In this document: positions 1-64,000 of the stretch, piece by piece
Layout: the number at the start of each line of letters is the position of its first letter
Numbering within the stretch: the first letter of the stretch is position 1
NCBI GenBank assembly: GCA_000708835.1
Contig: DF236980.1
Location: 98,890 to 162,889 of the forward strand
Reading direction: 5' to 3'
Source: Klebsormidium nitens
Lineage: Eukaryota > Plantae > Klebsormidiophyceae
Length of the DNA: 64,000 nt
The notes under the pieces: model-generated
Seen by the model: the letters and a program-made list of their open reading frames with translations, nothing else
What the model was told of the DNA's origin: nothing
The model's database searches: none
Program-made: the position numbers and the translations under genes

Positions 1-314
1 GCTGCGGCGTGCTTGGCAGATGCAATGTTAAAGAGATTGTCTGTAGGAGCACCCTCCATCAAATGACCCACCATTTGGGGGGCCGAGGGTGCAGCCTCCT
101 CATCCGGCTGCTCAGTGACAAACAATCTCAGGGAATCAAGACTCTCTAAAAGGTCTGTTGCAATACCCTTTTACAAACCGCGCTAACAGATTGCGAGACG
201 ACGAAACCATCCACTCAAACCTCGATCACGAGATTTATGACAACGTCGTCAATCCACGCGACAGATACACGAAAAATACCGTCCACCGATAACCAAAGCG
301 GATGAGAAGCTCAC

Positions 315-2419
315 GGGGTGGGTGTTGGGGGCCGACCGGAGGCGCCTCCTGGTTGGCCCAGTCATAGGACCGCACGTGCATGTCGCCATATAGCAGCTTG
401 CTCATAACCACCATTCCTGGGTGGTTATGGAGGGGGATGGAGGCGCACGTGGGGAGGCAGAAGATGCCAATCTGGGCAGCAAAAAGAAAGGTTTTTTGAA
501 GACTCGAATTGTCAAGTACCAGGATTGTGGTTTGAAAAAAGTTTCAGGGGTGCTGTAAGATCTGTGCAGTGATTGGGAGCCTGTGTATGCACGACTGCAG
601 GACGCACACATGGGGGCTTCAGAGCTTTCAACGTTGGAAGTGACGAGAGACTGGTACAGGTTCAGTCGCAGAATCGCAGAAAAAGCCCGTGTTTGGTTTG
701 CCTATTCAACAGACGGTTTCTAAAGCAGTATACTTTTCCTTGTCCGCGTCACAGCCTTGGTGTTCGGAACCTCAACCAGCCTCCTATCTCCACGCGCAAC
801 CCTCCACCTCTACAGAGAAGTCCAGCCACTCAACAAAGAACTAGACGCGGGACGCCTCCACTCCGGCCAGGCGCCGCAGCAGTCCAGATGACATCGGTTT
901 GGAATGTTCACAATTGTGAAAGGCACCCAGTCGAGCCTTGGAACCACTGGTAAACTCTTCACACCGATCACAAGCGCCAACGAAGCGTGGACGCAGGGCC
1001 GTCACTCAAGGTGGCCACGTGAGATGATCACAGAATTGCATCTTCCATACCCAATTCCGAACATGAGTACACCAAGCGGATAACAAGAGCAACGAGAGCG
1101 GCCGCACGCTCGCCGAAATGTTTTGATGCTTGTAGATGTGTTGACAGGAGATGGGCACAACATACAGATGACATGGGCAAATACAGATAGCAACAGCAAC
1201 TAGAGCGGCCGCACTCTCACCGAAATGTGTTGATCTTCGTAGATGTGTTGATAGGAGATGGGCGGGGCCCATCGGGGGGGCGCCGCACTGTGGCGGCCCC
1301 AGGGCCCCTGCCGACCAAAAAACCCAAACCCGCGCGTCTCCCCATCAGTTACTGGATCTAGACCTACGTCAGCGCACGTCACTGAGTCTGCAGGAAGAGG
1401 ACGTGGGCTGATGTCAGCGAAACTGGTTTTGGGTGAGAAAACATGTTGGTGGGTAGACGAGGCGATGTCAGCACGAAGCGGGTCGATGACGCAGAACGAG
1501 GTCAGCGGGCTGTGAATTGTGGGCGGAATTATGCCCGTGTGAGTTGCATTGGTGAGAAGAAGGCTCCGGAAGCGAAGAGTAGTGCACGTTAGCACGGGGG
1601 TGGCACTCCAAGGTTTGCCTGCTTGCGGCCACAATATGGCGGCGTCGTTTGCGAGAAGAGTCAGATGTCGCAGTGGCACAAAATACAATCCCCTTCTCTC
1701 CTTTGAGCGGCATCAGTTGAGTTTCATGGTTTCCATATCTCATCGCCCAATTGACCATCAAGCGCTCTCAGACGCAGACGCCTGCTAACACTGCCAAAGT
1801 CTCCAACCTCTCTGCCAATCTCAGAAGCTTCATGATTTCAAAGTGGACACCTCAAAAAGAAGTACCTACCACTCTTCAACACTGATAGGATTGGCCCCCT
1901 ATATGTAGTTTCTCACAAAACGTGCTCTCTTAAAAGAATTTGGGACGACGCGGAAAGCTGCTCTAGGCTGCTTCTGAGGACCTCACAAAATGCGGAGGAC
2001 AGGAGTAAGAAATATGAGATGCATGCACACTTACAAAGCAGGAGGTGGCAGTAACGCGTCTGCAAACCAGCACATAGGCCAGGACTTGAAATGCCAACGC
2101 ACCCACGTAAACTAAGAAAGCTCACAACTCTGACCGTGCAAACCAGCTCCGACTGCTAGTTGCACTAGGAGACCAAACCAGTAAGTAAGCAGACAAGCTG
2201 GCACGGTCCCACTGTAAACCAGTTAAAGCTTCAATCCAGGTTTGAAATGGCCTGGCCAGACTTTGCGCACTGTGCAAGCGTTTCTCTGGTTTCAACGATG
2301 TCCAAAGGGATCTTACCAAGAGCTTCCTGTAACAACTGCAGATTCTCCTTTGAGGCGGGACCCTTGGCGCCAAAGGCTGCCCGGCAAGCGTCATACAGCT
2401 TTTGGACTTTGCTCGCCAT
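315..2419 (-). CDS. PCO: Plant cysteine oxidase / cysteamine dioxygenase-like (PCO_ADO family), 3'-truncated by the window edge
   Basis: Exons 2317-2419 ([16 protein letters not shown]...), 1221-1387 ([10 protein letters not shown]...[18 protein letters not shown]) and 315-471 ([38 protein letters not shown]). All junctions are GT-AG and phase-compatible. HNHPGM is the cupin Fe-binding motif of PCO/ADO. A further exon may start at 40 and run out of the window. Confidence 0.92.
1088..1263 (-). repeat. Direct duplication (~69 bp, offset 107 bp) of the 3' end of PCO exon 2 plus its donor site
   Basis: 1195-1263 agcaactagagcggccgcactctcaccgaaatgtgttgatcttcgtagatgtgttgataggagatgggc versus 1088-1156 agcaacgagagcggccgcacgctcgccgaaatgttttgatgcttgtagatgtgttgacaggagatgggc. 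Confidence 0.9.
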
Positions 2420-3605
2420 ACTTCCCGCCACCGCGGGGTGCTCAATGCCCTGTGAGCATGCAACGGCGCCCTCGTTTCAAAAGGGCGCTGTCACAGAAAG
2501 AAGACCAGAGCACACAGGTATGACTCTGCCAGCTCACAAACAATTGGTCGCCAGTGAAAATATCTGATAACAAATGAGTGCGCCTGATTGTATCTCTGCT
2601 GACGCCCTGCTCAGGGGGTCTAGCAACTTGCAAGTTGCACGCTGCAAAAACCAAGCTTTTCTGAGGCAAGTTGCAACTCTGATATCCTGCATCGTCCAGG
2701 TACACCGGCCGTACAGGTCCGGACTCTGGCTGGTTCTCCGGAGCTAAAATTCATGCGGCTGTACTTCCGGAGTTGCTCCGGATTGGTCAAGCGAGATCTA
2801 CTGATTGTATGAAGATTAGGGGTTGATCCATTTCATGTGTGATATTTTATTAGCTGTACCCATACCTAGTTGAGAGCACGCGTTGAATCGGGCCGCGCTT
2901 GAATGTGGTTGGCAGTACCAACAAACCTAGGGCACGCCGTGATTATATGCACTTAGGTAGGTGCTTGTGGCCTATAGTAGCCCATCAAGTTAAATGATTC
3001 TACGGCAAATCAGAGGGGGCCTGGAAGCGCTCGACAAATTCCTCGGATTTTCTTGAGAATTGCACATGTGTGGCAATGCATTCTACTTTGCATGAAGCGA
3101 GGCGTAATAGTTAAATCTTCGAGCAATATGCTATAGGACTGTTAATTGTTGTAAGGTGCTTGGAGGTGCTCGGCTAGCCATGCATTGATATGTGCTTGCA
3201 GATATTAGCAAATCCTCGTCAACTTTGGCTTTGCTCAAGGAATAACATCCTTAGTCATAGACAGTGAACAGTGCAATTCGGTTCCAAGTTTTGCAGCTGC
3301 TAATGTTGCTTTCTTGCCATCGAGGTATGAAGGAGATGCTCTGCTCAAAAGAGCGTGCATACAGATTTGAGGGCTCAAATTACTCGCCCACATTATTACA
3401 TCGAGCGGTTATCTCGAGTGGCCATCCACCCTCACTACCTGGTCCAGTATCATCCGCCCGTCTATCTTTGTCGAAATAGCAGCTGCCACCCCTCTATTGT
3501 ATCCCAGATATTAGCATATGCAGCTTGCGTTTGCAATTAACATGTCAATCACGAGACAGCCAAGTCAACCCCAGCTAGAAGTAGCAAGCCCAACCAGACA
3601 CTTGA

Positions 3606-6600
3606 CTAACCACGAAAACCGGGCCCGCCCAAACCAGGGCCGAGCGAGGGACCGTTTGACACCGGACTAGTACTCCCATTACCGACGCTTTCATCGGGCC
3701 TCTTGAACATACTTTTGCTGGACACTAATCGCGGGGTAGACAGACTGCTGAGAGCCATGTTGGCGGAAAAGATCGAGGAAGGGGTCATTTCGTTGCCGCC
3801 CAGAGTGACGCCGCTGAATGCTGACGTCACGCCGTCCTCGAGCGGGAGATCTTCCAGCGTGTACGAGGCCTGCTGGAGCACCTTCAAAATCTCTTTGCAC
3901 CGCCGGCGCTTCTGGGCAACCTCCTCGCGCTCTTGCAGAACCTCGTCGAACAAGGTTTCCCTGTAGGAAAGAAGAAGGAAAGTATTGTGGAGCTGTTTAC
4001 ATGCACCAGTCCTAACCATACAGGTTGACACAATGTAATCGACGAAGGAGCGTCGGCGAAGCTGTCTACACGCACCACTTGCATCAAACAATACCTTTCT
4101 ACACTCTTTGGAAAAAGGTACGGCTTTCTCTAGCGTCGATATGTCCATCGTTACCCCAAGAAAGTGGCCAAGCTTTTTGGGACCTAAACACAGAAACACA
4201 CAGACAATCCTTACCGGTATAGCTTCCTGATGAACACGCTGTGCAGCTCCCGCTTCACGTGGTTCACCTGCAAACGAGGGCGGACACACTCCTTAGAAGC
4301 TCCTGAATGCAGTCACTGCAGAACCGGGGGTCAAGCAGAAGCACTCTTTTGAGACGTTTCACTTCCTTCAAAATCGTATGAAATAGTGGCTACGGGCTCA
4401 TCGACAAGTCTGGTGAGAACAGCGGCTGAACTCAAGAGGTCTGCCGCCCCAAGCTATCCGATCTAACGAGCAGTACCACCTGTCCAAAGCTGCATCAGGC
4501 TCCACGAAAGGGGGTTGATGCAGTAAGAAGCAATCAAGCAGCGCTCTCGAAAGAAGCGAGGTGCCTCACCAGGAAGTGCATGATCGCCTTCGGCACTTGG
4601 TCTTGGATGTTCTTGCGGACGATGTCGTAGTACGACTTGAGGAGGACACGTGTCACCGCGATCTCGATCGTCTCCTGCTCGGTGGCCGCATCCGCCGCTC
4701 GGAGAACTTGAGGCGGCTGCAAAAACAAAGTCCGTACTCAGAAGTCGATCGGCGTCTGATAAACGAAGGCGACGGAAAAGAGGACCAAGAGGGAAAGAAG
4801 CTGGAAGCAAGGGGGCCCCAGAAAATAATGAGAGGAGGAGCATGGCAAACGGGAATGTAGATTCATTGTCAAGACCTGGAGATAGATGCGGAATCTCCAG
4901 AAACGGGGTTGAATGGACAAGCTCTGGATTGAGCCATTGGCGTCACCTCTCGGATGGCCGAAACGGCCGACGAGGCGCTAGGGCGATTCGGAACCGCAAA
5001 CGGAAGAAAATTTTGTCTGGCCGTCCTGTCTTGCAAAACGTTCATTCGAAAGATCAGCGCTCTTCCGTTCAATCGACCACAGGGAGAGAAGTGACTGCGA
5101 AACATAACCAGTGAACGCTACTCTGTCAATCTGCTTACCAAGGTCGAAAAAGGACCCTACCTCTTTCAGCCGGACGCTGACGAGCGGCTCGGACCCAATC
5201 ATGGTCTCCGAGAACACCCGCGTGCTCGTGATCTCTCCCCTCGTCCGCTCCGTGTGGAAGATAGACGTGATGCCCCACCCGCCTGCGTTAAGACCGTTGC
5301 TACCTGACAAAGAAACGCGTGGAATCAGCTCAACCGCGCTGGTTGTACTTTTAAAAAGAGTTGCAGAAACGGTGCCTCTCCAAGCAGTTTCCAAGAAACA
5401 ATGCAGCCAGCAACTTCTTTTGGAGAGAAGAATGCCTTTGAAAAGGCGTCCTGCTTTCTTGGCGTCATGTGACCAGAAGTTGCGACTCACTCGACGTAGA
5501 GGCCCTCTCTGCGGACGTGTTGTTTTCGCTTGATCGCCGGCTCTGCAAAATAGACGACAACTCGTGACCACACTGAAAGCCAACACTGAAAACCAAGCCC
5601 AAGCTTGTAGTACAGCGTCTAGTTTTGGCGCCAGTCACCGTGTTGGCAGCAAATATCTCGAAGCTAATTATCCTCAAGGTTTGCGCCGGTTGGAAGGTAG
5701 AAACTTCAAGAGAAGACGTCTGGAACATGAGAAAGAGAGCCCGATAACGCCCGGTGGGCTTACGAAATCGGGCGGAGGAGTTTTGGATCGAGAAAGAATG
5801 CCCCGTGCCTTTGTCCCCTTGTCCGGAACAGCCAGCCTGTCTGCTCCGGAGTCCTTCCATTCCGAAGCTTCCTGCAGATGGAAACCGAGCACGTTGAGGC
5901 GTCGTTCAAGCGAGCTTCTCCAAAACATTGAACGTAACCTTTGAACGATGATGTATTGAGCGAACCTTGTTACGAGCCATCTAAGCACAGAGGGGGAGCA
6001 CAAAAGGACTGTTTAGGGATGGATGGTGACAAAAAACAAACAAGCGGATTCCAAACACAACTGTATTACGAGCTGGTTCAACGCCACTGCAATCACATGG
6101 TCGCTCGAAAAATGAGAACAACTTTCTCAGAGAAATGGAGGAATTGAATTACCTTCGAGCTTCGTCGATCCTGCAGCGCCATCTCCACAGCTTTGCTGCC
6201 TCCCACGAAGCTTGGATGCGATGTGTTGATGTAGTCCATCTGCAGCAGTAAGCACCGGTCAGAGACAACGGAAGCAGGTCATTGCTGGCAAAGAACTCCA
6301 AAGCCGACGAGGAAGAGAGCCAAGCTTCGATAAAGCAGAATAGGATGGTTTGTAGCTTCAGCCTCGGGATGTGGCTTCAACCAATCCGTAAACGAAGGAA
6401 GCATCTTCTGGAGGTTTGCCCTAAAATAAAGCCGCAACTTATACGCGGGATACGCTTTATGCACAGATACTCTGATGTCTACTCTAGTGTGCCATCTGCG
6501 CTCCTTTTCCGCATTCATCGATAAGGGGCTTCAAATAATCAGATTCCTCTGCACCATCCAAAGAGAAGAAAAACAAGTCCTCATCACCTGGTGGAACCTC

Positions 6601-9600
6601 ACTAGGTCTGGAGCCGCACTTGTGATCACAACCAGTAACAAACGAGAAGGACAACGAAAAGGACCGCACAATGACTTACCTCCATCTCGATGAGGTGCCC
6701 AATCATGGTCTCAGCAGGTATGAGTCCCTCTCTCAAAAAGTTTGACACGACGTCATCGACGCGGCGCCGCAGCACTGGGAAGCGCTGGAGCTCCAGGGTT
6801 TCACAGCGGTGCGAGATCTGCCAAAAGCAAGAGTAGGTCGCACTCATGAGCAGCAGAGGCAAGCAAACGCTTAAAAAAGTGGACGTGTTTTAGCTGGACG
6901 GAGGTCGATCTCAATCTCGCTGTGAAAAGCAAACGAGACGATAGTGGTTTGGAATACAGACCATGTAGCCATGATTGTGTGAGTGAAGGTAAACGTTGTG
7001 TGCATGTTTTGGACGTGCCCAGTCCGCAGGTAAAGTCGCAAACGTGCCCGCTCAACAGTGGTGAACTGATGGAGAATGTGGTAACGGCGAAAACATCATG
7101 ATTCTCGACCTATTAAGGGGATGATCCGTGAGCTCGGGGTTGAGCAGACGTAACGACCAGGGGAAGGACGTAGCTAACAATCTAAACCAGAGGGGATGCG
7201 CTATGCAAGCACACCAGCCGAAGCCTGGACCGACCAGATCCACCTGTTCCCCGGGCTTTGACTCTGCTCAAACGCTTTTGTCTGTAGTGTTATGCAGTAA
7301 AACCGTCAGCAAAATAGACTTCAGGGCGAGGAGCTTTACCTTCACAAGCTCCTCATACACAAAGCGCGCACACTGCAGGGACGGCTCCAGCAGGCGAGCA
7401 ATCTGCCTCCGGACGAGCATCTCGAACGGAACCTGGAACGAGACGGCAAAAGAAGCGGACAAGGTTGGTCGGACGCAATCAGCAGTTGGGACACCCATGC
7501 TGGGCACATCGTGAACTACTCCTGCGATTCGTCTATGTTAAGCACGTGCTTACAACGACCCGGTTCTAGGCTGATTGGAGAAGGAAAAATCAGGAGGCGG
7601 AAGCTAGAAAAGGCAATTCAAGGATCATAAGCAACTGACTCAACGTCAATCTGACAACTAAATGAACGTCCCACTCAAAATCTTCGGGTCTTTTGTACTA
7701 ACGTGGCTCAAAAGATAGACAGCCAGGAGGAAGAGCGGTCCGTACCTCTGGCACAAAAAGAACGCTGCGCGGGCCTGTTGCATTCTGAATCGCCGTTCGG
7801 ATGTCCTCATCCGAAAGATCGTCGCAGGGGTCGACATCCTGACAAGCAGCAAAAGGGTCAGGCTACGGTGCATGCTTTGTTGATTCAGGGAGCTGCAAGA
7901 TCTTGATTCTAAGATACCTCGTCGGGTTGGAAGAGGGCAGCGTTTTAGCAACAAGGCCCGTCACGATTCTTGACTTCCAAGCTATCATTCTTAGCATCGA
8001 GAAATTGTTGGAAGAAGCGGCTCCAGACAAACCACAACGGGGTGTTGGTACGTTGACATAGCAAACGAGCACGGGATTGCAATTGCATGGGGATACCAGA
8101 TGGATAAGTGAGGCCGACTATCAACGCCTCCTCTAATTACGGACGCAACTCGATGCAACACTATCAAAACTCACACAAGACATGTCGGTACAGGATCCTC
8201 CGTTCTAAAATGTTAGACGCCCTTCGCCAGTCTCCCAGACAAAGAGACTCGCAGAAAGGCTCACCTCAAGACTCTTCACGAAGATCGCCTGGAATATATA
8301 ATGGATGCGGGCCCCTCCAGATAACTCGTGAGTTGACATGTTCTCGTTTTTGCCATCCACAGTCTCTCCGAATGCTGCAAAAGACGAACATGATGTCAAA
8401 ATCGCAGAGCCGTATTATCAGCACATCGTCTTCCTTCCACGCTTTGAAAGGGAGCTCTTCTTGCAAGTGAATAAACAATTGTGAATCATCCGACTCTGTC
8501 AACCAGAAAACAGAAAGGAGCCGGCGAAACTTACACTTCGAGTACCGTGTGAGAATGTTGAGAAGAAGCGCGCCTTGGCCAGACTGCAGGCAACATGATC
8601 AGGAAAGTTAAGAGTAACTTCGGGAGGTTATCTCGCTTAGAAGCTTGTGGCATTGCATCCCTTGGACTCGTTTGTCTTTGTCAAGCAAAGGACGGATAGA
8701 AACAGCCACTGCTTCTCAGGCACGACTCAAGCAGCAACAAGATGAGGTTCTGTGCACCTACCTTGGACTCGGTGACCTCCCCGTACCCAACCAGTTCCTT
8801 CTGAAGCGTAACAATCTGGGCGTTGATGCGTGCCCGAAGATCCGGTAGGATCGACTGAATGTGCTTGACAAGTATCTGCGAGGTTCAACCAGAGCAGGTC
8901 AACGACCTCCTCCACAACTGAAAAGCCTTCGCTTTTTTCAAGGAAACAACTCTGAGCTTGAACTGAAACACATTGAAAGCCTTGATGTTCTCGACAGGCA
9001 GGAGATAAAGATGAGAAGTCGGTCAAGCAAAGCGATGTCGAACAATTTAACAAGGTTGCGCGGAGACATACCGCGTTCAGCTTGAGTGCGAGTTGCTGGA
9101 TTCCGCAGCGGTCGGCGAGACTATGGTACACCTGCACAAGGACAAGGCATCAGACCCTGTGTCTAACGAAGATATCGGGATTGAAGCAGCGACGAGAGAG
9201 CACAACCTGGCTGCCAAAATCGTACCTACCAGAACGAAGGAGGTCTGAACAGGAACAAACTATGCAAACCTTTCCGAATCCTCAATCCAGAAATACCTCA
9301 CCGGTCGGCTCCTGAAAAACTGCTCTTCATAAGACACGGCATCACGGATGCTCTTGTTAGAGTTGATGTCCTGCAAACGAAGATACCATACATTAAGCCA
9401 TGGTCTTCTAACAATTGAAGCTGTGAGTGGCATCTGCAAGAAACCAGCCAGTCGAAGCCAGCGGTGAAAACGCCAAGAGCTCGTGTGTGAAGAAACTGTT
9501 CTTGTTACCACTTTTGCACACATACGGACCCTTGACCATTTTATATTCTGAAGGCCCGCTATCTTCACTGATAAGCCCAAAACTCGTCATCTATGGTTTT

Positions 9601-11272
9601 AAGAATGTTCAGAAAAACGCACCTCTTGGCTGCGGTTCACGACCCCAATGTATCCAAGCTTCAAAGGCACGACACTCCCCAAAAGGATGTTACGCGCGTC
9701 CGTGCCCCGGTCCATGATATCAAGCTGCACAGGGTGAAGAGGATTGTGGCATCAAACATACAATGACTACAGATGTTTATCACTTGCAGCAATGCGAGGG
9801 CTAACATGCAAAACTATTGGCGCCTGAAGATCAAACACTTCGCAACAACAGAGGCCTGATCTTCCAATGTACGTCCATTCGGCCAGCCTTTGCGCAGATT
9901 GAAGTGCTCTCACCTTTGTAATAACGCCGATCGTCCTGGAACCTGTAAAAGCACGAAGATGCAGTACAAGAATAAGCCTTTGAAAATTGCTGGATGCCTG
10001 ATCGACTGTCACAGTAGCACCCAGGATGCGAAAAATCTTACTCGCAGACCAGACACCACCAGCAATGCGTGTGTGGATTCGCGAAGAATCTCCGGTTCTA
10101 ATAAAAACCATAGAGAAGGCTCACCGTCAGGATCAGCAATCCGCGCTATTTGCAGGGCATCCGAGTTTGACAGATCCGCATTGGCAGGGGAAACGGCCAG
10201 GATCAAGCACGTCGAGTGTTTGATGTAGGACAGGACCATGGTCCGAATGCGGGCCTCAATGTCTGTTGGCTGATCCCCAGTTGGCACTTTCGTGATGCCT
10301 GGCAGGTCTACTAGAGTAATGTTGAGCTGCAAACACAGTAGCATCACCAGTAATCAGCGTCCGCCTAAGCGGTCTGCATGAAGTACTTTTTGGACCTAGG
10401 AAAAGGTGCAACTCTCAAAGCTTCAGCGTCCTCAAAAGCAATGTTGCAGTGAAGTGCTTGGATGCTGCCTTCTGATTCGCCGAAAAGTCTCACCCAAGAA
10501 AAGTGGGTCAACATTCATGATCAATGTTGCTGTCCATAGAGCAGACAAAAGTCTTCTAGGGTTCAGATGGACATACCACGTTTGGTGAAAAGATCTTCAG
10601 CCGAATCTGCTTTTCAGAGATGCCTCTGTTCACGCCACTCTCCCTGTCTGTCTCAGCCTGCATGAAGAAGTGGTGTCCTTAAACTTCCTGGAGATTGCCG
10701 ACATGTGGTCTTCTCGGGCAAAGAATGGGCTCAGGAATCTATTAACGGCACAGTTTCATAACCAGTGCTGTGAGCAATCTTGCAAATATCAGAGTACTAT
10801 TGGATCTTATACTTGCAATAAGGGCCTGCTCAATGCACCGTACCTGTATCTCTTTCCGAATTGCTCCGAAGTCTGTGAATCGTCTGCCAGGGAGATGCAG
10901 AAACTCTCCCCATTCCGCCACATCTCCTGCCCTGTCTGCATGCTCTCTCCGAACAGTCTGTACCAGTTGCAGTACAAGGGGTCGACGGGTACAGATGTCT
11001 TGACCCCTTGGCAAGAAGTCGCGACCAACTAGAGCTTCCAAGACGCTTGATTTCCCGCTGCTCTGACTACCAACGACAGCCACTTGAGGGAGATCAATGC
11101 TGGCAGCACCCGTTCCAAGCTGAGCGAATATGTCCTGAAGTTTGTTGACTAGAGGAATAACGGACTGGCCAAGGAAAGCGATTTGAGGCGCAGCTGGGGA
11201 TGCGACAGAAGCATGAGAAGCTGTGTGTTGAGGAGAGGCGGCCGGCGACTGCGTCACAGCTGGCTGCGCCAT
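3606..11272 (-). CDS. DRP3: Dynamin-related protein 3 (DRP3/Dnm1-type; mitochondrial and peroxisomal fission), 20 exons, ~837 aa
   Basis: GTPase motifs GSQSSGKS, T in DICTRRP, DLPG and TKLD; middle domain ([23 protein letters not shown]); GED ([25 protein letters not shown]). Exons 10844-11272, 10577-10657, 10125-10326, 9914-9942, 9623-9724, 9302-9370, 9072-9131, 8762-8875, 8535-8583, 8265-8374, 7746-7838, 7340-7432, 6680-6817, 6153-6239, 5764-5871, 5491-5542, 5161-5303, 4570-4716, 4215-4267, 3606-3960 sum to 2514 nt in frame. Confidence 0.96.
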
Positions 11273-13178
11273 TTTGCATCCGGTAAGGATGGAAAATTTC
11301 GCTTGTCAGGATGGGCAAAATGCTGATACAGTCAGAGACAAATCAGAATATCCAGCTTGATCCAAAAGACCAGACCACGAAGGCCGTTCCAAGCCAGACG
11401 GCAACTACGCGACAGCCACACTGATATGCTCCAGAATTTCTGTCTGCCACAGGATGGCTCAACTAACGTGCTGTGACAGAACCATGCGAACAGGTGCCCG
11501 AAGGGTGCGACACTCTGGACTCTCGAGAGCTAGGAGCTCATGCAATTTGATCTGCAATGCCAGCGAAGGCGGCGTCCACCACCTCTTTCACGTGACTCAA
11601 TGCGAGCAGTCTAGATGACGGTCTTGGCCTGAGTGAGCGCCGCGGCCCGCCTCATCGACTCTTTCAACGTTGAAATCTTGTAGTGGTTACCGGTACCTAC
11701 TTCTGCCCGGGAGTCTCTGTGCCACAGTTAATCTAACCTGCCCAACCCTGCCTGAACCTCGCTTATCCGTGGGCAAACTGGATAGGTAGGTTTCCAAATT
11801 AACCCGACAGCTGATCAGCAGGAGAAGTGGCCCGGGGAGAACAGGTTGCGTAGCTGAATCTAATCAACGAAAACCTTTCCAAACCTCGGCGGGGCGACGC
11901 GGGGCGGGCCCGCGCGCGATCTGCCATTATATCTCGTTTTGATGCAGCCTTGCAAATTTGCTTTGGCGCCTGTGGGCGCAGCGACCCTGCTGCGTTTGAC
12001 ACGCAACCACGCTATTTCCAGCAACAGCTTTCTGCCTCAACTCTCAAGCACGTGAAGCTCGACATAAGCTCGCTTTGCATAATCAAAATCACAAGTCTAG
12101 AAAATATTTCGTCAAACATTAGGTGGTACAGAAGTGCTGAAGCTTTGCAAGCTTGAACGTACCCCTTGCAACAGAATGGGAGTTCTGACACCAGGTAGAT
12201 TCGACTTCACCATCTAGCATTCAGTAGTCAAAGTCGGGATATGGTGCAAAAGCGAGTGCAGCATGCAAGCGCTCCATCGAAACCTGCAGATACCGTCCCG
12301 GTCGTTAGTTAAAACGAACTCTGCTTCACCATCAACGTTTTTCGGCTCATCAGAGTCGGCAAATTTTTAATCTCATCTTCTGGCGCCCCAAGTAGACAAA
12401 CAACCGAAGCCTGCAACCTGCAGCCAGTTATCCACTCAGAAAGCTCTCGATTGGTGGTGCTTCACACAGCTTTCTACTTTGGCGTTGTTTGAAAGTAGTG
12501 ATTCAATAGTAGAGCAAGGACCAGAAGAACACGGAAAATCTTCGTGAAGATTTTTGGAGCTGGTCAATGTCACAATAGGAATCTCATCTTGTCATATTGC
12601 TTTAAAAACAATTCTCCTGATCAAACAGTTCTAACGTCGTGGTTGCGTGGACCGATATTATGCACCTACATGAAGAACTCGTGAGATACGGCGAGGTGGA
12701 ACTATGTAAGATCTGGGAGCCGGGACTTCATGGTTTTTGCAGTCGAAGATTTTCGCAACGACTAGAGATGGATGACATAGTGTGGGGTACCGAAAATCCT
12801 GTTCTACTATCTCTGAGAAAAGCACACTTTCAAAATGCGATGCGACTGCAAACCTCATCGATACGACTACTGCTGCCTATCACTGCAGCAAAGCAGATAC
12901 TGTAAGGCCTGCTGGGGCTATCTGTAACTCTTACAAATGTTATGTTCGACCAATTCTATCATTGCTGGGCTAGTAAGCGACTTTCCAATGCCAACACCTT
13001 TCCGATACCTGACTGTGTATGAACAATCCTGCTGGCAAGCAAGATGCAAGAACCAACTTATTAAGGAACAAGGGAGCATTCTTTCAAAGTTTGTTAAAAG
13101 TCTTTCAACAGATGAGCATTGGAACCAGTGCTGTGAAATATCATCTTAATTTTCATTCGCTCGTTGCATTCCTTACAG

Positions 13179-13705
13179 CGAAGGAGAACGCCAAGAGGAG
13201 GAAAGCTGAGGCAAGGAAAAGGAGGGTGGCGAACTACCTCAACAGCTTCAATTGCTGGTATGCAGACATGGACAAGGCCTCGTGTTGATTTTTGCACCTG
13301 ACATCAGAGAAAACACAGACGTCACTCTCGTTTTGTCAAAGTTTCTGATTGCGTTGCTTTTAGGTGAACGTGTCCCTTTGGTCACGTGTGTATCTCCGCT
13401 AATGTTGAGCATGTAACTCTATGCAGGAACGGGTGCCTCGGCAGAAAGCTCAAAGAGGAAAAAGAAAACGGAGATATGGTGTACCACGAGTTGCAATCAT
13501 TGAAAGCATGTGCAAATCAGGTCTTCCTAACACTGATTGTGAGAGTTCACTAAGTCGCATTCAGAAAAAGAAAGCTTGAAGTTGCAGGATAGGATATCCA
13601 ACAGCTTGTTAAAGGACACGAAATTTTTAAACAGCTCGTCAGGGCCCGCTACTCAAGGCGAAGGCGTTTCTGTATAAGCATCATTGACGGGGAGATTGTC
13701 CCGAG
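13179..13705 (+). CDS. Putative small spliced coding segments of unknown function
   Basis: cttacag|13179-13257|gtatgc and atgcag|13427-13520|gt splice in phase to give ...KENAKRRKAEARKRRVANYLNSFNCWNGCLGRKLKEEKENGDMVYHELQSLKACANQ. A possible third exon at 13593-13705 reads DIQQLVKGHEIFKQLVRARY... No family recognised; start and stop not found. Confidence 0.3.
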
Positions 13706-14069
13706 GTTTGGAGGTTGCTCTTGCTCCTTTTCCAGTATCTGTGGTGTTAGGGTCTAAGAAGCCTCGTTTGATCAGTTCATCACACGACTGATTTGGCACA
13801 AGGAGAACGCAGGGATGAAAGGGACTTCGAATGATCTAATAGTGGATGGCATACTGGAAGTTACTCGGGCAGCTTCCGAGGCCTTTGCATGCGTGCCAAG
13901 CAAGCTGCCTTTATTGCGTCAAGCATATCAGTCCCTGCGCTCCCAGGAGTCTGGTCTACTATAGTCTACTCGAGACACGGTGAAAACTTCAACTGGAAGA
14001 AGAGGTCCGGCATATCCTCCGTCATATGCCAGAGATCTCAAGCAGTCGGCTTCCGCAATCACGTGGCTG

Positions 14070-14664
14070 CATGACTTTTGAGGTCCAATTGCATATATAT
14101 CGTTCAAGCCCAATAAAGCCCAAGCATGCGCGTCGGGCCAGTTTGCAGCCAGCATCTGCAACCTACTAGATATACATACTTCCGCACTCGGCGTGCGCGC
14201 TGTTTCCCTGTTCCCCTTGGTTGGCCACATGCCCGGCCGAAAGTACGCGGAATCGAGCTAGCGACCAATGTTTGTTGGGCCGCCCCATGGGATCTGATCG
14301 AGTCCCATGTGACGACGAATCGCGACCCCCTCATGCAACGAACATATGGCAGATGCAGTCATGGCCGCGAACGGCCGGCCGGTGAGACACCAGAACTTTG
14401 ACAATAACGCGATCCAAACCATTGGATTTGTTGATCGGATAACTGCCGTTTAAAAGGCGCGCGCCAAAACGACCTCCGGCCGGCCATTGTGACTCGCCGG
14501 GCCATGTACAGATTTGCCGCGCAGTCCGCTTGATTGCGAAGCCACATGAGATCGACCATGCAACACTCACATTCACATGTCATTGCATGGATCCGCGGGA
14601 TCATCAAGTCCTCTTCTTCTATACTAGAAAGAAGAATGCCATTTGCATTGACGGCATGCTCATG
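14070..14664. other. CATG-rich intergenic block
   Basis: 14 CATG counted in ~600 bp (about 2 expected at uniform composition). Confidence 0.7.
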
Positions 14665-14882
14665 CAAGGCTTAGCCTAGGTATACACGGTCATCGTGACA
14701 GCAAACGGGAAACACAGTGCCTCACGATGAAGCTCCCCTAAACGATCCGCCGGCAGAAAGCGCCTAGGCAAACCGGAATCGTGCTAAGAAGTTCGACCCA
14801 TGCAACGGCCTAGAGGAAACCGGCTCTTGGCACTACTCAATTGCAACACGAATTGCAATCCGGTATACCCAATCAAGGTTCA

Positions 14883-19619
<4,737 letters not shown>

Positions 19620-21862
19620 GCCAGACAAACCAGGCAGCGGCCACGTCCCTGACTTTATTGAATCCCTTCTCTCCAGCTTGTGTTCTACCTTTGCTGACCG
19701 CCAGCTTGCGCAATTCTGCCATTCACGGCGAGTTTGCGGCAGCCGTATGCTTAACCGGTTTTCCACCAAACCTAGTTGTGGGCTCGTAAGACCTCGGGTT
19801 TCGTAACCAAAGACACAAACCCTTCTGGCGAACTGGCTAGCAGCAAGCAGCCAAACAAAGCAGCGAACTCTCTTGCACTGGTGGCTGCTGTGCCAGATCG
19901 AGGCACATTGTCATCGAAGACTAGTTGTGAGGCGCTGGCATTGGCAAAAGTGCCAAAGCAAGGGGATCAGGAAACGCTTTCCAGGTTCATAGCAAGAGGG
20001 GATTGCCTCAGCAACAATCAGAGAGGGGCCGGACGCAAAGTAGCCTTCAGCTGCTCTCCGAGGGCGGCCTGGTATGGCAGTCGAAAAGGTCCCTGTTCTC
20101 GGCCGCCCTCTGGGCCAGTTGGCATTTGCGGAGGCAAAGAGGAACTGGCCATTCATGCTCGGGTTTGCAGTCACATTGACGGGAGTCGTACAGTTGTCCT
20201 TGGCGCTTCCAAGTGAGCTCATCTCCGTCCTTGCCGCTAGTGCATTCTGATCTGCTGTCTGCAGGTAGAAGAAGGGTTACTGGCGAGATTTCAAGGAGTA
20301 CACTTGCCGGACTAGGTTTTGCATACTTTCTGAATCTTTTGCTGAGAGGAAGGAACCCCGCCCTCCTGTTGTAAGATCCTTGGAAAAAGAAATTCGACGT
20401 ATTTTCTTGGTCTCCTGCGCGGTGGTGAGTCTCTGTTGTGGTTTTGAAGAACACATAACTGGTGAGACTTGTTCTGCATGTCTGCAAAAGGCTGCAGATT
20501 ACGTCAAGCTGAAGCCTTATGTTATGGCCTCTTCTCTGAAGATAGCATCCCTTAAGTCGGAGCCACTAAGAGGAGAAAAGCAATCAACCCTCTGAGTGAA
20601 GGGCCTCCAATCTTGGACCTGAAACCCTAATTCAATCCTACAACTGCATGAATCAAGTTGCATGCAATTGCAATCACCAAAGTCTCTGCTGTAATCTCCT
20701 GCGGTTTTCCCTTTAAATGTAGCTTTTGTGGTGTGTCTTCAGAGACAAAGAGCGCGCTTTGTATTGTCTCAAAGTGTCATTCTGCTTGAGGTTCAAGTGG
20801 TGTTGCTACGCTTATGATCATTGACACTCGCTGCACCACTTCCTTATGGCCACCATAGCACCTCCGTAAAATGTGGCCGGCTCAAATATCTTCGTCCTGC
20901 TGGTTGACAAAATCTAACTTCCGTTTCTTCCATGCTGAGAAAGAGCATTTGGATAGCCTTTGATGTGGCAAATTCCCCTTGTCTGCTGAACTCAACCATA
21001 TGGAGCTGTTTCTTGGGCCACTTTCTTCTGGAAGAGAAGCACAATTTGTCGAGAAGGTCCTATTGCAAGAGCTCCTATCGCGAAGCTCAGAGCTCCTGAG
21101 CATGACTCTCAGGCTTTTGAGATTTGAGTTCAGTACTTTTCAAGATGGGGCTTTCCGCATTTGAATTTACGTTGGCATGGGGTTCGTAACCAAAGGTTGT
21201 GGAAGGAACCAAGTTGAGGACGTTTCTGATCACTGCAGAGCTTTTCCGATTTGAACAGAGCGGCGTCCTGACATCTCCCTGATGCTTTCTTTCTGCAGAG
21301 GATGCTGCCCAGAAGAGTCCGTTTGTCAACCCAAATGCACACCGATGAGTAACCAAGTTGCTGTTCAAGGAGCGGCTAGATTATTTGACGGAGCTGTGTA
21401 AGTTTTTGAGCACCAGCAGAATGGAACGGTCAAATTTGACAGTCCCCACTTTGCCTGGACTGACCTGCTTCATATCCATTTTGAGCAAGCTAAGGCTTCC
21501 GTGGCCCTAGTGTGTCCCTAGTATGGACACTCCTGCTTGATTCAAAAAGAACGTTTGAAACAAGCAACGACCTAAGAATCATCATGAACGTTAACTGGTT
21601 CTTCGTAAGTCAATACCAAGATTGAAGTTTGTTGTCAGTGTTCCTTCTGATGCACATGAGCTCTGAACACATTGCGTTTTTGGCCAATGGTAATTAGTCA
21701 CTCGGTGCAGTATTTCGAGCTCATCTGCAATGACACGCCTCAGCTGATCCCGGCTATCAATAAGGCAGCAAACAGCACCTACCTCACCTTTCATGCACAT
21801 TGTCTGATATTTCTAGACGGTGGCGGCCGCGAGCTACGTCGGTTCATTGTTGCCGCCGGTAG

Positions 21863-22346
21863 CATGGACATCATCAAATCACTGTGCGTGACATGGTGCA
21901 TCGTAAGAGAAACGAGTGATAATGATCAGTGAATTCATGGCGACTGACTCACTCATCACCGAGCACACTATATACAAGCGCGTATATGCTGAGTCCATGC
22001 ATGCTCGACATCCATTGCATGTGGCGCGGCAATCGAGAGAATCGACTCAGAATGCAGTTGAATGTTACACAAAGAACTTACTGAAAGAGCAAATATTTCT
22101 GAGCGGCCCCAAGCTACTGATTCGAGGCCGGCTTGATTGCAGCTTTATAACAGACGTATCTACACTCATATTGCACACTGCTCCTCGACAGACATGTTTA
22201 CAATCATGTGCTTAATCAATTTCGGGCATACGAACTTCAAAGGGACCAGTTATGCTTATCCGCCAGCCGGGCCCTAAAAGCATGACTGGAATCCGACAAC
22301 ATCAGCGCATTCATGTACGCGACGATTGATCGGTGAGTAACACATG
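21863..22346. other. CATG-rich intergenic block
   Basis: 11 CATG counted in ~480 bp. Confidence 0.6.
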
Positions 22347-23100
22347 CACTTCAATCGTGCTCGTCCAACATTTATCTATCTACTCCGAGCACTACGATCC
22401 TCAACAACTAGCTGTCCAATATACCTCACCCGGCGCATTTGCAACCGTCCTTCTCAACCTCTAAAAGGTTAAAAGCTATTCGACCAGAGTTCACCGCACA
22501 GACGACTATCTCCAGACTCGTTTCCATCAACTCAACTCTAGCTACCTACTTGATACACAGGGGGCTAACCTACCAAGATCAGCAATCTAATCGTACAGGG
22601 CTGCTTTGCATTGCTACACACGAGTGCCAGAATGTCTGGAGCTGCCAAGCGATCCCTCAGGCAGGATGTCGTCTGTGTAGAGTACACTGTTCACCTGAAG
22701 GGATTCGCGCCCGGCTTGCCTTTGACCCAACCTAGTCAGTCCGTCCGCTCTGAAGCTCTCAACAACTTTCTATGTAAAAACACTCCCCGGGCGCCCTTAT
22801 TTGACCTGTTCCCGTCGAATGCCGTTTCGGGGGGAGCAATTTCTATGACAATCCCGACCCCCCTCCTTTTCCCCCGGGGCCTGGTTTGACTATTCCCCTC
22901 ACAAGATCGTCTCAGCGGGCGCAGCCAAAACCTCCTGAGACTGACAAACAATCTATAAGTTATGCGGGCGCCAAGCGGGGCCCAGAATTATTTCACAGTG
23001 AATGCGGCGGGGGGGCTCCTGCTGGGCGTTCGTTGCCCCCCCGTGTCGATTACCTCGCGGCAATCTGTAAACCTGATCTCGCACTGGGCGACGTGGCCCT

Positions 23101-26100
23101 CTAATGAGAGGCCACGTGGTTCCTCTTGTGGCGTTTGACCGCTTGCACGAAGCTGGGGATGATGTCATCTTCCGAGAGTATCTCCTTCTGCAAAAGCGAC
23201 GGATCGAGAACTAATTTTAGACAACCGCAGACGTAGATGATTTTGAGTCGACTAGCTCAAATGGGACAGGTTCGAGCATAAACTCCGACACGGAAGAAAC
23301 TTCCCTCACTTGCACAAATCTGCTGCAAATGCCCGCAGCGTCGCTTTCAGACCTCGTTTTCAAACAGCAACAGCCTCCTTGCCTCCAACAAAAACAGACT
23401 GAGATCAAAGGTCTAGCAGACTGACACTGCGATCGAGAGCCAGTCGAAACGTGGGATGCGAGAAGCAGAGAAGTGTCACGTCTCGGCCCTTACCATGGAG
23501 TTGAAGTGTTTCCGTACGGCTACGTACAGGTCCTGCTTGCTGGAATTGTGGGTCACGTCCTCCTGCAAAGAGGGGAAACGAGCAGCTTTCAAAACAACGG
23601 ACGGCTGAAGCCAGGATGCGAGAGTCCTCGATCAGAAAGCTTCTTGGCACTCTCGAGCCTTTTGGAAGCGTTGTCCGACACGCAGGAGCCTGTGATTAGT
23701 GGACCCTTCACACGAGTAAGGAATCGTAAGCACTCAATCAGTCGCAGAACAAGAGATGAAAAGGGGATTCAAGTTTGTTCGAACCTCCCTTCGACTGAGC
23801 CTTTTGAGACGACTCGCACGCAATTTTGGAATTTCTACAGCAGTTCTGAAGGGCGCAAAGCAATAGCCCGCAAAATGGTGGCACCTTGTGTCAGGACTCT
23901 CCAAACAATCAGGAAAGTTTAGCACCAAATCAGAGCGTGGGGAACGCACCAGCCCGTATTTTCGCCGGTAGCGTCGCAGGCACGCCGTGTCGAGCTTCGT
24001 CAGGTCCACCTCCTGCTCGAGACGGCAAAAATGGAGACGTCAGCAATCTCGTCATGATCTCCAGCAACTTCGTCATTATCTCCAGGCTGCGCAAACGAGT
24101 ATTTTCTTCGATTCGGGGTATTCAGTCGAGCAGGCCGCCCTGGGAGGCTTTGGCCGAAAAGCAGGCTGCTTGCACTGCACGAAGATCCGTTGCTGTCGTA
24201 GCGGCCGGTTGTAGGGCAAACCAAAAACAAGCGCTGCGTACATCACCAACGCTTCGCGCAGTCACTCATCCGCAAAGGCGCGAAGAGCATGAAGTGAGAA
24301 TCACAACCGGATTCCGCCCCTGCGTAACATCCTGGACCGGAGCTTTGAAACCGGAAGCAGACTGATCGTGCTTCGTGTGGCCCCGGATCAATAGGAACCG
24401 TCCAAAAGTCGAGATACACAGAACAACCGCGGATACCCGCGACATTACCAACCTAATGTTGGTCGAACGCAACTACAGACTAAACTTGGACGACTGAGGA
24501 AACCAATTCAGAAAGCGAGGGATCCCCCTCACCGGCCGCCAGTTCTCGTCGTCCATGGCCGCGAACTTGAGAGTCTGCATGGCCTCGTAGCGGCTGAAGC
24601 CGAGGCTGAATCGGTTGGGCGTCGGCGTGAGGGCGGTGCGGAACGACTGCCCCGACTTGCGCGACTTGGGCCGGACGCTCGGCGGGCTGGGCAGGCCTGG
24701 GAAGATAAGATGAATAGTGACGTCAGCAGATTATTTAGGGATGAGGTCACCGGCGGAAGTCGGCGGCCTGGGTAAGCCTAAGGAGACTTAAAGATGGTGA
24801 CGTCAGCTGACGGGTGAGGTGTGACGTCAGTGGGAGGATGCGAGCTACGGGCCCAAGCTGAGCGGCTTGCGCAGGACGCTGCGCGGGCAGCAGGCCTACG
24901 TAAGTGGCCGGGACGACGACAGCGGAAAGTGCGGAGGGTGACGTGCATCAAGCTTGAAACGATTCCTCACACAGACGTTTCAGGGGTGCCTTGATCATAT
25001 TGACGAATCGCTATTGAATTCGCTGATTCATTTCGGAATAGACCTTTGCAACCAGACTCAGGTCAGCGCATGACAATTAGGCCATAAGATAGACCTCGTC
25101 GTCACTCTAAGCATGAAAGCTGTTAATCTTCGTCCTCATGTTGGTAAATAGATTTATCCCAAAACCTATCGTCTCGTAGTTCCGTAAGAGTCGCCCTGCA
25201 ACCGTACAGACTTTATGAAACCTATCGTCTCGTGATCCCGCGGTAAACAATTCCTGCTTTTCGCGCAACGTTCTTCAGACTCTCTGTCCTAAAAGCTCTC
25301 CAATCACAGAATCGAAAAGAGCGATCAGTTGATGTGCGCTTCGGCCTCCAACGTGGGCTATTTGGATAAGAAGTTGCTTCGAACGAGAAACAAACCGTGT
25401 CCGTAATACTAGTTGCATACAGGGGATGTTCACGCGTTCGCGCACCTGACAGCCCATCTGATCGACTCGTGGGGAGGGCCCCCTCAAACTCGGTGTCGTT
25501 GTCATCGCCAAAATCCCAGACGCCAGCTGGCGCCTCCAGGATGTGCAGGGCGTTTCGTTGAAGCTTCACTAGGTCCCCATTTTCCAGTTGCTGCAAGATA
25601 CAGATGTCACAGATGTTTAAAAGAAATAAGCGCATTCTTTTGCAAAGAGTGGAATCAGAAGGATTCCGGTTCAGTTGGGGCTGACGATCAATTCTATTTC
25701 AATCGAAGATACAAAGAGCAAGTCAAAACTGCAAAGCTTCAATATGATACCCATAGGAAAGAGCAGCGTGCAGAGTAAGGGGTCCCAAATTTTGCTGGGT
25801 TCTCGAGTTCTGCCGCCTGCCGGTATTTCTCACTGAACTACAGGATAGAGAGACTGTGGCGAAACATAACAACGTGTGACCGCGACGAAGACAACAAAGA
25901 AATGATAGAACGCAAGGAGACACTCTCGCCCTGCCAGCTGTCAAGGTGCCTTCATTGACAGCTGGCAAAATCCATTGGGCCTTTTCTTAAAACCCACTAA
26001 TTGCTACATTCTGAAAGGCAAGTTCAATGTAATTTCAAGGGCCTAGCATCCAAAAGCTGAATAAAAGGCAACCCTCTCTTTCTAGGGGGACCTTTCGAGG

Positions 26101-27263
26101 TGGCGATTGCTCAAAAGGACTTGCCACAGCAAAGTCATTGTTTACAAAACCAGCGCCTTTTAAAATACGTTCAGGGACCTTAATACTCGCAGTGTTTGTT
26201 CGTGATGGCAATTAAGGTCTACGGCCATCCAACATTTCTCAGAGAGAAGTCGGTGGTATTAAGCATCGCTTGCAACACTCATGCAGAACCTATGGATTGG
26301 TAGTACTCTGAGAAGTTGGTGGTATTAAGCATCGCTTGCAACACTCATGCGGAACCTATGGATTGGTTGTAAAGCAGAGACTGCATCTTGGTCCAACCAG
26401 AGTAGCAATTTGAAAGGGAGATCTGGCAAGTGAGAGATTACACTCCAAGTACACCTGTCAATTGAACATGAGGACAGCTGTCGTGCAGCAGAACTAAGTG
26501 CTTTTACATTCACATGACTCCTGGTTGAACCACTGATGCCAAGACATACACATTCCAACTGGCGTACCAGCTAGATTGTCACGACCTTCTATGGACAAGA
26601 CCACTTTGAAAAACTTCATGTAACAGAACTTCCCATGCACTAGTCTGATGTTGGGCTTAAAAATGAGCAACTCAATCTGATAAACACCAAACCAAGCAAC
26701 TTGCTTCAGGGCATCTGGCTGCACTATTTGCCAGACCAACAAACCCTGAGGATTTGAGCAAAGTCTAGAGGCCCTTATCAAATCGAGAGGAGCAGAGCCG
26801 GCGCAAACCAAACCACTAACCCAAGCGCAAACCAAGATCACCAGCCAAAGCTTGCCTCCAGCCCACCAACTTCCGAGCAACCATGAACCCAAACCTAATT
26901 GACTCAAAGTCCAGGACCAAACCTAAGTACTTGTTCAAGCACAAACCCAAGTACTAATCCATCCGCCAAATCAAGTGGTCTCACCAGCCAATGCCACCCT
27001 CCCAGGCCCACCGACTTCTTCACAACTCCGCGCAGCCCGACCAACACGCGCTTCGTCCTACTGTTGCCAATGATAAGCACTTTGGTGTCCTTGGGGAGAG
27101 ACGGCAGGTCATCAAAGTCGCCCACATCGCTACCGTACTCGTCGCTTGCACCGCTGGGAATGCTGATGGTCGGAGAAGTGGTCCCCACCGTTCTAGCGCT
27201 CATTGCCTTCACCTCCGGAGGCGGAACAACCTCGGCATGCGCCATTTCCAGGATCGCAATCAT
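23101..27263 (-). CDS. AFR: SAP30 function-related (AFR1/AFR2-like) Sin3-HDAC complex subunit, 6 exons, ~268 aa
   Basis: Plant AFR N-domain LPKDTKVLIIGNSRTKRVLVGLRGVVKKSVGLGGWHWL|QLENGDLVKLQRNALHILEAP and SAP30 Sin3-binding domain VDLTKLDTACLRRYRRKYGL|EDVTHNSSKQDLYVAVRKHFNSM|KEILSEDDIIPSFVQAVK. Exons 26985-27263, 25446-25590, 24533-24696, 23950-24012, 23494-23562, 23101-23187 (807 nt). Confidence 0.93.
24718..24829. promoter_or_regulatory. Cluster of three TGACGTCA palindromes (bZIP C-box/CRE-like) in AFR intron 2
   Basis: TGACGTCA at 24718, 24798 and 24822, plus TGACGTG at ~24939, in a GC-rich intron segment. Confidence 0.4.
25932..25967. repeat. Perfect 13-bp inverted repeat (10-nt loop) in AFR intron 1
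   Basis: tgccagctgtcaa-ggtgccttca-ttgacagctggca. Confidence 0.85.
26244..26367. repeat. Tandem duplication, 66-bp period, in AFR intron 1
   Basis: gagaagt(c/t)ggtggtattaagcatcgcttgcaacactcatgc(a/g)gaacctatggattggt at 26244 and 26310 (2 mismatches in 58 bp). Confidence 0.9.
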
Positions 27264-29927
27264 GATCTCAACTCGGAAAACTGCGTACCACCCGCCTGCT
27301 CCTACCGCCGGCAGGCGGCAGGGATAAGAGGAGGCCTACGCCCTCAATGGTGCCCTTTCGCACCTAGACTCAGACCCTGATCTTGCTCTCAAAGACACGG
27401 CACCGCGGTAATGTCGCTCTCCCCTTGCTCTTGCTAGGGGATCATCCTGCTCACATCACGCCTGCGCAGCCGCCAACGCAAGTCCCAGCTAGAAGCGAGC
27501 ACAGCTGACAACAAACTCAGCAGAGTGCTTGCTTCTTATTCAACGTTCTGAATGAGACACCCGCAGCTTTTAGCGCCACTAGAGGAGGCTTGAAGCTTGG
27601 ACTCTGGAGTCACAGGGGGCGCTTTATCCGTAGAACTCCCTTGGGGCTGACTACAGAGACCATCACAAGAGTCTGCATGCGAGGGCGGACACCATGAACA
27701 CCGGCGATATCTACCTTTTGAGAGTCCACCCTTTCTCTTCCATGGACAGCATTGCAGCGCCTCGAGGTTGACGGCGCTGACCGCCTTGCTCCAGTCTACA
27801 CGACAGTCGTCCGAACATCAAGGATGTCACGTCCAAGTGCCGCAGGAAGCTCTGACAGGTTTTTATCGGACGGCGCAGGTGCGTTCGAGGCGTTTGTCGG
27901 TGTACTAGTAACGCGACCTGGCTCATCTTGTCCGTCCATTGAAGATCTTCCGCAACGAAAGATCAGGAGTCAAAACGCACGCGCGACCCTTGAGAAACAA
28001 GGCTTGGTTGAACGACTCGCCACTCAGTCGGTACTCGATGGGTACAAGAGCTACGTGCTGGACCTTGGTAGAACGTACTCGGAACGTGCTCGGATCGATT
28101 CGCTGGATACGATACGGGATGTCGAATCATATTAGCTCAATCCTTGCGCCGAGCGTGGTTCGACAGTCTGATCGAGCTCAGCTGCTAGTCGGAGGAACTT
28201 CGATGCTCAGCTGCTACGTATAAATCAGCTTCAAATGCCAAGCATGTGTCAGAACTCCAGAATAGTTTGTGAATGTTCAAGCAATTGCTCTCTACTACAC
28301 TCTCTTTGATACCATCAATATGCGACCGCCAGCAGCGCGGGGCCAACGCAGCTCATGTCAACCAGTGGGCCACTCCGGCGCAGCTTCAATGCTTTAGCCA
28401 GCTTGATTGTGTCAGGATCGTCTGGTTGCATCATGTCATGTTGTTCTGAACGCGTTACCAAAAATTGCATGTTAGGCATGAAGAGATGTAGGCTTTCTCA
28501 GGCTTGTAATTCAGTGGTCCAGTGGTCATTCAAAGGATTTATAACAATCGGTGAAGCTGAAGTTAAGATTCATGCAGCATTGCTCATGGCGCAAAAGTGT
28601 TCATGCAAACTAAGATAAATATACGCATAAGTATCATATGATTGACTTGTGACGCTGAGACGATGGACTCGAGAAACCAATGGACCGGCGCCCGCCGCAT
28701 CCCTTTATCTGCATATAGGTTGCCCTTCGTCGTGTAATTGAGGAAAGCGGCAATGTCAGAATCACTGTCTCAACTTCCTTCTAAAGATGCTCTACAGCTA
28801 GCTAGCTACTTAATATACTTGTGTGGTACTACGATGGATCAATGAAGCAAGCCTCGCCGTTTCAGTGAGCTGCTTCATCGGTGGATGTCTGGCATGCTAA
28901 TCGTGTTCTCAGAATAGAGTCGCCATTTGCTTTATTCTCCTTCTGTGTTTCTTATACCCCCAACAATCAGTCCTCTGGGTCCTCCAGACATATTTGTGTT
29001 TTAACCTTCTGATATTATTGGCCCGCGTGCTTTTGCTTTATAGTAGTGTTCTTGAAACAAGCAGTTCTATTCGCGGCAGCTGCCATGTTTGATAAGCGAG
29101 ATGCTGTATCGCTCTTCTGTACACGACTCGGAAGCTAGAGGTTCAGCCAGCTTTCTATGCATACCCATGCACAAACAGCCGTTTGCGCATCATGCATAAA
29201 GTAAATCCGATGTTTTGTCAAAACGGTCCAAAGCAATTCGTCCAGGTGAGGAGGAAGCTTTCTAGCCTTAAAGAGCGCCATCGTCAATTCCGCCCAGCTT
29301 CCACCGCCGGCAGACTTTGGTGGGCTTCGGACGTGACATGCATGGACTCTGACTTTTGGACTGTAATTCGCCACGACTCATCAGCGGATCAAAGTCTCGT
29401 ATGTTGATGAACTGAGATCAAGATTTGCGGGCTTTTGACGATCGAAGGTGTCGATTTGTAAATTTGGCATCTGATCTTAGCAAGCCTACATCAATGATGA
29501 CACCCTTGAAGCAACGAAGATTCTTCAGTCCTGCAGTTACGCCTCGACAATCTAAATGCTTGTTACGAGCTTCAGCGCGTGCTGCAGCTTGCGAAGGACG
29601 AGCATTGCATTGCTTAAGCATGCAAGCTTCCATCACAAGTCGTGACCTTCACGACAAGCTCTTGAAAACAAAGGCGAGCCGAAGGATGCGAGCCATTAAG
29701 GTCGGAAGGCGCGCATGCATCACCTTGTAGTATGCGCACGGGTCTGCAACAGACGGAGGTGGATTTTACAGCAACTGAGCGCAGGACGGACTTGGAAGGG
29801 CCGCCAAGCGGTGAGCTTCTTGAGCGCCGGCCTCTGATTGCATAAACGAGGAGGTGCTAATGATTTTTGTGCAGCAGGAAGTGCCGCTCACAAATTAGCA
29901 TTCAGGATTCGTGACAGACGGCCAGAG

Positions 29928-31932
29928 ATGGAAAAAGGAAAGCTTAAGAGAGACAGGTCAAGGGTGCGGCCATTCAGGCCATCAATCCCCAATGCCAGCG
30001 CGATTTCAAAGCTGACAACACGGGAATTTGGAGAGCGCGTGACGGAAAAGGAGACCGTTAGCTTAGATCTTCTGAAGCCGCAGTCTAGCAAGTGGTTACG
30101 AGAGATCTATAACGAGCTTTCATCTCACGATGCTGAGACGCGCTTCATTGCCCTCTGGAAATTCAAGGCTGTATACAATCGCATGGTGGTAATCAAGGGA
30201 CCTGCAGCATGCGCAGAGGTCACAACCTACGTTCTGCAACAAGGGGCGATTCTTGCGGAGATTGTGAGACTCCTGAGGGCTGCGCAAACGCATGGCGACT
30301 TGTACTTCATTCCAAATCCAGGGGACTCACCTGACATGTTCAATATCTTCTCGAAGACAGAGCTGTGCTTCAGTCTTCTCCACACGCTGATGTTAGATTT
30401 CCCGCGCCGTCCGTTTTGTTCGGAAAGCAATACCGGACTTGATAGACCTCCAAGAAGCTTCGTTCTGTGCGGAAGCCCTCTATGACACTGAGTCTGGACA
30501 GGCTCTGGATGCTTCTTCGCAGCCACAGAACAAGAAGGCAGTCCTCTTGAGCATGGTAACGCTTGCTAGTTTCTCAAAGCAGGCAAGGGCGGAACTAGGA
30601 ACGAAGACAGGCTTTCTTCGGCAGGTACTGACAGAATATGCAACAGCAGATGGATTAGAGAACGTCACGGTGACGGATTGCGCGATGCTTCTCGTCCAGC
30701 ATTTGAGGAACACGTGTCCGCTTTCTGAGCTAGCTCTGGAGATCGTGCAGCTAGCCATGCGGGTTCTGGAAACGTCGACGAGAAAGGGTGTCATCGAGGT
30801 CACCATTCAAGTGCTGAAAGGGGTGATCCATGATGAGGGAGAGGCTTTAAAGGTGCAGACAAAAGATGCTTGCGACTTCTTCCCGCTTGTGGCTTTGGCC
30901 ACCTCCAGCGCAGTACCGAAAGCAATGACGGCGCAAGCTGTGGTAATTCTGTGCTTCTTCGATGAGAGTGTCAAGCGTTCAAGGGGACCCAGCATGGAAG
31001 CAATCCTGCTCGACTCTCTATATCGCCAGCAGCACGGAAGCTTGGAGCCTTTGGCGGAGAGGCGCTCGAAGATATTGAAGAGGAAAAAGCAGCTTGAAGA
31101 GATATTCCAAGCACAGGGGTCGAGCACAAACACGCAGACGTTCGTCGGGCTTGGAAGCGATCCCATCAAAGACGCAAGTTCTGAAAGAGGGGACAATTCG
31201 TTTGAGATGGAACCGGAGCACCCGTTAGATCGCCCGCCAAACCGCACGGTCGTATCTGCTGTCGAAGAGCAGGAATTGAAACCCCGCAGAAAGTGCTCTC
31301 GTGCAAACTGTCCCAGAGTGGAGTCCAGCCCGCGGGACTTCAAACTGTGCGGCGGATGCCGTCTCGCAGTGTACTGCTCACAAGGTATAAGCCGCTCCAT
31401 ATTTTCGTTTTGTGCGGAGTGTTTCAAATCCCTTTCTGCCACCCTCCGTTATCACAACGAGATAAAAGATGAATTAAGAATCGGAAGAGAAGTCGCGCAG
31501 ACAATCAATCCTTAAAAGTTATGCCAACATCGGTTCTATCGATCTTTGCTCTGTCTACCTGTGTCGACACACTTGGATATTTGCCCCACCCGCTGCACCT
31601 GCACAGCTTGAAGTCTTTTCCCCTGCGCTAATTAGTCAATCATGTTCTTATCGTCAGGAGTTGAGCAGTAAATCCCAAACCCGCCGTTTCTTCAGGCTAC
31701 CAAGAAACGATCGCATCTTTTGTCGAAAGCCGCCGCTTAAAACAAGACGACCCTCGACGTTTCGTAACGAACTTCGTTCTGCTGAAATCAACCATTAGAC
31801 GCATTCCTAATTGTCCGCACTCACAGAGCCACCAATCTTCCTTCTTCCGCAGATTGCCAGAAGACGGCTTGGAAAGAAGGACACCGGGAGCAATGCACAA
31901 AGGGTAGATCGAAGGATGAGAGAAAGTTATAA
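29928..31932 (+). pseudogene. zf-MYND domain protein, tandem copy 1; frameshifted (pseudogene, assembly error, or rescued by a new intron)
   Basis: Homologous to copy 2 along its length. One extra nucleotide at ~30398-30400 (gatttccc vs gattccc) causes a stop at 30485. The downstream frame stays open to CSRANCPRVESSPRDFKLCGGCRLAVYCSQ|gt(31385), and the last exon 31853-31932 gives DCQKTAWKEGHREQC. Confidence 0.75.
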
Positions 31933-33179
31933 GTCAAATACACTCGAGAAGAGTAGCTAGAGCAGATTTTCGGAACTCTGGAATCCGATTCCAGGTGACC
32001 GTTCTCGTGCTGTCAAAGGGACAACGTGGTTGCAGACTGCAAATTTGGCAATACGGTATGGTTGTTTCTGACGTGGTTCATTCAGCGGAGTCCCGACTCT
32101 TTTCGGTTTACTGGCGCCGGGACGTGGCCAGATGTGCAACCCTGAGCAAGGATGAACATGATTGACGGGCAGCCGAAGAATTCAAGCGCGAAACGCCTAC
32201 TGCTGTCATGATTGGGTGTATTTTGATTATCCACTGCCCACCGGCCACTTGAGTGGTGATCAGAATATTCAATGGACCATGTCTCAGGTTCAGACGCAAC
32301 AAGGTAATTCTCGAGCCGCGCGGGCTCTATTGCATATTCATGCAGGCGCGCTCAGTTTCCACATATTATGTCAGTACGTGTCACAGTCGATTGCATCGGT
32401 GCAATTGATCGGTCCGCTTCATCGGCCCGCTGTGTCTTCGAAGAAGCCTTGAAGTTGATCAAATAATGATAATGGTTGCACTTACCACAATCTGTAAGCG
32501 AATGCAGTTGTGTAGACGAAAAAACTGGTTATGGTGCACTTGTCAGAATCAAAGGTCCACCCTTTTGCGTGAAGCCGCATGCGCATCATAAGATGAGTCC
32601 ACGAAGTCGTCAAGAGGGTAGTGGACCTTTTGTGATCACTTCTTCTTAGGCGACGTGAAACTTTCAACCTCGGAGAGTCCCATGATTGACAATTCCGACC
32701 AGCTTAGGGCGTAACATATCGACTCCAATTTTTTCACTTTGCCTGATTAAAAATGCATGACACTGCACAGAGCTGCAGGGCGGATCACAGTCGTGCGTGA
32801 CGATGGACCGAGCAGACGGTCTGTTGAAGATCGAAGGTGAAAATTTAGCTGACGTGTTCTTGACATGCTGACGTCATCGTCGAATGAGACCGTTGGTTCC
32901 TGCCGTATGCTCCTCGACGTGACGCGCGTACGGTGCGCGTGAGCTTCAACGCTTGCTGCTTGCTGGCACGTCGAGCTTGGCATTGGAGCATGCATTGCCC
33001 TGCGAGCACGCTCCCAATCAAACGTTTGACCTTCGCCACCCATTCTCGATGACAAAAAGGAGCCGGACGCTGCAAAGCGATGTTGGAAGCGCGCATGCCA
33101 GTCATCAATCTGGCAAGCATGCACTTTGCGCACTATTTTGCGAAATATTGATCGTGAGATTGTCAAAACGGATCGCAGG

Positions 33180-35343
33180 ATGAACCTGTAAGGGCCGCCA
33201 GCAGGCGCCATGGGCCATCTCCAGCGCCGGCCCTTGATTGCTAGAGCACTGTACGTGAGAGGGTGCTGTTGATCGATCAGCTTTGAAATTTTGCGGCAGG
33301 AGCTTGTCGCTCACAATCGAGCATCTAGGCTCCTTCAAAAAACGCAGAGATGGAGAAAGAAAAGCTCGGAAAAGAGGAGCCAAGGGTGCGGCCATTCAGG
33401 CCATCAAATCTCAATCCCAGCGCGATTTCAAAGCTGTCAAAAAAGAATTTGAGGAACGCGTGACGGAAAAGGAGACCGTCAGCTTAGATCTCCTGAAGCC
33501 ACAGTCTAGCAAATGGTTGGAAGACATCCACAAGGAACTTTCATCTGACGATGCTGAGACGCGCTTGATTGCCCTCTGGAGGTTCAAGGCTGTACACAAT
33601 CGCGTGGCAGTGTTCAGAGGACCTGCAGCATGCGCAGAGTTCACAACCTTCGCCCTTCAAAAAAGGCTGGTTCTTGCGGAGATTGTGAGACTCCTGAGGG
33701 CTGCGCAGGTGCATGGTGACTTGTATTTCTTCCCTCTTCCTCGAGATTCACTCGAGATTGACGACTTCTTTTCCAAGACACAGCTGTGCTTCGGTCTGCT
33801 CAACACACTGATGATGGATTCCCGCGCCGTCCGCCATGTTCGGAAAGCAATACCGGACTTGATTGACCTTCAAGAAGCTTCATACTGTGCGGAAGCCCTT
33901 TGTGACTCCGGTTTTGGAGAGGTCTTGGATGCTCATCAGCAGTCACAGAACAAGAAGGCAGTCCTCTCCAGCATGGTAGCACTTGCTACTTTTTCAGAGC
34001 AGGCAAAGGCGGAGCTAGGAAAGAGGACAGCCTTCCTCCGGCAGGTGCTGGTAGAATGCACAGAAGCAGATGGATCAGAAGACATGACATTAGATTGCGC
34101 GATGCTTCTCGTCCTACATCTGAGAGGTGCGTGTCCATTTTCGGAGCTCGCACAGGAAATCGTGCGGCTAGCCATGCGAGTCCTGGGAACGTCGATGAAG
34201 AGAGAGGTCATTCAAGTGACTATGGCAGTGCTGAAAAAAATGCTCAGAATCGAAAGGGAGGCTTTGAAGGTTCAGATAAGCGACGCTTGCGACTTCTTCC
34301 CGCTCTTGGCTCTGGCCATCTCTAGCGCAGTTCCGAAGGAATTGACGGCACCAGCTGTGGAGATCTTGTGCTTCGTAGAAGAGAGTCTCGAGCAGCCAAT
34401 TGAATCCAGCATCGAAACGATCCTGCTTAACCTTGTATCTCGCCAGCAGCACGTGAGCTCAAGGTCTCTGGACGACGAGAGTCTCAAGCTCTTGGAGCGA
34501 AAAGAGCAGTTTGAAAAGATGTTCAAAGTACAGGGTTCGGGGCCAATTGCACAGCCGCCCATCGGGCTCGGCAGCGAGGCCATTGAATACGCAAGTTTCG
34601 AGAAAGGAGCAACTTTATTTGAGATGGAACCAGAGGACCGGCTAGAGCGCTTGCCAAATCGCACAGTTGTATCTTCGGAGCCAACTTGGAGACCTCGCAG
34701 GAAGTGCTCTCGTGCAGACTGTACCAGACTGGAGTCCAAGCCGCAGGAGTTCAAACTGTGCAGCGGATGCCGTCTTGCTGTTTACTGCTCGAGAGGTGAT
34801 TCTCCCTTCATTTATGCTGTCTGCGAGGGTTCGTATATTTCTGTCACGATGCTTCGTCCCATTGAGTGCAGAGATTGGTGAATTTTGGAAAAAGACTTCA
34901 TGTAGCGAGCGACCAATCCTTGAAAGGTCTGTCTACTTGATCCGGATCAATCTCCATGGTTCGTCTATTTGTGGCGTTAAGTTCAGAGCTAGGATCTCTC
35001 GTTACTGCTCCAAAGTTTTCCGAACCAGGGATCTCACCAGAGTCCGTCATGATTCACTGATCATGTAAGTGGAGCACTCATAGCGGTTCCTTTCGCCAGC
35101 GAGTAAGAGGGACTAAGTAACGTGTCCAGAACACCGTGTGAAAGAGATCAAATACGTGAGGTTTCAAACTCTTTTTTCGTCTTGACAACATCAGAAGAAG
35201 CATTGCAACAGTCTACTTGAGAGTCTAATAGTTACGCCAGTTCTTCTCCTTTCGCAGACTGTCAGAAGAGGGCTTGGAAAGAAGGACACCGGGAGGAATG
35301 CACAAAGAGCGGTTTGAAGGGGAAGAAAAGGAACATTAAATGA
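33180..35343 (+). CDS. zf-MYND domain protein with helical (ARM-like) N-terminal region, tandem copy 2, ~529 aa
   Basis: MYND finger CSRADCTRLESKPQEFKLCSGCRLAVYCSR|DCQKRAWKEGHREEC. Best model: exons 33180-33187 (ATGAACCT|gtaagg), 33300-34795 and 35258-35343, totalling 1590 nt in frame. The 5' end is less certain. Confidence 0.8.
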
Positions 35344-36016
35344 AGGCGAAAAGTTGCTGGAGCAAAGCAAGAACAAGCTACTTTCGAACCTAGTGCCAAG
35401 CGACCGTTCTCATGCGGCTCGAATAACAACCTGGATCAGAGTTTCTCCGTTTGCATTACGGGCCAGCTTCTAGCGAATCCCAATAAACTCGAAATTGAAT
35501 GTTCCAGGGCACGTATTAAGCGAGATTCTGATCCGGTCCGTTTCTGGCGCCGATCCGATTGTATGGCGGCCTTGACGGTGCAGGTTAAGCAGACAGTTGG
35601 ACGGCCAATGCTTGAGAAAACTCGAAACAAATTCCAACAGCATGCCAGGCTACTATATTCGTTGAAGCTGTTCTGTGAGCCGGTACTAAGATGTGGAGCT
35701 GTTATGCTTGGTCATACCATACACAGTCTCGATTTCTGGCGTGCTAGTTCGATCAACATGATTGCGTCCGCTTCTGTGCATCCAGGCTTTTGATCCCATG
35801 TGATTGCAAGCCTGGTAACGCCTCGACCGCATGGATGGATCTAAATTCGTTGCACGTTTTGAGCTTACTTTCAGCCGCATTTCTCAGCGCGAGTCGCTCA
35901 GAAGCCGACCCTCAATCATGCAATTTTGACATGTTTGGAGATTGATACTTGCTATTTTTAAGCTTACTCGCTATCTTTGAGTTATACTGGGCCGGGCCCG
36001 GTCCGCTGACGGATAG

Positions 36017-36473
36017 CATGTTGAAAATTCTGCACCTGTATCATTACTGGCGACATCTTTAAAGCCAATGATATCATAGTAACATATTGAGTTGTATCAT
36101 GCAGTCACTGGGCGGCTTATAGTACATGCATGACGTGCGGTCGTCCATGATCAATGCTTTTTAGTGCTAGACCCGACCGCGCCCGCTGCCTGCCACATGC
36201 ACACGTGTGGGCACTGGGGTTTGATGAGCAGCTTTCAATCCATGGCTGACCTCAGCATATGCATGCACTGAGCGCTGATTGGCTCGACTATGTGCAACTG
36301 ATACACTGCATTGCATGATACGTGTGCACACCATCATGATTAGGCCTGATGAGGAGCATGATCACGGACGATTACTGGGCCCCCGTAGAATGAAGGCCAT
36401 TGAACGGGGCCGAGAGCTCCATGCACAAAGACCACTTCCACAGACCGGCTTGCGAGATAATCATGGTCTCATG
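36017..36473. other. CATG/CATGCA (RY-like)-rich intergenic block between convergent 3' ends
   Basis: 14 CATG in ~460 bp, six of them as CATGCA. Confidence 0.75.
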
Positions 36474-36777
36474 CACACTGCCAGGCTCGCGGTGAGATAC
36501 AACCGCATAAGTTGTCACCGTGCCAGCACGTGCCCCCTGCGTGACGCGAGCCTCTGTGAGGATCAGTCACACTGCTTGCGCTTAGGGGCAGAGTTCTTGA
36601 GAATCGTGGAGCGCAAGTAGTTACTCTTTAAGATAATCTGTCCATATGAACGGACGCCAATAAACTCCGAACACCGTTGAACCAAAGTAAAAGCCTCGAG
36701 CAATAAATTAGGCTACCTAAACCACCTCATACGCCAATCTCTCAACCCTCGACAAAAAAGCTAGCTCTACATCGCTA

Positions 36778-39700
36778 TCACCGCCCCTCATTGATCCCCG
36801 TGATGTCGTACTGCGTCGTATTATGCAAGACCGTCGAGCTGTTCCCTTGACTCCAGCTAAAGTGAGTCGCCGCGGGCGAGCTCCCCGAGCCCGCGGAGCT
36901 CGGCCGCACGGGCGTCCGCCGGGTGCCGCTCCCGGCCCCGAGACTCCAGTCGGAGCTAGTGGTCGGGTACACGTCATGCACATCCCCCGACCGCTCGGGG
37001 GAGCCGAGCGGCGATGCCGGGACCGACCCGCTGGGGTTTAGGGTTTCGAGCGTGCGCAGGACGTCGAGCATCGGGGGGCGCCGGTCGGCGGACGGGTTGA
37101 TGCACGCGAGCGCGAGCTGCAAAAACTTCTCGGCCTGTTCTCGGAAGTACTCGCCGTTCAGGCGGGGGTCCATGATGGTCAGTGGCTGTTGGTGCCGCTT
37201 CAGCACCTGCGCACGGAGAGAAGAGCGTCAGAATTACAACTCTGCCTGAGAAGGTGCTGGACTGATATGCTGCGTTATGTGTAATGTTTCTGGTGGCGAC
37301 TGTCTTGCTCTTCTGTGCTGGTCGCCAAATTTTGGAACACTTGTAAAAGACCGCAAAGGCTGCAGACGAGGTATCCGACGTCTAGCTTCAATTGGTTCGG
37401 GTGCTGGCTGAGAACGTTCCCGGCTGTGACGGAACTCTCTCCAGCCAGAAAGATTACGGCAACCAGCGCACCAAACGCTAGAACCTGCAACGAACGGTAT
37501 GGGGCAACTTCGCAAAGACACAGAAGTGTTGCACAGAACGCATCTCGAAACGAGTGCGGGCTAAGGAGACTTAACGACGAAACTCTGCATTTGTCAGGAG
37601 AGATCGTTTGTCTCCTGTTCATGGCGGCGCCAAGGCCATCGAGGTAGACATTCTCCGTAACCCAGGAAAGGTTTGCCTGTTGCTTCAGGGGGCGGAACAT
37701 TTGAACTACGCAGTCTGTGACAATGCCTGCGAAAACCAGTAAAAAATGGTCGATGAGCGCTCATGAGAAGACCAGATTTTCCACTTACCCAGTCTGTCAG
37801 CGTGCGCCGCTCCCCAGACTGCGCGACATCGAGAGCCTTGAGCCCAGTGATGATTTCCAGTAGTACCACGCCAAAGCTGTAGACGTCAGTCTTCTTTGTA
37901 ACCTGGCACGGGAAGCGGGAGAGAGCGTTATGGCGCAGGCTAGAAGAATATTCCAACCTGATCGACTCTCCTCACACTTCTGTTTCAGAGGAGAACGAAA
38001 TAGTGCGTGGTGGCATGAGCAAGGACTGATGCACGTCCGGCGAAGCAAAGGGAAAGAATGGTTTACGAAGGCGTGCGGTTTCATCGGACGAAGGAAGACT
38101 TTGCTTGGCATCGACGAGGAATCGTGAGGCATCTTGCATCATTTGAAAGCCAAGACTTCTTGACAGAGGAAAGAAGTACAGCAAAGCGGATGGAGGCCTG
38201 ACCTGTCCGTACATAGCGTATTCTGGTGCCACCTGGAGCACACAACGGGATAAGCGCGTGAGAACGGTGACGGTATGTGAAGTCAAGCCGCTATCCGAAA
38301 CCAGGGAGCTATTTGAGGCGACGACGCCCGTAATCTGACAGGCTGAGCAAAACGAGCTTACGTGCAGATAAGTTAAGAACGGCTTACGGATCGGTATACA
38401 GCATGCCTTGCTTCCACTTAGCGCAAGTGACAAGACCCAAGCTTCGGCTTGAAAGCGATTCAATCTCGATGCAAGAATGACAGATAGGTGTGCATCAGCG
38501 ATGCGGCAAAGTGGGCTTGCAAGCGACTTATGCAGTCTCGACAAGGTAGAGTGTACGCACATAGCCTGCAAAAGGGCGAAATCAGTGGTCAGTCAAAGTG
38601 AAGAAAACGGACTTCAAGGACTGCCGATATGCAATTGAATAGATACTGGAGAACAGGATAATGGTGTTGGACTACTTGCTTACAAGCACTATCCTGTTGG
38701 AGGAACTGATCCGTCGGACTGGCCTCTGATCCTTTTGACCGCCCTGTCCATCGCTTTCACTCTTTCGCGGTATACAAAAAGAAGGTGGATGCACGAGAGG
38801 AGACCGGAAGCATTTCTTTCAATCTCGACAAATTTCGAAGCATGCAAGCCACGCCATGCCCAGTATAAGCCGGCAATCACCCCATGCGCTACACATTTCT
38901 GCCCACAGGTTCGCAGCAGGATGGACTAACGGTGCCAAGAGCTCACCGTAAGTTCCCCGTACACGCGTGCTGTGATGCGTTTGGCCGGAGTCGAGCAGCT
39001 TGGACAGCCCAAAGTCCGCCACCTGGCAACTCAAGAGGCAGCCACGTCAGCAGCGTAAAATGGCACCGGGGGAATGCGAACGGCGATAAGGCACAAGAGA
39101 CGTGACGGACGCGCTTGTAGAAGCAGACCACTTCGATGACGAATCAATGTGATGGCAAATCGACTGAACGAGGTTGATTTATGGAACCACGTCTACTGGG
39201 GTGGAACGTCGGCCCTCTTAAACATTCAGGCCTGCAAACATTCTTGAGCATTCGAAGATTGGCCCCCATTATGCAATTGGGAATGCAGACTCCTTAACAA
39301 ACTGGTCTCTTGAGATAAGATTTATCAAAACTCGATACCAGGCGGTAAACCCCTCCGACCTTGTCCTACAGTCGGCTAATCAAAGACTTCTTCCAACAAG
39401 TCGCTCGACACGCATCTTCCCATTTGTCGCGCTCCTAGCATGGCACGCTTAATTCAAGTCATTAACTCCTCAAAGTACAAAACCCTACCTCCGCCTCCCC
39501 CTCGGAGTCCAGCAGAATGTTCGCGCTCTTGATGTCCCTGTGAATGATGGTGGGCCGGCAGTCGTTGTGCAAGTACGACAGTCCCCTCGCAGCGCCCACC
39601 GCAATGTTCATCCGCTGGGGCCACGTCAGAGGCGGCCGGGTGGCTGCCAAACAAAACGGATAGTGGGTCGACGTTAGCTAGAATTCTGTGATTTGAGAAG

Positions 39701-42700
39701 GTTGTAATCTTGAGAAGAGCGGCTTACAGTTGCGAGTGCATGTTGAATAGCCAAAATATTTTGCCCTAAATTTCGCTGGGAGCATCAGACACGGTGTTGC
39801 TTCGGTTAGGTCAACGAAGCTGGCAAGTCCGGATTCTGACAAATCTGCTCAACAATACGCTTCTGCTTCGGTTAGAACGACGAAGCTGGCAAGTCCAAAA
39901 TCCTGACAAATCAGCCAACGCAACGCCCACAAGTCAGGAAACTGCCAATGTCAACATATGGTAAGAACGCTGTCATCGTCACCGACACGCGACTCCTGCA
40001 ACGATTTGCGGAGGAATAAGTACTGGGCTCGAAAGGCACCAGGAAAATCGTGTAACAAGGAAAATTGTTTCAGGGGGTACTCACGGCTCCTGAGCGCCTG
40101 GTCCAGGTTCCCCCCCGCCGCAAAGTCGAGGATGAGGAAGCAGTCGGCGGCAGTAACGCAGAAGCCCTTGAGGGCGACCAAATTGCGGTGGCGCACGCGC
40201 CCCAGGGTGCCTAACTCCGACAAGAACTCGCTCTCCGCTTGCCCCTGCCAAGAGAGATCCCAGATGTAGACGCAGTTTCGGTTTTGCAATTAAGCAGCGG
40301 CGGATCAAAGCTGTTTAGCCGTTTGTTAGCCGCAGGTATAAAAAGCCCCTTAATAGAGCAGACGATGTTCCTAAACCTTCGGACTTGGCAACGTCATGCT
40401 TTGAAGGGTTTTGACCTTCAAAAATGTGAGCTCAGATAGTCCAATTGAGAGGTCAGGGTGAGGTCCATAGCGGATTGTAAATGGAAATGGACGTTGACAT
40501 GTTGAGAGCAAGCCCATGTGCACTAAGAGTTGTGTCGCCGACAAATGGCCGCACATGAGACTCAGCAAGTATGCTAACGGCAGAATGCTGGGAGCCAACA
40601 CCTCCCCTTGCTTTACGAACGTCAGAATTGCCTATCGATGTTGTGTAGAACTCAACATTTTCACAGAAAAGGCCTAGGAAAAAGCAAGATTCAAATCATA
40701 TACTACGGAAGACATTCTTCAAAAACATTCTTCGCAGAAAATATTCTGATCAGGCACCAACTTGGCCTACCCGGAGTAATTGTAAAGGAAGGACACAAGG
40801 TGAGAGGCAAAATATAGAGCAGTATCACTGATCCGGTTAGACCCCCACCTGCTGCGTGTTCTTCAGGTGCTTGACTGCAAGCATGGTCCCGTCAGCAAAA
40901 GTGCCCCTGTATACCTGCACAAAATGAAACAGTATATACACGTTGTCAATGTAGCAGCCTGAGAAGGTCGCACTCAAGATGAGGCTGTACCCGTCTGTCG
41001 AACCACAGGCATCAATCTCGTCCTCTAGCAGGGCTTGGTCCGTTTGTTCGGGATCGTGTCTGAACCGGAGTAAAGCGAGCCTACTACCGTTCCCACGTTG
41101 AGAAAGGGGTGCAGTTGCTGTGACCAGCCGTTGTATCGGAGTGAGCAATCAGTCCCTTGAGATGTAAATTGCCTCTCCTTCGGGGACGCGAAGCAAGAGC
41201 TGATGAGCCTCGGACAGACCTCCAAGAGAAGACTCACTGCCTGGAACGGGCAAGGCTTCAAAGCTTCAAAGCTCGACACTTTCTCCTGCGTGCTCAGATT
41301 CAGAGCGCTTCCCGAAAGCAGTTGCCAGACTAGAAGCCTTACCAAGCCAAAGCCTCCCTCTCCAAGAAGGTTCGCGGCGGCGAAATCGTCAGTCGCTTCC
41401 TGAATCTCCGGGTAGCCGAAGCGGCGGAAGGTGCCAAACAGGGCCTTATCAGCAATGTCCTCACGACCTGCGCACGGAGGAAAAAGGTGAGGGGGTGGCA
41501 AATTGAAGACAGATCTTCTGGCAGGGGTTCTTGATAAGTCTCCAAAAGTGGGTCTTCTGAAAGACTGTTTTGAAGCTTTGAACAGCAAACAGACTTTCGA
41601 AAAACTTCCCCTTCGAAAGAAGAGCGGACGAAGAAATCCGACCGAGGAGTCATGTGCAAAATTTCCAGCGGGATCGTGAAACGAAGGCCCTGGAATGGGC
41701 GCAAAATCCTTGAGCAGGATCGTGGGATCTTTTGGGCGAAAGATCCTGGAAAAGGACACTGGAAGGAACCAAGCAGAGGGTCCTCTAACGGTTCCCTGAT
41801 CTTCTCCAACTAACCGGGAACAAGAACTCAGAAGCGGAATCACCTGGGGTAGGAAGTGGGCTGTCCCCCCCCCTGGAACTCGCCGCTCGCGCACTTAGCG
41901 GCCTCTCCAGCGCCTTCGGGGGCTGCGCAAGCTCCGGCGGCGTTATGGGGGGGGGCAACCGCGGCTTCCGCTTCTTCCGGCGTATCAGCAGAGCGATGAC
42001 GGCGAGAACTAGAGCGAGGCCAACAACTCCCCCCACGACTGCGCCGATAATGACACCGATGCTTGAACCGCCCCCCCCGGAAGAAGTGTTGGTCGTTCCG
42101 GGGGCGTTGCTAGGGGTTGGTCCGCTGGGGGTGACGCTGACGCCGCTGCCGGAGGGGGGGGTGCCACCTGGAGGACAAGGATTGGCCATTGAACTCAAAA
42201 AAATTAATTATCAAGCCGAGATAATATAATTTAACCGCACTGGGACGGGTAGGGTTAGTTTGGTGCTTATGGTGGGTATGGGCGCGGAGGAGGTATCTTT
42301 TTGGGTAGGGTTTTCAGTGTAAGTCGAAGCTTATATTATCTTGGCTTGGTAATATCTCTTTGAATTTTGTGGATTGGCCGCCGCTTAGACGAGATAAGAG
42401 AGAGTGTGATGCACGGAATGAAGTGGAGTGTGAGCGCGCGACTTTCGCTGGCTACAACAGAAGCTTTTTGAATAAACACGGGCTAACGGTGGAACACCGA
42501 CGACTCAGTGAAGTTTCTTCGTAATTAATAATCCAGTCCCGTGACTGAAAAAGCGAACAATATCTGCGCATTCAATCCTTCAAGTGAAAAGCGAGTCGAA
42601 CAAAAGCCGCAAAACTCGGCTGCAAATCTGTCCGAACAAAGACAGGAATTTGGATGCAAGGACGCACAAGGAGCGGTGCACTCACTCGTCAGCTGTGCCG

Positions 42701-45700
42701 GTTGCCCTACGCTAGTCACAAGCACCTCTCCATACTGTGCCGTGCTCAGGTTAAGCGGCTGCCCCTGCTGGAGCACGCCTGAGATTCTTGACACTGTCGC
42801 GTTGTCCAGAGTGGGCCCAGAGAGCGGGACGACGTTGGTGTCAAGCAGGATGCTGCCTTGCGCCACGTTGGTGTAGAGGATCTGGGACGGCTGGACGCCG
42901 ATGAGACCCGCGAGGTCGTTCGAGAACGACTGCACGGGAAAAATTTAGGATTTGTTTCTGATCGTCCAGTTAAAGAAGTTGACAAACATAGGAACAATCG
43001 TTCTGATAAGCTTTGAACTTTGAAGTTCTCGAGCGGAATATTTGGCAAAACGGATTTGTTTGTAAATGTCCACGGGAAGAGGCAATCATGAACTAATCGT
43101 TCTGAACTTCGACGTTCGAGCGGAGGGTTCGGCCAAAAGGAGTGGGCAAAAGAAAAAGCGAAGCGAATGGAAAGGGCTTTTGAATTTCCGCAGATAAAGG
43201 ATAGGACAAGAGAAAATCGTGAGGTCAATTGTCAGGAATTAAAGGACAGGAGGGGCACATGTGAGGAGTAGGTATGGGGAATCAGACAGAGACTAGACCA
43301 GGGCAAATCACCTGTTTGCTGCAACATCTCGTTGGAAGAAGGAGCTGTGTCTTCACTAAAGCAGAAAGCCAGAACAGGTCACGCTGAAAACCGCTAATTC
43401 TAAGCATAGCCAAGAAATACGGGTAGTATCTAATCACAGACGACTGGAGGAGGGGGCCGATGGGGAATTGATAAACAACACTTCAGTCGAGTCTGCCTGC
43501 TTCTGAATTATTTTTCAGGAGGCCTGCTCGAGTATTGCAAACCGTGGTCAAGGTCTCAGACTTCGAAGCAGTGGCTGGAGCCAAAAGATAAGAGCATTTG
43601 TGGTGCTAATCAACTACTCCGAGCAGCCAGAGAACGGTGTAACGCGCTTCTTAACCCGCAGCTTTGCACTCACCGACGAAAAGATCGTGGTCCAGTCCGC
43701 CAGGTTCCTGTTGACCATCCGGTAGCTGGCAGTGAGCGGGTAGTTGCAGCTGCAGGCAAGAGCGGTTGCCGCGATCCCCGGGGCCTGCCCGGTGGGGCAC
43801 GTGCAGACGGGGGGAGGGGGCGAGGCTGGCAGACAAACGCCAAGAAGAGCATATGAGAGTTCTGTTGACTTCGTTCAGGAGAACGGCTCATAAAGGGTGT
43901 GATTTTGCCTGGACCGAAGTCCCCAATTCTTGGATCGATGCGTCGAGTTTGGGTGCCCTTCAAATTCAAAGGAAAAGGGGCTTTTGGCTTGGCCTTTTGG
44001 CGGCGGAAAGCAGAGCTCTTTAAAGATAGCAATCTGGTCGACCAATGAAACTCGGATGAGGCACTCCGTCAACTAAAACCTTAGCAGGGACTAGCTGCTA
44101 CGGAGCTTTCGAACAACATGTGCAAGCCAACGAGCAACTGACATCGATCTAGAAGACATCCTTCCAACGTCAGATTGGCACTCTAATATTGAGCCCATAC
44201 CTGGGCCGCCCAACAGGCCACCAGTGGGAGCCGGGGGAGACGGAGTCGCTGCCGGGGGGGGTGGCGCAGGAGGGAGGGTCGCTACTTCTGGGGGGGGGAA
44301 CGCAGGAGGAAGAGTGGTAATGATTGGGGGGGGTGGCCTGACGTCAGGGGTGACGATGACAGGAACAGTTGGCAGGGGCGGGGGAGGGGCTCCTGTAAGA
44401 GACGAAAACTAGCATGGGAATGGTTTCTGAACTGAGGAGCGCAGCGCGGAGGCTAAGCTCAAGCTCAGCTGTCACTGTTACGGAGAGAGACAATTTTGCT
44501 CAGGGCACATACATCCAATGACGACTGTGCTTTCACGGATGGACCAAGTCAAAATGGACATCCTTCCAGTTGAGAACCTTGAAGCTCAGGCCTACGAAAT
44601 TGCAACCGATGGCTGCAGCGCGTTGGTGCCAAGACAGCAGCTTGCGCAGTGGAGCATCGACAACAGCCCAAGTGACCGTTTCAACATATCTAGGTAGGAG
44701 GGCTTCTACTGATTGCTTACAGGAAGGAGGGCTCCACTACTTGCTTACAGGAAGGAGAGTTCTACTATTTGCTTACCTGGCGGCGGCGGATTGGGCGGCG
44801 GGGGGGGTGGAAGAAGAAGCGGAGGCGGGGCCGACGCATTTGTTTCTATTGGAGGGGGTGCAGTCGCGTTTGTAGCAACGGGAAAGGTCACATTTGGTCT
44901 TGGGGGGGGAAAGGCGGGGGGAGGGGGGTTCAGAGGCGGGGGGGAAGATGCGTTCGTGGCGAGGGGGGGTGGCGGCGCGAGGAGGGGGGGTGGCGGGGGG
45001 GGTGACGACGCGTTTGTTGCTAGCGGGGGGGGTGACGATGCGTTTGTCGCTAGCGGGGGGGGAGGAGCGAGCAGGGGAGGAGGGGGGGAGGTTACATTGA
45101 CCGTTCCGTTTGTGGGGAGCGGAAGCGTTCCGTTGAAGATCGGCCCTGGCGCGGGGGCCGAGACGGGACCGGTGACGTTTGCAGTTGCGTTGACCGGGAG
45201 GGGCAGCGTAACGTTCGCAGCGTTCGGGCCCGCGGCCGTTACGTTGGTCCGGTTGGCAGACGGGGCGGGGGCCGGTACGGTCACGTTGAGAGGCAACGGA
45301 ACCGTTCCGTTGATGGCTGTTCCGTTCAGAGTGCCCGTTCCGTTCAAGGGGACCGTTCCGTTCAGAGCGGTTCCGTTTGCGAGACTCGTTACGTTACCCG
45401 CTGTGGTGTTTGTAAGAGTGCTGTTTCGGGAGACAGGGGAAGGGGCCGGACCCGGCGCAACTAGGATGGTGGCAGGGCCTGGCGCGGGCGCTCCGGCTGC
45501 CGGGCTCGAAACTGCAAATTGGAGGGGTAAAGAGGTGAGATGAGCTGGGCTCAGAACTTAAGAAGCGGGGCGGTTGAAAGGTAAGAACTTGAGAGAAACG
45601 GCATTATTTCAGTGGCGACTCGCCAAGGCAGACAGGCCAGGCCGAAGGTGACAAGACGCTGATTGACGTGCTCGAAAAGATCTCAGAAGCGTTAAGGATG

Positions 45701-48700
45701 GCCGTATTTAGGCTCAGGTCAAGGACAGAAGACAAGCTGAGAAGCTTCAAGACAGACTGCTCCATTGGGGTGTCGAACCATCCTTAAAGCGCAAACAGGG
45801 TAGCCAAGCCACGAGAAATGTACGCACTTATAGACGAAAGACTGCGAATGCCTTGATTCTCTCGCAATCATTGAGCTTCAAGAAGTTACCGGTATGTCGG
45901 TCAACAATCAGACAGACTGTTCTTAACAGACGCCACCCACTACCGTCCGACAAAGCTCACCGGCTGTCAGGCTTGCAAGCGCTGCCAGGCTCGTAGACGC
46001 GCCAGTGTTCCCTAACAGCAGGCTCGAATTGCTGGCCCCCAGGCACACGTAACCGTTCCCACTGAACCCGTTGCGGCAGGCGCACGTCAGGTTGGCGGTC
46101 CGGGACCCTGGGGTGCAGACCGCGTTTGCGTCGCACGGGTTGTTGGGGCCGCAGTTGCAGTACGCGCAGTCTGCAGAAACAGACGACACAGAGTGCAAAT
46201 TGTGCTTTTTTTGTTTTGCTTGCTTTTGGTTTCGATCTTCCAGTGTTTGCTTTGCTTTTTGTTCTTTGTTAAGGATACTTTCTGATCAGTAAGAGGCAGG
46301 CCTTCTCTGTTGGTCACTGGTGAATGCTCTTACCGGCAAGATGCTCGGGAGCTCCGGTACTTATGCTGGCCCAAACTCTAATTGGGGTCTTTCAAGGCTT
46401 GCTTTTGAGTGAGTTGCTTCGTCGATCGGATGCTGGCATATACCACAGGCCGAAAAGGAGCCAATGAATCACATGAAGTTTGAATCAAAAGGCACGCACA
46501 TGCCTGGACATTCGATAGAGTCTCTCACCTGTCGCAAAGACTCCCCCCACGTCCGAGATGAACGCCAGGTCCGTCGGTGCGACCGGACAGAAGCGCGTCG
46601 CCTCGCTGTTTGTAGACCCCGCCGCAAACAAGCTCGTTCCCGTAGTGGCGCTGTTGTTCACAAAAAGCTCCGGGCTACAGAAACTGGTCTGCGCGACGCT
46701 GTTCGAGACAGCGCCCCCCTGGGGAGCGGTGTTTTGACTGAAAGCGTTGCCGCTGAGAACAGTGAACGCGGTGCTCACAACCGCGCCACTCTGAGAGGCC
46801 CCGTCGTCGTGCACAGCGCCGCCGCTGACCTGGGAGGAAAAGAGGGGAAACGTTGAGAACAAGGCCCCGAGTGGACCCCGTGCTTTTACAAGAGTTCCGC
46901 GCAACTTTGACAAGGGGAACTTGGGATATCAAGCAAGGCTTATCGTGTTGTCCAGTGTTTCGAAGCTCTTGGACGGGTGAAATTTGGACAAACAAGCCAT
47001 CAGATTGGCCACCTCAGTGTCAGTCATCCATCACTTCAGCTTTTTGTGTGTCTCAGGCAAAGTCCTCCGCCCGTGCTTGCCAGGGGTAGGAGTTGCACCA
47101 GCTTGCTTCCCAGGCTCGCCTCTCTTTGCTTCTCGCGACAAGGGCCTGCTCTGTTTACGTAAGCTGGCACCGTTTTCCGAGGAGCAGTCGATTGTAACTT
47201 GCCAACTCTTGCACTCTTGACAGTCCCGTAGAAAAAGAAGTCGTTGTTCTGTCGCTTGTTTTCTGACCCTTTCGTACTCAGGTTTCGCGACTCACTGTGG
47301 CCGTATTTCCGGCAAATGTGTTGCCCCCGATCGACGCATTCACTGTCCGCACCCCAACAAAGATCGCCCCCCCCTGCTGCACCGTCGCTCTGTTCCCCAC
47401 AAACAGGCTCCCCCTCACAACCGCCGGAGCAGCTGTTTGTTGCAGGTAAACTGCGCCCCCAAGAGGCGCACTGTTTGCAAAGAAACTGGAGCTGAGGATC
47501 GAAGCAGAGCCCCCGGCCGCCTGGAAAGCACCCCCGCTGGCCGTCGCGGTGTTGCCAGTGAAGGTACATCCGACGAACGTGGCGTTCGCGCCATTGGAGA
47601 AGACGGCGCCGCCTGCAGCAAACAGAAAGAAGATTCTTTGGCTGCTTAGGGTCTCCGGATCTGTGGTTTAAGGGAAGCGTTTAGCTTTTATGAGAGCTTG
47701 AGTGGTTGATGTCGAGGTTGCGGGAGGAAAGATAGTCGACGTGGCAAGCAGACAAGATGATAGAGTTGACCTCTCAGACCCTCAATCTTTCCCAAGGCCG
47801 TAGTTGCAAAAATATCTTGTTTGTAAGCACCCTCCGTGAAACAGGTGTGAAGCTACAGGTGTGAAGAAACAGAACTCAGTTTCGACTACGAGTTTCTAAG
47901 AAATCTACGATGCGAGCATACCTTCATCGGCAGCATTGTTGGTGAAGAGCACGTTGACAAAGGTGGTTACGGAGTTGGTGCTCAGCAGCACAGCCCCTCC
48001 CGTGAGGAGGGTCCCAGTCTGACTGGACAGTGCCTGGACATGAACAGCAGGTGTAGATAAGCCACGCCCTCAAGAAATGAAGGGCGACAACCGTAACAAA
48101 TAATGTTTTGTTTCGGCACTGAATGGAGACAAGCAAGTCAACCTTCGAGTCAACATTCTGCTCATCCTTTTGTTTCTCTTTTGAAGTGCAGCCACGCATA
48201 CTTGTGCGCTAGCAACATCAAGGAAGGGCGTCAGGATACGACACACTCGGCCAAGGCCAAACATGACGACTTCAACGTTTCAACGGCACTGCTCCTGGAA
48301 CGAAACGCACGGAATTTCAACCGTGCGTTGCCAGACACCGCAGAGTCGGAGGGGTGCTTACCACTCCAGAATCCAGCTGCAGGTTTCTGAAAAACACAGG
48401 CCCCGTAGACGGCGCCACGCTAAACATCTGGTTGACCTGCAAAGGGTTGGACCAAGGTCTAAATGCCTGCGCAATCTCTGCTCGCGCCAGATTCGATTGG
48501 TGGCGAGTAAGAGCGAAGCGATGGTTCAATCTAGCCCTTCTGCCAAACAAACCACCACCACAGAGTGGTTCCAGAATGCGCTGGTGCTTGTCGACAGACT
48601 GAAGAAGTGACATTTTCATTCGATGGCCCATGGGGCCATGAATGTTGTTTCTCTAGCAAGAACGAGCTGGACAGTGGCGCTCACAGTCCTAGGCAGGGCC

Positions 48701-49955
48701 GCCGAGATCTTGCATCCTGGGGCGCTGCAGTTGCCCTGCACTGTAAGTGGCGCCTTCACGACGAGCGTGGCGGTGAGGTTGACATTGCTGCAGGCATCAG
48801 GCGCCAGAAAACATTCTATTAGAGCAGTGCTCTCCTGACTGGGATCCTGAGTGGGCTCTGTTAGTACAGTACATCAAAACTTGACAGAGCCCAAGGATGC
48901 AGAATACGAATCGTTCGCCAAATCCAACCCCGTCTTGGCTATCAACCCAACAATTGACCACCAGATATCGTGCTTTTGATGCATCAAAATGGTCACTGAA
49001 AGAGGTGGTACCCAAAGCGGGGGCTGAACCCAGCAACAGGAGTCCTTGTTTCCTGTCCACAGGCTCTTTGAGGAAGGCTAGTCACAGGAAGTTCAGAGCC
49101 GCATCAGAAAGGTTTCTTATCCACCTCCGGTTATAGTCTGCGACATCATGGCCGTGCAATGGGGATCCCTTGCCAACATTTTTGATCAGGATCGGACATT
49201 TAAGTCCGCCTCTAGTTTTACAGGTTTACAAGCTCGAGCCCTCAAGCTCCGGCAAAAGGCTAGGGAGATCTCGTGCTCAACTTATATGAGGTAACCTGGT
49301 CTTGGTGGTGGCAATCCAAGCTACAGCTTGAGGCCTCACCTACAGATTGTGACGACAGACCCTGACGTTGCCGCCGCTAGCGCCGTCTGCAGCGAAGACT
49401 CATCAGACACACCCTGACACACACGCTCAACTGCAATTCAGAAGCGCCACCATATTATGTTGCTTGTTGCTGAATCCTTCAAATGTTGAGTGTCTGGCAA
49501 GTCATGGGATTCAGTCTCACTAAGATGAACCATATTGCTCCATGTTCTCTTTAGCGGGGGCCAAGCTTCTAATTGGAGCGGAAATGCTGGGCATGCTCCA
49601 GGGGCTTATTGCCACCCAGCCAGTGGCGGCAGGCTGACAGCCTGTTTCACAAAGGAGCAGGCAACTACTTCTATGAGTATCGCATCTTGCAACGTTGAGA
49701 GAAAGGGCAAACATCTACAAGATCTCAGGAAGCTGCCACCTTCTCTAATAACAAGGTGCATCTCTTCACACACAAGCTCAAAAATGGTCATATGCTTACA
49801 GTTACCCGCACGCCATCAAGATAGCGCCTTGTGTTCTACTTGGTGTCAGATTGATCTGCATCGGCATTGCTCATCTACAAAGTATTCTTACCTTGCCCTG
49901 CAACCAGTCCAGCTGCAAAGAGGGCACACAATAGGAAACTTGCAGAAAGATGCAT
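36778..49955 (-). CDS. Receptor-like Ser/Thr kinase (RLK/Pelle, ALE2/extensin-like) with signal peptide, Pmp-like beta-helix, EGF, glycosylated Pro-rich stalk, Cys/SEA-like domain, TM and RD kinase; 22 exons, ~1342 aa
   Basis: Exons 49892-49955, 49340-49430, 48685-48787, 48362-48436, 47922-48033, 47296-47612, 46529-46829, 45961-46170, 44777-45511, 44201-44392, 43674-43825, 42686-42929, 41895-42167, 41343-41467, 40849-40914, 40085-40244, 39489-39643, 38947-39022, 38561-38565, 38203-38232, 37789-37902, 36778-37206 total 4029 nt with every junction GT-AG and in phase. Signal peptide [21 protein letters not shown]; [28 protein letters not shown] followed by RRKKRK; kinase motifs [41 protein letters not shown]. 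Confidence 0.9.
38561..38565 (-). other. 5-nt coding microexon (GCTAT) of the receptor kinase
   Basis: Minus strand ...gactgaccactgatttcgcccttttgcag|GCTAT|gtgcgt. It supplies GGC TAT (GY) between ...GGGACTTACG| (phase 1) and |GTGGCACCAGAA (phase 0). Confidence 0.88.
39798..39912. repeat. Imperfect tandem duplication, 66-bp period, in an RLK intron
   Basis: tgcttcggttag....acgaagctggcaagtcc.....ctgacaaatc at 39798 and 39864. Confidence 0.85.
44692..44779 (-). repeat. Three 28-bp tandem units, each carrying a GTAAGCAA donor-like sequence, at the start of the intron after RLK exon 9
   Basis: cttac (minus-strand gtaag) at 44716, 44744 and 44772; unit approximately (t/c)ctact(g)attgcttacaggaaggag(g/a)g. 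Confidence 0.85.
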
Positions 49956-50660
49956 CGCAATTGCGCCCCCTATGGCCCGCACAATCCCGTGCCTTAGGCC
50001 AGCTCACTGTTCTTCCTTTTCCACCTCATTCCCAGATACTCAACTCCCAACCAAACAATTGGAAGCACTGATGACGTCAATCTCGGTAGCTACTCAGAAA
50101 TAACAAGCATCGTCCCTTTCTACAGTGATCATTACAGATTGGAAGAACCCTAGTCCACCGCTTGAGCCAGCTCCAAGTTCCCTCAACTGTCCTACTGTAC
50201 TCTGTCTTATTCAGCTCCCACCACTCGTTCCACACGGCACTTGAAATGGTGTCTTCAGAGTCGTTTTCCTGTCGGCTATCTTCCTAACGTAAGAAGTCTC
50301 CTGATTCTCCTCTGCTGTGGAGGCAGAACTTGTGAACGAAGGATCTGTGGTGTGGACAGTGGCGCATTGCATTGCAGGAGATTTATGAACACCTAGGGTC
50401 TAAACTCTAAAGGGGCAGTCTTCGAGATTCACTGGACCAATGAGGAGCTCCCATTTTACCACGTGGTCATGGACTCCTGAACATGAACGAGGTCCAGGTC
50501 GCCACTAGAATTGTATCTACCACCCGGCATCTAAGTATTGGCAATGGTATCAAAACTTAAAAGTCGAAAAGGGAAGGCCCGGGGGGCGTCAAAATGTGCA
50601 TGTCGCGGCGACAAGCGTCCAGGGTGATTCAGAAGATACGTGGACGTCATCAACCATGAT

Positions 50661-50674
50661 TAGTGACGTCACTA
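50661..50674. promoter_or_regulatory. 14-bp palindrome TAGTGACGTCACTA in the divergent RLK/Sfi1 intergenic region
   Basis: Perfect palindrome with a TGACGTCA core; a telobox-like aaccctaa lies nearby at ~50713. Confidence 0.4.
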
Positions 50675-51176
50675 AAACACAGGGTTTGACGTACCGGTAC
50701 GATTCCGGCCGGAACCCTAAAACGCCACCTCCTTTGTCAAGAGATCCGGATGCAGCCGTCGAATGGCGCCTGGCGCAGGATGTGAGTCAGGAATCGGATG
50801 TGAGGGAGGCCAGGAAGATACTAATAGGAGGCGCTGGCATGGCGTCTCTAGGAGGAGCACACTTCAGGCTAAGATCTTACAGCCTGCAGCTGCAGTTATT
50901 CGTTCACTCACCTTCTGGAGAAATACATAGGTAATGAGCTCAACTTCTAGGGGCCTCACATTTTGAGCTGCTGAGGGACGAACAGATTTGGGATTATGCA
51001 CACCGTGTCCCGCGTTATGAAGCTCCTCGCGGACCGCAGTTCAGAGCTCGAGCTAAGGGATCAAGTAGCTGAAAAACAGAGCCATTTGCTGCATTAGCTG
51101 ATGCATTGAATTCCCTCAATGAGTAGATGCTGGACTAATGTGACTTTCAACGTTTTCTAGGACACTTCAAGAATAA

Positions 51177-54100
51177 ATGGCAGCTGAGAGGCATGGAAGT
51201 CTGTGGGAGGAACCGCGAAGCTTCTCTCCTTTTGCAGACTCACGTTACTGCAGGCTTGCATTCCTACAGGATGGGGCTTCGCAAGTGGCCTCCCTGCAGG
51301 ACACAGTCAGCAGTGTCATTCAGCAGCTCCACAAGAGAGTATTCACACTACAGCAACAGTGCGCCCAGCGAGAGGCACTCCTCAACGACACTATGCTAGC
51401 ACTGCGTCGCAGGGCCTCCAAAAGGCGTCAGAAAGAACACCAGGGGTGGGTCTCATACAGCAGGCTGCGCTCGCAGAATGCAGCCAATAGCGTGGCGCCA
51501 CATGGCGGGCTGGCAGGTGACCAGGCCTTGCAGAAGGTGGTGGCTGGGCTGCAGTTTGACTGCCAGGTAGGGAGTGAACTGTTGCGGAAGATGCGGTGTA
51601 AATGGGCCCTGGCAGCGCTGTTTGGAGCTCGCCAAGTGGCGCAAGCTCAGCGGGCGCTGGCGGAGGAGGCGCTGTGGAGGCAGAAGGGTAAGGAAGCTTA
51701 GGATTGCCCTCGCAACCGGTTCGTATACTTCCCGTTTTGATAGGAAGGTGGTTGGAACAGGAAGGAGGTTTCGGCAAGTACAAAGTGGTGTTGAGTTTGG
51801 AGAGGGCTTCAGCTGGGAAGAAGAGTGCTGGGCGCGGGGATATTGTGTCTGATGGCAAGGTGGTGTGAAAACAGGAGGCCTAGACCTTGATGTAGCCACC
51901 TGTCTAGTACTTTTCGATATCTGTGGACGGGTCAGAATGTGATTATAGCGCTTTTTCAGCAAGCTACCGGATCAGAACACTGGAAGCTTAGAGTAGGTCA
52001 ACCAAGTTTGAAAATCCTGTAGCCGAGAACTAACTTCGACTACTTTCAGATTAAAGCCAGTAGGTCTTTTGGAAAGGGCTGTGATATGGAGATGCCAATC
52101 CAACATAGAAATTCTCCTTCCCTCTGTACACAGCCCCTCCTCCATCCCTCCTTCTGGGCCCTTTGGCAAAGTGGTGTCAACACAGGAGGCCTGGGGCTGG
52201 AGGCAACCAGCTATCTATCAATCGCATTGTGAAGAACAGAAAACAAGGAGATTCTGAGTAACTACAAGAATTAAGAAAGAGTAAGAGCGTCGGCTCCCTC
52301 ACTTCGCAGAGCCCCTCCTCCGCCCCTGCTTCTGGGCCCTCTGGCGCAACGTACTGCGCCGCCGCACCAAACACACCGGCACTGCCCGCCCCCGTGCCAC
52401 TGCCCTCTCCTTCTGTCGGCGTCGCACTCTGGAACGCTTCCTCAGACGATGGATGGCCTACTCGAGAAGACGGATCATTCTTTGGGCGACGCAAGAGGCT
52501 GCGATGGAGAAATTGAGACGCAGAGTGCTGAGAAACGGATTGAGGGGATGGAGAGCTTGGCAAAAGAAGAAGGTTTGGATGAGGGACGCGGTTGAGAGGG
52601 CGCGCGAGTGGAAGGAGAGGCGGCATCTAAGGCTGTGCTTTTGGGGATGGCAAGGTGAAGCCGGCAAGAGGAGAACGTTGCTGGAGCGATTGATGTCCCC
52701 TGGAGCGAGGAACAAGGGTGAGTTGGCTACTAAACTTTTGTACTTCTGATGGTGACAAGGGGGAGCTTTCTTCTTGTAGGGCCTCACTTTGAAGGTTTGT
52801 CTGTTGGTGGTGCATTGATGGTTTTGGGATTGGACGATTGAAAGATGCAAACGCAGAGGGGTCTGATTGAACAGACACAGAGAGGCACTCGGTGCCAGGC
52901 ATCGTCGGGGAGTATAGAGCAGCTAGACGGCCAGTTTGAGATCTTGAGAGCCTATCTGCTCTCAGTCGTTTGGTTTTGGAAACGACAAAGGTTTTGTTCG
53001 ATGTTTGTTTACGACATAGCGGTTAAGGCATGGCCAGCACATTGATGCCTTTCCTTTGAGTCGTTCGCTGTGTTACGGCTTCAATTATTCTGGATCGTTG
53101 CTTCAAGTGAAGTGAGTCGTCTGGGGAACGATCTGGAAATCGTAGAAGAACTGTTATCCGAAGTTTGCGAAACCAGTGTTCGGTGGTTCGACCTAGGTCT
53201 CCGGCATGAGCTCAGCTTTGTTGATAAACGGTTGAAAGGTCGAATTGGACATCCAGAGGCTGATTGATCGGGTTCTACGATAACTCGGGGTATACCTGGT
53301 ACGTATCCTCCTCTGAGAAGCTGATCAAAGTTCCTTCTCAACTCTAGCTAGTGCGAGCGTCTCTTCCACAAACGAATCACCACAGCATCTCGCCGTTTTC
53401 AGCATATGTTGCATTTACTCAACGATTTCACCTGATCTAATAGTCTCAACGGGAACGTCCGTTCTGACCGTCCGCTATGCACTTTGAAGCAGGTAGCGAG
53501 CGCGTTTTCACCCCTGCCCACTACCACGCGTCCCCCTCATGGGCGCCGAAAAAAGCACGCCACGTGGCATTGGTCTCCTTCAGCCACGTGGCAGCCCACG
53601 ATCTCTCCAGCCCCAGGGGCCCTCTCGATCCGGGCGTTTCTCACTGGGCCGTAGCGCTGCTTCGAAAGATCGATTCTGCAATCGAGATCCGAACCGCTCA
53701 ACAGTCGGCCGGACTTGAAGATCTGCCGAAGGAAAAGCAAGAGTACGGTCAGCTTCGCTCTGTTTTCGCGTCGGCGTCAGCCGGGGGAATCCGGAGCAGC
53801 CAGCGGCAAGAAAACGAGATCACAGCAAACACGTCAGATCCTCGGACGGGAGTGTTCACAATGGAGGACGCGTGTGAGCTCTATCACGCTCGCTCTGTTG
53901 CTCAGAGGGCACTCCTCGCCTGGAAGAATGAGTGTGAACGCACTCGAAGTGCAATGGACTTCGCACGTGCGTCTGAAGAGGTTCTTAGAGCAACGAGAAT
54001 ACTTCGCGGGTGGCTGTCTAGCCTTCGGCGGCGAAAGAATGCCGCAGAGTCGCATTGGCGGGCGGCAGTGATTTTGAGAGTATTCAAACTCTGGAAGAAG

Positions 54101-57100
54101 CGCGCCCGACAGTCTGCGCTCCTCAGGGAGCAACTAGAGGCCGCCCTGAGGGGCCGGAGACACCGGTCCCTGAGCCTGGCTCTGTGGGGCTGGCGGGAGT
54201 GGGGTGTGAATAAGCGCAGGCAGCGGGAAAGGATTGCAGAGGTGGAAGTTGAGATACTGCGCAGGCGATTGGAGGCAGCGTTTGGAGCGTGGCGGGGGGA
54301 AGCCGCGAGAAAGGGGAGGAAGAGAAACGCAGTTAGGAGGGGGTTAAAGGCGGGTTATGGGCGGGTTTGGCGGCACTGGGCGTGGCGCGCCAAAGCGCGG
54401 GTGCTTCTGCGGCGGGTCTTTGCAGAGGGTGAGCGCATGTAATGTGTATCGTCCTTCTTCCCAGATAGGAGGGCACCTGAAATTGGTGTCGTTTTGTTTT
54501 GTGTTCAGACGCTGAATGCGGTTGTGTTCAGCCGGTAATTGCTTCTCTTTTGCAGATTGTTCAACGTAGACTCCCTGTCGGCCCAGTTTTTGACGCTTAT
54601 TATGATCTTCTATGCGTCGCTTTTTAAATTCTTCTATGCGTCCGTAAGTCATCTTCCATGTAACGACTGTCCAGTCGCTCTGGAAATGACTGACTAGTGA
54701 CGTCGTCTCAAATTTGACAACGCTGGAGCATACAGACTGACACTCAGGAGTCCCGCATTTACAGCGGAGGCCCGGTGGACTGTCGCCGCGCGCTTCCCAA
54801 GCCACCACTCGGAGTTCCAGGCCGCCCTGGTGTGCTTCGCCACCTGGCGCGCGTTCACACTCCATCGCGCCGCTGACCGCGCCGAGGCGGTGCGAACGGG
54901 CGCCGCTGACGTGTACAACCGGGCTCGTTTGCTGACCAAGGCCTTCCAGGCTTTGCGGATTCCGGTCGACGAGCACCGGGCGCAGAAAAAGGAGGAGCTG
55001 TTCCGGCGGAAAATGCTGTGGGCGTGGCGGAAGTGGGCGGAACGGAAGAAGGACGGAGCGACGGCAAGGGTTTTGGCGAGGTTCAGGGTGGCAGCTGGCG
55101 GGCGGACGGTCGGGGAGTTCAACCGGGCGCGAGTTCTGCGGGGTTTTGTGCGGGTTTGGAGGCGGGCTACGGAGGAGAAACGTGCGCGGGCGGAATCGTA
55201 CCGGGCGAGAAGTTCTGTGAAAAGGGCGTTAAACGGATGGGTAAAGATTAGGGAGGAGAGTCAAGAACGGGTGGCTGTTCACACCAGAAGGTGGGAACGG
55301 GTGGAATTAGGTGGCGTGTTGAACGAGTGGAAAAAATTGGGGTTGGAGAGGAAGGAAAGGGAGCGGAAAGTTGAGGTGGGGAAAAGGAAGGTTGGACGGA
55401 GATTACAGGAGGTGGGGTTGGAAGCCTGGAAGGCTTACAGCGAAAGCAGGTAAGTCCCCGCTCTGTTTCGAGGTCTTTTGAGGTTTTCTGTTCTTGTCTT
55501 GCTCGCTCGTAATCCTTTTGCTCTGAATACTTAGGCCTTCAATGTAAGGACGCCGCAAACACTTCCTTTCCGGTGGAACGGAACAGTGAAAAGGACAAAC
55601 TGACATCGGGTACCTGGGGGAAACGAGAACCCTTCAGAACCCTTGGCCTTTAAAACTGTAGTGCTCTTAAAAGCTGAAGTGTGACAGACTAGCGTGTCAC
55701 GTATACGAACTCCGTTCCAACATTCGATCTTTACACTGCCCCGAACCCTTCCTGTGGGTGCTGTCTGCTCAGACCAGTAATCAGGTCCTCGTTTTGTCCG
55801 AGTTTTTGAACCCGTTCTTAGGTACTAAGCCGAAGAGCAGAGACAGAAGGGCCGGCCTTCACAGCCACGTTAGCAGAGCTGCAGGCCTGCATGTCTCCGC
55901 GGTTGAACAATCATTGGATGGGGCGAGCTGCAATTCAACGTGTTTCCTTGCAGTCCCTCCACACCAGATTCGACTCATTCACTGCACCTGGACTCTTAAG
56001 CCGCACATTGTGAGTGGCAGATTTTCAAACTCACGAAGATTCTTCAAGAAATTCGCTTTCTAGCTTCTCCTCGATTCATCTTTTTAAGCTTCCTCACGTC
56101 TGACTCCTCTGCAAACCAACTTTTGCAGGCGACACAAGCGCAGCGTCTCCCTCCTAGCGCGTAAGCACGCGTCCCTTCTCCTGAAGCGCCGCACCTTACG
56201 CTCCTGGCTGGCGCGTTTCGCGTGGAGAGACCTCAAAGAACGGGCCAATCAGCTGCGAGAGCACAGGCTCAAGCGCGCCACGTGGCGCGCTCTCATTCGC
56301 CACACGCGGGAGTCGCAGGTCGTCCGGGACTTGGTCATTGGGTCCCGCACACGGGGCTTCAGCGTGGCGACCAGCTTGCACTCCTCGCGGGCCAGAGTGT
56401 CGCTCCTTGGAAGCGGTCGGGTGACGCCTAGGTTTGGGCAAGGAACGCCCAAGTCTGGCCGGGATACGCCAAGACTTGGTCGGGCGACTCCGAGAGCTGC
56501 TCCGGGGAAGTTGAAAGCCGGGGGGGATCCCCCAAAACCTGCTCGGAAGACGTCCAATTCAGCGCTAAAAACAACAAAAAGTGATCGGAAGGAACTCACA
56601 TCTGGCTGGGTCACGCCCGAGTCTGGCCAAGAGACGCCAAGCCTTGGACGGGGGACGCTGACAGCTGCTCGGGAGGGTTCGAAGATATGCCGGCAGGCCC
56701 CAAATCCTGCTCGGGAGACGCCCAATCGAGCTCCGGACAGTCCAGAGTCTGATCAGCAGAAACCCACGTCGAGTCGGGGCACGCCCAACCCAGCTCGACT
56801 TATCGAAGAATCTGGTCGGGAAGAGCTCAAGACGGCGACCAACTTCAGTGAAGGACAGGCGCTTCGGTCGGCCCGGGGCGTACCGCAAACGTCTCGGTTT
56901 GCTGCGCTGGAAGAAGGGGAGAAAAGGACGCGAAAGAGCGGGATCAGACTTCGCAAGAAAGGGTTCTCGGAAAATGTGAGCTCAGGATTGACGGCGATTG
57001 GGGTTGAGGGTCAGGGAAAGGGCAGCGGAAAGGTCACGGAGAGGCTGATCTCCGAAGGGAGAGCCGTCGACAAAGGCGGAGCTTTGCGAAGAGTTGCCGG

Positions 57101-60100
57101 CTCTCTGAACGGTGGACACGTGTCTCCGCGCGTTGCTCGGGTGGAATCTGAGAGTGTCAGGGCGACGTCTCGGGGGCCGTCCGAATTCGAGACGACGCTG
57201 AAGACGGACAAAGCGTCAGCAGAGGGTGAGGAGTCGGCGCTGACGTCAGCAGCGGAAGAGGGCCCGGCGCTGACGTCAGCAGGCGGTCTGCGGGAGATTG
57301 CGGGTGACGATGATGGTCTGGCTGGGTGTGCTGAGCTTCAAGAGCGGGCTGATCTAGAGACAGAGGGAAGACGACTCAGGGGGGGGGGGCGGTTAGCCCC
57401 GGAGATTTCTACTGGTTCAGATTGTATGGTGCTTGATTCACCGCAAATGGAATCCCCCAGCGCCATGGTTGCTGATTGCGAGCGAGAAGTGACCGGCAGA
57501 ATGGACGTCAGGAGAGAGCCTTTCAATGAACGGTTGTCCGTGAGTGGCGAGATAGTGACGGAGGCTCGGGACGTAACGGCCGGGAGAAACGGTCCGGGGC
57601 GGAAAAGTGTTTGCGGGATCCGGAAGGAGCGCTCGGGGCAACCAGTGTCAGCACGGCACGTGGCTGCTGACGTGTCGCCTGTTGAAAGCGAAACGCTTGC
57701 AGGAACAGCTGAAAGGATAGAGGGGCCGAAGAGGGGCGGAGGTGCAGAAAGGAGGGCGAGACGGGACCCGGAATCAAACGTGGGGCGGACGGAAGCCGCT
57801 GGATCTACGCGAGTGGATGCAATTTGGGAGAGAGGCGAAGTGGGAAACAGAGGCGCAACGCTGCGTCGAGAAGAAGCGAAAGCCGGGGATAGGGGCCGGA
57901 ATAGCTATCAGGCGACAGGTGGAGCCCAGAGGGAAGTAAGCGGTGGTATGCCCAGGTAAAGGAAGTCCGGAACAGCCAGCGAGCATAAACTAGGAAACGT
58001 AAGAGTGCAAAAGGCGGTGCGAAAGAGTACGGGGACGCTTGTGAGTGTCTTGGGGGAAAAGCGTCCGAAGCGGTTCTCGTATGTGGAGACAAAGGTGCGA
58101 GAGATCGCCACCGTGCGGGCCGATCAAAATAAGAGACCGAGCGTCAATGGGAAGACTTCCGGGTTTAGGAGCGAAAAGAGAGGGGCAGGGACGGGTGCGC
58201 GGACGGCGAAGAATCTTGCGGTGCTTTCGCCGCAGTCTGTGGGCGGTTTGTCGCCTTGGGAGGGAGCGGAAAGTGTGTGGTCGCCGGAGGGGATCCCTTC
58301 GAGAGGGCATGCAGTTTCAGCTGAAAGCGGGTGCCCGCCTGAACACGACGGCCCGGGGGGTTTCTGGCTCGGCACAAACGACCCTCCGGAAGATAATGGT
58401 GGGACGGAGTGGCTCAGAAACCGGGAGACATCCTTGGCGGCCGATCATCTTGACTTGGATGGAAACAGAATCCAGACTGACCAGAAGACGACAGTTTTGC
58501 CAGCAGGGGGGGACGGGAGGACACGTGGCAGCCGAACATTCGTCGAGGCCGAGCACGGTCGAGGGGCCCAGGGACGAATACAGGTACAGGAGAAGGTCGA
58601 GCTACGTGAGGGTGTTCCCCAAGAGTGGGCGGACGGATCGCGAAGGGACCGGAATGAAGCGGCGGGTGGAGCGGAAGGAGCGGACCATAGGAAGACCGCA
58701 GGAAATCTGCGGACGGCGATCTGTGACGGAGGGCGGAATCCGGGGATCCGGGAGAGCGGAATGGAGGACGGAATGGAAGGCGTCGTCTGCGCCCCAGGGG
58801 AAGTAAACTTGGTAGAATCGGGGGAGGAGACCAGTGACCGCTGCTGGGAAGAGACTGGAATGGACGACTGTCGTTTGGCCAGCGCGAGAGGGCTGGGACG
58901 TGCCAGTATCGGCAATGTACATGTGGCTACTTCTCGACAATCCGACGGACAATTTGACGGAGAGTCTAATAGACGGATTGCCGGAAATTCGGACCGACAA
59001 ACGTTGGGTGATGAACAGAGGGACGCCGTGGAGTTCAGCCGGGGGGGTTATTGCACGGTGTGGGCTAGGCCCCCAAAACAAAGCGCCTCGCTTGACGAAA
59101 ACGAATGTCAAGAGTGGCCGGCGATAGAATCGTTTGCTCGGCTGCTGCCGTCTTCCGGTCGCCAGGAAAGGCGGAGTGCGGCGGAGCAGGAGGGGGCCTT
59201 TTCACACCACGAGGAATGGCAGCCAGACCTTCAGTCAGCGGACGGGTGTGATGAGGCTCTGGGTGAGGACAAATTGGCGCCTTTCCGGGAGTTGAGATTG
59301 AGTGCTGACGAGGGCAGTGACCAATGGGACCGAGAATCTTGCAGCTCACAGGATGAAGGGCGAGCTGACGTCGCCGCGGTAGATGTATTGGGAAACGGTG
59401 TGGCAGGCAAGCGCACAATCGCAAAGCCGCTGAGCATTGCCGGACGCGGAAGGGTTAGCGGCAGGAGCATCCGTGATCCACCGGATGCCCCAACGGGTGT
59501 GAATGAGGAGGTTGGAGCGATAGGGGACTTTCCGTTTGGGTTGGAAACGGAAGAGCGGAAAAGCTGGTCTCTGCAAGGAGACGGTAATTGGGACGTCCGA
59601 GAACGTGGGGTTGGGGCCGGTGAGCTGCTTTCGGGGCGTCTCGAAGCGGATCGTTTCTGCGAAACGGTCGCCCCGGTTCGAAACCCCTCGACAGCTGCGG
59701 CTACCGAGGAACAAGGTCGGAGGAGAGAGGATGTGACGGCTGGGGTGGCGGTCAGGAAGAGCGCGGCGAGGTGGCCGCCTGACCGGTTGCCACGTGGCAT
59801 CGCAGGATTGTCTGCGGGGGCTTTAGAAAAGGAGACGGCGGGAAAGACTCGTCACGGCAGTCTCGTGAGATGGCCTCCGGGAGCCTTTGAGAGCAGCGGG
59901 TCTCGAAGGAATTCTGGAAAAGGTTACGAGAATGGTAACGATGTTCTTCCGCCCAGTTTTGAATCCCCGGGTGCGAAGCATAGGAGGGCGAGCGCGCCTT
60001 CCGTCGCTCTAGAAGCGGCTGGGGAGACGCCAACCGGGCCGGAGCTTGTGCGGGGTTTCAGAGTTGTCGAGCCTGACTGCGCGCTGGGGCCCAGACATTG

Positions 60101-60146
60101 TACAAACAGTATTCCGCAAGGTAATGATGACTTACAAGCAGATTGA
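51177..60146 (+). CDS. Sfi1-repeat (centrin-binding-like) protein with N-terminal coiled coil and a very long disordered C-terminal tail; multi-exon, 5' end uncertain
   Basis: Repeated basic helical units ending in [FL]xxW, ~27-33 aa apart (LLAW, LRGW, VFKLW, LALWGW, AFGAW, LWAW, FVRVW, LNGW, LNEW, LRSW) in ORFs 52453-52749, 53477-54442, 54830-55453 and 56130-56330. These run into the low-complexity ORFs 56331-57959 and 57960-60146. Full exon structure not resolved. Confidence 0.7.
56415..56795 (+). repeat. 21-bp (7-aa) degenerate coding repeat array, consensus G/A-R-x-T-P-x-x
   Basis: GRVTPRF GQGTPKS GRDTPRL GRATPRA ... GWVTPES GQETPSL GRGTLTA AREGSKI CRQAPNP ARETPNR APDSPES DQQKPTS SRGTPNP. 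Confidence 0.8.
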
Positions 60147-60284
60147 GACCGCATAGCTAGCGTTCCGACCTGACGGTTAGAATCCACTACTTGGAGCTTA
60201 AAGGTGTCGGGACATGGGTGTTGAGAAGCAGCACCGTCGTGATTGAGCGAGCGCGTTGGAGAGTCGCAAATTACAACCTTAACT

Positions 60285-60815
60285 CATGACGAGTGAGCTG
60301 GATCGTGACGTTGTCTCTGCCGGATCGTCAAATAGCAACCTGAGCGTCGTTGCATTTAAGTCCGCTGTCATGGCATAGGACTAGGAATGCATGAAATGTC
60401 CTATACATCATGGTGACCGCGTCGGTCTTGCAAAAGCCCGGGTTCAATCACGGCGGCCGTTCGAACCCTTGAAATAAGTCAATGATGGTGGGTCATGTCG
60501 GCACTCTAGGACGAATTCAGTTACGTATGCAGTGGCACTCATCATGACGGCTAGCCATGCTGGCATGTACCGGCGCGCGCCATGGCGGCCTGGCACATGC
60601 ACGCGATAGCTCATGGTGCGGATTCAATACCCTTCGTCATGGCCGTGACACATATAGGCGGCTGGCTACTAGCAGCTCCGCATGTGCTCATTTTCGTTAA
60701 GACTCAGCGTCATTAATCGTGCATGCGATCGACTGCAGCCGGCGGCCCGGCTGCGGCGATGATGGATGCATCTGACGGGCAGCATTGAACAAGATACATT
60801 TGCAGTCCTGCCATG
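60285..60815. other. CATG-rich intergenic block between convergent 3' ends (Sfi1-like / NDPK)
   Basis: 15 CATG counted in ~530 bp. Confidence 0.75.
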
Positions 60816-61072
60816 TTGATGCTTTGTACGACGTTGCCACATAGCTTATTACGTTTGACCTTGCAAGCTTCCCGTCGACCTGTTTAACAAAACCGGGAAT
60901 CTAGTTGTCTACATCCAGCGACTGCTGGTTTGTCTCTGAAAACTCGTTCGGCACTTGGCAGTCGCGTCTCTTGAAACGAATCAAAACGAAACATCGCAAA
61001 CGCGCTCTAATTGAAGGCAGTTGCACCACTATCATGACTGTGTCGACTTGTGACCTGACGAGGGTTTTTAAG

Positions 61073-63494
61073 CTACTTCTCGTACACCCACTTGTGGATG
61101 TCCAATCCGTAAGATACAAGGTCTTCGGGCGTGAACCACAGCCCAATCTCCTTCTTGGCACTGTCTGGCGAGTCGCTCCCATGGATGATGTTCCTGCAAA
61201 GTAACGGTGCGGGCGACGAGCTGACTACTTCTTCCTCACATATCAGCCTGGGAGGACTCTCTGTAGGCTTCTTACAGATGTGTAAGATAAACACTGCCTC
61301 GTCTTATTCATGTTATGAACTCCAGCTCAAAATGAAGGAGCTGAAGTCAGTGATACCAACGTCTTGAAGTCTAGTCGAAAAGGATTACTCGAGCCTCACA
61401 TATAATGATTCATGAGAACTGATCCGCGAAGTTGGGGTTGGCAATCCAGTCCTGAGGATTATAGTGGCTGAATGGGATGATTCGAGCCTTGACAAATGAA
61501 TAATTCATTGAAAACTGATTAGCGAAGTTGGGACTGGCGATCCAGTCCCGAAGAGCATACGCAGAGCCTTCTGGTCTCTCAGATTTTTGCACCAATTCGA
61601 TAGATTTTTGGAAGGCAAACTGCGGCCATACCTGCCAACCTGGATGCCAAAGTCTCCCCTGATGGTTCCTGGCGCCGATTCCAGCGGTTTCGTCGCTCCA
61701 ATCATTTTCCTCCCGTAAGTGACAACGCCCTGTCCCTCCCACACCTAAGACACGAAAGAGGTGGTTCACACGAAAACTTGACATACACTGATACTGTCAG
61801 CAAAGCTGGAGAGAGGTTACGGCAGGTTGGTCTGAAATATGAAGATGGGAATTCGGGTTTACTTTGCTTTGTCCCAATTTCTGAAGGCAGAGCTGAACAA
61901 TCTGAGATTTCTGTCACAGCCTAAGCATGCCCTGAAACCCTTTTATTGTGCAGGCTTTGTTTGTGTGCGGGAAGGAATGCCTATCAAATGAACAGTTAAG
62001 ATGATCAAGAGCCTCGGAGTCCTCTTACAAAGAAGTTTACCTGGACGCTCATGTCATGCCACTTTCTAATTCCAGGATAGATCGAGCAGCCCTCGGAGAG
62101 GCGGCCACAAAACGTCAAGCACGCACTCCGCAAATCTCACCATTGCAAGGACCGGCCCCGAGCTGAGGAAATCGGTAAGGCCCTCGAAGAAGGGGCGCCC
62201 CTCATGCTCTGCGTAGTGCTTTCCAGCAAACTCCTTTGTGGGGACGAGGATCTTGACTGCCACCAGCTTGTAGCCTTTCCTCTCAAAGCGGGCGATGATG
62301 TCAGCGATCTGCAACAGAGACCGATGAAGTGCCGTGATTGGACAGCCGTGGAGGAAGTATAGGTGCACAATGGAATGCACACTGGAAAGAGTTTTCTTGG
62401 CTTCCATTCACTGCAAATTTTCGTTTCTCTGGCTTCTGCGTGTCAGCAACAAACTGGACGAACTAACAAAACTAGAGAACCAATCTGGTGCAAAACGTTG
62501 ATCAGAACGTACTAAGATCCTCAATCACTAAGTCTAGTGGATCGGTGAACCGATTGACTGGGTGTCAGCATACTGCCATAACTGGTGGACTCACCAGTCC
62601 CCTCTGCACTCCATCAGGCTTGATTGCAATGAAGGTCCTTTCAGCCTGTAGAACCATCAAAATTAGTCGTCATTGATTGACTCATGCAACAATCGGCGTA
62701 AAGAGAGAGTTGATAGAAGCTGCAAAGAATCTCCAAGGATGTTTGATTCAGTCTGCTCTTCAGGTCGTTGATCACAAGAAGGAAGACAGATCCAGGCCTT
62801 GCTACTTCAAAGCAGATAAAGTAAAGTGGTCCTCACCTCCTCTGCGCTCACTGTACCACTGCCCACAAAAGCTGCATTGAGAACACTTCCGCTTCAGAGT
62901 ACTGTTCACTTTGCCGGGATGAGATGGACACTAAAGTGCATACTTTGATACTACACAAGCCAAAGGCTCTGGCCACAGGTTGCATCAGTGGCACCACTCG
63001 CTGGGCGGCCGCACTGGCCAACATCATCCAATCCAAGCGGAGCTTGTGCGCTGATGAGTGCACATTCGGAGTGGTTGCGTTGGGCGCACCTGCAACTGCT
63101 GCTGTTGCCGCCAACCAGTTCCCCCGGCGCGCTCCTTGTGAGCCATTGCATGCTTGATGCACCACTGCCCTTACTGCGGGGCCCTGGCTGAGCGCACCAC
63201 ATGCAACGCTTCTGCCTGCAGTCGCCAACCAAATCTGCATATGAGATTGTTGAAATATCAAGATATCATATCACAACCTACTGTTCGAACCTAGCAGACT
63301 TCTATGTTGATTGCTAACCGTGCAACTCATCCATTCAAATCCTGGAAATACATGCCCCACTCCTGATTGATGCATCCTTTCAGCCAGCGCTGCATTCGTC
63401 GCGGGTGCAAACATTGTTCAAGCGCACCTGCATTCGGACGGCCCATCCTTGTTAGCGCAGAGCGCCAGGCGGCTCTCATCGCTTGAGTCCTCAT
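61073..63494 (-). CDS. NDPK3: Nucleoside diphosphate kinase, mitochondrial NDPK3-type, 7 exons, ~226 aa
   Basis: Arg/Ala-rich presequence [22 protein letters not shown]..., hydrophobic [11 protein letters not shown], then [17 protein letters not shown]|[15 protein letters not shown]...[10 protein letters not shown]|VWEGQG...[14 protein letters not shown]|NIIHGSDS (active-site His). Exons 63428-63494, 63090-63215, 62837-62871, 62595-62645, 62141-62308, 61632-61744, 61073-61193 (681 nt). Confidence 0.95.
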
Positions 63495-63811
63495 GATTGA
63501 CTAGAAATGCTGATGGTGGAACGAGTGGTGGAAGGTTTCAGCACGATTCGTGCACTAATAAGCAGTCCTCCACCACCTTTTGGCAGTGGCGAAGTCCGTT
63601 GTGCTTGAAAGAAGCAGTGATTGATCTGCTCATGCAATGCTGCCTGCCAAATGGCAATTAATGCTCCTGGTGACCGTCACCAGGGGCACTGGCAACTGCG
63701 CCACCCTGCAAATCTTTGTACGCACTGACGCACAGCCGACCGTCGATCGTAATAACCCCTCTTGGTTTGTCGTCCGATTTGCTTTCACGTGATAGAAATC
63801 TAGCCTGGTCG

Positions 63812-63874
63812 ATCCAGGATGTACTTATGCCATGAGAAGAGAACATCCAGGATGTACTTATATGCCATGAGAAG
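63812..63874. repeat. Short tandem duplication, 33-bp period, upstream of NDPK3
   Basis: atccaggatgtactta(ta)tgccatgagaag at 63812 and 63845. Confidence 0.85.
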
Positions 63875-64000
63875 CCTATTAAGGCTATGGCCCTACTGGC
63901 TGCGGCGTATTTGAAAAGAGACCATCATCTGAGGTATAACCAGGATAATTAACCCTTTAACAGCGGCTGTTGCCTTTTGTTGCCTTTCGCAACAACATAC

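Follow-up and report, generated by a model that had tools for sequence, protein, structure and literature searches.

Background

Receptor kinases are the sensors by which plants perceive walls, neighbours and microbes, and little has been recorded of how RLK ectodomains were first put together in the algae from which land plants descend. According to one review, the RLK ectodomains of Klebsormidium are of the LRR, Pro-rich, extensin and C-lectin types only, and WAKs are specific to land plants.

Several described systems resemble parts of the gene analysed here. WAKs combine an RLK/Pelle kinase with an extracellular EGF-type module and a head presumed to bind a wall polysaccharide (pectin). 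In PERKs, the part of the RLK/Pelle kinase outside the cell is Pro-rich and extensin-like. In ALE2 and the 'extensin' RLKs of land plants, a Pro-rich segment is accompanied by a cysteine motif, a compact membrane-adjacent domain and an RLK/Pelle kinase. Pmp-repeat surface proteins of bacteria and archaea (the chlamydial Pmp family, 'outer membrane repeat proteins' and Methanobrevibacter adhesin-like proteins) display a right-handed beta-helix of GGA[ILV]...FxxN repeats (Pfam Chlam_PMP) at the cell surface. Their anchors are autotransporter barrels, Ig-like domains or wall-sorting signals, and they have no kinase.

Gene structure

The window, that is, the whole stretch of DNA analysed, comprises 64,000 nt of Klebsormidium nitens (GCA_000708835.1, contig DF236980.1, positions 98,890-162,889, forward strand). 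Overall, it is best explained as containing what is probably one intact type I RLK/Pelle receptor kinase gene, with a putatively glycan-sensing beta-helix/EGF head carried on a rod. The gene lies on the minus strand (49955 to 36778) and consists of 22 exons (Table 1), which together read as a single open frame of 1359 codons, uninterrupted from the ATG at 49955 to the stop codon at 36778-36780. All introns are GT-AG and 248-744 nt in length.

A signal peptide opens the encoded protein and leads into a capped beta-helix, in which the GGA...FxxN repeat occurs seven times; an EGF-like module and a proline rod follow. Between the rod and the membrane helix lie a four-cysteine motif and a juxtamembrane domain that is conserved, and beyond the helix is an RD kinase. 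All peptides quoted in a preliminary description of this DNA were found on the minus strand, and the architecture it proposed was borne out as one colinear, phase-compatible gene. The phase-1 introns it had placed around the EGF and stalk exons are present, exons 8, 9 and 10 being phase 1-1, as is exon 13.

Table 1. Exons of the receptor kinase gene, with positions in the window
Feature	Position	Strand	Content
Exon 1	49892..49955	-	Start codon and signal peptide (hydrophobic core); ends in phase 1; donor GTAAGA
Exon 2	49340..49430	-	Beta-helix N-terminal cap (helix and first strand); 66% identity to L001
Exon 3 (revised)	48685..48787	-	First rungs, Cys-x5-Cys loop; placed via P0008; 76% identity to L001
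Exon 4 (revised)	48362..48436	-	Beta-helix rung; 80% identity to L001, equal length (75 nt)
Exon 5	47922..48033	-	First GGA...FxxN repeat; 81% identity to L001
Exon 6	47296..47612	-	Four GGA...FxxN repeats, right-handed beta-helix core; Chlam_PMP; 86% identity to L001
Exon 7	46529..46829	-	Final two repeats and C-terminal cap, two Cys; 74% identity to L001
Exon 8	45961..46170	-	EGF-like module, 8 Cys; phase 1-1; 79% identity to L001
Exon 9	44777..45511	-	Pro-rich rod, 30% Pro, 23 N-x-S/T sites, Ser-Pro3-6 motifs; phase 1-1
Exon 10	44201..44392	-	Second Pro-rich segment, 43% Pro; phase 1-1
Exon 11	43674..43825	-	Four-Cys motif (C-x-C ... C-x-C-x-Y-P) and first strand of juxtamembrane domain
Exon 12	42686..42929	-	Extracellular juxtamembrane domain, conserved; invariant Q-G-S-I-L-L-D segment
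Exon 13	41844..42167	-	Ser/Thr/Pro/Gly linker, transmembrane helix, basic stop-transfer, cytoplasmic juxtamembrane segment; phase 1-1
Exons 14-22	36778..41467	-	RD protein kinase domain and Ser/Thr/Pro-rich C-terminal tail; Pfam kinase matches
Exons 14-18	41467-41343, 40914-40849, 40244-40085, 39643-39489, 39022-38947	-	
Exons 19-22	38565-38561, 38232-38203, 37902-37789, 37206-36778	-	
Exon 19	38561..38565	-	5-nt microexon completing G-Y of the G-T-x-G-Y motif; required for frame

The head exons were compared with the orthologue L001 and with P0008, a paralogue from Klebsormidium subtile whose transcript-derived sequence bears the label of a complete ORF. Exon 1 has a weak L001 counterpart ~450 nt upstream of exon 2, and residues 1-30 of P0008 align with it. 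Exon 2 aligns with P0008 residues 29-56 and has AG and GT at its borders in L001, while exon 7 aligns with P0008 residues 258-356. Exons 3 and 4 were first modelled at 48995-48881 and 48855-48685, which keeps the frame but needs a 25-nt intron; moreover, 48995-48881 is absent from L001. They were moved to 48787-48685 and 48436-48362 because P0008 and L001 place them there; in the exon 3 region, the blastn match to L001 spans 48801-48676.

A plus-strand ORF at 44713-45543 (276 amino acids, Gly-rich) is the mirror image of Pro-rich exon 9 and was rejected as a gene. No paralogue was found inside the window, where the only matches were low-complexity proline matches to a neighbouring gene.

Conservation in related algae

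In three loci from related algae (L001, L004 and L005), exon content, exon order and phases all agree with those of the window gene, and only the exons show similarity. In L001, exons 2-20 are collinear on one contig (amino-acid identity 44-96% per exon), which places head and kinase together. Nucleotide similarity to L001 ends at the exon edges, AG and GT stand at the projected borders, and introns cannot be aligned; lengths differ only by multiples of three. As far as genomic sequence can establish it, the exon match is far beyond chance expectation and the reported gene architecture is real.

Searches for a transcript or annotated protein of the window gene (exon 7 against 1.84 billion representatives; word searches with exons 12 and 22) found none. 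Word searches with P0008, exon 12 and exon 22, covering proteins up to 1.75 times the query length, returned only orthologue fragments or bacterial/archaeal Pmp proteins. That neither transcript nor annotated protein emerged from the representatives and word searches would suit a decaying or non-functional duplicate of a simpler head-TM-kinase paralogue. Such decay is, however, highly improbable, given that the frame is intact, that orthologues are 57-100% identical exon by exon with all length changes in-frame, and that conservation extends to all the kinase motifs, the C-terminal tail and the 5-nt microexon.

The beta-helix head and EGF-like module

Pfam scans were run exon by exon. Exon 6 matched Chlam_PMP over three stretches (29.2 bits against a cut-off of 20.6, E 7.5e-7) and gave 23.7 bits with Beta_helix, whose cut-off is 25.9; seven GGA...FxxN units can be read in the translation. 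For exon 8, EGF_3 (26.3 bits, E 8.7e-6) fell below its cut-off of 28.5, and EGF reached 14.5 against 21.5. The cysteine spacing of exon 8 fits the EGF pattern, and the P0008 model is of low confidence in the EGF region.

The evidence for the fold of the head comes from the predicted structure of P0008, a homologue 39% identical to the head from end to end (E 1e-85), not of the window protein. This model is a beta-helix with pLDDT >90 over residues 30-330. Compared with solved structures (VIA-align), it gave Z of 23-27 across 250-285 residues with polysaccharide epimerases and lyases, tailspikes, a polygalacturonase and the adhesin PfbA. On the strength of this model, the head is a predicted capped, right-handed parallel beta-helix of Pmp-type rungs.

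The best structural matches of P0008 were alginate epimerases/lyases, the lyase RbmB, PL6 lyases and polygalacturonase (Z 23-27), so that the head could be an enzyme tethered to a kinase, for instance a lyase or epimerase acting on polyuronates or other polysaccharides, and not just a passive binder. This seems unlikely, since identity to those enzymes is merely 9-19%, the sequence-family match is to the Pmp adhesin-type repeat and not to a lyase or hydrolase family, and no catalytic motif was identified in the head. Adhesins and tailspikes score in the same Z range as the enzymes. Structural matching does not tell a binding head from a catalytic one.

Bacterial contamination was ruled out as the origin of the head because its exons are separated by spliceosomal introns that are kept in the related algal loci. 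Among 1.84 billion representatives, exon 7 had 18 matches, none of which was a full-length model or contained a kinase; the closest were ORF fragments from related contigs.

One gene or two

P0008 ends five codons beyond the equivalent of exon 8, within what is intron 8 in the paralogous locus L003. As this transcript-derived sequence is labelled a complete ORF, and as no transcript of the window gene was found, exons 1-8 might be a secreted beta-helix/EGF protein lying next to a separate stalked receptor kinase (exons 9-22), their phases fitting by chance. Such a division into two adjacent genes is rather improbable. Exons 9-12 encode extracellular sequence, predicted to be glycosylated, which would then lack a start codon and signal peptide: there is no Met in exons 9-10 and only one in exons 9-12, internal and without a signal peptide after it. 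Intron 8 is just 449 nt long, and neither blastn nor tblastx revealed conservation with the orthologue that could indicate a hidden first exon within it. With no usable Met in exons 9-12 and an unconserved intron 8, exon 1 is the only signal peptide available to these extracellular exons. In addition, the phase-1 donor and acceptor are retained in L001, a paralogue at only 39% identity retains the order and phase from head to kinase, and the tail of P0008 resembles a retained L003 intron donor, not a normal terminal exon.

The end of P0008 inside the intron-8 equivalent does, however, indicate that head-only products may exist. A single gene could yield both the full receptor and a secreted head-only isoform, by retention of intron 8 or intronic polyadenylation, and the latter could serve as a soluble binder or decoy. 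Read-through of the exon-8 donor meets a stop after 12 codons in the window and after ~12-13 in L001, so a retained intron would give a short, secretable protein. Two products from one gene are a possibility to be taken seriously, if still a minority one; a Trinity contig from unspliced pre-mRNA would look identical, and P0008 represents a paralogue of a different species rather than the window gene itself.

Rod, cysteine motif and juxtamembrane domain

The rod is ~310 residues long, with 23 N-glycosylation sites (N-x-S/T) predicted from sequence. Its features (Ser-Pro3-5 motifs and high Pro content in exons 9-10) are those of an extensin/HRGP-like rod; Ser-Pro3+ motifs occur four times in exon 9 and once in exon 11, and no Tyr cross-link motif was seen. 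The L001 counterpart of exon 9, 945 nt long, contains 26 such glycosylation sites and 28% Pro. The two exons share only 43% identity, but differ in length by a multiple of three.

All four Cys of exon 11 are invariant, and the exon shares 74% identity with its counterpart in L001 and 92% with that in L005; exon 12 is 83-95% identical across four sequences. The preliminary description had termed this region 'ALE2-type' and 'SEA-like', labels which are unproven. The domain is split by an intron; exons 11 and 12, scanned separately, matched no Pfam family at E up to 10, neither of them matching ALE2_N or SEA. With exon 12, a PDB profile search was blank and a metagenome scan gave no match. Folded alone, exon 12 gave an unreliable model (pLDDT 46), and the Atlas placed a SEA cluster at rank 3 (score 0.82), a weak lead. 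The C-x-C...C-x-C-x-[FY]-P motif and the V-P-L...D-N-x-T...G-x-Y stretch that follows are presumably ALE2-like, which we take as a lead only.

An invariant G-S-[ILV]3 lies between two predicted strands of the window domain and, in the SEA topology, matches the position of self-cleavage. Exons 11-12 might accordingly be imagined as a SEA/ALE2-like module that would cleave itself at G-S-I-L-L and hold the head non-covalently, a pull then shedding the head or straining the domain and activating the kinase. We regard this as a long shot. If it were true, the lineage that gave rise to land plants would contain, in this protein, a mechanical sensor of wall integrity belonging to the mucin/Notch/adhesion-GPCR type.

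Membrane helix and kinase

Exon 13 encodes a hydrophobic stretch of ~24 residues followed by R-R-K-K-R-K; TM_ErbB1 scored 24.3 bits on it, under its cut-off. The gene model therefore reads as a receptor, with a hydrophobic leader (exon 1), an ectodomain, one TM and a cytoplasmic kinase.

Exons 16, 17 and 21 matched Pfam PK_Tyr_Ser-Thr and Pkinase. The best PDB match of exon 17 was BAK1 (3.6e-18), then FERONIA, BRI1, SYMRK, SOBIR1 and IRAK1/4, and those of exon 16 were BRI1, CERK1 and LysM-RLKs. The Gly loop, VAIK Lys, alpha-C Glu, HRD, DFG and APE are all intact in the translation, with an arginine before the catalytic Asp (an RD kinase). Judged by these motifs and matches, the kinase belongs to the RLK/Pelle (IRAK) family. 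Kinase exons 14-22 are 82-100% identical in the orthologues, and the 5-nt microexon, with its AG and GT, is kept in L001, L004 and L005.

A paralogue without the rod

In L003, the same type of head and EGF module is spliced in phase 1 straight onto the linker and TM exon, without exons 9-12. The L003 linker and TM exon is 42% identical to exon 13 (E 8e-12), and its kinase exons are 72-76% identical to those of the window gene. L003 and P0008 thus share with the window gene the capped Pmp-type beta-helix, the EGF module and the phase-1 junction after the EGF exon, but L003 has no long glycosylated rod, four-Cys motif or juxtamembrane domain. It also lacks the two introns flanking the microexon, both present in the window gene, so the 5 nt are not a separate exon there.

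Because L003 joins the head directly to TM and kinase, these parts appear to travel together, with exons 9-12 (1323 nt, phase 1-1) as the variable cassette. The movable element is thus probably the rod with the cysteine/juxtamembrane block and not the head, whether gained in the window gene or lost in L003. The earlier proposal that a head had been grafted onto a stalk/SEA/kinase module is probably the reverse of what happened. The two genes display exon-cassette modularity, the same head and kinase occurring with and without a 1.3-kb phase 1-1 block, and this natural pair of long and short receptors is suited to testing the role of the stalk.

Proposed function

We infer a role in sensing the wall, or in adhesion and the sensing of surface glycans. 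The target of the beta-helix may be a polysaccharide or a glycosylated surface, belonging to the wall or mucilage of the alga itself or to foreign material. Carried on the glycosylated rod, the head would stand roughly 90 nm clear of the membrane, inside the wall or beyond it. When the head binds or is displaced, receptor clustering or strain on the juxtamembrane domain could relay this to the kinase. The gene offers a concrete candidate for a sensor of the wall or of surface glycans in an early terrestrial alga.

Comparison with known systems

The preliminary description had called the combined architecture unfamiliar among land-plant RLK classes, and no account of it was found in the plant and algal papers searched, nor any paper there pairing Chlam_PMP with a kinase. 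The head type of the window gene and its paralogue, a Pmp-style beta-helix with an EGF-like module, was likewise not found in the published RLK catalogues consulted. In WAKs, the head is GUB_WAK and not a beta-helix, and the EGF repeats adjoin the membrane with no long rod; GUB_WAK and WAK-associated domains had no Pfam match on any ectodomain exon of the window gene. PERKs have the Pro-rich segment only, without a folded head or the Cys/juxtamembrane domain.

The window head differs from bacterial and archaeal Pmp proteins in its spliceosomal introns, short helix of seven repeats and own caps. Below the head, the arrangement recalls animal SEA-domain mucin-type membrane proteins, in which a heavily glycosylated rod is followed by a small alpha/beta domain beside the membrane. 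ALE2 shares the order of parts from Pro-rich segment to kinase and, unlike the window gene, is without a beta-helix or EGF head.

Gene structure and orthologous loci

The minus strand from 49955 (ATG) to 36778 (stop) carries a single gene of 22 exons and 1359 codons, with splice sites taken from sequence. All of its introns are GT-AG and range from 248 to 744 nt. The preliminary description had proposed one phase-compatible 22-exon gene; this observation was confirmed, and every peptide quoted in it was found in minus-strand stop-to-stop translations. Exons 8, 9, 10 and 13 individually, and exons 11 and 12 as a pair, are phase 1-1. Alternative borders for exons 3 and 4 are in frame but need a 25-nt intron, and were overruled by an orthologous locus and by P0008, a 431-residue paralogue from the EukProt transcriptome of Klebsormidium subtile. 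Single exons served as input for the family scans, database searches and folds; the joined translation was used to check frame and phase and in one pairwise comparison with P0008.

The JGI metagenome contig L001, reached through an ORF fragment with 77% identity to exon 7, carries exons 2 to 20 on one strand, in conserved order and with 44 to 96% amino acid identity. In a second species, head and kinase exons thus share a contig. Nucleotide similarity between L001 and the gene is found only within exons, AG/GT is present at the projected exon borders, phases are unchanged and the differences in exon length (3, 9, 9, 210, 51 and 3 nt) are in every case multiples of three. Exons 10 to 22 were also found in two further orthologous loci, L004 (57 to 96% identity) and L005 (73 to 100%). 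The conservation of exons, phases and splice sites across these loci, together with in-frame length changes, argues that the whole reading frame is under purifying selection.

We strongly infer that exons 1 to 22 belong to one transcript, because exons 9 to 12 encode plainly extracellular sequence without a start codon plus signal peptide, intron 8 (449 nt) shows no conservation with the orthologue and the phase-1 donor and acceptor around this intron are preserved in L001. Searches of protein collections with exons 7, 12 and 22 returned no full-length protein, solely ORF fragments taken from unannotated contigs, so public annotation of the locus may be missing or cut.

The kinase region includes a 5-nt microexon (see table). 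In the paralogous locus L003 (15013 onward), G-Y-V-A-P-E-Y is in one piece with the exon 18 equivalent; therefore, the two introns flanking the microexon are either peculiar to the lineage of the gene or lost in the paralogue.

Locations of exons and neighbouring features (window coordinates unless a locus is named)
Feature	Location	Strand	Remarks
Exon 3	48787-48685	minus	placed by homologue P0008 and orthologous locus
Exon 4	48436-48362	minus	placed by homologue P0008 and orthologous locus
5-nt microexon	38561-38565	minus	supplies G-Y of kinase G-T-x-G-Y
Microexon counterparts	L001 18090-18094; L004 7603-7607; L005 5827-5831		splice sites conserved in three orthologous loci
Two similar tandem ORFs	30439-31515; 33283-34881	plus	358 and 532 aa
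ORF piece with dynamin-type GTPase start	10742-11272	minus	sequence motif
GC-rich stretch	54000-60000		57-60% GC, strong GC skew; long ORFs (542 and 713 aa) on the plus strand

Domains of the receptor

Exon 6 matched Chlam_PMP in Pfam in three stretches (29.2 bits, cut-off 20.6) and Beta_helix slightly below its cut-off (23.7 bits, cut-off 25.9). The translation of exons 5 to 7 contains seven GGA[VIF]...F-x-x-N units, which are bracketed by an N-terminal cap (exons 2 to 4) and a C-terminal cap with two cysteines. Exon 8 is EGF-like at a sub-threshold level (EGF_3, 26.3 against 28.5). The rod encoded by exons 9 and 10 is approximately 310 residues long, with 30 to 43% proline, Ser-Pro3-6 motifs and 23 N-x-S/T sites, all of them in exon 9. 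It is followed by a C-x-C...C-x-C-x-Y-P motif in exon 11 and a compact domain in exon 12. In L004, 26 residues at 2501-2578 repeat the beginning of exon 12 with 62% identity; this partial second copy, some 240 nt upstream of the genuine exon, may be a decayed exon duplicate.

Exon 13 encodes a Ser/Thr/Pro/Gly linker, a hydrophobic helix of about 24 residues and a basic stop-transfer segment. The helix (41980-42060) contains successive small-xxx-small motifs (G-A-V-V-G-G-V-V-G), and the exon matched the ErbB1 TM-juxtamembrane family slightly below cut-off (24.3 bits, cut-off 27.1), hinting that the helix may dimerise. Exons 14 to 22 encode a complete RD kinase, whose best exon matches are BAK1, FERONIA, BRI1, SYMRK and IRAK, and a conserved tail of approximately 85 residues after the kinase domain.

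The fold of the head was modelled on P0008, whose head is 39% identical to that of the gene product, using a 103-row alignment that included exon pieces from the window. The model is a confident beta-helix (pLDDT > 90 across residues 30 to 330). Foldseek gave weak E-values (best 5.9e-4) and VIA-align gave Z-scores of 23 to 27 over 250 to 285 residues at 2.6 to 3.3 Å. The structural matches are alginate epimerases/lyases, RbmB, PL6 lyases, phage tailspikes, polygalacturonase and the pneumococcal adhesin PfbA. These results assign the P0008 head to the pectin-lyase-like fold and point to carbohydrate recognition generally, whether by binding or catalysis.

The preliminary description had placed a beta-helix and EGF head on an ALE2-type stalk/SEA/kinase module. 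This interpretation was partly supported: exon-level modularity gained support, and no tool backed the ALE2-type or SEA-like labels. Neither exon 11 nor exon 12, scanned alone, had a match in Pfam, and a PDB profile search with exon 12 was blank. Exon 12 modelled alone gave a poor fold, and the SEA cluster in Atlas reached only 0.82 for this exon. As leads, the cysteine motif of exon 11 and the following V-P-L...D-N-x-T...G-x-Y stretch presumably resemble the ALE2 ectodomain, and the invariant G-S-I-L-L segment, flanked by predicted strands on both sides, recalls the SEA self-cleavage site. According to a recent paper, ALE2-N is a recognised domain.

A paralogue that lacks the stalk cassette

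The paralogue L003 is on a 49-kb Logan contig from a sample shared with the 90-100% orthologue L005. Its head and EGF are 80 to 93% identical to P0008. The phase-1 donor of its EGF exon joins the phase-1 acceptor of a single exon encoding a short Ser/Thr/Pro linker and membrane helix (42% identical to exon 13, E 8e-12), downstream of which are kinase exons 72 to 76% identical to those of the gene. Equivalents of exons 9 to 12, a 1323-nt phase 1-1 cassette in the gene, are absent from L003, and it is this difference that backs modularity at the exon level. Given the direct order of head, EGF, helix and kinase in L003, the head, membrane helix and kinase form the common core of a small receptor family, with exons 9 to 12 as the variable part. 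The direction of the proposed graft is thereby probably reversed, as L003 joins the head to helix and kinase without a stalk block; the stalk and juxtamembrane block, rather than the head, looks like the mobile part, and may have been either gained in the gene or lost in L003.

P0008 (TRINITY_DN2026_c0_g1_i1.p1) is labelled a complete ORF and contains a signal peptide, beta-helix and EGF only. Its last five residues match read-through of the L003 intron donor (alignment to L003 10696-10990), so the K. subtile transcript retains, or ends in, the equivalent of intron 8. This suggests intron retention or intronic polyadenylation. The ending could reflect unspliced RNA in the transcriptome assembly or a real secreted head-only isoform. 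Translation past the exon 8 donor in the window meets a stop after 12 codons.

Neighbouring features

The two tandem plus-strand ORFs at 30439-31515 and 33283-34881 each have a terminal Cys-rich C-x2-C...C-x2-C segment with the look of a MYND-type zinc finger, and are probably a tandem gene duplicate. Judged by its dynamin-type GTPase start, the minus-strand ORF piece probably belongs, as an exon, to a gene for a dynamin-related protein. The minus strand of the GC-rich stretch has proline-rich matches to exons 9 and 10.

Comparison with known receptor kinases

A search of the plant and algal literature, incomplete in its coverage of RLK surveys, found no combination of Chlam_PMP and a kinase; the two texts that mention both deal with peptide vocabulary and with fungal repeats processed by Kex2. 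Beyond Klebsormidium-type sequences, the head is most closely related to Pmp-repeat proteins of bacteria and archaea and to one protein from a chlorophyte. The ectodomains reported for Klebsormidium RLKs in a review are LRR, Pro-rich, extensin and C-lectin, with no others. The gene represents a lineage-specific variation on the design of plant receptor kinases, and its main interest lies in the unreported head and in how clearly it differs from its paralogue by the cassette.
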